This document shows positions 1 to 64,000 of a stretch of 64,000 bases of DNA, one piece after another (position 1 is the stretch's first letter; every line of letters starts with the position of its first letter). Both the position numbers and the translations under genes were made by a program. Source of the DNA: Selaginella moellendorffii (Eukaryota > Plantae > Lycopodiophyta); assembly GCF_000143415.4 (NCBI RefSeq), contig NW_003314310.1, positions 986,611-1,050,610 on the forward strand, in the 5' to 3' direction. The notes beneath the pieces were generated by a model. The model had not been told where the DNA came from. It saw only the letters and a list, made by a program, of their open reading frames with translations, and did not search any database.

Positions 1-134
1 ATTTGCATCCCGTCATGTTTATAGCTAGCTTTCGTTTGTCCCCTTCGCTAGCCTGAGATACATCTGCTCGGCATCTGCCTCTTACAGCATTTGCCCAGAA
101 AGGGCATCTTTCTTCACGCAGCATTTGCCACATG

Positions 135-167
135 TTTAGGGTTTAGGGTTTAGGGTTTAGGGTTTAG
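135..167 (+). repeat. Interstitial plant telomere-type repeat (TTTAGGG) x ~4.7
   Basis: tttagggtttagggtttagggtttagggtttag read directly. Confidence 0.95.
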
Positions 168-629
168 CAATTCAGTAGCTTGATAAACATGCAAATACAG
201 AACTTGATGCAAAATCCTTTGATATGTCACAATGCCCCTAGGACCATAAACACATTTCAATAGAGAGGGTCCTTTCATTTCATAACTCCTTACGTAGATC
301 TTGGTGAAACCAGAGTTAGTGAAGTTAGTTTCTTGTGATCCCGCATCTGATTGTGATGTCCCTTTGCAGTTTCGATGGAAAGGTCAATGCACACCAAACT
401 GTAAAATCTTGGAGCAAAATAACGGTCGGATCTATGGCAAATGCCCCTGAAACATTGTAAGGCTCGTGTGGTCTCATGTGGTGTCCGATTGAGATGCTTC
501 TTTGCAGGGTCATCAAGAAAGACATTGTATACCATTCTGTAAAATCTAGTTGCGATCTAACGGTTGGATCTCCAGAAAACTCAAAAAAATCTCGCGCGTG
601 TCAGAATATCCTAGAAATATACTCCTATG

Positions 630-1036
630 TGCCCCTGAAAATGGCATGCGGCCCCACGCCATTCAAGAGATAATGCCAGATGACGCCGAGAATTTTTTGG
701 TGCATTTTTTGGGTTCAAAATTGCATGAGCCCACACGCTATAAAGTTTATCTTTGCCAAATAGAGAAAAGTTTATCTGTGTCATGTGAGGTAGTTACAAT
801 CCTTTGTGCTCGGCATCTGCCTCTTGCAGCATTTGCACTGAAAGGGAATTTTTCTCCATTCAGCATTTGGCCCTGAAAATGGCATGCGCCCACACGCCAT
901 TGAAGGAATAACGCCACAGGACGCCTGGATTTTTGGGTTTAAAATGTTTAGGGTTTTTTGGGTTTTTTCAAAATATTTTGGGTCCAACGTTTTTTGGGTT
1001 TCTTTGGTTCAAAATTGCATGAGCCCACACGCTATA
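630..1036. repeat. Imperfect direct duplication (~630-742 vs ~869-1036) upstream of the ParB-like gene
   Basis: Both copies have ccctgaaaatggcatgcg...cacgccatt..aa....ataa.gcca and end in ggttcaaaattgcatgagcccacacgctata. Confidence 0.8.
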
Positions 1037-1382
1037 ATATTGATTTGAGAGAAAAATAGAAACAGATAGAATTTCTTTATTTAGCTGAACATCTGCCATT
1101 TTTGGAAATACAAGATGCTTTGGAATATCCAATCATGCATGGTATAAATATAGCGAGGGTATTAAATGATATCCCAATCATGATCTTTCTTTTGGATTTC
1201 GCGTGCATGCATTTTTAGGAATGATGACGTTGCGGATTTCTTTTGGATTTTGCGTGCTTGCATGCGCGCGGCAATCCAGAAATTAATGGTGGCGCCCAAG
1301 TCCGAGGAATGATGACGTGGCGGGATTACCAACCGTTGTGACATTTCGCGCGTGTGAGGTTAGGTTTTGCATTTTGCTTTGT

Positions 1383-1605
1383 ACTCGCGCTCGCACACTC
1401 GCGCTCGCGCTCACATCACACTCTCGCTCGCGCTCGCATCACACTCGCGCTCCCGCTCGCGCTCGCATCACACTCGCGCTCCCACTCGCATCGCGCTCCC
1501 ACTCGCGATCACGCTCACTTCTCTACAGGTTTCTCGTGTGCATCGGCGTCCACTCGCGCTTGCATCACACTCGCGCTCGCATCGCGCTCGTGTGCATCGG
1601 CGTCC
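1383..1605 (+). repeat. CpG-rich tandem array of CACTCGCGCT(C)GCATCA-like units
   Basis: actcgcgctc / cgcatcacactcgcgct is reiterated more than 10 times. It explains the low-complexity ORFs at 1317-1823. Confidence 0.9.
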
Positions 1606-1816
1606 ACTTCAAGACACACCCAGTTTGTAACTTCGCCGCCAACTCCGCCGCCCACTCCGCCACCCACACGCAGCCCACTTGGCGTCCCGGGAGATTTCAG
1701 CGCCACTCTCCAACTGTAAGTGGCAGAGTAGCCTTGCTGCTACGATCCGCTGCACACACAGTGCACATTCGCCAGCGAGTCCGGCCTCGATTGTCACGGC
1801 CTCCATTCGGCTTCAA

Positions 1817-4800
1817 ATGGTAAGTCTTTTAGACGAAGTAGAAAATGGCATGAGGCCACATGCCATTCAGTAGCAACATTGGCATGCACCGATTGGGCTC
1901 TCGAGTGCAGTCCGGTTACAGATGGCGTGTAGCCTCACGCCATCTTAGGATGCAGCCTCAAGACATCTGATGCAGTGGTGAATGGCGTGTGGCCTCACGT
2001 TATTTCCAGCTGCTAGCTTTTCATCTGTCAGCTCTAATTGTTGTGCATTTCTGAACAGGCGAGGAATTGCGTTCTTCTTCCAGCCACTGTCAATGTGGAT
2101 GCAGAGAAGGGGGAGGAGCTCACCAGTTGGACTTTCGGGATGGAAGGCGAGGATCTGATGCTGTACAACACAGATGGTGGGAGAAAAGAATGCATGGGGA
2201 TCCTCATCCAAGTGATAGACACTCCATGCAGTTCCATGCAAGAATATGGACTGGCACTTGTGGTAGAGACAGCGTCCGCCTTCAAGATCCACCTTGCACA
2301 TCCTAGCGGCTTCCCGGAGGGGGGCAGCGGCTATGAGGAATTCCTAGAGGGAGCTAGGGAGAGGTTGTCCAGGAGGCCCACAATTTCAAAGACGCTGCGG
2401 GTCTATGAAGATCACATGGAATCCACGGACCTCACCTACGGCGATGTTCAAAAACTATATTCCAACATTGAGCCGTTGAGAGTGCCTCCAGTTAGCGAAG
2501 CGAAGGGGAAGGGGGTCGATCTGGAAACTACCCCGAAGCAGAAAAGGGTGGTCAAGCTCAAGCCGACATCCGACTCTGCTGCTCCAAAAAAGAAGCTACT
2601 CGGTGATGCCATTGCCTCGGGTTCGAACACTACACCCACCAAAAAGAAGAGCCGCAAAGAGCAGAAAGAGCAAGAAGAGGCAGCAAAAATCGTCGCAGAT
2701 AATAGTACTTGTTACTATTCCAACAAAGTATATACAATCGACGTGAGCCGTATCGAGATCCAAAGCAAATACAACCACAGGCTAGTATCTGATGAGTGGG
2801 TGGAGAAACTGAAGCAGAAGATGCTGGCAAGTCCAGTAACACCCGACATCGCAGACGTGATCCCCTACTACCGAACAATGAAGGGCGAGACGAGGTTTCC
2901 AGACTTGATCAATAGGAAGGTGTTGGACGATCAGAACATCCGGTTCTATGCCGTTTCCGGGTAGCATTCTAGCTTGGCGATGCAACAGATAGTTGTGGAT
3001 ATTATGGTGGGCGAGGAGGTGAAGAAAGTCTTCAAGACAAGAGTTGTCCGCCTGATAAAAGGCAACTCGCCCCTCCGATCTATCATATACATCTCCCACG
3101 CGCAGAATGTCAAGCAAGAAACGTGCTACAAATCGGGTCTGCACGAGACATTGGCACGAACACGGAAGCTCTGGGTTCAACTGAAGAAGCCACAAAAACC
3201 AGGACAAGGACGTGCACTAGCAACTAGCGCCTGGCAGGTAAGCCTCGTTGCATGTGGCATAGCATGTGGCCTCACGCCATTTCCATTGCAGGAATTCTCG
3301 AGTCTTCTTTCGAAAACACTGGGGGTCAATGACACACTCAGCATCCATAACATTCTACTCGCGACAAAAGTTGTTTTTGACAAATGGGTAGATGTGCTGA
3401 GGAGGTACCATGACGGGGAGTTGCTAAACTCAATGGGTGTGGAGGACGGCCGGAAGCCCAATGATTTGAAGCTCAACGCCTTGCGTTTCTCGCGGTCTCT
3501 AGACGACGACGACCTTCTGACAGTGGCTAATGCTCTTCTACGTGGTGAGGTAGTCTTCAACAAGACCAAAATGACTCCCGGCCATATTGTGACATACGAG
3601 GACTTGTGCACGACTCTGAGAGCTCGTGCGCTATTGAAGGATTGGATCTTCGAGCAAGTGGCCGTGGCGAGGGTGAGCATCGACACCACGCAAGAGATGA
3701 TGGAAGAGCTGGAGTTGTCAAATGAAGACATCGACGAGTACGTGAAGGGGGCCCCCAAGTTCATCGATCTGCTGCGGGATGCCACGAAAAGTAAAGCTGA
3801 GAAGTTGGATCAGTATCCAAATTTCATTAAGAGGGATGTCAACCGCCGGCTTCAGAAACAGCTCGACCCCGCAGCAGAGGCCTATCGAGAACCTTACCGG
3901 GTATACGTGAATTCGGATGAGGATCAAAGGTGGAGGAGCATCGTTTCCCGCGGAGATGAGCAGGTCAAGAACATCTTTTGTGTGATGGACTTCACAAACG
4001 AGGAGATCACTCATGCAGACGAAGTCAGCTCCATCATTGACTTAATGGTGGGACTTGCGGAGGTGGAATCTTCAGTCCACTATATGATCTACGACTCTGA
4101 ATCCTATCACAAGTTCTGGAAGGCCTTGAACGAGGTGAAGGCTCGGTTGAAAGGCAAGGAGATGCGGGAGATCCATGGGATAATGGCTAAGAAGAAGATA
4201 CCGACGAATGTCCGCATCTTCACAGTCGCCCTTGTTATTGGTCCTGCAGCAGAGTGGGACTGGAGTGACTTCCCAGCTTCGTTTAACAAAGCCGATCGAA
4301 TTGATCTGAGGGAGGTCAATTTACCCGTGCCTGAGGAACTGAAGACGGCTATGGAGCTTTCGAATCCAAAGAAAGCTCCAGGTGCAGCATGGGAAATGCT
4401 CAGCTGGGTCTTCAACGCAATAGCGGGTGACTCCAAGGGCAAATGCGTTGTCGAGTACAACTGCGGCGGACTATTCTTTCGAGCCGCACTACTCAAGGGT
4501 GTCCCGTGTGTTGCGGTGACAAACTCCATTGAAGAGGTGACTTCAATGGAGCATATAATTACAGTTGCCAAAGAAAAACAGTATCTTCTCTACGAACCTG
4601 GTGAGTACGCACTTTAGGTTTAAATGTTATCTCACAAGCTCTGTATGCAGGAGCGTGGCCACCCCCAGATGCTGAAACGGCGTTAACAGCTACTGATGTT
4701 AGGCCGAGGTCACAACCTGCACAAGGTAAGGTCACATGAGGCCTCACGCCATTTTGATTATAGATCGTTGTGAATATTCAGACACGAGGACTGAAAAGCG

Positions 4801-7422
4801 CACTGGTGGCGCGTCGAAGAAGGACAAACAGACAAGCAATAGGAAAAAAGGAGGTACAAATTATATTTGCAATGGCGTGTGGTCTCATGCCATTCCTTGC
4901 AGGAGACACTTCTTCAAAGGCAAAACAGGCAAGCACCAGCCAAGCTCAAACTGACAGTGGTCATAAAAAGTGAAAGCACGTTGGACAGTCGTCGGGATCA
5001 GAGGCGTTTGATTCGAAAAGGAAGAAGGGCAACGAAAAGATGATAGGTAATGCCTCGCGGTTATGGCGTGTGTGCTCATGCCATTCATTGCAGATCAAGG
5101 GCTGAGTGAAAGGAGCCAGTCACCACCTTCTGACTCAGATTCCTATGGCGGACTCCCCTTCCCCAATCTCAATGGAGAGGTACAATGGATGAGGGATGCT
5201 TTTCAAGTCAGGGCCACGTTTTTCTCATCTCGTCGTCTTCGAAGGGTGCAAGAACGTGCAGAAACCATGTTAAGACAGTCGGGTGAGGATACGGTCCTAG
5301 GTCACGCACTAAAACAGGCTATGGATGTCTTGTATTTTGAGATGGAGACTCGGCCAGATGATTTTTCCAAGATGGTCCTGGAAAAACAAGCAATCCAGCC
5401 TGAGCAGCCTATGGAAGAAATGCAGGAGGGGGATGAGGAGCCAGAGAAAGATAATGAGCAGGAAGAGCAGAAGGACGAAGAGGAGGACAAAGAAGAGGAG
5501 GACGAAGAAGAGGAGGATGAAGAAGAGGAGGACGAAGAGGACTTAGATGGTCCTCACAATGGTGACGATCACAATAACGACGATGACGATGATGACGACG
5601 ATGGCCAGCTTGAGGTGGCCAAAGAGCAGCGGAGGAAGGTCATACAAGACAAACCATCAGGTAAATAATAGTACATCCATTCCTAACCTTTTACCATTTC
5701 TAACATTGTCCATGTAGGTCGCAGAAGAAATGGTAAGTAGAGATTATTCAGTTGAATTAAGATACAAACTCTAGCCTTTAGTGTCGAGGAAGGATAGTGC
5801 CAAGCAAGGGTCGAAACGTATGTCCAATCCTTCAGAATCAGCAGTGCGCCCAAGTGATATCGGTCCTAGTTCCTCAATAGCAGTTGATGGTAAATATAGT
5901 ATAGTCGATTCAATGTGCTAATGAGTTTGTTTTTAGTAGCACGGGAGGATACCATCTCAATCGAAGGGAGATATTTGGACATGCATATGGATCCGCCAGT
6001 GGACTCTACTTGCCTGCAAGAGTCATCAGAGCTGGTGGAGGCTACTATCCATATCAACGCCAAGCAAGCTGACCACGCTCCACTTGATGCTGCCCATACC
6101 ACTGAGTCAATCTTGTCCACGTATCCAACTGACGGTGACCAGGCGCCATTGGACCCGCATGAGGCCGCCCCAGCCGCCGAGCCGGTCGTATCCTCATTTC
6201 CAACGTGTGCCCAATCGTCTGACTACGCGCCGTTGGAACCTCCCTACACCGCCCCTGCTGCCTGTTCGGTCATGTCCACTTTGCCAACGGAGGCACCAGC
6301 TGAAATGGCGTGTGATCACACGCCATCGGAACCACCCCATGCCACTGTTGAGCCAGTTGTACCAGAGTCTACAGCTGAAATGGCATGTGCCCACACGCCA
6401 TCGGATGCGATTGACCCCACATTGCAGAGGAGAGTATTTCCGCCCTTCACGTTTCCTCGACCAAAACCCTCTGAACGACCATCGGGAGCACCATTCGCTA
6501 ATATTGTAGATGGTAAAATTGACTTGTACCATTTTTTATGCTGACGCATTTCATTTCAGAGTCACGGCGAAAGTACTGTATCGTTTTTGATCTGAACGGT
6601 GTCCTTTTCTCCCATGAGCGTGGCTCGTCCTCGAATGTCACTGCACCCTCCAAAGCCTGCGGTCGCAAGTTGGTCAAAAGAGACAGATTCACATTAATCA
6701 CACAGGAGAAACTGCGGGATCTAATAATGACCATGCGACACTTAAAACAGAGGGCCGGGTTCAATTTGCAATTGGGAGTTTGGACATCCATGATGCGCCA
6801 CAATGCATTAACGTTGCTACAGATGATGCATGATCAGACGCGAGTAATATTACCATTTGACTTTCTCCTAACGCAGGAGGATTGCTTGACTATGGTCCAT
6901 GTGAGGGGTAGCAAGCCCATCTTCGTCAAGGCAGAGGCTGTAGTGATGAACCGGACTGCTAGGTCAAGTGAAATCCTCATCATCGATGACTCGCCGATTA
7001 AAACTGCAGCGAACACGCACACATATGCAGTGCACCCCATCTCTTGCAGTATGGAAACTAGGGAGAAGAAACCGTATGTTCTGGGGGACCTTGCAAAACG
7101 GCTTGAAGCGATGGTGATAGAGAACCGGCCAGTCCAGGAGGTGGCTGCAGAAATCAACCAAATGGCAAATGGAACGGTATATCAGAAGCCATTTGATCGG
7201 ACAGACACCAGTCATCATTTATGGCATGTATATTGTCTAGCCAAGCACTATCCGCATCTCCATAATCTGCTCAACCGGATGGGTTCTTCGACCACTGAAC
7301 ATGAGCGTGGACGTATTAGAGAAGAGATGGCATTACTATTGGGTTTAAATCCTGATAGTGTGGAGAGTGATGAAATTCCAAGATTATTGTATAGGCGTTG
7401 GAGGCAAAAAATAACAGTCTGA
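1817..7422 (+). pseudogene. 11-exon gene (~1636 codons, 2 in-frame stops): ParB-like N-domain + degenerate N6/N4-methyltransferase-like fold + acidic/low-complexity linker + FCP1/NIF-type HAD phosphatase
   Basis: Exons 1817-1819, 2059-3237, 3292-4600, 4651-4725, 4782-4853, 4903-5046, 5094-5660, 5718-5732, 5782-5889, 5937-6512, 6560-7422. All introns are GT-AG and join ORFs 2038, 2974, 4736, 4770, 5063, 5915 and 6538 in frame. Stops are TAG 2962-2964 (likely CAG) and TGA 4971-4973 (likely CGA). Motifs: IDVSRIEI..NHR..VEKLKQKM..FYAVSG*HSSLA..ISHAQN (ParB-like); KGKCVVEYNCGG.FFRAALLKGVPCVAV (MTase motif-I-like); IVFDLNGVL..VWTS..IFVK..LIIDDSPIK (FCP1). Confidence 0.8.
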
Positions 7423-9045
7423 GATGGCATGTATTTATTTAAAAATGTAACTTATTATGGCATGGGGTTCCATGCCATTGTATTAATATTAAAAGACAAT
7501 TCTTTGAGAGAATTTGCATTATACTAGAAGTGTTACAGTGTGTTACAGCATGTTATTGGAAGTCTACGAAGTTGTTTTATTAATAAGGGGAAAGTAAAGA
7601 TTGAATGGGGACTTGGGCTCCACCTAGACTTGGAGCAACTGAGCCAATATTAAAAGGATGGAAAGAAATTGGACGACGATGACAAGGAGAAGAGAGAGGT
7701 GAAGCAGTGGCAGGGGGAGGAGAAGTGATTGAGTAGACATTTCCTTGTTTAAAATAAAATGGTATGTGCCTCAATGCAGTTGAATTTTGTTATATTTATA
7801 TACTATATAAAGGTTTGGAAACCTTATTTTACAAGTGGGATAATGACAATTCCCACTTTAACGAAATAGAGCTTCCACCAAGCATAATGCTACAAAAAAA
7901 AAAACAAACACAAGGGTCACCTTTCTAGAAAAGTGCAATATTCACTTTTTACACCAATTCCAAACTCTATCTAACTCAATTGCCTTAACCCCAAAAATCA
8001 ACATCCCTTTTGGGTTGCATCATATAAATTATTTACAAAGGTTTAAGCCAACTATAGTCAACTCCAACCCTTATTTTAGTTTGTATTGGCTTACAAAAAT
8101 GGAATGGTTTTCAAGCAAAATGATCAATAGATCAACCATTGAAAAAACCTAAGAAAATTTGTGAAAAATTTTCCATCCTAGAGAAAGAATGACTCTCAAT
8201 CTAAGAATATAAATTTTCAAGACTTAACCAACTTCCTTTTATTAACAACTTCATATAGGTTCACCTCAACACAAATTTTTATGACCCAATATTATATCTA
8301 AGCATCAAACATCTTGCTTATATTTCTAACACTCAACACCGACATTTGCAAAATGCAAAATGAACATCTAAGGCTTGATCATGAAGACTATATCTTCATA
8401 TATCCACATTGCACTAACACTCTTCTTCACACTTTTAAAATCCAATGTAAAGCCAAAACACTAAAAAGAAAAATGATATGAAAAATCAAGTTTTAAAGAA
8501 AATTCTTCATCACTCGAAATCCACTAACACAAGTGTTAGTGATGTCAATGCCTCAAATACACACCTTCTCCAACCAACAATCTACTCCAAATGGTAATAG
8601 ATAAACTAATAAGTTATAGCAAGTGGATATTATAACTTTTTTTCAACACCTTGATAAGCAAACCTTCAAGCAAACAAAGTACCAACTCAAGCTTAGTATA
8701 ATGGACCACTATTGAGAACTAAGTCAAAGCTATTTCAATGCTACTAATTGCAAGTAGTCTAGCTTCACTATCAACCACTTTAGGGTTGATCAATCAAGTA
8801 ACTTCGTAAACATATTACTCATTATCATATAGATATGATATAAGTATCACAATAACTTAATCATAAATTGAGTAACACCACAAGCAACACCTATGTCATT
8901 ATCTCAAAGATTTATGTGAGTATCAAGTGCCAACTCGATTCGACAAAATACAACATAAATGCCATACCCCACTGATAGAGATTTACAATATCTAACATCA
9001 TTAACTTTTGTTCACAACATAGACAAGCTCATGCCACTCTCTATC

Positions 9046-12000
9046 TGTCGCGCATGTGACTTCGGGTATCGAAAGTTACCTGTCGACTAGTCCTTACGGA
9101 CACTCTTACCTTACTGCCACGATGGCAGGAGGTCGGTATTGCTGGACCCTTTATCAGCCCCTCTTGTTCAAGTGTTAGTAAACTGGACTTTGCATTTGTA
9201 CTTGGCCGGATGAGCATAAGGACGGAATTCCTAAGTGTCTATTCAGCCAAGCATACTTGGCCTGGCTTTTTAGTTCTCTTTTGCTCTGTCTTGCACTGGC
9301 TTGACAAGAACCCTCGCGTATTGAGATTGGTCCCTCAATATCGCCGGATGATAGCTTACCGTGTCTGCCAAACACCCTCGCTATCATGCCCTTAGCGTTA
9401 GTCTCAATTCGGTCCCAAATGCTATTTATGGAAAATGTCCAGATTTGCTCATTTGGCATATCTACAGAATGTAGAGATCGGTCTGAACACAATGGTGTTC
9501 GTCCCATGTCCAAATTCACAATCTAGGGACATTCCATATTTAGTAAGTTTCGAGCTTGTCCCAGAGACTAACTCCTGATACTAAGGGAGGCTTGGGGTGA
9601 AAGCCCAAAGCGTGTGTTCCTCAAGGGGGGGGGGGCTGTGAGGGGTTCCAAATGTATAGTAGGGATAGTGGGTAGGTTGGGCATGGCCAACCAACCTGAG
9701 GCATAGTCTAGCTCCCGCTTGCGTGCCTGTCCTTGTTCTGCGTCCGGCTTGGGTCTAAGCCCAAGTTCCATTCCATGCTAGTTGGTGGAGTACCCATATC
9801 CTCACATTAGGCCACCGGTATGCCGAAATAGCGCCAGACTCCGTTTGGCTCCGTTTTGCGTGCTGGTCCTGGCATTGGGATGCTGGTTGTTCCAGGACTG
9901 TTCCAAGTCGCTCCGGGCCCCTGTCCCTTCGCTCCTTGGGCTTTATGCTCGGGAGTTGCTCCGTGGTTCGGTTCCATCACTCCTTGGCTCCATGCTTGGG
10001 AGTTTGGCACCGTTCCTTTGTTCAGTGGCCCAAGGCCCTGAACCTCAGGTTCTTATGGACACGTGGCATAGACACGTGGCATGTGACACGTGGCATCCGT
10101 CACGTGGCACAAAGAGGGTTTAGGTTCCGCTTCGTGGTGTTATCCTATGGTAAATCACCATAGGATAAAGGGTCAAAACCACGTACGCTACATTTGGTAT
10201 CAGAGAAAGAGTCTCAGCGAGTACTATTCAATGAGATTGGGCAACTAGTCTCGTTGCATACGCAGAGATGAAAACGATGATCCGAGTGGGTACACGTTTT
10301 GGTGCAAAGGGTTCACATTCGTTCCTTGGGTATGGTTTTGGTTACCTTTTGTACCTAATAATGTGAGCTTGCTCTTGGGCTCATAGGATGGATTTGAGAT
10401 GCTCCGTTAGCACGAGTTTACGCTTGGGCTCGTGTGTGAGGCACATTAGCAACTCGAGGTTACACTTTGAGTTGGCAGGATTAATGTTAGCCTAGCGGTG
10501 GTTCTATGAGTTGTTCCATGTACCGTGGGTAAAAGCAAACCTTCCCTGGGTTTGCTATGAGTGGCAAATGGGCTGGTCCGTAGCTGTTTAAGCACGGCAC
10601 TAGTGGATCCTTCCTAGGCATGATTACAAGTGGATCAATCAAGATTATAGGGATTAGTCTATTGGTTCAAGTAATCATTGCCGTGCTCTCTCATAAACTT
10701 TTCTTGGATTGGACTGAAGGCAGTGCGAAAGCAAGCTTGAGGTTTGGTCAAAGATGAGACCGAAAAGAGAGTCATCGGGGACGAAGGATCAAACACGTAA
10801 ATCATCTTCTTCTCTTGGAGAGATGATTTGCAACGAGGTGTTCACTCATTGCTCGTATTCACATTATGCAATCAAGAATCCTTACTTTGATGCATATTGG
10901 TTATGGTGGTCTTACAAATGGTGAGTTGTGGGATGGATAGTGGTGAAGCGCTATACCATTTTGTCTAGGCTCGCTATTGGAAGACTTGGGTTACAATGCT
11001 CAATTCTTTTCCGGGGAACCTAGCTATTGCTCCTTGAGTAGCTTGGTGTTGGGTTAAGTTTTGAGTTTGATCGGATAGCGAGTGGCATGAGCTTGTCTGT
11101 GTTGTGAACAAAAGTTAGTGGTGTTAGGTGTTGTAAATTTCTATCGGTAGAGTGTGGCATTTGTGTTGCATTCTGTCAAATTGAGTTGACACTTGATACT
11201 CACATAAACCTTTGAAGTAATGATATGGGTGTTGCTCATGGTGTTGCTCAATTGATGATCAAGTCATTGTGATTTCCATATCATATCCATGTGATAATGA
11301 GCAATGTGTTTACGAAGTTGCTTGGTTAAACGATGATCAACCTCAAAGTGGTTGATGGTGATGCTAGTCTACTTACATGTAGTAACATTGAAGTAGCTTT
11401 GACTGGATTCTCGGTGGTGGTCCATTATGCTAAAGCTTAAGTTGGTACCTTGTTTCCTTGAGTTTGCCCATTAGGTGTTGGGAAAGGGTTATAGCATTTA
11501 CTTGCTATGGCTTGTTGGTTGATCCATTAGCACTTGGAGTAGATTGTTGGATGGAGAAAGTGTGTAGTTGAGGCATTGACATCGCTAACACTTGTGTTAG
11601 TGGAAGTGGCATTGTTGTTCGAGTGATAAGGAATTTTCCTTAGAGCTTGATTTTCCATGTCATTTTTCTTATTAGTGTTTTGGCTTCACATTAGATCCTG
11701 AAAGTGGTTGAAGAAGAGTGTTAGTGCAATGTAGATATCCGAAGATGTGGTCTTCGTGATCAAGCCTTGGATGTTTACTTTGCATTTTGAAGATGTCGGT
11801 ATTTTATGTTAAAAAATGGGCAAAAGATGTTCGATGCTTAAGCATGCTATTGGGTCTTGAGAATTTGTGTTAAGGTGAACCTATGTGAAGTTGTAAGTAG
11901 GAGGAAGTTGGTTGAGTCTTGAAAGTTTGCATTCTTGGACTGAGAGTCATTCTTTCTTTGGGATGGAAAATTTTCCACAAATTTTCTTAGACTTCTCCAA

Positions 12001-15000
12001 TGGCTGATCTATTGATCACTTTGCCGAAAACCATTCCGTTTTCATAAGCCAGTACAAACTAGTGAAGGGGTTGGAGTTGACTTCAGTTAGCTTAGACCTT
12101 GGTAGGTAGTTTGTATGATGCAACTCGAAAGGGATGCTAACTTTTGGGGCTAAGGCAATTGAGTTGGATAGAGTCTGGTATAGAAAAGTGGTTGTTGCGC
12201 TTTTCTAAGAAGGGTGACCCTTGTACCTTTCTTTTGTAGCGTTATGCTTGGTGGCAGGTTGCACTTTGCATTTCGTTAGACTCTATGAGAGTAGTGAGCT
12301 CTCACTGATCTTGACTTGGTCTTGGTGGCCCTGCGCCTTGGTGATGTTCAACTTAGTTGTTTGAGTTTGAGATGTTGGTACCCATACTGTAGCTTTGTCT
12401 ATGAGGAGGTTGTGTACCAATATGAGTCCATCTCATGGTCTTCGCTTTAGTTTCGGCTAAGTGTTGGTCATGCATAGCTAGCCTCTTCAAAGCATGCTCA
12501 GAGCTAGTGGCTAAATGCATTGGTGAGCTTATCGCGGTTGAGTTGGATTCGAGTGGTCATTTAATTTGTGCTTGTCCATGAACCTTTATCTCATATTTGG
12601 GGTATTACGTTCATGTTGGACAAGTGTGTAACTCAATGGCATGAGTTAGTGTTTGGGTCTTGTGAAAGGCAAGACAAGTGATTGTTGGTTGCTTTGCAAC
12701 TAGTGATTGCTTGTAGACTTTGTCAAGGGCTTTGGACACTTGCTTCGCTTGATGAAGATTTAGCAGTGATGGGTTTACTTTACCGAATGGTATTGCGGAG
12801 GATCGTGTCATTTGACTTACATGGGTTTTCCATGCTGGCATGTCGACTCTACCTCTGTTGGCATCATTTGGTTGCGTTTAGTTCATAGTGTTGGATTTCA
12901 TTGAGTCTTGGATGTGGTGATGCACTCCTTGAGGAAGTGTTATCTATACCTGGGTAATGTTGAAGAACTAGTCTCGGATACTGACTAAAGTATCTTCGAC
13001 TTTGGTTAGCTTGGTTGCAAGAGAGTTTTGAGTGGTGATTCACTCTTGCTTTCTTTTAGTTTTGTTCTGATGTTGATGGCATTGAGGTGATGCCTTGTCA
13101 TTGATATTATTGACGTTGAGATTCAAGTGAGATGAGATGTCTATCCTTAGGATTGATATTGCGTTTCATTAGTCTCGATGAAAATAGTGTTGATGATTTG
13201 GCTATGGCTTTGTGTTATTGGCATTCGTGCATTTGCTAGTTAGCAACTGTGTTGACGTTCAAACAAGCGGAATGGCAAGTTTGAATTAGTTGTGTTCTAG
13301 ACGAGGTTATTTAGTAGGGGTTGAGCTTTGGCTTTTCCTTGAAAAGTGATTTAGTCATGGACTATGCTAACTCTACAAATGGGAGAGTTAGTGATCGATA
13401 TTGGAATATTTGAATCCTTATGGGATTTTAGTTGAAATATATTGATCATTGATGATTCTTTTTGTGCTTGTTATGAAGTGAGTTACGTCTTGCTATGGAT
13501 GGATTCATGGAGGATCGTTTGGTGATCACTTGTCCAGCATAGCTTCGTTATGCTTAGCTTTTGGATTGATGCAGACATGCTCTTCATTAGCTTGGCATTA
13601 TGAAGTTTAGCTTATGGATGTGTTGAGGAAGATATTGTGGGTTGAACTATAATTTCTTCTTTAGCATTGAAGTTAGTTCATGCGAAACTTGTGATCATTG
13701 TTAGGAAAGATTTAGCTATAGACTTCTTCGAGCTTTTGGTTCTTTGAGCTTTATGCTTGTTGTTCCATTTGTTAGAAGTTGTTGGGGAGGGCATTTTGGC
13801 TTGTTAGCTTCGATGAAGTTAGTATTTGCATCTGGCAATCATTGGTGATGATTAATTATCATCTAAGATAGTTGATTATCCTTGTCAAGGGTTTTGCTTG
13901 GTTGTTGTTGATATAGAATGATTCGCTGCTCTTTGAGATAGTGGATTCTTTCTTAGACGATGATTATGCATCTCTTTATTGATGGGATGATTGATGATCT
14001 TTCGTGATAGTTAGTTGTTCTCTTTGATGGCTTGTGGCTTTTTGCAATATCACATGTTCTTTGTGATTTGCTCTAGATTGGTCTCTTGGGTTTGAGACAT
14101 CAAAAGGATGTTGCTAACACTTGCTTAGGCAACTTGAATTCCTTAGTGTTGTTGGATGGGATCTATTTGGATTGGCTAGTGTGATAGTTGGCATGAATGG
14201 GTGTTTGTTGGTCTTACCGCATTTATTCTGTTCTGTTGATTATTGCTCGAGTTAATTCTGATAGGTTGGGATGTTATTTCCTTCGGGTGATACATTCGCG
14301 AGCATTGTGCCTGTCAGTCAATGATACTTTGTGTTCTTTGAGTTATCTCTAGTAAGTTGTTGGCTTACTGTCTGCTATCTTTGATAGTTATGTTTTATCA
14401 TTAAGTGTTCTTGATGATACACTAGCTATTGAATTTTGTTGGATAGTGAATCCTATGTTTTCCAATTATGATGATCTTGGTGGTTCCTGCACTATACTAC
14501 TAGTTTATCAGATGATAACTTACTTGGAATACTTTTGTGTTCTAATCTAAGATATAATCACTGATAATTCAGCTTCTAAGATATCATTGTCTCTGACTTT
14601 GATATTGTCCATCTATTGATCTTTGAGTTTGGGCCAGTATAGGCAGACTAGCTTCGGCACTTCATGTGCATGTTGAAATCTCTAGTCATGGGGTAGCTAC
14701 TGTCGACTGGTCACATAACCCGCCTCTTTGTCGATGTTCCTTGTTCCGTTAAAAGGGCGTGACCGTGTAAACAACTCTAACTGCCTGTTTACAGTAGTCT
14801 ATCTAAACCTTACCGACGGGTTTGGTTTCTTTGCTTAGGAGGGTTGGGGCTTCTGGCTTCTCTCTCTATGTTCCTGCGGGCAGGGGCATATCACACTTTT
14901 GTAAGCTGGGTGACTCCCAGAGCAGCAGGGGTGGCTGACTCCGTTAGTCATTTCCTTGTCGGCGACGGCCGGAAGGTGTCTGAGCTGGTAGCGCATCCGC

Positions 15001-16296
15001 GTTAGACAAAGAGGTTGCCCCCTAACTCATTTAAGTTGGTGCATTTCTCACATAGTGTGAGTACCGTGAACTTTTTCTGGAGTTGTTTCCTTGGCGGTAT
15101 TCTAGACTCGTGCATCGACGAGGACGTCGATCTTCCCTAGGGGGGGAGAGTGTCGCGCATGTGACTTCGGGTATCGAAAGTTACCTGTCGACTAGTCCTT
15201 ACGGACACTCTTACCTTACTGCCACGATGGCAGGAGGTCGGTATTGCTGGACCCTTTATCAGCCCCTCTTGTTCAAGTGTTAGTAAACTGGACTTTGCAT
15301 CTGTACTTGGCCGGATGAGCATAAGGACGGAATTCCTAAGTGTCTATTCAGCCAAGCATACTTGGCCTGGCTTTTTAGTTCTCTTTTGCTCTGTCTTGCA
15401 CTAGCTTGACAAGAACCCTCGCGTATTGAGATTGGTCCCTCAATATCGCCGGATGATAGCTTACCGTGTCTGCCAAACACCCTCGCTATCATGCCCTTAG
15501 CGTTAGTCTCAATTCGGTCCCAAATGCTATTTATGGAAAATGTCCAGATTTGCTCATTTGGCATATCTACAGAATGTAGAGATCGGTCTGAACACAATGG
15601 TGTTCGTCCCATGTCCAAATTCACAATCTAGGGACATTCCATATTTAGTAAGTTTCGAGCTTGTCCCAGAGACTAACTCCTGATACTAAGGGAGGCTTGG
15701 GGTGAAAGCCCAAAGTGTGTGTTCCTCAAGGGGGGGGGGCTGTGAGGGGTTCCAAATGTATAGTAGGGATAGTGGGTAGGTTGGGCATGGCCAACCAACC
15801 TGAGGCATAGTCTAGCTCCCGCTTGCGTGCCTGTCCTTGTTTTGCGTCCGGCTTGGGTCTAAGCCCAAGTTCCATTCCATGCTAGTTGGTGGAGTACCCA
15901 TATCCTCACGTTAGGCCACCGGTATGCCGAAATAGCGCCAGACTCCGTTTGGCTCCATTTTGCGTGCTGGTCCTGGCATTGGGATGCTGGTTGTTCCAGG
16001 ACTGTTCCAAGTCGCTCCGGGCCCCTGTCCCTTCGCTCCTTGGGCTTTATGCTCGGGAGTTGCTCCGTGGTTCGGTTCCATCACTCCTTGGCTCCATGCT
16101 TGGGAGTTTGGCACCGTTCCTTTGTTCAGTGGCCCAAGGCCCTGAACCTCAGGTTCTTATGGACACGTGGCATAGACACGTGGCATGTGACACGTGGCAT
16201 CCGTCACGTGGCACAAAGAGGGTTTAGGTTCCGCTTCGTGGTGTTATCCTATGGTAAATCACCATAGGATAAAGGGTCAAAACCACGTACGCTACA
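9046..16296 (+). mobile_element. Full-length non-autonomous LTR retrotransposon, family A (LARD-like, Gypsy-derived)
   Basis: LTRs 9046-10192 and 15151-16296 (TG..CA, ~6 substitutions + 1 indel by eye). TSD CTATC at 9041-9045 and 16297-16301. PBS tggtatcagag (tRNA-iMet) 10195-10205. PPT agggggggagag 15139-15150. No long ORF in the ~5-kb interior. Confidence 0.95.
10058..10110 (+). promoter_or_regulatory. Four tandem G-box/ABRE-like motifs (CACGTGGC) in LTR-A
   Basis: gacacgtggcatagacacgtggcatgtgacacgtggcatccgtcacgtggcac; repeated in the other LTR-A copies with some decay. Confidence 0.55.
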
Positions 16297-16522
16297 CTAT
16301 CTGACCAAACTCAAAACTAATCCAACACTAAGCTACTCAAGAGTAAAAGAAAAATGCAACATAAATGCCGCACCCCACTGATAGAGATTTACAACATCCA
16401 ACATCGCTAACTTTTATTCACAACACAGACAAGCTTATGCCACTCTTTATCCAACCAAACTTAAAACTAATCCAACACCAAACTACTTAAGGAGCAAAAG
16501 CAAGGTTCCCTAAAAAAGAATT

Positions 16523-17113
16523 TATAAGTTTCTAGTTTGGACTTGTCAGGAGGTCACCCAACCCAGTACTATTCAAACCTAAAGACGTTTAACCCCAAAT
16601 ATCCCAAAACCCTTAATCGATTGAAAAAGAGGGTACATTTTTATTCATGGACCCTTTCCCTTTATATTTAAACCCCATAGACCGTCTCTCGAGTCGTTCC
16701 CTTTTATTACTTACAATCCACCACGCTTCCTTGCAAGTTTACACCCTCGTGAATGAAAGCCAAGAGCTGCAACTCTCCTGAGAGCCCCGCTCTCTTGACA
16801 CCCTACCCCTTGGGTCGAGCCTAATGGGAGCAAATTGAACTTGTTAGATGTCAATCAACATGTGGTGTGATTCCCCTAGCCAACTAACAAAGTCGGACCT
16901 GAGACCCTTTTAATACCAAATGTAAGTTTTTCGTTTGGACTTCTCGAGAGGTCACTTAGCCCAATTTTATTCAAACCCAAGGATACTTAACCCCAAATAT
17001 CCCAAAACCCTTAATCGATTAGAAAAATGGGTGCACTCTTATTCATGGGCCCTTTCCCTCTATATTTGAACCCCATGAACCATCTCTTGAGTTGTTCCTT
17101 TTAGTTGCTTATA
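16523..17113 (-). mobile_element. Cassandra-type TRIM (5S rRNA-derived LTRs), decayed
   Basis: LTRs 16523-16715 and 16921-17113 contain ggactt..caggaggtcacccaacccagtacta, the reverse complement of the 5S rRNA internal promoter region. PBS remnant taataccaaa before 16921, PPT remnant atccaccacgcttcc after 16715, TSD gaatt/aaatt. Confidence 0.85.
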
Positions 17114-18699
17114 AAATTGAGCATTGTAATCCAAATCTTTAATAGTAAACCTAGGCAAAATGGTTTAACATTTCACCACTATCCATCTCACAACTCACCA
17201 CTTGTAAAACTATTATAACCAATATGTATCAAACTAGGGATATTTTATTGCACGATGTGACCACGAGAAATGAGTCACACCTTATTGAAAAATTATCTCT
17301 CCAAGAAGAGAAAATGATTTAAGTGTTTGATCTTTTGTCTTTGACAACTCTTTTTTCGGTCTCATCTTGATTAAACCTTAAGTTTGTGTTTGCACTACTT
17401 TTAGTCCAATTCAAGAAAAGTTTATGAGAGAGCACAATAATAACTACTTGAACTAATAGACTAATCCTTATAGTCTTGATTGATCCATTTATAATCATGC
17501 CTAAGAAGGATCCACTAATGCCATGCTAAACAATTATGGACTAGCCTATTTCCCACTTATAGCAAACCCAAGGGAAGTTTACTTTTAACCCATGGTACAT
17601 GGAACAACTTATCATTTGCATCTCTGCGTATACAACAAGACTAGTTTCCCAATTTTATTAAATAGTACTTACTGAGACTTCATTCTCTAATACTAAATGT
17701 AGCACACATGGTTTCTATCCTTTATCCTATAGTGATTTACTATAGGATAACTATGAAGTGGAACTTAAACCCTTTATATGCTATGTGTCACATGCCATAT
17801 ATCCCAAGGATAGCAAAGTGGAACCTGAGTTTCAGGGCCTTGGGTCACTGAACGAAAAAATGGAGCCAAACTCTTAAATATAGAGCCAAGGAGTGACAAA
17901 ACTAGAGCATGGAACAACTCCCAAGCATATAGCCCAAGGAGCGAAGGAACAAGAGCATGGTATAAAACCAAGGAGCCAGAATATGGGTATTCCACTAGCT
18001 ATCATGGTGTAGAACTTGGGTTTAAACCCAAAGAATAAAAACAAGCATGCAAGCATGAACTAAATTATGCCTCAAGTTGCTTGGCCATGCTCGACCTAAC
18101 CACTATCCCCACCCCACCCCACCCCACCCACCCCCTCCTTTTGAGGAACACACATTTTGGGCTTTCACCTTTATCCACCTTAGTACCAAGAGTTAGTCTT
18201 TGGGACTAACTCAAAATTTACTAAATATGGAATGGTGTTAAATTGCAAATTTTTGGATATGGAACCAACACTTTTGTGTCCAAGACAATCTCTACATTTT
18301 GTAGATATGCCAGTTAATTCCACTAACACAAAAATGCCCAGTTAACTCCATTAGCACAAAAGGGACTAATATAGAGTCTAACAATACCAACCTCCTACCA
18401 TCATGGCAGTAAGGAAAGAATATTCGAAAGAACTAGCCGACAGGTAACTTTTGATACTCGCAATCACATTCACGACAACAACATATATATAGCTTTTACA
18501 ATAGTAATATTCAAGAGGCTATAAAGTATCAACATCAAACAAATCTTAATAATTCCTAATTGAGTTTTAATCACATTGAACAATAGTCAATTTCCAATTC
18601 CTATTTGCCCCCTTCACCTTAGATTCACAGCACACTTGCTAGCAATTACCTATATAATGATACATTTGTTTTGACAATGAATATAGGTCCTTTATTATA

Positions 18700-20720
18700 T
18701 ATTTGTAACTATTGTCACATACTTCACCGATAAGAACAAGTCTATTTGTTGCTAGAGTGGACAGGTTTATTTGCCTCCAATACTTCTGTTACCACCTTTT
18801 CTATATTCTGTATATAACTCACACAAAAACTCTAATTACAAGAGTAATACAAGACAATATACTAGTGCACTGGCTTTCACATCTTTGGAAGTAACATTAA
18901 TACTTTTATAGGTCATGGTCCATATTGCTATACAATTCATTGACAAATCTATCACAAAATTATGCCACAACATCCTTCAATACATCAAAATCCAAGTTAT
19001 AGTCAATTGTACATACTAGACTCTAATAAGGCTATTGATCTTAGAAAACAAAACCCTTTTAACATTAACTGTGATTATAATTTATTGCTTCAACTAGATA
19101 CAATACTTTGACATATTAATCCATATGCAGAAGTTTTTAGAATGATGTATAAATTGGAACAAGAAAATATTTTAAGAACTATTATCTCTGGTAGATTTTT
19201 ACATGGAGTATATATGCTCATTAAAAATGAAGGCACAAACCATCATCGATATAATACTCCACAAACTAATGATGTTGTAATAGTTTTCTAAAGTGAAGAT
19301 AGGATGCCACTTTTTGACCGTGAAATATGCATTCATCCAAAATCATCAGAACCACAACATATATCTATTTTAAATGCTAATTGCAATCCTATGGTTTATC
19401 CATTGCTTTTTCCACATGGAGATAAAGCCTAACATGACAAACATTCTTCTAACAAACATATAACACTCCTTCAATATTATGCTTATTATTTGTCCAAAAG
19501 AGATTTAATATTATCATCCTCTATAGTTACATATGACCAAATTTTACATGCTGGAAAACTCACCCAATAATATATTGTAGATGCCTATATTAAAATTGAA
19601 AGAAATAATTTACAATACTATAGATCTAATCAAAAAAATATGAGAGTTGATTTTTATACAGGTTTAATGGATTATATTACTAGCAAAGCTACTGATGCAA
19701 ATGCTCGACTAGGAAAAATTGTTATTTTACCATCTACTTTAATAAGAACCCCAAGAGTTATGCAACAAAATTACCAAGATGCTATGACAATTGCAATAAA
19801 ATACTCAAAACCTAATATTTTCATAATTTTCAATAGCAACCCTAAATGGCCTAAGACATTACAAAATCTACACCCTAATGAAGGACCTGAAGACTGACAT
19901 GATTTAAAATATTTTCTCCATGATATTACAAAACATAATATCTTTGGAAGATGTATTGCATTTATATATGTCATTGAATTCTAAAAAAAGGATTGCCACA
20001 TTGTCATTTCCTAGGCACATTAGACAATGAAAGTAAAATTAAAGACCATAAGTAATATATATCTGCTCAATTACTTAACCATTTATCAGAGCCCAAACTA
20101 TTTGAAATAATTATATCACATATGATACATGGTTTATGTGGATTACTAAATCCTCAAAGTACATGTATGAAAAAAAAAATGCTCAAAAAACTATCCCAAA
20201 AACTTCAATGACAAGACCATATATTATGTAGATGGGTACCTAAACTATTTAAGACCAAACAATGACTGCACCTTCCTTAAAAATCATGTTCCAATTGATA
20301 ATAAATGGATTATATTCCCATATAATAAATATTTATGTAAAAAACAAAGTCCATATAAATGTAGAAATATGTCCATCAATTAAAAGTATTAAGTATCTTT
20401 TTCAATATGTTTAAAAAAGATATAATTGTGTAACCATTGAAATCCAAACAACTACATAGTCTAAAAACATATTAAATTAGGTCACAAATATTATAAATAC
20501 TCAATATATTTCAGCACTAGAAGCTATTTGAAGGATATTTAAATTTAAAATACATGGATGCTCACACCCTGTAATACATCTACCCATTCATCTTTCTAAT
20601 TTTCAACATGTATATTTTACAGAAGGTTTAGAGCACAATGCCTTGCAAAGGGCAATATGTAATGGAACAATGCTAATAAAATGGTTTGAGCTCAATATTC
20701 ATGATCCAAATGCAAAGAGA
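18700..20720 (+). pseudogene. Helitron Rep (HUH) / helicase-like N-terminal region, heavily decayed
   Basis: Translatable motifs GHGPYCY, RYNTP, PMVYPLLFPHG, GKLTQ*YIVDAYIKIE, VILPST..TPRVMQQNYQDAM, EF*K.GLPHCH (HUH), HINVEIC..IKYLF, YISALEA. Many stops and frameshifts. Confidence 0.9.
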
Positions 20721-22280
20721 TGGGAATTCCTTACCAGGCTAAGTATGCTTATAACATGTAGAAATTCTGTCCTTATCTGGTCTAAGTACACTCGAAATGC
20801 CTAATTAACTCCACTAGCACAAAAGGGACTAATAAAGGGTCCAACAATACTGACTTTTTGCTATCCTAGCAGTAAGGAAAGCATATTTAAAAGGACTAGC
20901 CGACAGATAGCTTTCAATATCCGAAATCACATTCATGATATTTTTCCCCCCCTTAGGGAAGATCAATGTCCTTGTCAATGCATACTTCAATCTAAACCAC
21001 TGCCAAGGAAATAACTCTAGAAAAAGTTCACAATGATCACACTATGTGAGAAATGCACCAACTTAAATGGGTTAGGGTAACCTTTTTGTCTAATGTGGAT
21101 ATGCTACTAACTCAAACACCTTTCAGCTGTCGTTGATAAGGAAATGACCAACAGAATTAGCCACTCTTGCTACTCTGGGTGTCACCTAGCTTACAAAAGT
21201 GTGATACACCCTTGCTCGTAGGGACATAGAGAGAGAACCCAGTGGCCCAAACCCTCATGAGCAAAGAAACCAAGCCCATTAGTAAAGTTTATATAAACTA
21301 CTGTAAACAGACAGTTAGAGTTATTTATATGGTCACGCCCTTTTAACGGAATAAGGAATATCAATAGAGAGGTGGGTGATGTGACCAATCGATCGTAGCT
21401 ACCCTATGACTGAAGAATTCACCATGCAAACGAAGTGTTGAAGCCAATCTACCTATACTAGCCCAAACTCAAAGATCAACAGATGGACAATATCAAAGTC
21501 AAAGACAATGATATCTTAGAGATTTAATTATCAGTGAATAAATCTTATATTAAAACACAAAAGTATTCCAAGTAAATTATCATCTGATAAACCAATATTA
21601 GAGTACAGGAACCACCAAGATCTTTAAAAGTTAAAATCATAGAATTAATCATTCAACAAAATTGAGAAAACTCAATGATAAAATATAACCACCAAAAATT
21701 GTAGATAGTATGCCAAACAACTTACCAAAACTAACTCAAAAAACACAAAATATCATTGATTGGCAAACAAAATGCTCGCGAATGTATTGTTTGAAGGAAA
21801 TAACATTTTAATCTATCAGAAGCAATTGTAATGATAGTCAACAGAATAGAATGAATATGGTAAAACCAATAAACATTCGCTCATGCCAACTGTCATATTA
21901 ACCAATTTGAATAGATTCCAATCAACAATACAAAGGAGCTCAAGTTGCTTAAGTAAGCATCGGCAACATCTTATTGATGTCTCAAACCCAAGAAACTAAT
22001 CTAGAGCAAACCACAAAGAACATACGGTAATGTGAAAAACCATAAGGTATCAAAGAGAATAATTAATTATCATGAAAGATCATTAATCATCCCATCAATA
22101 GAGAAATGCATAATGATTGTCGAAGAAAAGAATCCACCATCCTGAAGAATGGCAAATCATTCTAGATTAACAATAATCAAGCTAATTTTTTTGACAAAAA
22201 CAATCAACTATCCCAAAATGATAATTATTTATCATCAATGATTGCCATATGCAAATATTAACAACATCAAAGTTAATAAT
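20721..22280 (-). mobile_element. Decayed family-A fragment (partial 3' LTR, PPT, 3' internal region)
   Basis: LTR-A end at ~20938, PPT remnant tttccccccccttaggg, collinear with 40015-41365. Confidence 0.85.
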
Positions 22281-22569
22281 ATAGCGCATCTTATTTCTCT
22301 CCCTTTAAGTCAACTGCAAAAGGGGCAATTGCTTGATGAAAGAGCCCTTAGTGGCTATTTTATCCCTATTTATCCCTCAAAGTTCGAAAGATCCACAGTG
22401 ACAGTATATCCAAATCTCATCTCATGATCACATGTGTTACACTCACCCCCCCCCCCCCTTCAGAAAGTCAATGTCCTTATTAACTATTGACTAACAACCC
22501 TTACTGAGCCATAGAGAACTAACACCTCTATTTCTGCACTAAATCTATTAATCCTTTCATTCATTCATT

Positions 22570-22686
22570 CATAATACACATGGACCAATAGTACAGATAC
22601 ACCTAGTGTAAATGAAATCCACCGGGTGTATGTGTAAATGAAATCCACCGGTGTAAAATCCACCCTTTTATGAATTGCATGCCATA
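22570..22686. mobile_element. Isolated right end/TIR of an IS3EU-like element
   Basis: ...tgaaatccaccggtgtaaaatccacccttttatgaattgcatgccata|caaac resembles 35728-35815 and abuts the same target sequence. Confidence 0.7.
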
Positions 22687-22898
22687 CAAACAAAATTGTG
22701 GCTAAGTTTTCATTTTTTGTTTCTTGTGTTTATAATTGAGTTAGTGGTCTAAACCACCGGGCCGTCGGATGAAGATCGTGCGGTCCCTGACGATTCTAGG
22801 GCGCCATTGTCATCGAATCCTTATCACGATAGGGCGCTCTTGATCGCTCTCCGGATCATCGATTCCAGCGCGCGGCGGCGAGGGTTTCAACTAACCAA

Positions 22899-24535
22899 AT
22901 GGACGAGGAATTGGCTAAGGTGGAGGCTCAAATCGGGCTTCTTGAGCTGCAGATCCAAGCGGCTGGGGAATCTTTTCTCTCTGCCTTTCAGAGTGACAAT
23001 CTATCTCTGGCGGACTATTGGCAGAAGAAGGAAGAGCAGCTGCGGAAGGAAAAAGAACAGCTGCGGAAGGAAAAATTACAGCTGCGGAAGAAGGAACTCC
23101 TCCTCCTCCAATGTAATGGTAAGTCATTCTGTGTGTATTTAGCTTTCCCCCTCGATTTGGGGCGTTTTGCTGTGTGTGTGGTTCCATGTGGCTATGGCTG
23201 CTTTCGGCCATGGTTAAGGATTTTGCCAGAGGTGGCTTCAATTCGCTTTTATTTTGGGTTGCTGGAAGTGTGGCTTTTGGCTATGCTGACGCATGCTCCC
23301 CTGGTCGTCCTTGTATGGCTATGGCTGTTGAGACCCTGGTTTTTTCTTCTAGATCTAATACTAACTTTATTTTGTTCTGAATGTTGCAGTGCACGGACCT
23401 GGTAAGCAATTGGGAAAGCCCTTTGTTTCCTAGCCCATTTTCTGTCCAGTTCTTGGTATTCCATTTGTCCAGTTCTGGATGCTACTTTATCTAGTTGGGT
23501 GTCTTCTCTTTGGGATGACTGGTAGCCTGACACTATAGTTTGCTCAGTTCTGCTCACAAGTCTGTGCGTTCCTCCAAAGCCCCCTTGTTTGCTTTTCATG
23601 TCTGTCTTGTGTTTTACTTGGTCATTCCGCGATGCCTTTTCTTTCAAATTTCGTCGCTGCTAATCTGGTAGCCCTCTCTGTCGAGTACCCTTCGCCTCTC
23701 AGATCTGTGTTGCGAAATCCCTGACCATAACCACACATGGAAGAGATGACTAACCGAGTTCTCCTCTCCCGCAGCAGCCTCTCTTTCACCCGGAGCAGCA
23801 GCAACTCTTTATCCCGGAGCGGCTGCTTTGCTTTCCCTGTCTGGTCACGGTTAAGGATTTTTGCTTCCTGAATCTGTTTCTTTCTTTCTGTGTGGATATT
23901 TGGTAATCTCCGCATCCTTGTGGTCATTCTCACCCCTGTTTGCCCTTTGGCTGTGTTTAATTCTGTGGCCATTCCTCCATAGACTTTATTGTGCCTCTCA
24001 CAGCATCAGCGCCAGCAGCGGGACTTCCTCCAGCCGATTCTTAGGTGCCTGGTAAAAATGATGTCTAGGGGACTGAAAGCCATAATTTTTTGTGTCAGAC
24101 AAGATCGCCTGGGCCAAGAAGCTGAACGAGAACCTGACCGCAGATTTTGCTGACGATGGCACTGACTGGACAAGCCATGCGACTTTTCGGGAGCTCCATA
24201 CTTCCGCTTTCTCTGGAATGGAGTAAAACATACATGTACATGGGTCGCTCACTCTTACAGAGATAAAAAGTTTCGTATCGGCCTTGAGACACGGCACTTT
24301 GGATAATGACAACCTTCCTCCAGACCACTGCTCTCGCTACGGTGGCTGGATATCTTCGGCAACTTTGGAAGAACACCTCCAAGAAGGTCGTCTTTATCAA
24401 TGGCGAATGTTTAATTGACAATCCCTCGAGGACAATGTGGCTGGCTCTTTTGCTGAGCTACATAGACGACCTTCCAGCCGAGCTTTCATGCTGGGGGCTG
24501 GACCTTGAAAGTATTAGAATTTTGGATCCTGATGC
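22899..24535 (+). pseudogene. Crinkler (CR)-like gene copy 1: coiled-coil header exon + truncated P-loop NTPase
   Basis: MDEELAKVEAQI..YWQKKEEQLRKEKEQLRKEK.. then gtaagt; later YMYMGR and TALATVAGYLRQLW..KVVFING. Walker A is deleted here. Confidence 0.7.
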
Positions 24536-24544
24536 TGCGGGTAA

Positions 24545-24830
24545 ATGAAGTGAGTGTTGTGGAGGATTTCAATCCTTGTCCCCCTCAGGATTTTCCAGAA
24601 CTTGCTAAGCCAGAACATCTTTCAGAGGTACACTGGTTTCTTCCTCTCCTTCAAAGCCTTCTCTTCCTGGATTTCATCACCATTGTTATCGGAAAACTTC
24701 ACCTTTGGCTTGTACATGCTGGGATCCTTCTTCTTGATCTTGGCTATCATCTCTAAAATTAGTATCTTTGCAGCACTCCATCTTCCAGTCTTCCTCATTT
24801 GATGGCAAATTCATGTCCAGAAGCTTACAC
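24545..24830 (-). pseudogene. KRI1: KRI1-like (40S ribosome biogenesis) gene fragment, copy 1
   Basis: Minus strand reads ILEMIAKIKKKDPSMYKPKVKF..KERKKPVYL/KDVLA, matching the KRI1 signature KIKKKDP.IY...KP.YLKD. Confidence 0.7.
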
Positions 24831-26159
24831 TTTCAAAGCAATGCCAATTTTGGCCTTTGCTTAGGATAATAATTCAAAGTTGAAGAGATTAGAATACTCT
24901 TTCTTGAGCTAGTCAATTGCTATAATATAAAAACTGTTGGAGGGATTTGAGAAATAAAGGAGCAAAATAAAAATATTGAACAGAAACATTGATGGGAAGA
25001 CCAAAGTGATGAAAGTAAATGTAAAAAGAAATAAAATAAAAATAAAGGGAAGGAAAAAAAAATTTAAAAGTATGAAACAAAAAGGAAAAGTCTCAAATAT
25101 GCAATCCTAAAAACAACTTGCAGTAATAAAAGCTCAAACTCAAGATTGCTTACACTCACCACATATATACATTTGTATAATTGTTGAAAACTGATTTTAT
25201 TGTTAGTATAGATGATTTTGCCACACAATGCAACTGTAAATGGCAATGTGTGGCAACAAGCCAAGCAATAAAACATAAACCCACAAACCTTTATCAACTT
25301 TTATCATTTTATCATTCCAGACACCACAAGCCAAAATCCCTGCTTCATAAACCAGAATTCTGCAACAAGGAAATTCATTGCTCCATTTCTCCAAGAGGAT
25401 AGAGATGACACCTAATGTCTAAAGCACTATACCTCTAATACCATGTGAAGAGTCTCCATCTAACACTCTAAAGAAAGAGAGCAGCTAAAACCTTAAATTG
25501 ACTCAAGCCACTTAGCTTGACTCTAACAGTGGTAAGATAGGATGGCATTGGTGGCTGCCACATTCTCTACTTTGGTGGCAGGAAGACCCTTTATTCACAA
25601 TGTCTAGAGGGATGAGCATACCTATACATAGAAGCTGCTTAAACAAGCTATGGCATGCAATTTGTAAAAGGGTGAGTGTTACTGCAGCAAATTTCACTCA
25701 CAATACAGTGTCCATATGGCAGTTTTCTATTGGTTTGGCATTAAATGTCATTTGGATCCCTCATGGATACCCCATGGATGCTGGCCCGATGGGTTGATGT
25801 CCCCATAATATGAACAATGTTCTATACATAGATGCCACATATCATCAAGTTTGACCCCATGACATAGGGATTCATTAGGTCATAGGGTTTAGGAGATGCT
25901 TCCTTGCTTTAGTGCCTGGTCATGGCAGCAGGGTGCAAGCTGCCCCACTAAGAACCTAACCCTAAAGTGCGATGGAAAGCGCATGTTTCTTGGTAGCAGA
26001 TATTTGCTAGTGATTGGTTTTAAATGTTTTTGTGGGCAGTGTTGGAAGTGGCTTTGATTTACTACTCGATTGCTCTCTATAGACTTTCAAGTTCTTACCA
26101 TGAGTATAGTTCCCTCGCTAGTTTACTTCAAATTTCTGTCACTGAAACTTTTTCTTCTA

Positions 26160-27808
26160 GGTTACTGGAAGACGTGGAGGAAGACAAGATGGATGGCCTT
26201 CCATCCAATTTTAGTGATTCGGACTGCGGTTCCAGTATGGATAGTGACAATGATGCTCTCCTAGAGGTTTGCTTAGTTTCTAGCCTCCTAAATTCATGAT
26301 TTGCACGTTTCTAGGCTTTCTATAATTTTTTGCAATCGAGGGCATTTGGTAGTCCAGCTGCATTTAGCACTTGGATGCACCTGACGATCCTCAAGACTAA
26401 GACTACTGCTTTTACCTCGCATGCTATCTTAGAATTTCTAAGCCAACACTATACAAATACATACGGCTTGTCGATCTAAATTGTAGAGGTGTATATTACA
26501 GAGTACCACCCGAAGAAGTACTTCATCACGTTCAAAATAACAATGCCATGAATTGAGGTGGCACAAACTGGAGGATTATCAATTCTCAATCTAGCTGTCG
26601 AATTGGAGGATACTAGTTTAGCCAATGCCAAATTTGTGAGGCTTTAGCCACTCACGATCCTAGTAGGTTGGAACAAAGGCACATGACAAGGATTCGACAA
26701 TGGATTTATAGGAACGAGGAGGCACTTTGCCATATGGATTGTGAGTATTCTTTCATTTCTGTTTTTTTGTCAACACATGTGGTAACATGCTTATTGTAGC
26801 ATATTGCAAGCTTGTAAGCTATGGTTTCGATGTACATGCCATTATTTGCTGGGCAACTCATTATATTGTAGCTTGCGAGCTAACTACCTCCAAAGAATCC
26901 TATGCAATATTCAACACATATGCACAGGCTGTTCGTCGATTTGCAAGGCCCAAGCACATCCGAAGCGACAATGCTCCAAAACACAATGAGGTTGAGAGGG
27001 ACAGAGTCCTACAGCTAGGAGCTTCATATGTGGGACATCAACACATAACTAGGTACTCACAGCATTAAAGTTTTTCCAAATAAGGACTAAATCAAATTTG
27101 TTTTGCAGCCTATAAAGCATTTGTGGAGAGAGCTCTTTGAGTGTGTGGTGTGGTTTTATAAGCACCTTTTTGAGTCCATGGAAGATATAAGAATTCTCGA
27201 TGTATCTAATCCATAGCACAACTAGAGTCTATGTTGTGGTTTTGCTCCGTACCTCAAGAAGGATATTTCACATTGGGTTGCAACCTGGAACGTCCATGAG
27301 GTCCGTCCGTATTGACGTGGTGATTACTTTAAACCATCTTATGTTCCTGCAAACTTATTTCAACCGATGGAACGAGAGTTTGGGTAAGAATTTTGGTAAT
27401 GTTACAGAATTCTTTATTAATTGTGCTTTTGTAGGATTATGCTGGCTGTTGGTGGAAAAGATATTGAAAATGTTCCTGGACCATTTCTCTCCAATATCGA
27501 AGGTGCAACTCTGTCAAAGGTAATCTTTAGAACAAAAATAGAACAATTTCTTTAAATCTATTTTGTTGTTTTTAGCTACCTTACAGGCTCATGGCACTGT
27601 TCGAAACCAAGCATTTTTTATGCATCAGGAGGGACTCAACTTGGACGAACAATATCTACTTCATTTGGATCTAATAATGGAGTGTGCAATGGCTGATGTT
27701 GCAGGTGTAGATCTACCACTTTACATTGAGAGTGCCTTGCCTATAACAACACCAGTGAAGCAAGGAGTTTTGGAAAAATTATACTTGGCCATACTTGGAG
27801 AAAATTGA
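26160..27808 (+). pseudogene. Intron-containing DDE integrase/transposase (IS3/IS3EU-like core)
   Basis: LCHMD|..KLVSYGFDVHAIICWATHYIV..YAQAVRRFARPKHIRSDN..|IKHLWRELF..FYKHLFESMED.RILDVSN..WVATWNVHEVR resembles WHxD..KL..vHG.ID..P.RVR.D.G.EN..IERLWRDV..WN.H. The third catalytic E is mutated to K; several stops. Confidence 0.8.
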
Positions 27809-29305
27809 GTGTTTTTTAGTGTACATTTTAAATTTAAATTCAATTCTTGATTTCTTCAATTTTAGGGTTCCCACATTCGAGATTTGGGTTTACACCAAGT
27901 CCCACCCATATTAATTGTGCCTTGGATACGAGGCAATTTCATTTTATGACATGATTTTGTCGATGGTTCATTCGTTCTTCCAATTGATTCACGTCATTTA
28001 ACTGGAGGCAAGGCTTTTAATGCACACTCCCCCAATCGCAAGACCATCGCCCAAGCAAGAGCGCCACAGCTATGATGGTGGGTAGCTTCTCCTTGATCAA
28101 GTTTGCATAATCAATCCCTTGTGGTTTCTAGGTTCGAAGCAAGAATGCTGCACGCCTCAATACCAGTAGACACTATGCAGGAAACACCTCGTGAGCATGC
28201 AACTAAGCACTTGATGTTCCGCAATCGGTACAGCTAACAATCCTGCGAGACACATGCCAACCACTTGATTTTCCAAGCTCCACAACAAGGACATCAACTC
28301 CAACAACATCCCATCCATAGCTCTTGATTGCATTTGAGCAAGTAGAGTGCCACCTAACATTGCATACATTGCAACATATGCAGAACCTCTAACATGTTTC
28401 CTTCTCCTCACCTTCCTTGGAAAGTAGCAGCCCGAATGTCCAAAATGAGCAAGTCTGAATACCTCATGCCCACAGTGTTGTCCAATCTAGAATGTTGCCA
28501 CCAACACCAAGTATAAGACGTGCTCACGGAACCCCATATAGTGCCACTGCTACCAGCCCCACAACTCCACTAGCTGCTACTACTCTCGCAACTCCATCTA
28601 CTGGTACAAGTGTCAGTACTTGGCCATCTACCTCCCGAAGCAACAAGCGGTCTAGCTCAGTAGGTTTGTCATTTGTACCTATCTTTTTTCCATGTGTTGT
28701 TTTGCATAGGGTGAGTTGACAATGCCGCCACACTAGCAAGCTTATAGTTCCTCATCAGCATTCCACAACTACTCCCAAGGATCGACATCATCATTTAGTG
28801 GAGCTTCAACATCCAGATATATTCAAGCTGATGCTCAAGGTGGGCTGCCATGTGAGCCACAAGTATAACATGACCCTATGCACTCTTCATTTCTTTTTTC
28901 TTTGGATTTGTTTAACTCATTTTCGTTTTATTGTGCTAGACTCTCTCACCGCTTGTGGCTGTAGTGCACACCTATACCGATTACAATCGGTAGTCCTTAT
29001 TTTGTCATCGTGGACATCGTGGCAGTCAATCCAAAGTCATTGGTGGGATGTCACCTACGACACCCTTGGTCCCCCGCCCGTTCACCACAGTTCTTATCAC
29101 GAAGTGGATTGCAATCCCGAAAACTTTTTTGCACACTTGTATGGGCAGAAAAGATAGCCATCTGTGAAAGTGACGGAACTTGACGAGCTGGCAGTGGACC
29201 TCCCAAAGTGTCTCATATGGGGTGGCTTATACTCCAGTATTCCTTTCCAGCCCAGCACGGCCCAACATGCAATTCTACTATCACTCCAAGCCTCAAGAAT
29301 CCAAC

Positions 29306-31170
29306 TGTGAGACACAAAATCCCTAGGCCCCAAAGTGGAGCCGAAAGGGTGCCACGTGGTAGTGGCCAAAGTGAAAGCCAAATGAACATAACATGTTTGG
29401 ACTAAAAGCTCCGACTTGAAAGGTTGAGAGCGGGAGTGGAACTCCCAACGAAGTGTTCGAGGAACAAGCACAAAGCAAGCAATGAGTGAGTCTCTAGAAA
29501 AGGGACACAAGAGGACCAACACATGACACGTGGCAGAGTCCGAGATGGAGTTCGAGACGGAGTCCGAGATAGAGTCCGAGATGGACCCGAGATGGAGTTC
29601 GAGACAGAGTCCGAGATGGAGTCCAAGATGAAGTCCGAGATGGACCCGAGATGGAGTTCGAGACAAAGTCCGAGATGGAGTCCGAGATGAAGTCCGAGAT
29701 GGACTCGAGATGGAGTTCGAGACAGAGTCCGAGATGGAGTCCGAGATGGACCCGAGATGGAGTCCAAGATGGACCGAGACGGAGTTTGAGATGGAGTCCG
29801 AGATGGACCCGAGATGGAATCCGAGATGGAGTCCAAGATGGACCCGAGATGGAGTCCGAGATGGAGTCCGAGATGGACCGAGACGGAGTCTAAGATGGAG
29901 TTCGAGATGGAGTTTAAGATGGACCCAAGATGGAGACCGAGGTCGAGACTGAGACCGAGACCAAGACCGAGACTGAGACCGGGACCGAGACCAAGACCGG
30001 GGTTGAGACCGAGACCAAGATCGGGACCGAGACCGAGACCGAGACCGAGGCCGAGGCCGAGACCAAGCCCGAGCCCGAGGATGAGTCCGAGTCCGAGTTC
30101 GAGTCTGAGTCCGAGTCCGAGTCCGACTCTAAGTCCGAGTCTGAGTCCGAGTCCAAGTCTGAGTCCAAGTCTGAGAGGGTGAAAGCCCAAAGCGTTTGTC
30201 TCCCAAACCCTGGGGGGTTTGGTGAGCTCCAAAAGTATAGTGAGGGGGAGAACTGCAGTGGAGCCAGTTTGGCCAAGAAAGGCTAGTTTGGCCCAGGAAG
30301 GCTGTACCCAGTGTTGGGTGGTGAGCTACCCACTAGAAAGTCCAAGACTAGGGTGAACATGGACTGACAAGCAAGGTAACTTGGTGAAGTGTTCAAGAGT
30401 CGGCTCTAGTTCCCCTAGGAGATCGACTGGCTGATACTCCCAATCCAAGTGTGGGTGGCACTACATACTTGGATACTTGGCATGGCTCAACGGAACCTCG
30501 CTCTAAGCCCATGGCTAGAGCACCCAAAGGCGGAAGGCGAGAAGAGTACCCACGAGGCTCGCGTAAGGCTACAGTGTTCCGAAATGTTGCCCCAAAGTCC
30601 CAGACTGTGAAAAGGAAAAGGAGCCATCTTTTAGTGTGGAAGTCAAGGATACGGTTGTGTGAGGAAGAAGTCCCAGAGGACCGTAGGACTTAGTAGTCGA
30701 GCTTGTGGGCTTTGATCCAATGGCAATGTTGGCGAACACGGCCATGAACAAAAAGGGACATGGTGGGGACTAGAAAAGGGGTATTGGGGAAAGCTAATCC
30801 CCATGTCTGTGGGCATCCTAAGGATGCTAAGGAGTGGATTTAGGATGATCACTCATGGATGGATGGCCCAGTCCTTGAGAGACGGGACTGTGATGCAAGT
30901 GGTGTTAGACCACCGGTGTGACCAAGGTGAAGGGGCATGGCCTTAGCGTAACAGGTTGATAAGTCAATGGTACCTTGGGGTGTCGGTCATGGGATCAGAC
31001 ACATGGAGCACTTGGACCAAGTGCAAAGGTTGAGTGGCGGGGATGCTATTCTTGGGGCTAGCAAACCCAAGTCCAAAATAGGACTTATGGAGGTTGTGAG
31101 TGAGATTCCTCCAAGTGGTCAAAGGTGTGGTTAAGTGACTAAAGTAGAATGGAAAATTAAGTCGCTTACA
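29306..31170 (+). mobile_element. Solo LTR, family B
   Basis: TGTGAGAC...CTTACA with TSD CCAAC (29301-05, 31171-75). Homologous (inverted) to the LTR at 55741-57527. Confidence 0.92.
29538..30176. repeat. Tandem array (CCGAGATGGA[G/C]-type 11-12-mers, then GAGACC and GAGTCC hexamers) inside LTR-B
   Basis: Directly visible; produces spurious repetitive ORFs. Confidence 0.95.
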
Positions 31171-34100
31171 CCAACCTTCATCCATGACCAACCCAGAAGC
31201 ATTTGTCCAGCATGCAAGGCAGTCCAATGGTGGTGAGGCCCATGCCGAGTTTGCAAAATTTGGCCTCAGCTCTATCCGGCCTTGCTATTAGCCTCCTCAA
31301 ACATCATGGGGAACTATAACAAACAAGGCCAATAGCAACCAGGTAACAATAATATACCTATACAATATTATGGAGCATTTTATTGACAAACATTAGCTAA
31401 GTTATCAAAAACAGGCCCAAACATTCGAGGAGAAGGATGTTCGTGAACATAAGTCATTTTGTTTTTTAAGTTCCCTCCTCACAAATATATGTTGTGGTCT
31501 TTGCAGTTGTAGCTACTACAAATACCTTGACTGCAAATGATGATCCATTGGTGATAGAGCCATTTCTCCCAAGGCTAGCCATGCAAGAACTAAACCAAGA
31601 CGAGAATAATGAAGAAGAAGACTTTGTGGATGAAGAGGACATTCTTCCATTACCGAAAGATACTCTCCCCATACAAGACAACATCACTGGAGTCAAAGAA
31701 TAAGGTGATAGTGGGGATGAACCGCATCAAAGATCTCCGGAGAGATCCTTGTCACCAGAGATAGTGGCTCCAAGCCATGTGGCTAGTAAAAAGCATTAAC
31801 ATAAATGAATATTTTCTTCATTTTCTAATTTTTAAGTGCAGATAAGCCAATGGTAATGTATGACAGTGATGGCGGAGGCTTTGAAGACCATGGTGTGCTT
31901 CCACCCCCCTTTCTAGAGGGAAGTAGCTCCACTTCATTTACTCTTATGGAGTTGCTTGACAACTTTTCTATAGTAGAGTAAGATAATTGAAAATTATGCC
32001 ATTCAAAATTGAACTAACATTTGCATGTAGATTGTTTGAGCGTCAACAACAATAAATTGATGCTACTAATGCATTTAATGAAGTTGTTCTATTAACCACT
32101 CAAAATAATGACAACTTCATCATGCTGTAGCATGAGGAGGTTTCTACCTTACAGAATGCCACTACAGCCCTTGAGGCGAGGGCACAAGGGGATGTTGAAG
32201 TTCTCTCACAAGTGTAGTGGCTGAAACACAAGCTTCTTAGTTATTTTGGTGTGGAGAGCACAAGTGACAAATAGATGCTAGACGTTGTTGCTAGACACTC
32301 TAAGTTATATTGGGCTAGCGATGAAATATTTCTTCAGCGTGTGCTTTTTCAACCATGCCATGCTTCATTGGTAGGATTGAGAGAGTGTTCTCCTTAAGCT
32401 TGGCCTTTCAGAAGCGCAGTACGAAGATGTGTTTTGTGACAATACAATCCAACAACTCCTTGCTAAAGTAAGTATCAATGTGCCTTCTTCAATTATTGAG
32501 TCCACAATAGTATGGTTCATTAAAAAGAGGTATGTGTATCTATTTCTTAGCACTTAGTAACATTTTATTATTTTGTGCAAGGACCTACGTAGAAATTGGG
32601 TGGCTACACAACAATTAAGAGAACTATTTGACACTACTGAAACACTGTATTGTAAGTTCTCTCGTTTTTGCATCGAGAAAGCCATCCTTTGGCCATACAG
32701 ACTTGCTCGTACACGTTTGAGGCCGTCTCACATTCTGGTAAGCAATGGATTGCTTATGAATTGAAGTTCCCTCACTTGTCCTTCCAGATTACACCAAACA
32801 ATGAATTCAGTTGTTTCTAATTCACCTTCAATACTAATCTCTGCACACTGAATTATAAAGTGGTCTATGCATTTGAGATTGGAGGAGCTTTGGTGTGGGA
32901 GGAATCCACAATAGATGCGGGTGGGCCACATGCAAAAGCCATTAAGAAGGCTGTTCACCAAATTTCAGGATCGGTAAGTTTAATTTTCATTTGGCTCACT
33001 AGAGTAACTTTGTGTTACAGATGCATGGACTGTTTATGCTTAGGGAAGGAGCCACATATTGGCATCCCAGGATGCTAATGCATTTTAGGATGTTAGGACA
33101 AGAAGAGCGAGATGTGGTAAGTTAGGTTTAAAGCACAAGTTTTATATGCTCCTCATTTCTATATGCACAGGCTATCTTTGTGGGATGGTTGCTATTCCAA
33201 ATGTTCGAATGTAATGCACAGGTATTTCGCAGGTGTACAATTGCAATATTGGCAATTGCAGCCCGAGAAGTTCCAGATGAGAATGATTGATGACTTGCCC
33301 AAGGAAGACTATATGAGATGGACCTCAAGGCATACGTGCCGTATATCTGGAATGCACTTAACCAATTGCGAGGTGCATCAAGCCTAAAGGAGGAGGGCGA
33401 TGTGGATTCCATCTTAGAGAACCTTGCATTTACTGACTACAACACAGTGCTTGAGTCTAGACTCACCGAACTTGGTGAAGGTTATGAGCAAGTTGTGGAG
33501 GCATGCGTGGCTGTGGTGGTCTGGCATTACCTATTCATCGAGCCAAACGTAGTGGGATATTTACTCCGAGATGGCTTCCAACACTCAATGTGCATGGAAG
33601 CTCGTCAGAGGCCTTACAAGGGTCTAGCATTGTTAGGTGGGCTTTCACTCATTGGGAGAGATGCTTTGTTACAAGTCTTCCAGGTAAGGATGATCATTCC
33701 TTCCATGGAGTTCATCAACTGCCTAATCTTTGATCAGGACTTTGGAGAGAACTTCCACAGCTGGATTGTGGACATCATTCGAGGTAACTATTTACTTTCA
33801 GAAACAACTAAAACTCTTGTATGTTTGAACATTTTATAAATATGAGCCTGAAAGAGTTATCCAAGTTCCATCACTTTGTAGTTGATTCTCTAGAGCTCCG
33901 ACCGGGAGAGCCTATTTGGATCCACATTGAGAGACAGGGTACATCATCTACTCAATTTTCCAGGTTCTCCACATGCACACGAGAAGTTTTCTTCCCTTTA
34001 ACATACTTGTTAATGGAGTGGACCACAAGATCCATCGGGCACTCCAAAATCTAGAGAGTTTGTACGGATTGGGCTGATGTTGTGGAAGTACCATAATCTA

Positions 34101-34834
34101 GACACTTTCACAATAAAAATAGATAATTATTTTGAAATATGTTTCACACTTTTAAAGAGACTCTTTCTAGTTCATTGGCGAAGTTAAAGGTAAGAATATT
34201 TAAAATATTCCATAAATGCCCATTATAGGCACTTGCGGCCCTTTTGGCTTATGCTTGCCTCACCAAAGGTAATCACTATAGCTTCCAAAGTAGCTCCTTG
34301 TTTAGGATTTGGGTCAAAATTATTGAGTTTGGGTGCTACATGATGCCCATCCTCGCTTGAGGAACTCTCAACCTATTTCATAGTAGAATCAAAATCACCC
34401 TCTGGGTCTGTGAACTTGTCCTTGCTTGCATCTCGAGAAGTAACATATCCCTTGCTGTCACTTTCTTCAGCAAGACTTTTCCCCTCGGTGACTGGCACAA
34501 CATTAAAAGTAGTCTTGGGCTGCCTTGTTAGAGGGATTATCAAGTCTTGAGAAGAGGAGGCATCATATAGAATCCTTAGTCCTGTCCTTTGTTGGATCCA
34601 TTATTGTGCCTCAAAAGAAGTCATAGAATCCTCTCCAATTTGCCATGTCAGGAGGAAACCCAAAAACCTCAAACATTACAAAAGGGTTAGAGTATATAGA
34701 AAACTGTCACAAATTTACTTTTACCAAAGTGAGCATGAGCTTCCAATCTCTGAAAAATCCAATTCTTCAACCGTAGCGTGTAGCATACATTGGATAGTTT
34801 TGCCCCATGCTTGGAAACCCTTTTTACAAATTTC

Positions 34835-35108
34835 AAAATTTGAAATGATTATGATTGGAAAATATTGTAAGTGTCCATTGTTATTGCTCTTCTCACCTAA
34901 ATGTTACCACATGCAATTGCAACTTTCATATTCTCAAATCTCCTTTAGCATGCTCCTCTTAAGAGAACTCTAAGTCCAATTTGAAACAATTATAATTGGA
35001 AAATGTTGAAAGTGTCTTATGTTATCCTAAATGTTACTACATGCAATTGCAACTTCCACATTCTCAAATCTCCTTCAACATGCTCCTGTTGAGAGAACTT
35101 CAGGTCCA
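34835..35108. repeat. ~135-bp tandem duplication inside the TIR element
   Basis: atttgaaa..attat.attggaaaat.ttg.aagtgtc...gagaact occurs twice. Confidence 0.8.
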
Positions 35109-36012
35109 AACATTAACACTATGCACCTTTGTGTAGTATACAATTGAAGTATGAGCCCCACCAATTCATCGAATTGCTTAAACTTCAATCTACTTTTGAG
35201 TCATATGCAAATCTTTTAAGCATCATGGTACAAAACTAAAGTGTTAAGAGAGTTACATTGGAAATCAATGGCAACGAAAGATAAACTCAATGAGATGCAT
35301 TAAAGACATAACTCCAGACAATATATATCCATGGCTTTCCAATCTTTCAAATCTTTCCTTCTTTCAAATCAACTTGGAAAGATTGGAAACTCCATCTTCC
35401 AGATCCTTAGCCTAGATGGAGTTCACTTACACTTGCTATGAACACTATGTTAAAAGAGGTGTGCCAAAAAAGGATAATTTAGTTCTTTTGCCATGAGTGC
35501 CAAGAGCAAGATGTGAGAACATAGTGCTCTAGATAGGGTAGTATGGTATGCAATTTAGTCAATTGTCTATTTAGTTTGCAACATTAACAATTTGCTAGAA
35601 TGCATGGGATGAATGGGTCTATGGGCCATGAATGGCTCCATTCCATAGCATGGGTCATTGCTATGGGCATTATGCCACATCTGGGGCATAAGGATTGGAT
35701 ATTCCTAAAATTTGTTTTTTTCACACTCATAATACATGTGACCAATAGCAGGCATACACGTGGTGTGAGTGAAATCCACCGTTGTAAAATCCTTTTTTAC
35801 AAATTGCACACCATACAAACAAAATTGTGGTTAAGTTTTCACTTTTTGTCTCTTGTGTTTATAATTGAGTTAGTGGTCTAAACCACCGGATGAAGATCGT
35901 GCGGTCACTGACGATTCTAGGGCGCCACTGTCGGGTTTCACGATAGGGCGCTCTTGATCGCTCTCCGGATCATCGATTCCAGCGCGCAGCGGTGAGGGTT
36001 TCAACTAACGAA

Positions 36013-37675
36013 ATGGACGAGGAATTGGCCAAGGTGCAGGCTGAAATCGAGCGTCTTGAGCCGCAGATCCAAGCGGCTGGGGGATCTTTTCTCTCTGCCT
36101 TTGAGAGTGGCAATCAATTTCTGGCGGAATATTGGCAGAAGGAGGAAGAGCAGCTGCGGAAGGAAAAACAGCAGCTGCGGAAGAAAAAATTACAGCTGCG
36201 GAAGAATGAACTCCTCCTCCTCCAATGTAATGGTAAGTCATTCTTTGTGTATTTAGCTTTCCCCCTCGATTTGGGGCGTTTTGCTGTGTGTGTGGTTCCA
36301 TGTGGCTATGGCTGCTTTCGGCCATGGTTAAGGATTTTGCCAGAGGTAGCTTCAATTCGCTTTTATTTTGGGTTGCTGGAAGTGTGGCTATGGTGGCTTT
36401 TGGCTATGCTGCCGGTGGACGCATGCTCCCTTGTGGATCCTTGGTCGTCCTTGTATGGCTATGGCTGTTGAGACCCTGGTTTTTTCTTCTAGATCTAATA
36501 CTAACTTTGTTTTGTTCTGAATGTTGCAGTGCGCGGGTAAGCAATTGGGAAAGCCCTTCGTTTCCTTTCACATGCATCCCCATTTTCTGTCCAGTTCTTG
36601 GTATTCCATTTGTCCAGTTCTGGATGCTACTTTAATGCTGTCTGTCTAGTAATAGTTGGGTGTCTTCTCTTTGGGATGACTGGTATGTTTTTCGGCCTGA
36701 CACTAGAGTTTGCTCAGTTCTGCTCACAAGTCTGTGCATTCCTCCCCCTTGTTTGCTTTTCATATGTTTACTTGGTCATTCCGCGATGCCTTTTCTTTCA
36801 AATTTCGTCGCTGCTAATCTGGTAGCCCTCTCTGTCGAGTACCCCTTCGCCTCTCAGATCTGTGTTGCGAAATCCCTGACCATAACCACACATGGAAGAG
36901 ATGACTAACCGAGTTCTCCTCTCCCGCAGCAGCCTCTCTTTCACCCGGAGCAGCAGCAACTCTTAATCCCGGAGCGGCTGCTTTGCTTTCCCTGTCTGGT
37001 CATGGTTAAGGATTTTTGCTTCCTGAATCTGTTTCTTTCTTTCTGTGTGGATATCTGGTAATCTCGGTCATTCTCACCCCTGTTTGCCCTTTGGCTGTGT
37101 TTAATTCTGTGGCCATTCCTCCATAAACTTCGTTGTGCCTCTCACAGCACCAGCGCCACCACCAGCGGGACTTCGTCCAGCCGAGATTGACGTGCCTGGT
37201 ATGAATGATGTCTAGGGGACTGAAAGCCGTAATTTTTTGTGTCAGACAAGATCGCCTGGGCCAAGAAGCTGAACGAGAATCTGACCGGACACTGACTGGA
37301 CAAGCCATGCGACTTTTCGGGAGCTCCATACTCCCGCTTTCTCTGGAATGGAGTAAAACATACATGTACATGGGTCGCTCACTCTTACGGAGATAAAAAG
37401 TTTCGTATTGACCTTGAGACACGGCACTGACAACCTTCCTGGAACTCTGGGCTCTGGGAAGACCACTGCTCTTGCTACTGTGGCTGGATATCTTCTGCAA
37501 CTTTGGAAGAACACCTCCAAGAAGGTCGTCTTTATCAATGACGAATGTTTCATTGACAATCCCTCGAGGACAATTGTGGGTGGCTCTTTTGCTGAGCTAC
37601 ATAGACGACTTTCCAGCCGAGCTTTCATGCCGGGGGATGGACCTTGAAAGTATTAGAATTTTGGATCCTGATGCT
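36013..37675 (+). pseudogene. Crinkler-like gene copy 2 (header + truncated NTPase)
   Basis: MDEELAKVQAEIERLEPQIQAAG..; GTLGSGKTTALATVAGYL (Walker A); frameshifts. Confidence 0.7.
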
Positions 37676-37684
37676 GCAGATAAA

Positions 37685-37935
37685 TGAAGTGAGTGTTGTG
37701 GAAGATTTCAATCCTTGTCCCCCTCAGGATTTTCCAGAACTTGCTTAGCCAGAACATCTTTCAGGTACACTGGTTTCTTGCTCTCCTTCAAAGCCTTCTC
37801 TTCCTTTATTATCGGAAAACTTCACCTTTGGCTTGTACATATGCTGGGATCCTTCTTCTTGATCTTGGCTAGCATCTCTAAAATTAGTATCTTTGCAGCA
37901 CTCCATCCTCCAGTCTTCCTCATTTGATGGCAAAT
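37685..37935 (-). pseudogene. KRI1: KRI1-like fragment, copy 2
   Basis: Paralogous to 24545-24830. Confidence 0.65.
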
Positions 37936-38544
37936 ACAAGCCTACACTTTTTAAGCAATGTCAATTTTGGCCTTTGCTTGAGGATAATAATTCAAAGTTG
38001 AAGAGATTAGAATACTCTTTTTTGAGCTAGTCAATTGCTATAATATAAAAACTGTTGGAGGGGTTTGAGAAATAAAAGAGCAAAATAAAAATATTGAATA
38101 GAAACATTTATTGGAAGACCAAAGTGATGGGAAGTAAATGTAAAAAGAAATAAAATAAAAATAAAGGGAAGGAAAAAAAATTAAAAAGTTATGAAACAAA
38201 AAGGAAAAGTCTCAAATATGCAATCCTAAAAACCATTTGCAATAATAAAAGCTCAAACTCAAGAATGCTTACACTCACCACATATATGCATTTGTATAAT
38301 TGTTGCTATAGAAAATGAAAACTAATTTTGTTGTTAATATAGATGATTTTGCCACACAATGGCAATGTGTAACAACAAACCAGGCAATAAAAAATAAACC
38401 CACAAACCTTTATCAACTTTTATCATTTTTTCATTCCAAACACCACACACCTCATAAACCAGAATCTACTACTATAAGGAGCAAACGCCAAACTTTGTGG
38501 GCCGCCGGATCCAGCCAATCGGGGCCATCCGATGGGGGGTAACT

Positions 38545-38865
38545 GTAAAGGGGTTATTTCTTTAACCACGTGTTAGCGAATAATCGCGCTGATGTTTGCC
38601 CCCGGCCAATGGGAGGCGGCCAAGCCATGTGGGGCGGGAGAGGAAGGCCCAGCGACGCATGGCACATGCAAAGTGTTGACCGGAGATTGCTGCTCCAGGG
38701 CGTCACTCCGGGCAGGATCAAGTGGGTCGTGGCCCTTGGAGCGTGCTGTGGATCGCGATTTCTTCCGGTGGGTAAGCAAATCCACTCCCAAATGGTTGCT
38801 GCTGGCTGGGATTCGAGCTTGATCCTGTCTACTGCGCTGATTGACATGTATGCCACGTGTGGCAG
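38545..38865 (+). pseudogene. PLS-class PPR gene fragment (Helitron cargo)
   Basis: VVALGACCGSRFLPVGKQIHSQMVAAGWDSSLILSTALIDMYATCGS, continuing as L after the LTR insertion. Confidence 0.85.
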
Positions 38866-41800
38866 TGTAGTGCACGTGGTTTTGACCCTTTATCCTATGG
38901 TGATTTACCATAGGATAACACCACGAAGCGGAACCTAAACCCTCTTTGTGCCACGTGACAGATGCCACGTGTCACATGCCACGTGTCCATGCCATGTGTC
39001 CATAGGAACCCGAAGTTCAAGGCCTTGGGCCATTGAACGAAGGAACGGTGCCAAACTCCCAAGCATGGAGCCAAGGAGTGACGGAACCGAACCACGGAGC
39101 AACTCCCGAGCATAAAGCCCAAGGAGTGAAGGGACAGGAGCCCGGAGTGACTTGGAACAGTCCTGGAGCAACTAGCATCCCAATGCCAGGACCAGCACAC
39201 AAAACGGAGCCAAACGGAGTCTGGCGCTATTTCGGCATACCGGTGGCCTAACGCGAGGATATGGGTACTCCACCAACTAGCATGGAATGGAACTTGGGCT
39301 TAGACCCAAGCCGGACGCAAAACAAGGACAGGCACGCAAGCGGGAGCTAGACTATGCCTCAGGTTGGTCGGCCATGCCCGACCTACCCACTATCCCTACT
39401 ATACATTTGGAACCCCCCACAGCCCCCCCCCCCCTTGAGGAACACACGCTTTGGGCTTTCACCCCAAGCCTCCCTTAGTATCAGGAGTTAGTCTCTGGGA
39501 CAAGCTCGAAACTTACTAAATATGGAATGTCCTTAGATTGCGAATTTGGACACGGGACGAACACCATTGTGTTCAGGCCGATCTCTACATTCCGTAGATA
39601 TGCCAAATGAGCAAATCTGGACACTTTCCATAAATAGCATTTGGGACCGAAATGAGACTAACACAAAGGGCATGATAGCGAGGGTGTTTGGCAGACACGG
39701 TAAGCTATCATCCAGCAATATTGAGGGACCAATCTCAATACGCGAGGGTTCTTGTCAAGCCAGTGCAAGACAGAGCAAAAGAGAACTAACAAGCCGGGCC
39801 AAGTATGCTCAGCTAAATAGACACTTAGGAATTCCTTCCTTATGCTCATCCGGCCAAGTACAGATGCAAAGTCTAGTTTACTAACACTTGAACAAGAGGG
39901 GCCAATAAAGGGAACCAGCAGTACCGACCTCCTGCCATCGTGGCAGTAAGGTAAGAGTGTCCGTAAGGACTAGTCGACAGGTAACTTTCGATACCCGAAG
40001 TCACATGCGCGACACTCTCCCCCCCTAGGGAAGATCGACGTCCTCGTCGATGCATACTCGAGTCTAGAATACCGCCAAGGAAACAACTCCAGAAAAAGTT
40101 CACGGTACTCACACTATGTGAGAAATGCACCAACTTAAATGAGTTAGGGGGCAACCTCTTTGTCTAACGCGGATGCGCTACCAGCTCAGACACCTTTCAG
40201 CCGTCGCCGACAAGGAAATGACCAACGGAGTTAGCCACCCTTGCTGCTCTGGGAGTCACCCAGCTTACAAAAGTGTGATATGCCCTGCCCGCAGGAACAT
40301 AGAGAGAGAAGCCAGAAGCCCCAACCCTCCTAAGCAAAGAAACCAAACCCGTCGGTAAGGTTTAGATAGACTACTGTAAACAGGCAGTTAGAGTTGTTTA
40401 CACGGTCACGCCCTTTTAACGGAATAAGGAACATCGACAGAGAGGCGGGTTATGTGACTAGTCTACAGTAGCTACCCCATGACTAGAGATTTCAACATGC
40501 ACACGAAGTGCCGAAGCCAGTCCGCCTATACTAGCCCAAACTCAAAGATCAATAGATGGACAATATCAAAGTCAGAGACAATGATATTTTAGAAGGTTAA
40601 TTATCAGTGATTATATCTTAGAGTAGAACACAAAAGTATTCTAAGCAAGTTATCATCCGATAAACCAATAGTATTGTACAGGAACCACCAAGATCATCAT
40701 AATTGGTAAATATAGGATTCACCATCAAACAAAATTCAATAGCAAGTATATCATCAAGTAAACTCAATGATAAAGTTTAACTATTAAAGATTGCAGATAG
40801 AATACTAAACAACTTACGAAAGACAACTCAAAGAACACAAAGTATCATTGACTGATAAGCAAAATGCTCGCGAATGTATCACCCAAAGGAAATAACATCC
40901 AAATCTATCAAAACTAACTTGAGCAACAATCAACAGAAGAGAATGAATGTGGTAAGACCAACAAACACTCATTCCTGCCAACTATCACAAAAACTAATCT
41001 GAATAGATCCCAGCCAACAATACCAAGGAACTCAAGTTGCCTAAGCAAGTGTCAGCAACATCCTACTAATGTCTCAAACCCAAGAGACCAATCCAAAGCA
41101 AATCACAAAGAACATGTGATATTGCGAAAAGCCACAAGCCATCAAAGAGAACAACTAACAATCATGAAAGATCATCAATCATCCCATCAATAAAGAGATG
41201 CATAATCATCGTCTAAGAAAGAATCCACTACCTCAAAGAGCAACGAATCATTCTATATCAACAACAACCAAGCAAAACCCTTGACAAGGATAATCAACTA
41301 TCTTAGATGATAATTAATCATCACCAATGATTGCCAGATGCAAATACTAACGTCAACATCGAAGCTAATGAGCCAAAATGCCTTCCCCAACAACTTCGAA
41401 CAAATGGAACAACGATCATAAAACTCAAAGAACCAAAAGCTCGAAGAAGTCTATAGCTAAGTCTTGCCTAATAATGATCACAAGCTTTGCATAAACTAAC
41501 TTCAATGCTAAAGAAGAAATCATGGTACAACCCACAATATCCTCCTCAACACATCCATAAGCTAAACTTCATAATGCAAAGCTAATGAAGAGCATGTCTG
41601 CATCAATCCAAAAGCTAAGCATAACAAAGCTATGCTTAACAAGTGATCATCAAACGATCCTCCATGAATCCATCTATAGCAAGACGTAACTCACATCATA
41701 ACAAGCACAAGAAGAATCATCAATGATCGATATATTCCAACTCAAATCCAATAAGGATTCAAACATTCTAATATCAATCACTAACTCTTCCGCTTGTAGA

Positions 41801-44800
41801 GTTAGCATAGTTCACGACTGAATCACTTTTCAAGGAAAAGCTCAAAGCTCAACCCCTACTAAATAATCTCGTTTAGAACACAACTAACTCAAACTTGCCA
41901 CTCAGTTCATTTGAACGTCAACATAGTTGCTAATTAGCAAATGCACGAATGCTAATAACACAAAGCTATAGCCAAATCATCGACACTATCTTCATCAAAA
42001 CTAATGAAACTCGACATCAATCTTGCGGAGAGACATCTCATTTCACTAAAATCTTAACATCAACAATGTCAACAACAAGGCATCACTTCAATGCCATCAA
42101 CACTAGAACAAAGCGAGAAGAAAGCACGAGTGTATCACCACTCAAAACTCTCTAGCAACTAAGCTAACCAAGGTCGAAGATACTTTACTCGAGTATCCGA
42201 GACTAATTCTTCAACAATACTCAGTTACAGATAACACTTCATCAAGGAGTGAATCACCACATCCAAGACTCCATGAAATCCAACACTATGAACTAAACGC
42301 AACCAAATGATATCAACAGAGGTAGAGTCGATATGCCAACATGGAAAACCCACGTAAGTCTAACAACACAATCCTCCGCAACCCCATTCGGTAAAGCAAG
42401 CCCATCACTGCTAAATCATCATCGAGTGAAGCAAGTGTCAATAGTCTTTTGACAAAGTCTACAAGCAATCATTAGTCGCAAAGCAACTAACAATCACTCT
42501 TTCAACTTGCCTTCACAAGACCAAAACACTAAACTCATGTCATCGAGTCATACACTTGTCCAACATGAACACGATACCTCCGGTATGAGATAAAAGTTCA
42601 TAGACAAGCACAAACCAAATGACCACTCAAATCCAACTCAACCACGATAAGCTCACCAAAGCATTTAGCCATTAGCTCTGAGCATGCCTTGAAGAGGCTA
42701 GCTAAGCATGATCAACACTTAGTCGAAACTAAAGTGAAGACCATGAGATGGACTTATATCGGTACACAACCTCCTTATAGACAAAGCTATAGTACGGGTA
42801 CCAACATCTCAAACTCAAACAACTAAGTTGGACATCACCATTCTCAGCCAAGGCGCAAGGCCACCAAGACTAAGTCAAGATCAGTGAGAGCTCACTACTC
42901 TCATAGAGTCTAACAAAATGCAAAGTGCAACCTACCACCAAGCATAACGCTACAAAAGAAAGGCACAAGGGTCACCTTTCTGGAAAAGTGCAACGGCCAC
43001 TTTTCTACACTAACTCCAGACTCTATCCAACTCAATTGCCTTAGCCCTAAAAGTTAGCATCCCTTTCGGGTCGCATCATACAAACTACTTACTAAGATCT
43101 AAGCCAACCGAAGTCAACTCCAACCCCTTCACTAGTTTGTATTGGCTTTTGAAAATGGAATGGTTTTCGAGCAAAGTGATAACAGATCAGCCATTGGAAA
43201 AGTCTAAGAAAATTTGTGGAAAAAAAAATCTTCCAATCCTAGAAAAAGAATGACTCTCAGTCTAGGAATTCAAATTTTCAAAACTCAACCAACTTCCTCC
43301 TACTTACAACTTCACATAGGTTCACCTCAACACAAATTCTCATGACCTATAGTATGCTTAAGCCTCGAACATCTTTCTGCCCATTTTTCCAATATCCAAC
43401 ACCGACATCCGTAAAATGCAAAGTGAACATCCAAGGCTTGATCACGAAGACCACATCTTCGGATATCCACATTGCACTAACACTCTTCTTCAACCACCTT
43501 CAAGATCCAATGTGAAGCTAAAACACTAACAAGAAAAATGACATAGAAAATCAAGCTCTAAGGAAAATCCTCACCACTTGAAATAACAATGCCACTTCCA
43601 CTAACACAAGTGTTAGCGATGTCAATGCCTCAACTACACACCTTCTCCATCCAACAATCTACTCCAAGTGTTAACGAATCAACTTATGAGCTATAGCAAA
43701 TGAATGCTACAACCCTTTCCAACACCTTATGGGCAAACCCTCAAGGAAACAAGGAACCAACTTAAGCTTAGCATAATGGACCATCATCGAGAATCCAGTC
43801 AAAGCTACTACAATGCTACTTTGTGCAAGTAGACTAGCTTCACCATCAACCACTTTGGGGTTGATCATCATTTAACCAGCAACTTCGTAAACACATTGCT
43901 CATTATCACATGGATATGATATAGAAATCACAATGACTTGATCATCAATTGAGCAACACCACGAACAATGCCAATGTCATTACTTCAAAGGTTTACATGA
44001 ATATCAAGTGCCAACTCAACTTGACAGAATGCAACATAAATGCCACACTCTACCGATAGAGATTTACAACACCCAATACCACTAACTTTTGTTCACAACA
44101 CAGACAAGCTCATGCCCCTCACTATCCGATCAAAAACTCAAGACTTAACCCAACACCAAGCTACTCAAGGAGCAATAGCTAGGTTCCCCGGAAAAGAATT
44201 GAGCATTGTAACCCAAGTCTTCCAATAGCGAGCTTAGACAAAATGGTTTAACGCTTCACCGCTATCCATCCCATAACTCACCATTTGTAAGACCATCATA
44301 ATCAACATGCATCAAGATAGGGACTCTTGATTGCATAATGTGAATACGAGCAATGAGTCAACACCTCGTTGCAAATCATCTCTCCAAGAAGAAAAGATGA
44401 TTTACGTGTTTGATCCTCCGTCCCCGATGACTCTCTTTTCGGTCTCATCTTTGACCAAACCTCAAGCTTGCTTTCACACTGCCTTCAGTCCAATCCAAGA
44501 AAAGTTTATGAGAGAGCACAACAATGATTACTTGAACCAATAGACTAACCCCTACAGTCTTAGTTGATCCACTTGTAATCATGCCTAGGAAAGATCTACT
44601 AGTGTCGTGCTAAACAGCTACGGACCAGCCTATTTGCCACTCATAGCAAACCCAGGGAAAGTTTGCTTTCACCCATGGTACATAGAACAACTTATGGAAC
44701 TACCGATAGGCTAACATTAATCCTGCCAACTCAAAGTTTAATCTCGAGTTGCTAATGTGCCTCACTCGCGAGCCCAAGCATAAACTCGTGCTAACGGAGC

Positions 44801-46155
44801 ATCTCAAATCCATCCTATGAGCCCAAGAGCAAGCTCACATTGTTAGGTACAAAAGGTAACCAAAACCATACCCAAGGAACGAACGTGAACCCCTTGCACC
44901 AAACGTGTACTCAATCGGACCATCGTTTTCATCTCTGCGTATGCAACGAGACTAGTTGCCCAATCTCATTGTATAGTACTCGCTGAGACTTACTCTCTGA
45001 TACCAAATGTAGCGCACGTGGTTTTGACCCTTTATCCTATGGTGATTTACCATAGGATAACACCACGAAGCGGAACCTAAACCCTCTTTGTGCCACGTGA
45101 CAGATGCCACGTGTCACATGCCACGTGTCCATGCCATGTGTCCATAGGAACCCGAAGTTCAAGGCCTTGGGCCATTGAACGAAGGAACGGTGCCAAACTC
45201 CCAAGCATGGAGCCAAGGAGTGACGGAACCGAACCACGGAGCAACTCCCGAGCATAAAGCCCAAGGAGTGAAGGGACAGGAGCCCGGAGTGACTTGGAAC
45301 AGTCCTGGAGCAACCAGCATCCCAATGCCAGGACCAGCACACAAAACGGAGCCAAACGGAGTCTGGCGCTATTTCGGCATACCGGTGGCCTAACGCGAGG
45401 ATATGGGTACTCCACCAACTAGCATGGAATGGAACTTGGGCTTAGACCCAAGCCGGACGCAAAACAAGGACAGGCACGCAAGCGGGAGCTAGACTATGCC
45501 TCAGGTTGGTCGGCCATGCCCGACCTACCCACTATCCCTACTATACATTTGGAACCCCCCACAGCCCCCCCCCCCTTGAGGAACACACGCTTTGGGCTTT
45601 CACCCCAAGCCTCCCTTAGTATCAGGAGTTAGTCTCTGGGACAAGCTCGAAACTTACTAAATATGGAATGTCCTTAGATTGCGAATTTGGACACGGGACG
45701 AACACCATTGTGTTCAGGCCGATCTCTACATTCCGTAGATATGCCAAATGAGCAAATCTGGACACTTTCCATAAATAGCATTTGGGACCAAAATGAGACT
45801 AACACAAAGGGCATGATAGCGAGGGTGTTTGGCAGACACGGTAAGCTATCATCCAGCGATATTGAGGGACCAATCTCAATACGCGAGGGTTCTTGTCAAG
45901 CCAGTGCAAGACAGAGCAAAAGAGAACTAACAAGCCGGGCCAAGTATGCTCAGCTAAATAGACACTTAGGAATTCCTTCCTTATGCTCATCCGGCCAAGT
46001 ACAGATGCAAAGTCTAGTTTACTAACACTTGAACAAGAGGGGCCAATAAAGGGAACCAGCAGTACCGACCTCCTGCCATCGTGGCAGTAAGGTAAGAGTG
46101 TCCGTAAGGACTAGTCGACAGGTAACTTTCGATACCCGAAGTCACATGCGCGACA
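38866..46155 (-). mobile_element. Second full-length non-autonomous LTR retrotransposon, family A
   Basis: LTRs 38866-40014 and 45008-46155 are nearly identical. TSD GGCAG (38861-65, 46156-60). PBS ctctgatacca 44995-45005. PPT ctctccccccct from 40015. Confidence 0.95.
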
Positions 46156-46224
46156 GGCAGCTTGCGAGGCGATGAAGACAGTAGTAGCAGGATTTTGCTC
46201 CTGGAAGAATTGTTTGTGGCCTGT

Positions 46225-47012
46225 GACAGGCATTACGAATGACAGCAGGGATCCCTGTGCCGACACCTTTCGCACAGCAACACTGCCAATGCTTAGGCAC
46301 TTTGGTGTTCCAGTCGAAGGCCTAGAACTCAAGGTTGTTGCCCGCGGAGCTCCTCCCTTGGGTGGCGGTGAGGCTGTCCTCAAAGTTCCCATTGTCCCCA
46401 AGAGCCTCACGGTCAGTTTCTCCAAACTCCTCTTCTTTTCTTTCTCTCCTCGCTAAGAATCCTTCGCCAGGCTGCTACATGGGTGGACAAGGGCATGGTG
46501 AAACGTATCCGAGGAGTGAGTTACTTCACACCCGTCTCACCTCATATGGCCAATCGAATGTGGTGTGCTAAAGCGCTTGCTCCCCGACATGTACATCTTT
46601 ACTGATCACTACACTGGTTCGGATTCCGGGAAGTAAGTTCCATGATTTTGTGCTGCAAGGTAAACGTTTTTCATCTTGCTTCCTTTGTCATGGCACAGAT
46701 CTCCGGGCTATGGAATCTCACTGGTGGCAGAAATGACCACCGGCTGCATTTTAAGCTCCGAGTGCGTGGCTACGCATTCTGGAGCATCCGAGCTCCAGCT
46801 TCCAGAGGACCTGGGGATGCAAGCAGCCATGTCCTTGCTACAGGAGATAAAAGTTGGGAGGAGTTGTAGATTCAACTCACCAGGTATCTATCTGTGAAGC
46901 TGGAAAGGAAAGAAGTCGATCTCACAAACTTTCCTGTTTGCCATACAGGGGTTGCTGTTCCCGACCATCAAAGAATTTCTGGGAGTGCAGTTTGGTATCA
47001 AGCCTGACCCAA
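46225..47012 (+). pseudogene. RCL1: RNA 3'-terminal phosphate cyclase-like (RCL1) gene fragment with introns (Helitron cargo)
   Basis: GITNDSRDPCADTFRTATLPMLRHFGVP..GAPPLGGGE..; GMVKRIRGV; SPGYGISLVAE; LPEDLG..EIKVGG/VVDSTHQ; IKEFLGVQFGIKPDP. Has internal deletions. Confidence 0.9.
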
Positions 47013-48047
47013 ATCAGTTACATGGAACTTTTTCTAGAAGCCATCGGTCTTTTCCAGCAGCAGCGCATCCACTCTCCTTGATGTGCACAGCGATTCAAGC
47101 TGCGGCCTCAAACTCCAGCCAGCCATCCACGACGATCATCTGCCTCTCATCGTCATCATCTGCTGATGCTCCCACTGAAGATAAGAAGCTGGAATACACT
47201 TTGGACGCATTCACTATGTCCGTCACTACCAGCTGGGGGCTCTTGAAGTCCGGATGGCGGTGAGCTCCCGGAGGAACTTGAGCATGCAGCTGAAGATCGA
47301 GAACATTTTCCCATTAGATGTCTCCCGCATCAAACGTTGATGTCTTTTAGTGACTCAAGAACAGCATGAGGCATGGGCATTTTAGACACAATTGGTGGAA
47401 AAAGCATCTTAACCTGCAAAGAATTCCAATGAAACCAGTTCCAGTTAATAAGGAGACACTTTGTATCTCCCGAACTATTTTTTGCTGTATATCCTGATGA
47501 AAATGGGAGTAAGAGGTGTGAGAAAAATTCCAAGTTGAACTAACTCACAGTGAAACCCTGCCTTCCCCCCCACCGCAATATAGACTGTAGTTCAAAGTTC
47601 GTTACTTGAGAACAAAGAGTGAAAAATAAGTCATGATGAGAACTCCCCAAATCTCATGAACTGCACAAATCTAACTTAATTTTTCACAGGCATTTTGCAC
47701 AGGCATCTGCCTATCCTCACTCAAAAGTAGTCACTTTACTTTTAGACCACATTAGATCAGAAGTGCAAAAGATCAAAATGTTGAAACCATATTAGAAGTA
47801 AAAAGTAAGGTTTATTACTAGATGATTAAGGTTTCTCTCAAACAGACATCATTTTTTGGCTAAATCACAACTGTGGGGGTATTTAACAATAAAAGTATAT
47901 ATTATATTTTTATATGTAGCTTTAGTTATTTATAATTATCAGAAAAACTACGATAATGTATGTAGTATTTGATTAAACATTAATATTTTAAAATATTTTT
48001 ACTAATTTATTAGTATATAATACTATGGAATATAAGATTTGAATTTA

Positions 48048-48072
48048 TTATATATATATATATATATATATA
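48048..48072. repeat. (TA)n microsatellite in the AT-rich Helitron 3' region
   Basis: tatatatatatatatatatatata. Confidence 0.95.
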
Positions 48073-48969
48073 CAAATAATTATTTTTTGATTGGATCTGG
48101 GTAGCAATATATTAATGTTTCTAAAAACTTATTGTTTTATATTTTGAGTAAAACTTATAATTAATTAATGTCCTGCAGTAATTATTCTCTTTTATTTGTT
48201 TTTACTTTTTTATTTGTCAATTTGTTTCTAAATATATTCATATTTCCAAATAATAATTTGTATATAATATTTTTATGAATGAATATTTTATCTTACTTAT
48301 GCCTAAGAATATATTTTGTTCTAAATAGTTATATTATCAAGTTTAAAAAATTTAGCTTTTTATTCATCTAACATTTTCTAGGCATAATTCTCTCAATCAA
48401 AGTGGAATATAATATTTGTTGTTTTAATACTATTCTAATTTAGTTTTTAATATATTAAAAAATCAAAACAGTATTTTGCTAATTACACAGCATATGCTGG
48501 GCAAGTGCTAGTTCTGCAATAAAGAAATTCATTGCTAAGAGGATAAAGATAACACCTAGTGATTAAAGCACTATGCCTCTGATACCATGTGAAGAGAAGC
48601 TAGCCTCTCCACCTAAAACTCTAAAAAAAGAGAGCAGCTCTCACAAAATAGGAAAAACAGCTAAGAAGCTTAAATTGAAGGAATGTGACTCAAGCCACTT
48701 GACTTGACTCTAACAGTGGTAAGACAGGATGGCATTAATGGCTGCCACATTCTCTACTTTGGTGGCAGGAAGACCCTTTACTCCAGAGATACATACCACT
48801 TAAACAAACAAAATTGTGGCTAATGTCTCTTGTGTTTATAATTGAGTTAGTGGTCTAAACCACCGGGCCGTCGGATGAAGATCGTGCGGTCCCTGACGAT
48901 TCTAGGGCGCCACTGAGCTCTCCGGATCATCGATCCCAGCGCGCGGCGGCGAGGATTTCAACTAACGAA

Positions 48970-50660
48970 ATGGACGAGGAATTGGCTAACGTGCAGGCTC
49001 AAATCGGACGTCTTGAGCCGCAGATCGAAGCGGCTGGGGAATCTTTTCTCTTTGCCTTTGAGAGTGGCAATCAATTTCTGGCGGAATATTGGCAGAAGAA
49101 GGAAGAGCAGCTGCGGAAGAAAAAATTACAGCTGTGGAAGGAGGAACTCCTCCTCCTCAAATCTAATTGTAAGTCATTCTTTGTGTATTTCGATTTGGGG
49201 CGTTTTGCTGTGTGTTGTGGATTATGTGTGGTTCCATTGGCTGCTTTCGGCCATGGTTAAAGAGGTAGCTTCAGTTCGCTTTTATTTTGGGTTGCTGGGA
49301 GTGTGGCTATGGTGGCTTTTGGCTATGCTGCCGGTGGACGCATGCTCCCTTGTGCATCCTTGGTCGTCCTTGTATGGCTATGGCTGTTGAGACCCTGGTT
49401 TTTTCTTCTAGATCTAATACTAACTTTGTTTTGTTCTGAATGTTGCAGTGCGCGGATCTGGTAAGCAATTGCGAAAGCCCTTTGTTTCCTTGCACATGCA
49501 TCCCCATTTTCTGTCCAGTTCTTGGTATTCCATTTGTCCAGTTCTGGATGCTACTTTAATGCTGTCTGTCTAGTAATAGTTGGGTGTCTTCTCTTTGGGA
49601 TGACTGGTATGCTTTTCGGCCTGACACTAGAGTTTGCTCAGTTCTGCTCACAAGTCTGTGCGTTCCTCCAAAGCCCCCTTGTTTGCTTTTCATGTCTGTC
49701 TTGTGTTTTACTTGGTCATTCCCCGATGCCTTTTCTTTCAAATTTCGTCGCTGCTGCCCTCTCTGTCGAGACCCCTTAACCTCTCAGATCTGTGTTGCGA
49801 AATCCCTGACCATAACCACACATGGAAGAGATGACTAAGGATCCCTTTCTCCTCTCCCGCAGCAGCCTCTCTGTCACCCGGAGCAGCAGCAACTCTTTAT
49901 CCCGGAGCGGCTCCACTGTCCTGCTTTGCTTTCCCTGTCTGGTCACGGTTAAGGATTTTTGCTTCCTGAATCTGTTTCTTTCTTTCTGTGTGGATATCTG
50001 GTAATCTCCGCATCCTTGTGGTCATTCTCACCCCTGTTTGCCCTTTGGCTGTGTTTAATTCTGTGTCCATAAACTTTATTGTGCCTCTCACAGCGCCAGC
50101 GCCACCACCAGCGGGACTTCGTCCAGCCGAGATTGACGTGCCTGGTATGAATGATGTCTAGGGGACTGAAAGCCGTAATTTTTTGTGTCAGACAAGATCG
50201 CCTGGGCCAAGAAGCTGAACGAGAATCTGACCGGACACTGACTGGACAAGCCATGCGACTTTTCGGGAGCTCCATACTCCCGCTTTCTCTGGAATGGAGT
50301 AAAACATACATGTACATGGGTCGCTCACTCTTACGGAGATAAAAAGTTTCGTATTGACCTTGAGACACGGCACTGACAACCTTCCTGGAACTCTGGGCTC
50401 TGGGAAGACCACTGCTCTTGCTACTGTGGCTGGATATCTTCGGCAACTTTGGAAGAACACCTCCAAGAAGGTCGTCTTTATCAATGACGAATGTTTCATT
50501 GACAATCCCTCGAGGACAATGTGGGTGGCTCTTTTGCTGAGCTACATAGACGACTTTCCAGCCGAGCTTTCATGCCGGGGGGTGGACCCTGAAAGTATTA
50601 GAATTTTGGATCCTGATGCCGGGGGGTGGACCTTGAAAGTATTAGAATTTTGGATCCTGA
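48970..50660 (+). pseudogene. Crinkler-like gene copy 3
   Basis: MDEELANVQAQIG..; GTLGSGKTTALATVAGYL..; ~45-bp local duplication at 50577-50665. Confidence 0.7.
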
Positions 50661-50674
50661 TGCTGCAGATAAAT

Positions 50675-50930
50675 GAAGTGAGTGTTGTGGAAGATTTCAA
50701 TCCTTGTCCCCCTCAGGATTTTCCAGAACTTGCTTAGCCAGAACATCTTTCAGGTACACTGGTTTTTTGCTCTTCTTCAAAGCTTTCTCTTCCTTTGTTA
50801 TCGGAAAACTTCACCTTTGGCTTGTACATATGCTGGGATCCTTCTTCTTGATCTTGGCTAGCATCTCTAAAATTAGTATCTTTGCAGCACTCCATCCAGT
50901 CTTCCTCATTTGATGGCAAATTCATGTCCA
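50675..50930 (-). pseudogene. KRI1: KRI1-like fragment, copy 3
   Basis: Paralogous to 24545-24830. Confidence 0.65.
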
Positions 50931-51992
50931 CAAGCCTACACTTTTGAAGCAATGCCAATTTTGGCGGATAATAATTCAAAGTTGAAGAGATCAGAATACT
51001 CTTTCTTAAGCTAGTCAATTGCTATAATATAAAGACTGTTGGAGGGGTTTGAGAAATAAAGGAGCAAAATAAAAATATTGAATAGAAACATTTATTGGAA
51101 GACCAAAGTGATGGGAAGTAAATGTAAAAAGAAATAAAATAAAAATAAAGGGAAGGAAAAAAAATTAAAAAGTTATGAAAAAAAAGGAAAAGTCTCAAAT
51201 ATGCAATCCTAAAAACCATTTGCAATAATAAAAGCTCAAACTCAAGATTGCTTACATTCACCACATATATGCATTTGTATAATTATTGCTATAGAAAATG
51301 AAAATTGATTTTGTTGTTAGTATAGATGATTTTGCCACACAATGCAACTGTAAATGGCAATGTGTGGCAACAAGCCAAGCAATAAAATATAAACCCACTA
51401 ACCTTTATCAACTTTTATCATTTTGTCATTCCAAACACCACAAGCCAAAATCCCCACCTCATAAACCAGAATTCTGCAACAAAGAAATTCATTGCTCCAT
51501 CTCTCCAAAAGGATATAGATGACACCTAGTGTCTAAAGCACTATGCCTATGATACCATGTGAAGAGAAGCTAGCCTCTCCACCTAATACTCTAAAAAAAG
51601 AGAGCAGCTCTCACAAAATAGGAAAAAAAACTAAGAAGCTTAAATTGAAGGAATGTGACTCAAGCCATTTGGCTTGACTCTAAGACAGGATGGCATTAGT
51701 GGCTGCCACATTCTCTACTTTGGTGGCAGGAAGACCCTTTACTCACAACCTCCAGAGGGATGAGCACACCTATACATACCGCTTAAACAAACAAAATTGT
51801 GGCTAAGTTTTCACTTTTTGTCTCTTGTGTTTATAATTGAGTTAGTGGTCTAAACCACCGGGCCGTCGGATGAAGATCGTGCGGTCCCTGACGATCATCG
51901 AATCCCTAACCCTAGCTAATATATAGGGCGCTCTTGATCGCTCTCCGGATCATCGATCCCAGCGCGCGGCGGCGAGGATTTCAACTAACGAA

Positions 51993-54915
51993 ATGGACGA
52001 GGAATTGGCTAAGGTGCAGGCTCAAATCGCGCGTCTTGAGCCGCAGATCCAAGCGGCTGGGGAATCTTTTCTCTTTGCCTTTGAGAGTGGCAATCAATTT
52101 CTGGCGAAATATTGGCAGAAAAAGGAAGAGCAGCTGCGGAAGAAAAAATTACAGCTGTGGAAGAAGGAACTCCTCCTCCTCAAATCTAATTGTAAGTCAT
52201 TCTTTGTGGGCGTTTTGCTGTGTGTTGTGGATTATGTGTGGTTCCATTGGCTACTTTCGGCCATGGTTAAGGATTTTGCCAGAGGTAGCTTCAATTCGCT
52301 TTTATTTTGGGTTGGTGGAAGTGTGGCTATGGTGGCTTTTGGCTGTGCTGCCGGTGGACGCATGCTCCCTTGTGCATCCTTGGTCGTCCTTGTATGGCTA
52401 TGGCTGTTGAGACCCTGGTTTTTTCTTCTAGATCTAATACTAACTTTGTTTTGTTCTGAATGTTGCAGTGCTTAGAAATATGAACTAGTGAAGTCCATGT
52501 AAACAAGCACCCTAGATTGCATGATGTGTGTAAGGCTATATGGAGTATCGGCCCGTGAGAAGAAGTATGGTATGTGCCAGTCTCGAGGCTCGGCTCCTTG
52601 CAAGTGCCTCTCGAGAGCCACTGGGCGGTATGAAGTAGACCCGAGCACCGCTTGTCCATCGCCACCACCTTTCATCACTGCTGAGACGTGTTCCGCTAGA
52701 TCAGAGGCAGGATTTCCTGGGAGTCTCGTATTTCCCGAACAAGCTGCTCCAGCCGGATATGGTGTCGCCCCTGGACAAGTGCCTGAATATGTGCAAGGCA
52801 AACTGCTCCTGTGCCGCGGTCTTCTATAGCAAGAACTCGAGCGGCTGCTACTTCGTCAAGGACATCCTGGGAAGCTTGGACTTTGATGCCACTGCTGCGG
52901 TGCAGTACTCCGCTCATCTCAAGCTCGAGAGTGGCAGCATTGTCCTGAAGCCTGGATGCTACTTTATCTAGTTGGGTGTCTTCTCTTTGGGATGACTGGT
53001 AGCCTGACACTAGAGTTTGCTCAGTTCTGCTCACAAGTCTGTGCGTTCCTCCAAAGCCCCCTTGTTTGCTTTTCATGTCTGTCTTGTGTTTTACTTGGTC
53101 ATTCCCCGATGCCTTCGCCTCTCAGATCTGTGTTGCGAAATCCCTGACCATAACCACACATGGAAGAGATGACTAACCGAGAAGGAGCTCTTTCTCCTCT
53201 CCCGCAGCAGCCTCTCTTTCACCCGGAGCAGCAGCAACTCTTTATCCTGGAGCGGAATCTGTTTCTTTCTTTCTGTGTGGATATCTGGTAATCTCCGCAT
53301 CCTTGTGGTCATTCTCACCCCTGTTTGCCATTTGGCTGTGTTTAATTCTGTGGCCATTCCTCCATAAACTATATTGTGCCTCTCACAGCACCAGCGCCAG
53401 CAGCGGGACTTCCTCCAGCCGATTTTTATGTGCCTGGTAAGAATGATGTCTAGGGGACTGAATGCCATGACTGGACAAGCCATGCGACTTTTCGGGAGCT
53501 CCATATTCCCGCTTTCTGTGGCTATCAAACATACATGTACATGGGTCGCTCACCCTTCAAGGAGATAGAAAGTTTCGTATCGGCCTTGAGACACGGCGCT
53601 TCGGATAATGACAACAAACCTCCAGGTATTATTATTGGAACTCCGGGGTCTGGGAAGACCACTGTTCTTGCTACTGTGGCTGGATATCTTCGGCACCTTT
53701 GGAAGAACACCTCCAAGAAGGTCGTCTTTATCAATGGCGAAGATTTCATTGACAATCCCTTGTGGACAATGTGGCTGGCTCTTTTACTGAGCTACATAGA
53801 CGACCTTCCAGCTGAGCTTTCGTGCCGGGGGCGGACCTTGGAAGCATTAGAATCTTGGATCCTGTCGAGATCGTCAGAGCAGCTTTACTTTCTGGTGGAC
53901 GAGGCCAACGCGTTTGACACCACGCTGAAGAGAGAACCGGGGGCTGCCAGCGCGAAAAAAAGAGACGACGCTTACCATTTTATGAAGAATATGCAACTGC
54001 AGCACGTCGTTGTCTACTGCTCAAGTACGTGGACGAGCAGATTAGTGAGCGACAAAAGCCAGGTGGTTACAACGTAAGTGGCGACTACTTTCCAACACTG
54101 GTGTGGGGCTAACTTGTGTGCTTTTCCTTTTATCCAACAGGCTGAGGAACTGCAGGCATATTGCGAACACGAGGTTCGTCGTGCCGGGGGGCTCCAAGTG
54201 GAGGTGAGCATCGTATTTACCGTGTCTTCTTTTAAAGCCTACTAATGGTTTGGAGTAGGAGGATCCGATTGTGGCGTATTGCAGGCTTGCCACAAGGCAA
54301 GGCCACCGAGAGTTGATCCGACAAATTCAGCTCCTCCTCAGATCCATCAACCTGCTTCATCGCGTCGGTAAGCCACACATTCACACATTTCATTTACCTT
54401 AATGCGTTTGCTCGGAATTCAAAAGTGAGACCGGCTGGGTTCCCAGGCTTGTTCGCTCATTACGGGACCTGGAAGCTAGGGACCACGTACCAGATGTACG
54501 AAGCTGGCCTGGGAGAGTATATCCAAGAGGCGGTCAAGGACCCAGATCGCTGGAATTCCTTCATCGCTGTGGTCAGCAGAGTGGAAACGATTAGAGCGGT
54601 GTTACCAGACGCGCTAGACACTCGATGTTTTTACGTGGATCCAGAGACACAAACAGGAAAATGTCCATCAGATTCTCTGTGCGCGCGCACTATGGCGACT
54701 CTGCAGTACGCGTCTGACGTTGAGGCTAGGATGGGTATCGGCCAATGGACAAGGCTGATCTCGCAGGATGACAACAGTGCTCGGGTTGGGTGGAACGCAA
54801 TAATGGCAACTCTCATTTTCATCAAACACTATGGTATCGTTATTACCGCGGAAGGTCTGCAGCTTAACTTTAAACCTGAAGTGGTTGTCAGATTCGAACC
54901 CCAACTTCTGTTTGG
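51993..54915 (+). pseudogene. Crinkler-like gene copy 4 (longest): header + P-loop NTPase + start of a REase-like C-terminus
   Basis: YMYMGR..GIIIGTPGSGKTTVL (Walker A)..LYFLVDEANAF (Walker B), then NSARVGWNAIMATLIFI..GI..KPEVVVRF. In-frame TAG at ~53450; 3' end truncated by an LTR element. Confidence 0.7.
52475..52950 (+). pseudogene. S-domain (G-type lectin) receptor EGF + PAN/apple fragment inserted in CR copy 4
   Basis: YGMCQ..CKCL..C..C and LDKCLNMCKANCSCAAVFY..SSGCYFV..LGSL..HLKL. Absent from copies 1-3 at the same position. Confidence 0.75.
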
Positions 54916-54919
54916 ATCC

Positions 54920-56810
54920 TATGATCCCCCCCCCATCCTTCGTGGGGTACAACACACCTCAGTCCAAATGCTTCCATCAGTCCTTTTAGGACCATTTTTT
55001 GACTCTACTTAAGTCATCCAGCAGTTTTAGACTTGATTAATTCACAGACCTATAAGGTCCCACTTGTGAAGCACTAGCTCACTGGAATACACTTCCTGCA
55101 TTCCTGTCCTACTTAGAAGGACTATTTTCACAAGTGTTATTCTGACACTTGTTTTTGTTCTCTAGGGCAACTTCTGCCCCTTAGAACTACTTGTCCATGT
55201 GATGAGAATACCAACTCATCTTTAAGTACACCCCCCAACTCTTTGGGTTGTTCTAACATTTATTAAAGGTAGCCCCGGCTACCATTTCAAGGGCTGGTGT
55301 CCTCTTCTGTATTTGACATCCCACAGTCAACAATTTTAGTCTCGAATTTATGAGTACCAGCCTCAACCATATAAGGGTAATCTTGTGACTCCTTTATTGT
55401 TTTGGAGTCTGCATCTTCCCCGTGATCCCAATTGTAGTTGTTTACCACAACTACATTAGCAAGTTTGTTAAGTCAAACGCTCATCTGGATCACATCCTCA
55501 ACTCTCTGAAGAAACCCTTATACTATTCCCAAGATCCCAAAGTCATTCCATTATTGGCCCCTTTTCTATCCAGCACATTGCACCCAAGTTCACGCATGAA
55601 CTTGAGTGGAGAGCCATGTCCTCTCGACATGCTACTCCTCAAGGATAGGCCCACTCCTAGGACTTTCTGATGCCAATATCAATGGTGTTATACTTGAGCA
55701 CCAATAAAAGTCGGACTAAAGAACAACTCCGATACTAAGTTGTAAGTGACTAAATTTTCCATTTTACTTTAGTCACTTAACCGCACCTCCGACCACTTGG
55801 AGGAGTCTCACTCACAACCTCCGTAAGTCCTATTTTGGACCTGGGCTTACTAGCCCCGAGAATGGCATCCCCGCCACTCAACTTCGTGCACTTGGTCCAA
55901 GTGCTCCACGTGTCCGATCCCATGACTGACACCCCAAGGTACCACCAACATATCAGCCTGTTACGCTAAGGCCATGCCCATTCACCTTGGTCACAACGAT
56001 GGTCTGACACCATCTGCATCCCAATCCCATCACTTAAAGACTGGGCCATCCATCCATGAGTGATCATCCCAAATCCACTCCTTAGCATCCTTAGGATGCC
56101 CACCGACATGGGGATTAGCCTTCCCCAATATCTCCGTTCCAATCCCCACTAAGTCCCTTTTCGTCCATGGCCGTGTTTGCCAACACTGCCACTGGATCGA
56201 GGCCCACAGGCCCGACCACTAAGTCCCACGGTCCACTGGGACTTCCTCACCACACGACTGTGTCCTTGGTCACTACCCCAGAGGACTGCTCCTCTTCCTT
56301 TCCACAGTCTGAGCCTTTGGGACAACATTTCGGAACACCGTGGCCTTACGCGAGCCACCTGGGTACTCTCCCCGCCTTCCGCCCTTGGGTGCTCTAGCCA
56401 TGGGCTTAGAGCGAGGTTCCGTTGAGCCACGCCTGGTATCCAAGTAGGTAGTGCCACCCACACTTGGACTGGGAGCATCGGCCAGTCGATCTCCCGGGGG
56501 AACTAGAGCCGGCTCTTGAACACTTCACCAAGCTACCCCGCTTGTCGGTCTGTGTTCACTCTAGTCTTGGACTTCCCAGTGGTCAGCTCATCACCCAACA
56601 CTGGGTCTGGCCTTCCTGGGCCAAACTGGCCTTTCCTAGCCAAACTGGCTCCACTGGGCTCCAACCCCCACACTCTCCCTACTATACTTTTGGAAACCCC
56701 CGCCCTGGGGGACGATCGCTTTGGGCTTTCACCCAACTGCCTGTATTAGTATTCGGACTCGGACTCGGACTCGGTCTCGGTCTCGGTCCCGAATTCGGAC
56801 TCGGACTCAA

Positions 56811-56842
<32 letters not shown>

Positions 56843-57527
56843 CCGGTCTCGGTTCCATCTCGGACTCCATCTTGGGTCCATCTCAGACTCCATCTCGGGT
56901 CCATCTCGGACTCCATCTCGGGTCCATCTCGGACTCCATCTCGGGTCCATCTCGGACTCCATCTCGGGTCTATCTCGGGTCCATCTCGGACTCCATCTCA
57001 GGTCCATCTCGGACTCCATCTCGGGTCCATCTCGGGTCCATCTCGGACTCCATCTCGGGTCCATCTCGGACTCCATATCGGACTCCACTTCGGGTCCATC
57101 TCGGACTCCATCTCGGACTCCATATCGGACTCCACTTCGGGTCCATCTCGGACTCCATATTGGACTCCATCTCAGACTCCACTTCGGCCTCTACTTCGGG
57201 TCCATCTCGGACTCCACTTCGGGTCCATCTCGGACTCCACTTCGGGTCCATCTTGGACTCCAACTCGGGTCCGCCTCGGACTCCATGTCGGACACTTCCA
57301 CGTGTCATGTGTTGGTCCTTTTTGGGTCCCTTTTTGGAGCCTTGCTTATTGGTTGCCTCGTGCTTGCTCCTCGAGCACTTTGTTGGGAGTTCCACTCCCG
57401 CTCTCAACCTTCCAAGTCGGAGCTTTTAGTCCAAACGTGTTATGCTCGTTTGGCTTTCGCTTCGGCCACTACCACGTGGCACCCTTTCCAGCTCCACTTT
57501 GGGGGCCTAGGGATTTTGTGTCTCACA
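54920..57527 (-). mobile_element. Truncated family-B LTR element: 5' LTR 55741-57527 plus decayed internal region
   Basis: LTR homologous to 29306-31170. PBS remnant (ctccgatacta) at ~55729-55738. Tandem array at 56750-57295. Confidence 0.8.
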
Positions 57528-57929
57528 CAAATTTGGACACTTTCCATAAATAGCATTTGGGACCGAAATGAGACTAACACAAAAGGCATGATAGCGAGGG
57601 TTTTTGGTAGGCACGGTAAGCTATTATCCAGCGATATTGAGGGACTAATCTCAATACGCGAGGGTTCTTGTCAAGCCAGTGCAAGACAGAGCAAAAGAGA
57701 ACTAAAAAGCCAGGCCAAGTATGTTTGGCTAAATAGACACTTAGGAATTCCGTCCTTATGCTCATCCGGCCAAGTACAGATGCAAAGTCCAGTTTACTAA
57801 CACTTGAACAAGAGGGGCTGGCAAAGGGTCTAGCAATACTGACCTCCTGCCATCATGGCAGTAAGGAAAGAGTGTCCGTAAGGACTGGTCGACAGGTAAC
57901 TTTCGATACCCGAAGTCACATTCGCGACA
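57528..57929 (-). mobile_element. Partial LTR of family A
   Basis: Matches 39612-40014 and ends in cgcgaca. Confidence 0.9.
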
Positions 57930-60900
57930 ATTCCTGATAGCACCCCCTCGGATTGAAGATCATTTCTGATCGCATTCATCAAGGAGGAGTCCTGAGGGGC
58001 CAGAGAAATTGCCATAACTTGAAGCCGATCAGGACCGAGGATAACTTGATCATGTTGATTGAAGGCAGGATTACCAGGCCTGAGACTGAGATAGGACCGC
58101 CTTGAAAGAGCATCAGGAAGGCCTTGAAACTTTCTAGGTCTGTACTTGATAACAAAGTCAAACCGACTCAAGAATTGTGCCCACCTTGCTTGACGACGGC
58201 TCAAAACTCAGGAAGTGGCAAAGCACTCAAGATTTTTGTGATCCGTCCAGACCATTGTTTGATGGCCCGCCCCCTCCAAGAAACGACACCACTCTCCAAA
58301 GGAATCCACGATGGCAAGAAGCTCCTTGTCATGGATTTCGTAATTGATCTCCGCAGGTTGGAATTTCTGATAATGGAAGGCGACTGGATGAAATTCTTGA
58401 TCCGCTCCGAGTTGAAACAACACAGCACTGATGGCAAAGTCAGACACATCAGCCTCGATGAAGAAAGGTTGTGAGGGATCAGTGTGGATCAAGACAAGAG
58501 CAAAACTGAAGGCCGCCTTGAGTGTGTCGAAGGCCTGCTGGGCAGCAGCAGACCAAGAGAAGGGAACATCCTTGTGAGTGAGATGCGTGAGAGGAAGGAC
58601 AATGTCAGAGTAGTGATCAATGAATTTGCAATAGGAATTGGCGAAGCCAAGGAAAACCTGAACATCCGACATTGATTGTGGAGGCTCCCATTCGAGAATA
58701 ATCTTGACTTTGGCAGGATCCATCGTGATACCCTCAAGAGTGACAATGTACCCAAGGAACTCCACAGACTCCTGATCGAAGGAACATTTCTCAAGCTTCG
58801 CATATAAGCCATGTTCCCGCAGCTTTGCCAACACCTTGCGCACATGCTCGTCGTGCTCCTCCTGAGTTTTTGAGTAGATGAGGATGTCATCAAGGTAGAC
58901 GATCACCATCTGATCAAGAAACTCCCGAAAGACGTTGTTTGCCATGTGTTGGAAAATTGTTGGAGCATTTGTCAAGCCAAATGGCATAACGGTGTATTCG
59001 AAGTGGCCATATGTAAGCCACAAATTTTTCCTTTCCAATTTGCCAGCTTACCTCGCCTATCCGTCCAACACCGCCTTGGCTTTTGCTAAGTTCCCTTGCC
59101 AAGGTTCTCGCCTATGGTACCAGCTCCTACTTGGTCTCAGCTACTCACTGCACGAGCAACGGAGTGTTAGCCACCATCCACGGATTCCCAAATCACTCCC
59201 AATCCCCCTCCCCGGGTTAGACTGGACTTAAGGTTCGGCTACACTCCCCGCAAGCACAAGCAGCCAAGCACACCAAGCTTCCAGGTTCCTAACATCCTTT
59301 GGTACCACAAGACTTGATCATGGGACCCTCTAAATCCCAAGTCTTGAGTGCAACACTTGCTTCGGGACGCCGGGGCGAAACACCGTGGCCTAGCGGCCCG
59401 GTATGGGTACCTCTCGCCCCCCACTTCCATCCCGAAGGAAGGCCCAAGCCCCTAGGAAGGGCGAGGACCAATGAGCCGCATGGTACTCAAGTGGGGCACC
59501 ACTCCACTTGAGCCGGGAGCACCGCAATCGGTTTCCCTTTCGGGAGTGGGAGCTGCTCTTGAGCACTTCCTTGGATGGCCCCTCCGGCACCAACCAAGTC
59601 CATGCTCACTCCCACCCAAGGCCCCTCGGTCCCAGTCCCAACCTCAAGTCAGTTTGGGAGCCCCACTGGAGAGTCCCTTCTAAACTGGTTCCTGGACCTC
59701 ACTATCCCTACCATACTTTTGGAACCCCCTACAGCCCCCCCCCCCCCCTGGGAGACGCACGCTTTGGGCTTTCACCCCTTGACCCGTATTAGTATTTGGA
59801 CTTAGTCTCTGGCTCGATCTCGGACCCGATTTCGGATCCGACTTCGGATTCGGGTTCGGACTCGATCTCGGACTCGATCTCGGACCCGATCTCGTACCCG
59901 ACCTCGGACTCGACCTCGAACTCGGTCTCGGACCCGATTTCGGATCTCGGACTCCGTCTCGAACTCAGTCTCGAACTCGGACTCGAACTCGGTCCCCGAG
60001 TCGGTCTCGGACTCGATTCCGGACTCGATCTCGAACTCGGTCCTAGAGTCGGTCTTGGACTCGATCTTTGACTTGGTCCCATCCGATGAACTCTTTGTCA
60101 TTTTGGTCATGCTTTCGGGGTTCCTTTAGCCTACGACACCTCGGCGAGTTGGTTCCTTACACCATAGCGGGTTCGGAACGCAGTCTTCCATTCATTACTA
60201 GGCCGGATCTGGATCAGGTTGTATGCTCCACAGAGGTCGATCTTGGTGAAGAAGCAGGCACCGCTGAGGCGTTCCAATATGTCTGAGATCAGGGGCAGTG
60301 GATAACGGTTCCGAACAATCACCTTGTTCAAACCTCGGTAGTCGATGACTAGCCGCAAACTCCCATCCTTCTTCTTGACAAAGAAGACAGGCACTTCAGT
60401 CGGGGACTGCGAATGCTGAATGTACCCCGAGGCAAGGTTCTCATCCACGTATTCTTTGAGGGCCTTAAGCTCGGACGGGGATAACCCATAGATAGGCCCC
60501 CACGGAGGTGATGCTCCTTCCTGTAAATCAATGGGACAGTCATAAGGCTGATGAACAGGCAGTACACTAGCTTTTTTCTTGTCAAACACATCCCCAAAAT
60601 CATGATACTTCTCAGGAACACTGACAGGAGAAACATGCAAAGCAAAAAAGGAAAATAGATTCTTCATGAAGAAGTTCTTTCATAGTGATTGTGGAGATAG
60701 GAGGAGGTGTACAACTAAATGGAATGATGAGACGAGGATACTGTCCAGTGTAATATGGAAGAGAGGAAAAAGAAGAGGGTGAAAACTTCGTAGAGTCAGG
60801 AATAGAACCCCAATTTAAGTTTAAGGAACTTTTCCTGATTCGGACTCGATGAACAGCAGGGGAAGCCATGGGAGATGATGATGTGGGAGAGACGAGCTGT

Positions 60901-62305
60901 AATTCCTTCCAATAGATCTGAGGCTGATGTAGTTGGAACCAAGGGAGGCCAAGCACCACAGAGAAGGACTTGTTGTTGATGATGTTGAAGGCGATATCGG
61001 TGACGGTGGACCCGATGTGTACTTGAAAGGGCAACATTTCCCTAAGTCCAGAAGATGGAAACACAAAATGCCTGCCGATGCCTTCAACCCTCAGATCCCG
61101 TATGGTAGGAGAAAGAGGAACGTGATGTCAGGCAGCAAAGTTCGTGTCCATGAAGCAGGAAGTTGCACCCGAGTCCAGTAGTGCCAGAGCCTTGAGTCCT
61201 GATTGTCCGGTGAAAGAAAGGAGACATAGGATGCGGAAGTTGCGGGAATTGGTGGTGGCTTTGATGAAAGGTGGTGAAGAGCTTGATAAAGAAGAAAAGT
61301 GATTTTTATTTGGGGAGTCCAAACAGACAGCTCCTACTTTGTTTGGACAGGGTCGTTTCCCAATTGCAACAGAGATGGACTTTGAGGCAGAGTGAACTCG
61401 AGCAATCGGGGAGGCTTCTTGGGACACACAGTTGCTTTGTGATTAGGATCAGCATAGTAGAGGCAAAGATTATGAGATATTCGACGTTGCTTCTCAGCAG
61501 GACTCAACTTCCCTCTGATGAGTCGGGGAGTACCAGAAATATCCATCGGGACCGGAGTAGTAGGTCCAGGAGTATGCTCTGAAGACTCAAGCTGGGATTC
61601 CTGAGTCTGGGACGGGAAAACGGCGGCACGGTGACTTTTCTGATGACGTTCAAAGAGACGATTGTCGCATCAAACAGCTTTGTTGATGGCGTCCGACAAG
61701 TCCGTGGGATCCTCCATGGTGAGCAACAAATCCTTGACACCGTTGTTGAGGCTGAAACGAAATTGATCAATCAAGGCCTGCTCATCCTATTGAGTGTCCA
61801 AGGCAAGGAGTTGGAACTCTGCAGCATAGATCGAGGCAGGACGAGACCCTTGAGAGAGACGTCTCATCTTTGTGGTGGCAGCCCGAACCCGATCCGTCTC
61901 GCCAAAACATGCTTCGAGCTTCTCTTTGAACAATTGAAAATCCATCAGCTCCAGAACCACGACCCCTTTCATGCTCTTCTCCAGGAGAGGAGAAAACCAT
62001 GACAAAGTTGCACCTTCGAGCAACATCCCAATCGCACCAATTTGAGACTCGGGAGTGGGGTACCGCCGATGTTAAAGTCCGAAGATCAGCTCCATCTGGT
62101 TCAGGAATCCACGAAGCTCTGAACGCTTCCCTAAAAATTTTGCCGGGAAACTCACCTTCGGTTTAGGAACTTTGTTGGATCCTTGAGCCGAAAGTGAAGC
62201 AAGCTCCTGTTGCATGCGAAGAAGGGTCGCCTTCAGCTCAATATTCTCAGACTGGATTTTTGCAAGGACTTCGGCAAAGAAATCAGGATGGCTTGGAAAC
62301 TCCAT
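57930..62305 (-). pseudogene. Ty3/Gypsy (Tcn1/Tf1-like chromovirus) gag-pol, frameshifted, integrase region lost
   Basis: gag PAKFLGKRSELRGFL..LLEGATLSWF; protease ALLDSGATSCF; RT FFVKKKDGSLRLVIDYRGLN, FTKIDL, MPFGLTNAP, YLDDILIYS; RNase H DKELLAIV..TDHKNL. Confidence 0.95.
59012..60161. mobile_element. Solo LTR, family C, inserted in the RT coding region
   Basis: TGTAAG..CTTACA with TSD CCATA (59007-11, 60162-66). Splits FRTRYG|HFEY. Internal tcggac/tcga array at ~59805-60068. Confidence 0.92.
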
Positions 62306-62404
62306 TGGAAAAGAAGAAAGAAAAAAGGGGGAAAAAATGCAAAGGCAGTCAAACAATCAAAACAAGCTAAAGCAAAAAACGAAAAAACACAATCTAAATC
62401 AAAC

Positions 62405-62791
62405 TATCAAGACCCCTAACAAGATCAAGACTGGAAAATGCAAAAGACAAAGAGAAAAGCTAGTGAATAACGAAGAAGAGGCCTTAGACTAGTGTTGATT
62501 CAGATTGTAGAGAAATGGAACAAAGCTAACTTATATATACTATAGGTTGATGAAGCTCCACCACTTTTGGATCGAGGACGGCCCAAATATAGTTGAGGTT
62601 GAGGAGGCGTCACATCATCATCAGGAATGTGGCTCGAGACTCAGGAATCGTATGGGAAATCGAGAGTCAGGAATAGGGAAGTGTTTTGAGAGTCAGGAAT
62701 AGGGAAGTGTCTCGAGAGTCAGGAATGTGGTCTGCAGGTCAAGAATCTGGCGAGAGTCAGGAATGTGGCAAGAATTGGGGGATTTCTGACA
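62405..62791 (-). mobile_element. 5' LTR of the Gypsy element (approximate), with gagtcaggaat tandem repeats
   Basis: Minus strand TGTCAG...TTGATA (decayed TTGACA). TATA at ~62530-62538. Adjacent self-complementary PBS at 62389-62402. Confidence 0.65.
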
Positions 62792-62810
62792 ACAATAAAA
62801 GGAGTGATCA

Positions 62811-63215
62811 ATGTAAGCTCCTAAGTTTAGACTTTCCAGGGGTGACAATAAAAGGAGTGATTAAGTGTAAGTTCCTGAGTTTGGAATTCCCAGGAGGTCA
62901 CCTAACCTAGTACTATTCAAACCTAAGAACGTTTAACTCAAGTATCCCAAAACCTTTAACTAATTTGAAAAAGGGGTGCACTTTTTTTAAGGGCGTTTTC
63001 CCTTTATATTTGAATCCTATGTATCATTTTTCAAATCGTTCTTTTTGGTTGCTTATAATCCACCACGCTTCCATGTAATTTCATGCCTTCATGAATGGAA
63101 GCTGAAAGCCATAGCTCAACTCAAGAGTTTATATTTGGTATCAGAGAGGTCTTGGGTCCGACTTTATTGATTGGCTAAAAGAATTGCACTAGATATTGAT
63201 TGACATCAGGTAAGT
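62811..63215 (-). mobile_element. Rearranged Cassandra TRIM remnant
   Basis: LTR 62866-63057 has the 5S-like caggaggtcacctaacctagtacta. An internal part is inverted, putting PBS tggtatcagag on the + strand at ~63136. Confidence 0.75.
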
Positions 63216-63857
63216 TTAATTTACTTTTTAATTATTTATAATTAATGATGAAGACACCATTAACTTTGTAGCTCCCTATGCCAATTCACCTATCAACCCC
63301 ACAATAGAACCTACACTTAGTTTGTGGCCATCTACCATATAGCTTAACATGATTGTAATTTAGGGCATTTTGTCATTCTAGATACCACCTCATAAATCAG
63401 AATTCTGCAGGCAAGGAAATTCATTGCTCCATTTTTCCAAAGGACAAAGATGACACCTAGTGTCTAAAGCACTACTCATGCCAAAAATTCTAACCTATGC
63501 CTCTTATACCATGTGAAGAGAAGCTAGCCTCTCCACCTAACACTCTGCAGAAAGAGAAAACTCCAAGAACAAGCAGCTCTCACAAAACAGCAAAAAGAGG
63601 TAAGAACGTTAAATTGAAGAAATGTGACTCAAGCCATGTGGCTGACTCTATGGTGGCTGCCACATTCTCTACTTCATAGAGTCTGCCACATTCTCTACTT
63701 TGGTGGTAGGAAGACCAACTGTAAAATAGAAGCCACTAAAACAAACAAAATTGTGGCTAAGTTTTCACATTTTGTCTCTTTATCGTGCTATCGTTACGGT
63801 TTTAGGGCAAAGCCCACCACCAACCTAGGTTTTCACGATAGGGTTTCAATTAACGAA

Positions 63858-64000
63858 ATGGACGAGGAATTGGCTAAGGTGCAGGCTCAAATCGGGCGTC
63901 TTGAGCCGCAGATCCAAGCGGCTGGGGAATCTTTTCTCTCTGCCTTTGAGAGTGGCAATCAATCTCTGGTGAAATATTGGCAGAAGAAGGAAGAGCAGCT
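63858..64000 (+). CDS. Crinkler-like gene copy 5, first exon (runs off the window)
   Basis: atggacgaggaattggctaaggtgcag.. = MDEELAKVQAQIGRLEPQIQAAGESFL.. Confidence 0.65.
   Translation, partial: MDEELAKVQAQIGRLEPQIQAAGESFLSAFESGNQSLVKYWQKKEEQ

What the first reader, a model, noticed from the sequence alone, without database searches (positions are those of the whole stretch)
25649..35815. IS3EU-like DNA transposon with a HECT ubiquitin-ligase passenger in a land plant
Seen: imperfect ~50-bp TIRs with TAT..ATA ends, an apparent 5-bp TSD (caagc/caaac), and empty sites in three sister repeats that fix the boundaries. Inside lie an intron-containing IS3-like integrase core and a co-oriented gene with HECT hallmarks (DAGGP; STC..F.P..Y). 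Established, from memory: IS3EU elements have TAY..RTA termini, encode a second protein, and were reported from animals and a fungus. Inference: a plant lineage of this superfamily carrying an E3 ligase that could target host silencing factors. This copy is dead (stops, catalytic E>K, solo LTR).
Basis: partly seen in the sequence, partly recalled or inferred. Interest (0 to 1): 0.75.

Follow-up and report, generated by a model that had tools for sequence, protein, structure and literature searches.

The report
Dead GingerRoot transposon carrying HECT-like gene
This 10.2-kb stretch is a long-dead copy of a cut-and-paste jumping gene of the IS3EU/GingerRoot kind, already described in spikemosses, in Selaginella moellendorffii; its unusual feature is a very divergent ubiquitin-ligase-like (HECT) gene, or domain, next to the transposase, which I found in no searchable paper.

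Summary
Imperfect ~54-nt inverted ends (TATGG..CCATA) sit at 25649 and 35815. A 5-bp duplication (CAAGC/CAAAC) flanks them. Three uninterrupted sister sites in the same window fix both boundaries. Inside lie an HTH plus an intron-containing DDE integrase core with E>K at the catalytic glutamate, about 30 stops, and a nested solo LTR (29306-31170). A co-oriented HECT-like region follows (32788-34074; DAGGP; catalytic-Cys motif STC).

The genome is Selaginella moellendorffii. The transposase matches Pfam PF24764. Its core signature closely resembles published S. lepidophylla GingerRoot transposases, which belong to the same lineage as IS3EU. A plant IS3EU lineage is therefore already known (GingerRoot, 2019), not new.

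The HECT call rests on a sub-threshold Pfam hit in two intact sister copies, protein-language-model neighbours, a predicted-structure match and UniProt's name. My own AlphaFold model failed. Gene models at two other loci join integrase and HECT into one CDS.

No searchable paper links IS3EU or GingerRoot with HECT. The proposed role against host silencing is untested. This scan has reported the same family at several other places in this genome. Verdict: a new variant of a known kind, of moderate interest.

The parts
25644..25648 (.). Left target-site duplication (CAAGC, one mismatch to CAAAC)
   Evidence: comparison with the empty sites AAACAAACAAAATTGTGG.
25649..25702 (+). Left terminal inverted repeat, TATGGCATGCAATTTGTAAAA..CACTCACA
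26162..26742 (+). Transposase N-terminal exons, including a helix-turn-helix (HTH_17-like, 26401-26553) and the first catalytic D (26737-26739, CHMD). Stops at 26297, 26312, 26554 and 26614.
   Evidence: Pfam; tblastn of P0014; motif coordinates.
26799..27065 (+). Integrase-core exon (YCKLVSYGF..IRSDNAPKHNE) with the second catalytic D at 26967-26969
   Evidence: Pfam rve and rva_4 at E 2e-5; tblastn of P0003.
27112..27760 (+). Integrase-core C-terminal half and downstream conserved region. The catalytic E is replaced by K at 27115-27117 (IKHLWRELFE). Six stops.
   Evidence: The equivalent part of P0014 scores 51 bits on PF24764.
28111..28665 (+). Ser/Thr/Pro-rich linker exon, joined to the integrase in gene models P0014 and P0003
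   Evidence: tblastn.
29306..31170 (+). Nested solo LTR (TGTGAG..CTTACA) with 5-bp TSD CCAAC. It contains a tandem-repeat tract and splits the exon ..LLSLQASRIQ | PSSMTNPEAFV..
   Evidence: A sister LTR lies at 55741-57527 (-), 81% identical.
31171..32743 (+). Acidic and helical N-terminal region of the HECT-like protein (short introns, many stops)
   Evidence: tblastn of P0002 and P0014.
32788..34074 (+). HECT-like domain, without introns. DAGGP at 32914-32928; catalytic-Cys motif STCTREVFFPLTY with Cys at 33974-33976. At least 3 frame changes and 6 stops.
   Evidence: Pfam HECT at E 2e-4 and 4e-4 in sister copies P0002 and P0014. Atlas.
34075..35761 (+). 3' region with no recognisable gene in this copy. 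It holds an internal ~130-bp direct duplication and a 15-nt copy of the terminal motif at 35542.
   Evidence: Pfam found nothing. Duplicated translated pieces at 34855-34959 and 34985-35089. Terminal motif.
35762..35815 (-). Right terminal inverted repeat
35816..35820 (.). Right target-site duplication (CAAAC)
22566..22686 (-). Truncated right end (~120 bp) of a second copy, at the same site of the preceding tandem unit
51785..51802 (+). Empty (uninterrupted) target site in a sister unit. Two more lie at 48802-48819 and 63739-63756.

Best explanation
This is a fossil copy of a multi-copy IS3EU/GingerRoot-type DNA transposon of Selaginella moellendorffii. It is about 8.3 kb before a solo LTR landed in it.

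In active family members, the mechanism would run as follows. An HTH plus DDE (integrase-like, PF24764) transposase binds the ~54-nt TATGG..CCATA inverted ends. It cuts the element out and pastes it in, leaving a 5-bp duplication as read here. These steps are inferred from the family.

The family also encodes, downstream and in the same orientation, a very divergent HECT-type ubiquitin-ligase-like domain. Intact sister copies keep the catalytic Cys 35 residues from the C-terminus. It may even be part of the same long protein as the transposase.

I take this to be a dedicated accessory function rather than a recently captured gene fragment. Most likely it is a Cys-dependent E3 that either modifies a host restriction or chromatin factor, or ubiquitinates the transposase itself to clear the post-integration complex. 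That role is inference.

This copy inserted about 180 bp upstream of a gene in a ~3-kb tandem paralogue array. It was probably then duplicated with its unit, and it has since decayed completely.
For: Mobile unit: the TIRs, the TSD and three empty sister sites show the 10.2 kb was inserted as one piece.

Organism and copy number: all 13 homologues of the HECT-like piece among 1.84 billion representatives are S. moellendorffii proteins at 61-98% identity.

Transposase family: PF24764 scores 51.1 and 41 bits (cut-off 26) in sister copies P0014 and P0003. Read by eye, the core CHMDSYCKLVSYGFYVHAIICGATHYIV..IFNTYAQAV..IRSD matches about 19 of 32 residues of the published S. lepidophylla GingerRoot SL_GR-020 segment. 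It is far less like the Ginger2 rows.

Termini: TA..TA termini, TAYGG..CCRTA ends and TIRs over 30 bp are published IS3EU traits.

HECT: Pfam HECT is the only hit for P0002, at E 2.2e-4, and scores E 3.7e-4 for P0014; both align to the C-lobe. In the Atlas, 29 of 30 feature neighbours are HECT clusters (score 0.95, 200 of 256 features shared). The Atlas's own model aligns to HECT E3s at TM 0.56-0.60 over about 300 residues. UniProt names D8R6H2 'HECT domain-containing'.

Linkage: P0014 (1299 aa) aligns colinearly over 26162-34074. Gene models at two other loci join integrase and HECT.
Against: - The HECT assignment stays below Pfam's cut-off (21.4 against 23.9 bits) and covers only the C-lobe.
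- phmmer and profile searches of PDB sequences found nothing.
- My AlphaFold model was unusable (pLDDT 44).
- The TSD reads as 5 bp, whereas IS3EU and GingerRoot are published with 6 bp.
- I made no phylogeny of the DDE core.
- Nothing shows that any copy is, or ever was, expressed, or that the ligase is active.
- No relatives were found outside S. moellendorffii.
Confidence: 0.85

Rival explanations
1. The HECT-like region is a host gene, or gene fragment, picked up by one GingerRoot lineage (Pack-type acquisition). It was then carried along passively, with no role in transposition.
For: 28.6% of S. lepidophylla GingerRoot elements carry host gene fragments (PMC6839031). I have no evidence of selection on the HECT part.
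Against: The domain is complete, with the catalytic-Cys motif and a canonical C-terminal distance. No host parent was found: every homologue is an element-type copy, and two are joined to the integrase. It is so divergent from canonical HECT that a recent capture is unlikely; published captures are 79-98% identical to their parent gene.
Confidence: 0.1
2. The HECT resemblance is spurious. The second region is an unrelated, lineage-specific protein.
For: The Pfam score is below the cut-off. There were no PDB sequence hits. My AF2 model failed. The Atlas model is itself of low confidence (pTM 0.48).
Against: Four largely separate lines of evidence all point to HECT and to nothing else: the Pfam profile on two copies, language-model neighbours (29 of 30), structure matches over about 300 residues, and UniProt's rule-based name. 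In addition, DAGGP lies at the domain start and the TC..LP.Y-type motif 35 residues from the end.
Confidence: 0.07
3. It is the interior of an LTR retrotransposon, with the 88%-identical flanking ~3-kb units (22632-25646 and 35763-38465) as its LTRs.
For: Direct repeats flank a 10-kb interior that holds an integrase.
Against: The same units stand head to tail with no interior at 48804/51787, and again at 63.7 kb. No RT, RNase H, protease or gag was found in any stop-free piece. The interior has its own TIRs and TSD. The integrase is of the PF24764 type, with introns.
Confidence: 0.01
4. It belongs to Ginger1 or Ginger2/TDD (Gypsy-integrase-derived DNA transposons) rather than to IS3EU/GingerRoot.
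For: The original paper found GingerRoot's best Repbase match to be Ginger2. The generic rve profile also hits.
Against: PF24764 scores higher than rve (41 against 31.6 bits, and 51 bits in P0014). The core signature matches the GingerRoot and IS3EU rows, not the Ginger2 rows, of the published alignment. The termini are TA..TA. The N-terminus is an HTH rather than an HHCC finger.
Confidence: 0.03

Closest known systems
GingerRoot DNA transposons of Selaginella lepidophylla (Cerbin et al. 2019, PMC6839031)
   Same: Same plant genus. TA..TA termini, a DDE transposase with a closely similar core signature, a size of 4-13 kb, multiple copies, and mostly inactive.
   Different: The published TIRs are 100-150 bp and the TSD is 6 bp; here they are about 54 nt and 5 bp as read. 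The paper mentions neither HECT, nor ubiquitin, nor S. moellendorffii.
IS3EU superfamily (Repbase; Kojima and Bao 2023, PMC10045372; Kojima 2025, PMC12730594)
   Same: One lineage with GingerRoot. Shared traits are TAYGG..CCRTA ends, TIRs over 30 bp, no HHCC finger, an N-terminal HTH-like region, and accessory genes beside the transposase.
   Different: The TSD is usually 6 bp. The accessory genes described are an alpha-kinase and a TET/JBP dioxygenase in fungi, not a HECT ligase.
HECT-type E3 ubiquitin ligases (PF00632)
   Same: A domain of about 365 residues at the C-terminus, a DxGG-type motif at its start, a catalytic Cys 35 residues from the end in a TC..(F/L)P.Y context, and a predicted-structure match at TM about 0.6.
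   Different: The sequence is extremely divergent, with Pfam below its cut-off and only for the C-lobe. It is encoded inside a transposon. No activity is known.

Membership tests
IS3EU/GingerRoot DNA transposons | DDE transposase of the IS3/IS481-like integrase type | tested here: met
   PF24764 scores 51.1 and 41 bits (cut-off 26) in sister copies. The window exon scores 24.9 bits. The triad sits at D 26737, D 26967 and E>K 27115. The signature is shared with the published SL_GR rows.
IS3EU/GingerRoot DNA transposons | TA..TA termini (TAYGG..CCRTA) with TIRs over 30 bp | tested here: met
   TATGG..CCATA, about 54 nt; the published traits are.
IS3EU/GingerRoot DNA transposons | 6-bp target-site duplication | tested here: inconclusive
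   It reads as 5 bp (CAAAC). Six bp (ACAAAC) is possible only if the terminal A is counted as flank. This is one independent site only.
IS3EU/GingerRoot DNA transposons | No HHCC zinc finger; HTH-like N-terminal region | tested here: met
   HTH_17 at E 6.6e-6 on 26401-26553. No zinc-finger family was hit upstream of the core.
IS3EU/GingerRoot DNA transposons | Phylogenetic placement of the DDE core inside the clade | not tested
   The reference sequences exist only as text in a supplement. I did not retype them. The comparison was by eye.
HECT E3 ubiquitin ligases | Profile match to the HECT domain | tested here: inconclusive
   Pfam scores 21.4 and 20.7 bits against a cut-off of 23.9, for the C-lobe only. 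The Atlas features and structure agree. There were no PDB sequence hits.
HECT E3 ubiquitin ligases | Catalytic Cys about 32-36 residues from the C-terminus | tested here: met
   P0002 ends ..FSTCTREVFFPLTY..LYGLG, with the Cys 35th from the end. The Cys codon is kept at 33974-33976 in the window. The usual distance is from my own knowledge.
HECT E3 ubiquitin ligases | Ubiquitin thioester formation and transfer | not testable with these tools
   This needs biochemistry.
LTR retrotransposons | RT, RNase H and gag between two LTRs | tested here: not met
   No such domain was found. The flanking repeats also occur in tandem with no interior.

The most novel reading that the evidence does not exclude
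The Selaginella GingerRoot family would be the first described transposon with its own HECT ubiquitin ligase, possibly fused to the DDE transposase in one ~1300-residue protein. The ligase would be needed for transposition. It would either remove a host restriction or chromatin factor, or ubiquitinate the transposase to dismantle the stable post-integration complex, a step for which retroviral integrases are thought to depend on host ligases.
Probability: 0.3. Interest if true: 0.7.

Novelty: new variant of a known kind. Interest (0 to 1): 0.45.

Why it matters
Transposons are known to carry ubiquitin-like-modifier proteases, kinases and DNA demethylases. I found no report of a HECT ligase inside a DNA transposon in the searchable literature.

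If the ligase is functional, it would give a concrete handle on how an integrase-type transposon deals with host silencing or with its own strand-transfer complex. It would also extend the catalogue of accessory genes of the poorly studied IS3EU/GingerRoot superfamily.

This particular copy is only a fossil. Its value is the clean empty-site proof that the HECT region lies inside the mobile unit.

Tried and rejected
1. Pfam on the window's own HECT-like pieces gave no hit at E<1. phmmer against PDB gave nothing for the pieces, P0002 or the family profile.

2. AlphaFold2 of P0002 with the 14-sequence family alignment gave pLDDT 44 and pTM 0.26. That is too poor for a fold search, so none was run.

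4. I looked for relatives outside S. moellendorffii and found none:
- the representative search with the 181-aa piece;
- three word-indexed searches, of the HECT region and of two transposase regions;
- the Atlas on the whole fused model;
- a metagenome scan.
Another agent's note that HECT genes occur in related transposons of other organisms therefore could not be reproduced here.

5. Other agents report a small RNA:DNA-hybrid-binding gene for this family. I found no Pfam hit in any stop-free piece of at least 28 aa in 34050-35815 or 25649-26200, on either strand. Around 34229-34385 (+) I could see at most a faint, unconvincing motif resemblance.

6. The LTR-retrotransposon reading of the flanking repeats was rejected.

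Exons were searched piece by piece by reference, and database gene models (P0002, P0003, P0014) served as intact stand-ins.

8. I did not retype the published IS3EU and GingerRoot sequences, so no tree was made.
Full report
**Boundaries.** The left end starts TATGGCATGCAATTTGTAAAA at 25649. The reverse complement of the right end starts TATGGTGTGCAATTTGTAAAA at 35815. The repeat finder reports this pair as a 21-nt core, 90% complementary. The ends stay alignable for about 54 nt and share a GGATTTCACTCACA box. A global alignment of the two 60-mers scores 22. The null from 20,000 real 60-mers of the window is -9.8 +/- 4.6; seven reached the observed score, and these probably include the element's own ends.

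**Empty sites.** The flanks belong to a ~2983-bp unit that is repeated in tandem in the window. The units lie at 22686-25646, 35815-38465 onward, 48804-51790 and 51787 onward, with another copy near 63.4-64.0 kb. In three of these copies the sequence AAACAAACAAAATTGTGG runs uninterrupted, at 48802, 51785 and 63739. At the finding it reads ..AAACAAGC | TATGG...CCATA | CAAACAAAATTGTGG. The whole 10,167 bp is therefore an insertion.
- The target duplication reads as 5 bp (CAAAC), with one later mismatch on the left.
- A 6-bp reading (ACAAAC) is possible only if the last A of the right end is counted as flank.

**A second, truncated copy.** About 120 bp of a second right end sits at 22566-22686, at exactly the same site of the preceding unit. 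The two units are 88% identical. I think element plus unit were duplicated together after a single insertion. Two independent hits on the same site cannot be excluded.

**Content.** A representative search with the longest HECT-like piece (33294-33836) found only 13 proteins, all 61-98% identical. All five that I looked up are Selaginella moellendorffii gene models, which names the genome. A word-indexed search added P0014.
- P0014 (1299 aa) and P0003 (1200 aa) join an integrase and the HECT-like region in one CDS.
- P0002 (747 aa; UniProt 'HECT domain-containing protein') covers the second half.
- P0014 aligns colinearly to 26162-34074 of the window.
- Its one large gap is filled by a nested solo LTR at 29306-31170. 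The LTR has TG..CA ends and a 5-bp TSD CCAAC, and it splits an exon.
- Without the LTR the element is about 8.3 kb.

**Transposase.** The window exons give HTH_17 (E 6.6e-6) and rve/rva_4 (E 2e-5). The better-preserved sister models score 41 and 51 bits on PF24764, whose cut-off is 26.
- The triad is D at 26737-26739 (CHMD), D at 26967-26969 (IRSDN), and K where sister copies have E at 27115-27117 (IKHLW against IEHLW).
- Short introns interrupt the core, at about 26743-26798 and about 27066-27111.
- About 32 stops and several frame changes relative to P0014 show that this copy is dead.

**Family.** The literature sets out the family traits.
- IS3EU has TA..TA termini and usually 6-bp TSDs. 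Rust-fungus IS3EU end in TAYGG..CCRTA with TIRs over 30 bp (PMC10045372 and PMC12730594).
- GingerRoot was described from Selaginella lepidophylla, with reads also found in other lycophytes and mosses. It has TA..TA termini and 6-bp TSDs (PMC6839031).
- GingerRoot forms one lineage with IS3EU at 99% bootstrap.
- In the published alignment, the S. lepidophylla row SL_GR-020 reads LWHMDSYDKLAVYGFRFHGIIDGATRFIV..IFNNYARAV..LRAD. The family here reads CHMDSYCKLVSYGFYVHAIICGATHYIV..IFNTYAQAV..IRSD. That is about 19 of 32 identical residues in the first block by eye, far closer than to the Ginger2 rows.

The element is therefore a GingerRoot/IS3EU member. A plant lineage of the superfamily has been known since 2019. 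I made no tree, because the reference sequences exist only as supplement text.

**HECT-like region.** The window's decayed pieces hit nothing in Pfam or PDB. The sister copies give more.
- P0002 has Pfam HECT as its only hit (E 2.2e-4, 21.4 bits, cut-off 23.9). P0014 scores E 3.7e-4. Both align to profile positions 213-301 of 306, the C-lobe.
- For residues 380-747 of P0002, 29 of the 30 nearest Atlas clusters by language-model features are HECT clusters (score 0.95, 200 of 256 features shared).
- The Atlas's own predicted model aligns to HECT E3s with TM 0.56-0.60 over about 300 residues.
- P0002 ends ..FSTCTREVFFPLTY..LYGLG, with the Cys 35 residues from the C-terminus, the usual place of the HECT catalytic Cys (my own knowledge). 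A DAGGP motif sits at the domain start.
- My own AlphaFold run with the shallow family alignment failed (pLDDT 44), and I did not use it.

I rate a true HECT fold at about 0.9. The domain is contiguous in the DNA (32788-34074), while the upstream parts have short introns.

**Is it a passenger?** The empty sites prove that the HECT region lies inside the mobile unit here. Two further loci have integrase and HECT colinear in one gene model. No host parent and no relative outside this species was found. The domain is far more divergent from canonical HECT than the 79-98% identity reported for GingerRoot gene captures. I therefore favour an old, dedicated accessory gene or domain. Whether it is fused to the transposase cannot be settled without transcripts.

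**Function.** This part is inference only. One possibility is a Cys-dependent E3 acting on a host restriction or chromatin factor. Another is ubiquitination of the transposase itself to clear the post-integration complex.

**Literature.** No paper in the searchable library holds IS3EU together with HECT, or GingerRoot together with HECT. The GingerRoot paper mentions neither HECT, nor ubiquitin, nor S. moellendorffii. The accessory genes described for IS3EU are an alpha-kinase and TET/JBP in fungi.

**Earlier notes of this scan.** The same family has been reported at several other places in this genome, with the same reading. I reached the identification before opening those notes.
- One note claims 5-bp TSDs for the family, which fits my copy.
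- One claims HECT genes in related transposons of other organisms, which I could not reproduce.
- Several claim a small RNA:DNA-hybrid-binding gene, which I could not detect in this copy.

**Limits.**

Noticed in passing
window 22686-25646, 35815-38465, 48804-53864, ~63385-64000: The insertion target is a ~3-kb tandem array of decayed paralogues. Each unit starts with a coiled-coil ORF (MDEELAKVQA..) followed by a P-loop NTPase ORF (GTPGSGKTT). The element sits about 180 bp upstream of the first ORF. Another note of the scan calls the 63.8-kb copy a Crinkler/RHS-type NTPase gene.
   Followed up: partly
window 35542-35556 (+): The terminal 15-mer TATGGTATGCAATTT recurs once inside the element, 260 bp from the right end and in left-end orientation. 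The similarity stops after 15 nt. It may be chance or an old subterminal binding site.
   Followed up: partly
window 22607-22649 (-): The truncated second right end carries the box GGTGGATTTCATTTACA twice in tandem, where the complete element has it once per end. It is a candidate transposase-binding motif.
   Followed up: no
window 9045-16298 and 38864-46156: Two copies (93% identical, opposite orientation) of a 7.3-kb LTR element with 1147-bp LTRs that are 99.4-99.6% identical within each copy. No ORF of 250 aa or more was found in the first copy (9045-16298), the only one checked, so it looks young but non-autonomous or decayed. The second copy interrupts the tandem unit right of the finding.
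   Followed up: no
window 29536-30250 and 56750-57290, 59700-60080: A degenerate tandem-repeat tract lies inside the solo LTR and its relatives. In translation it gives runs such as SPRWTRDGVRDG, which produce long spurious ORFs on both strands.
   Followed up: no
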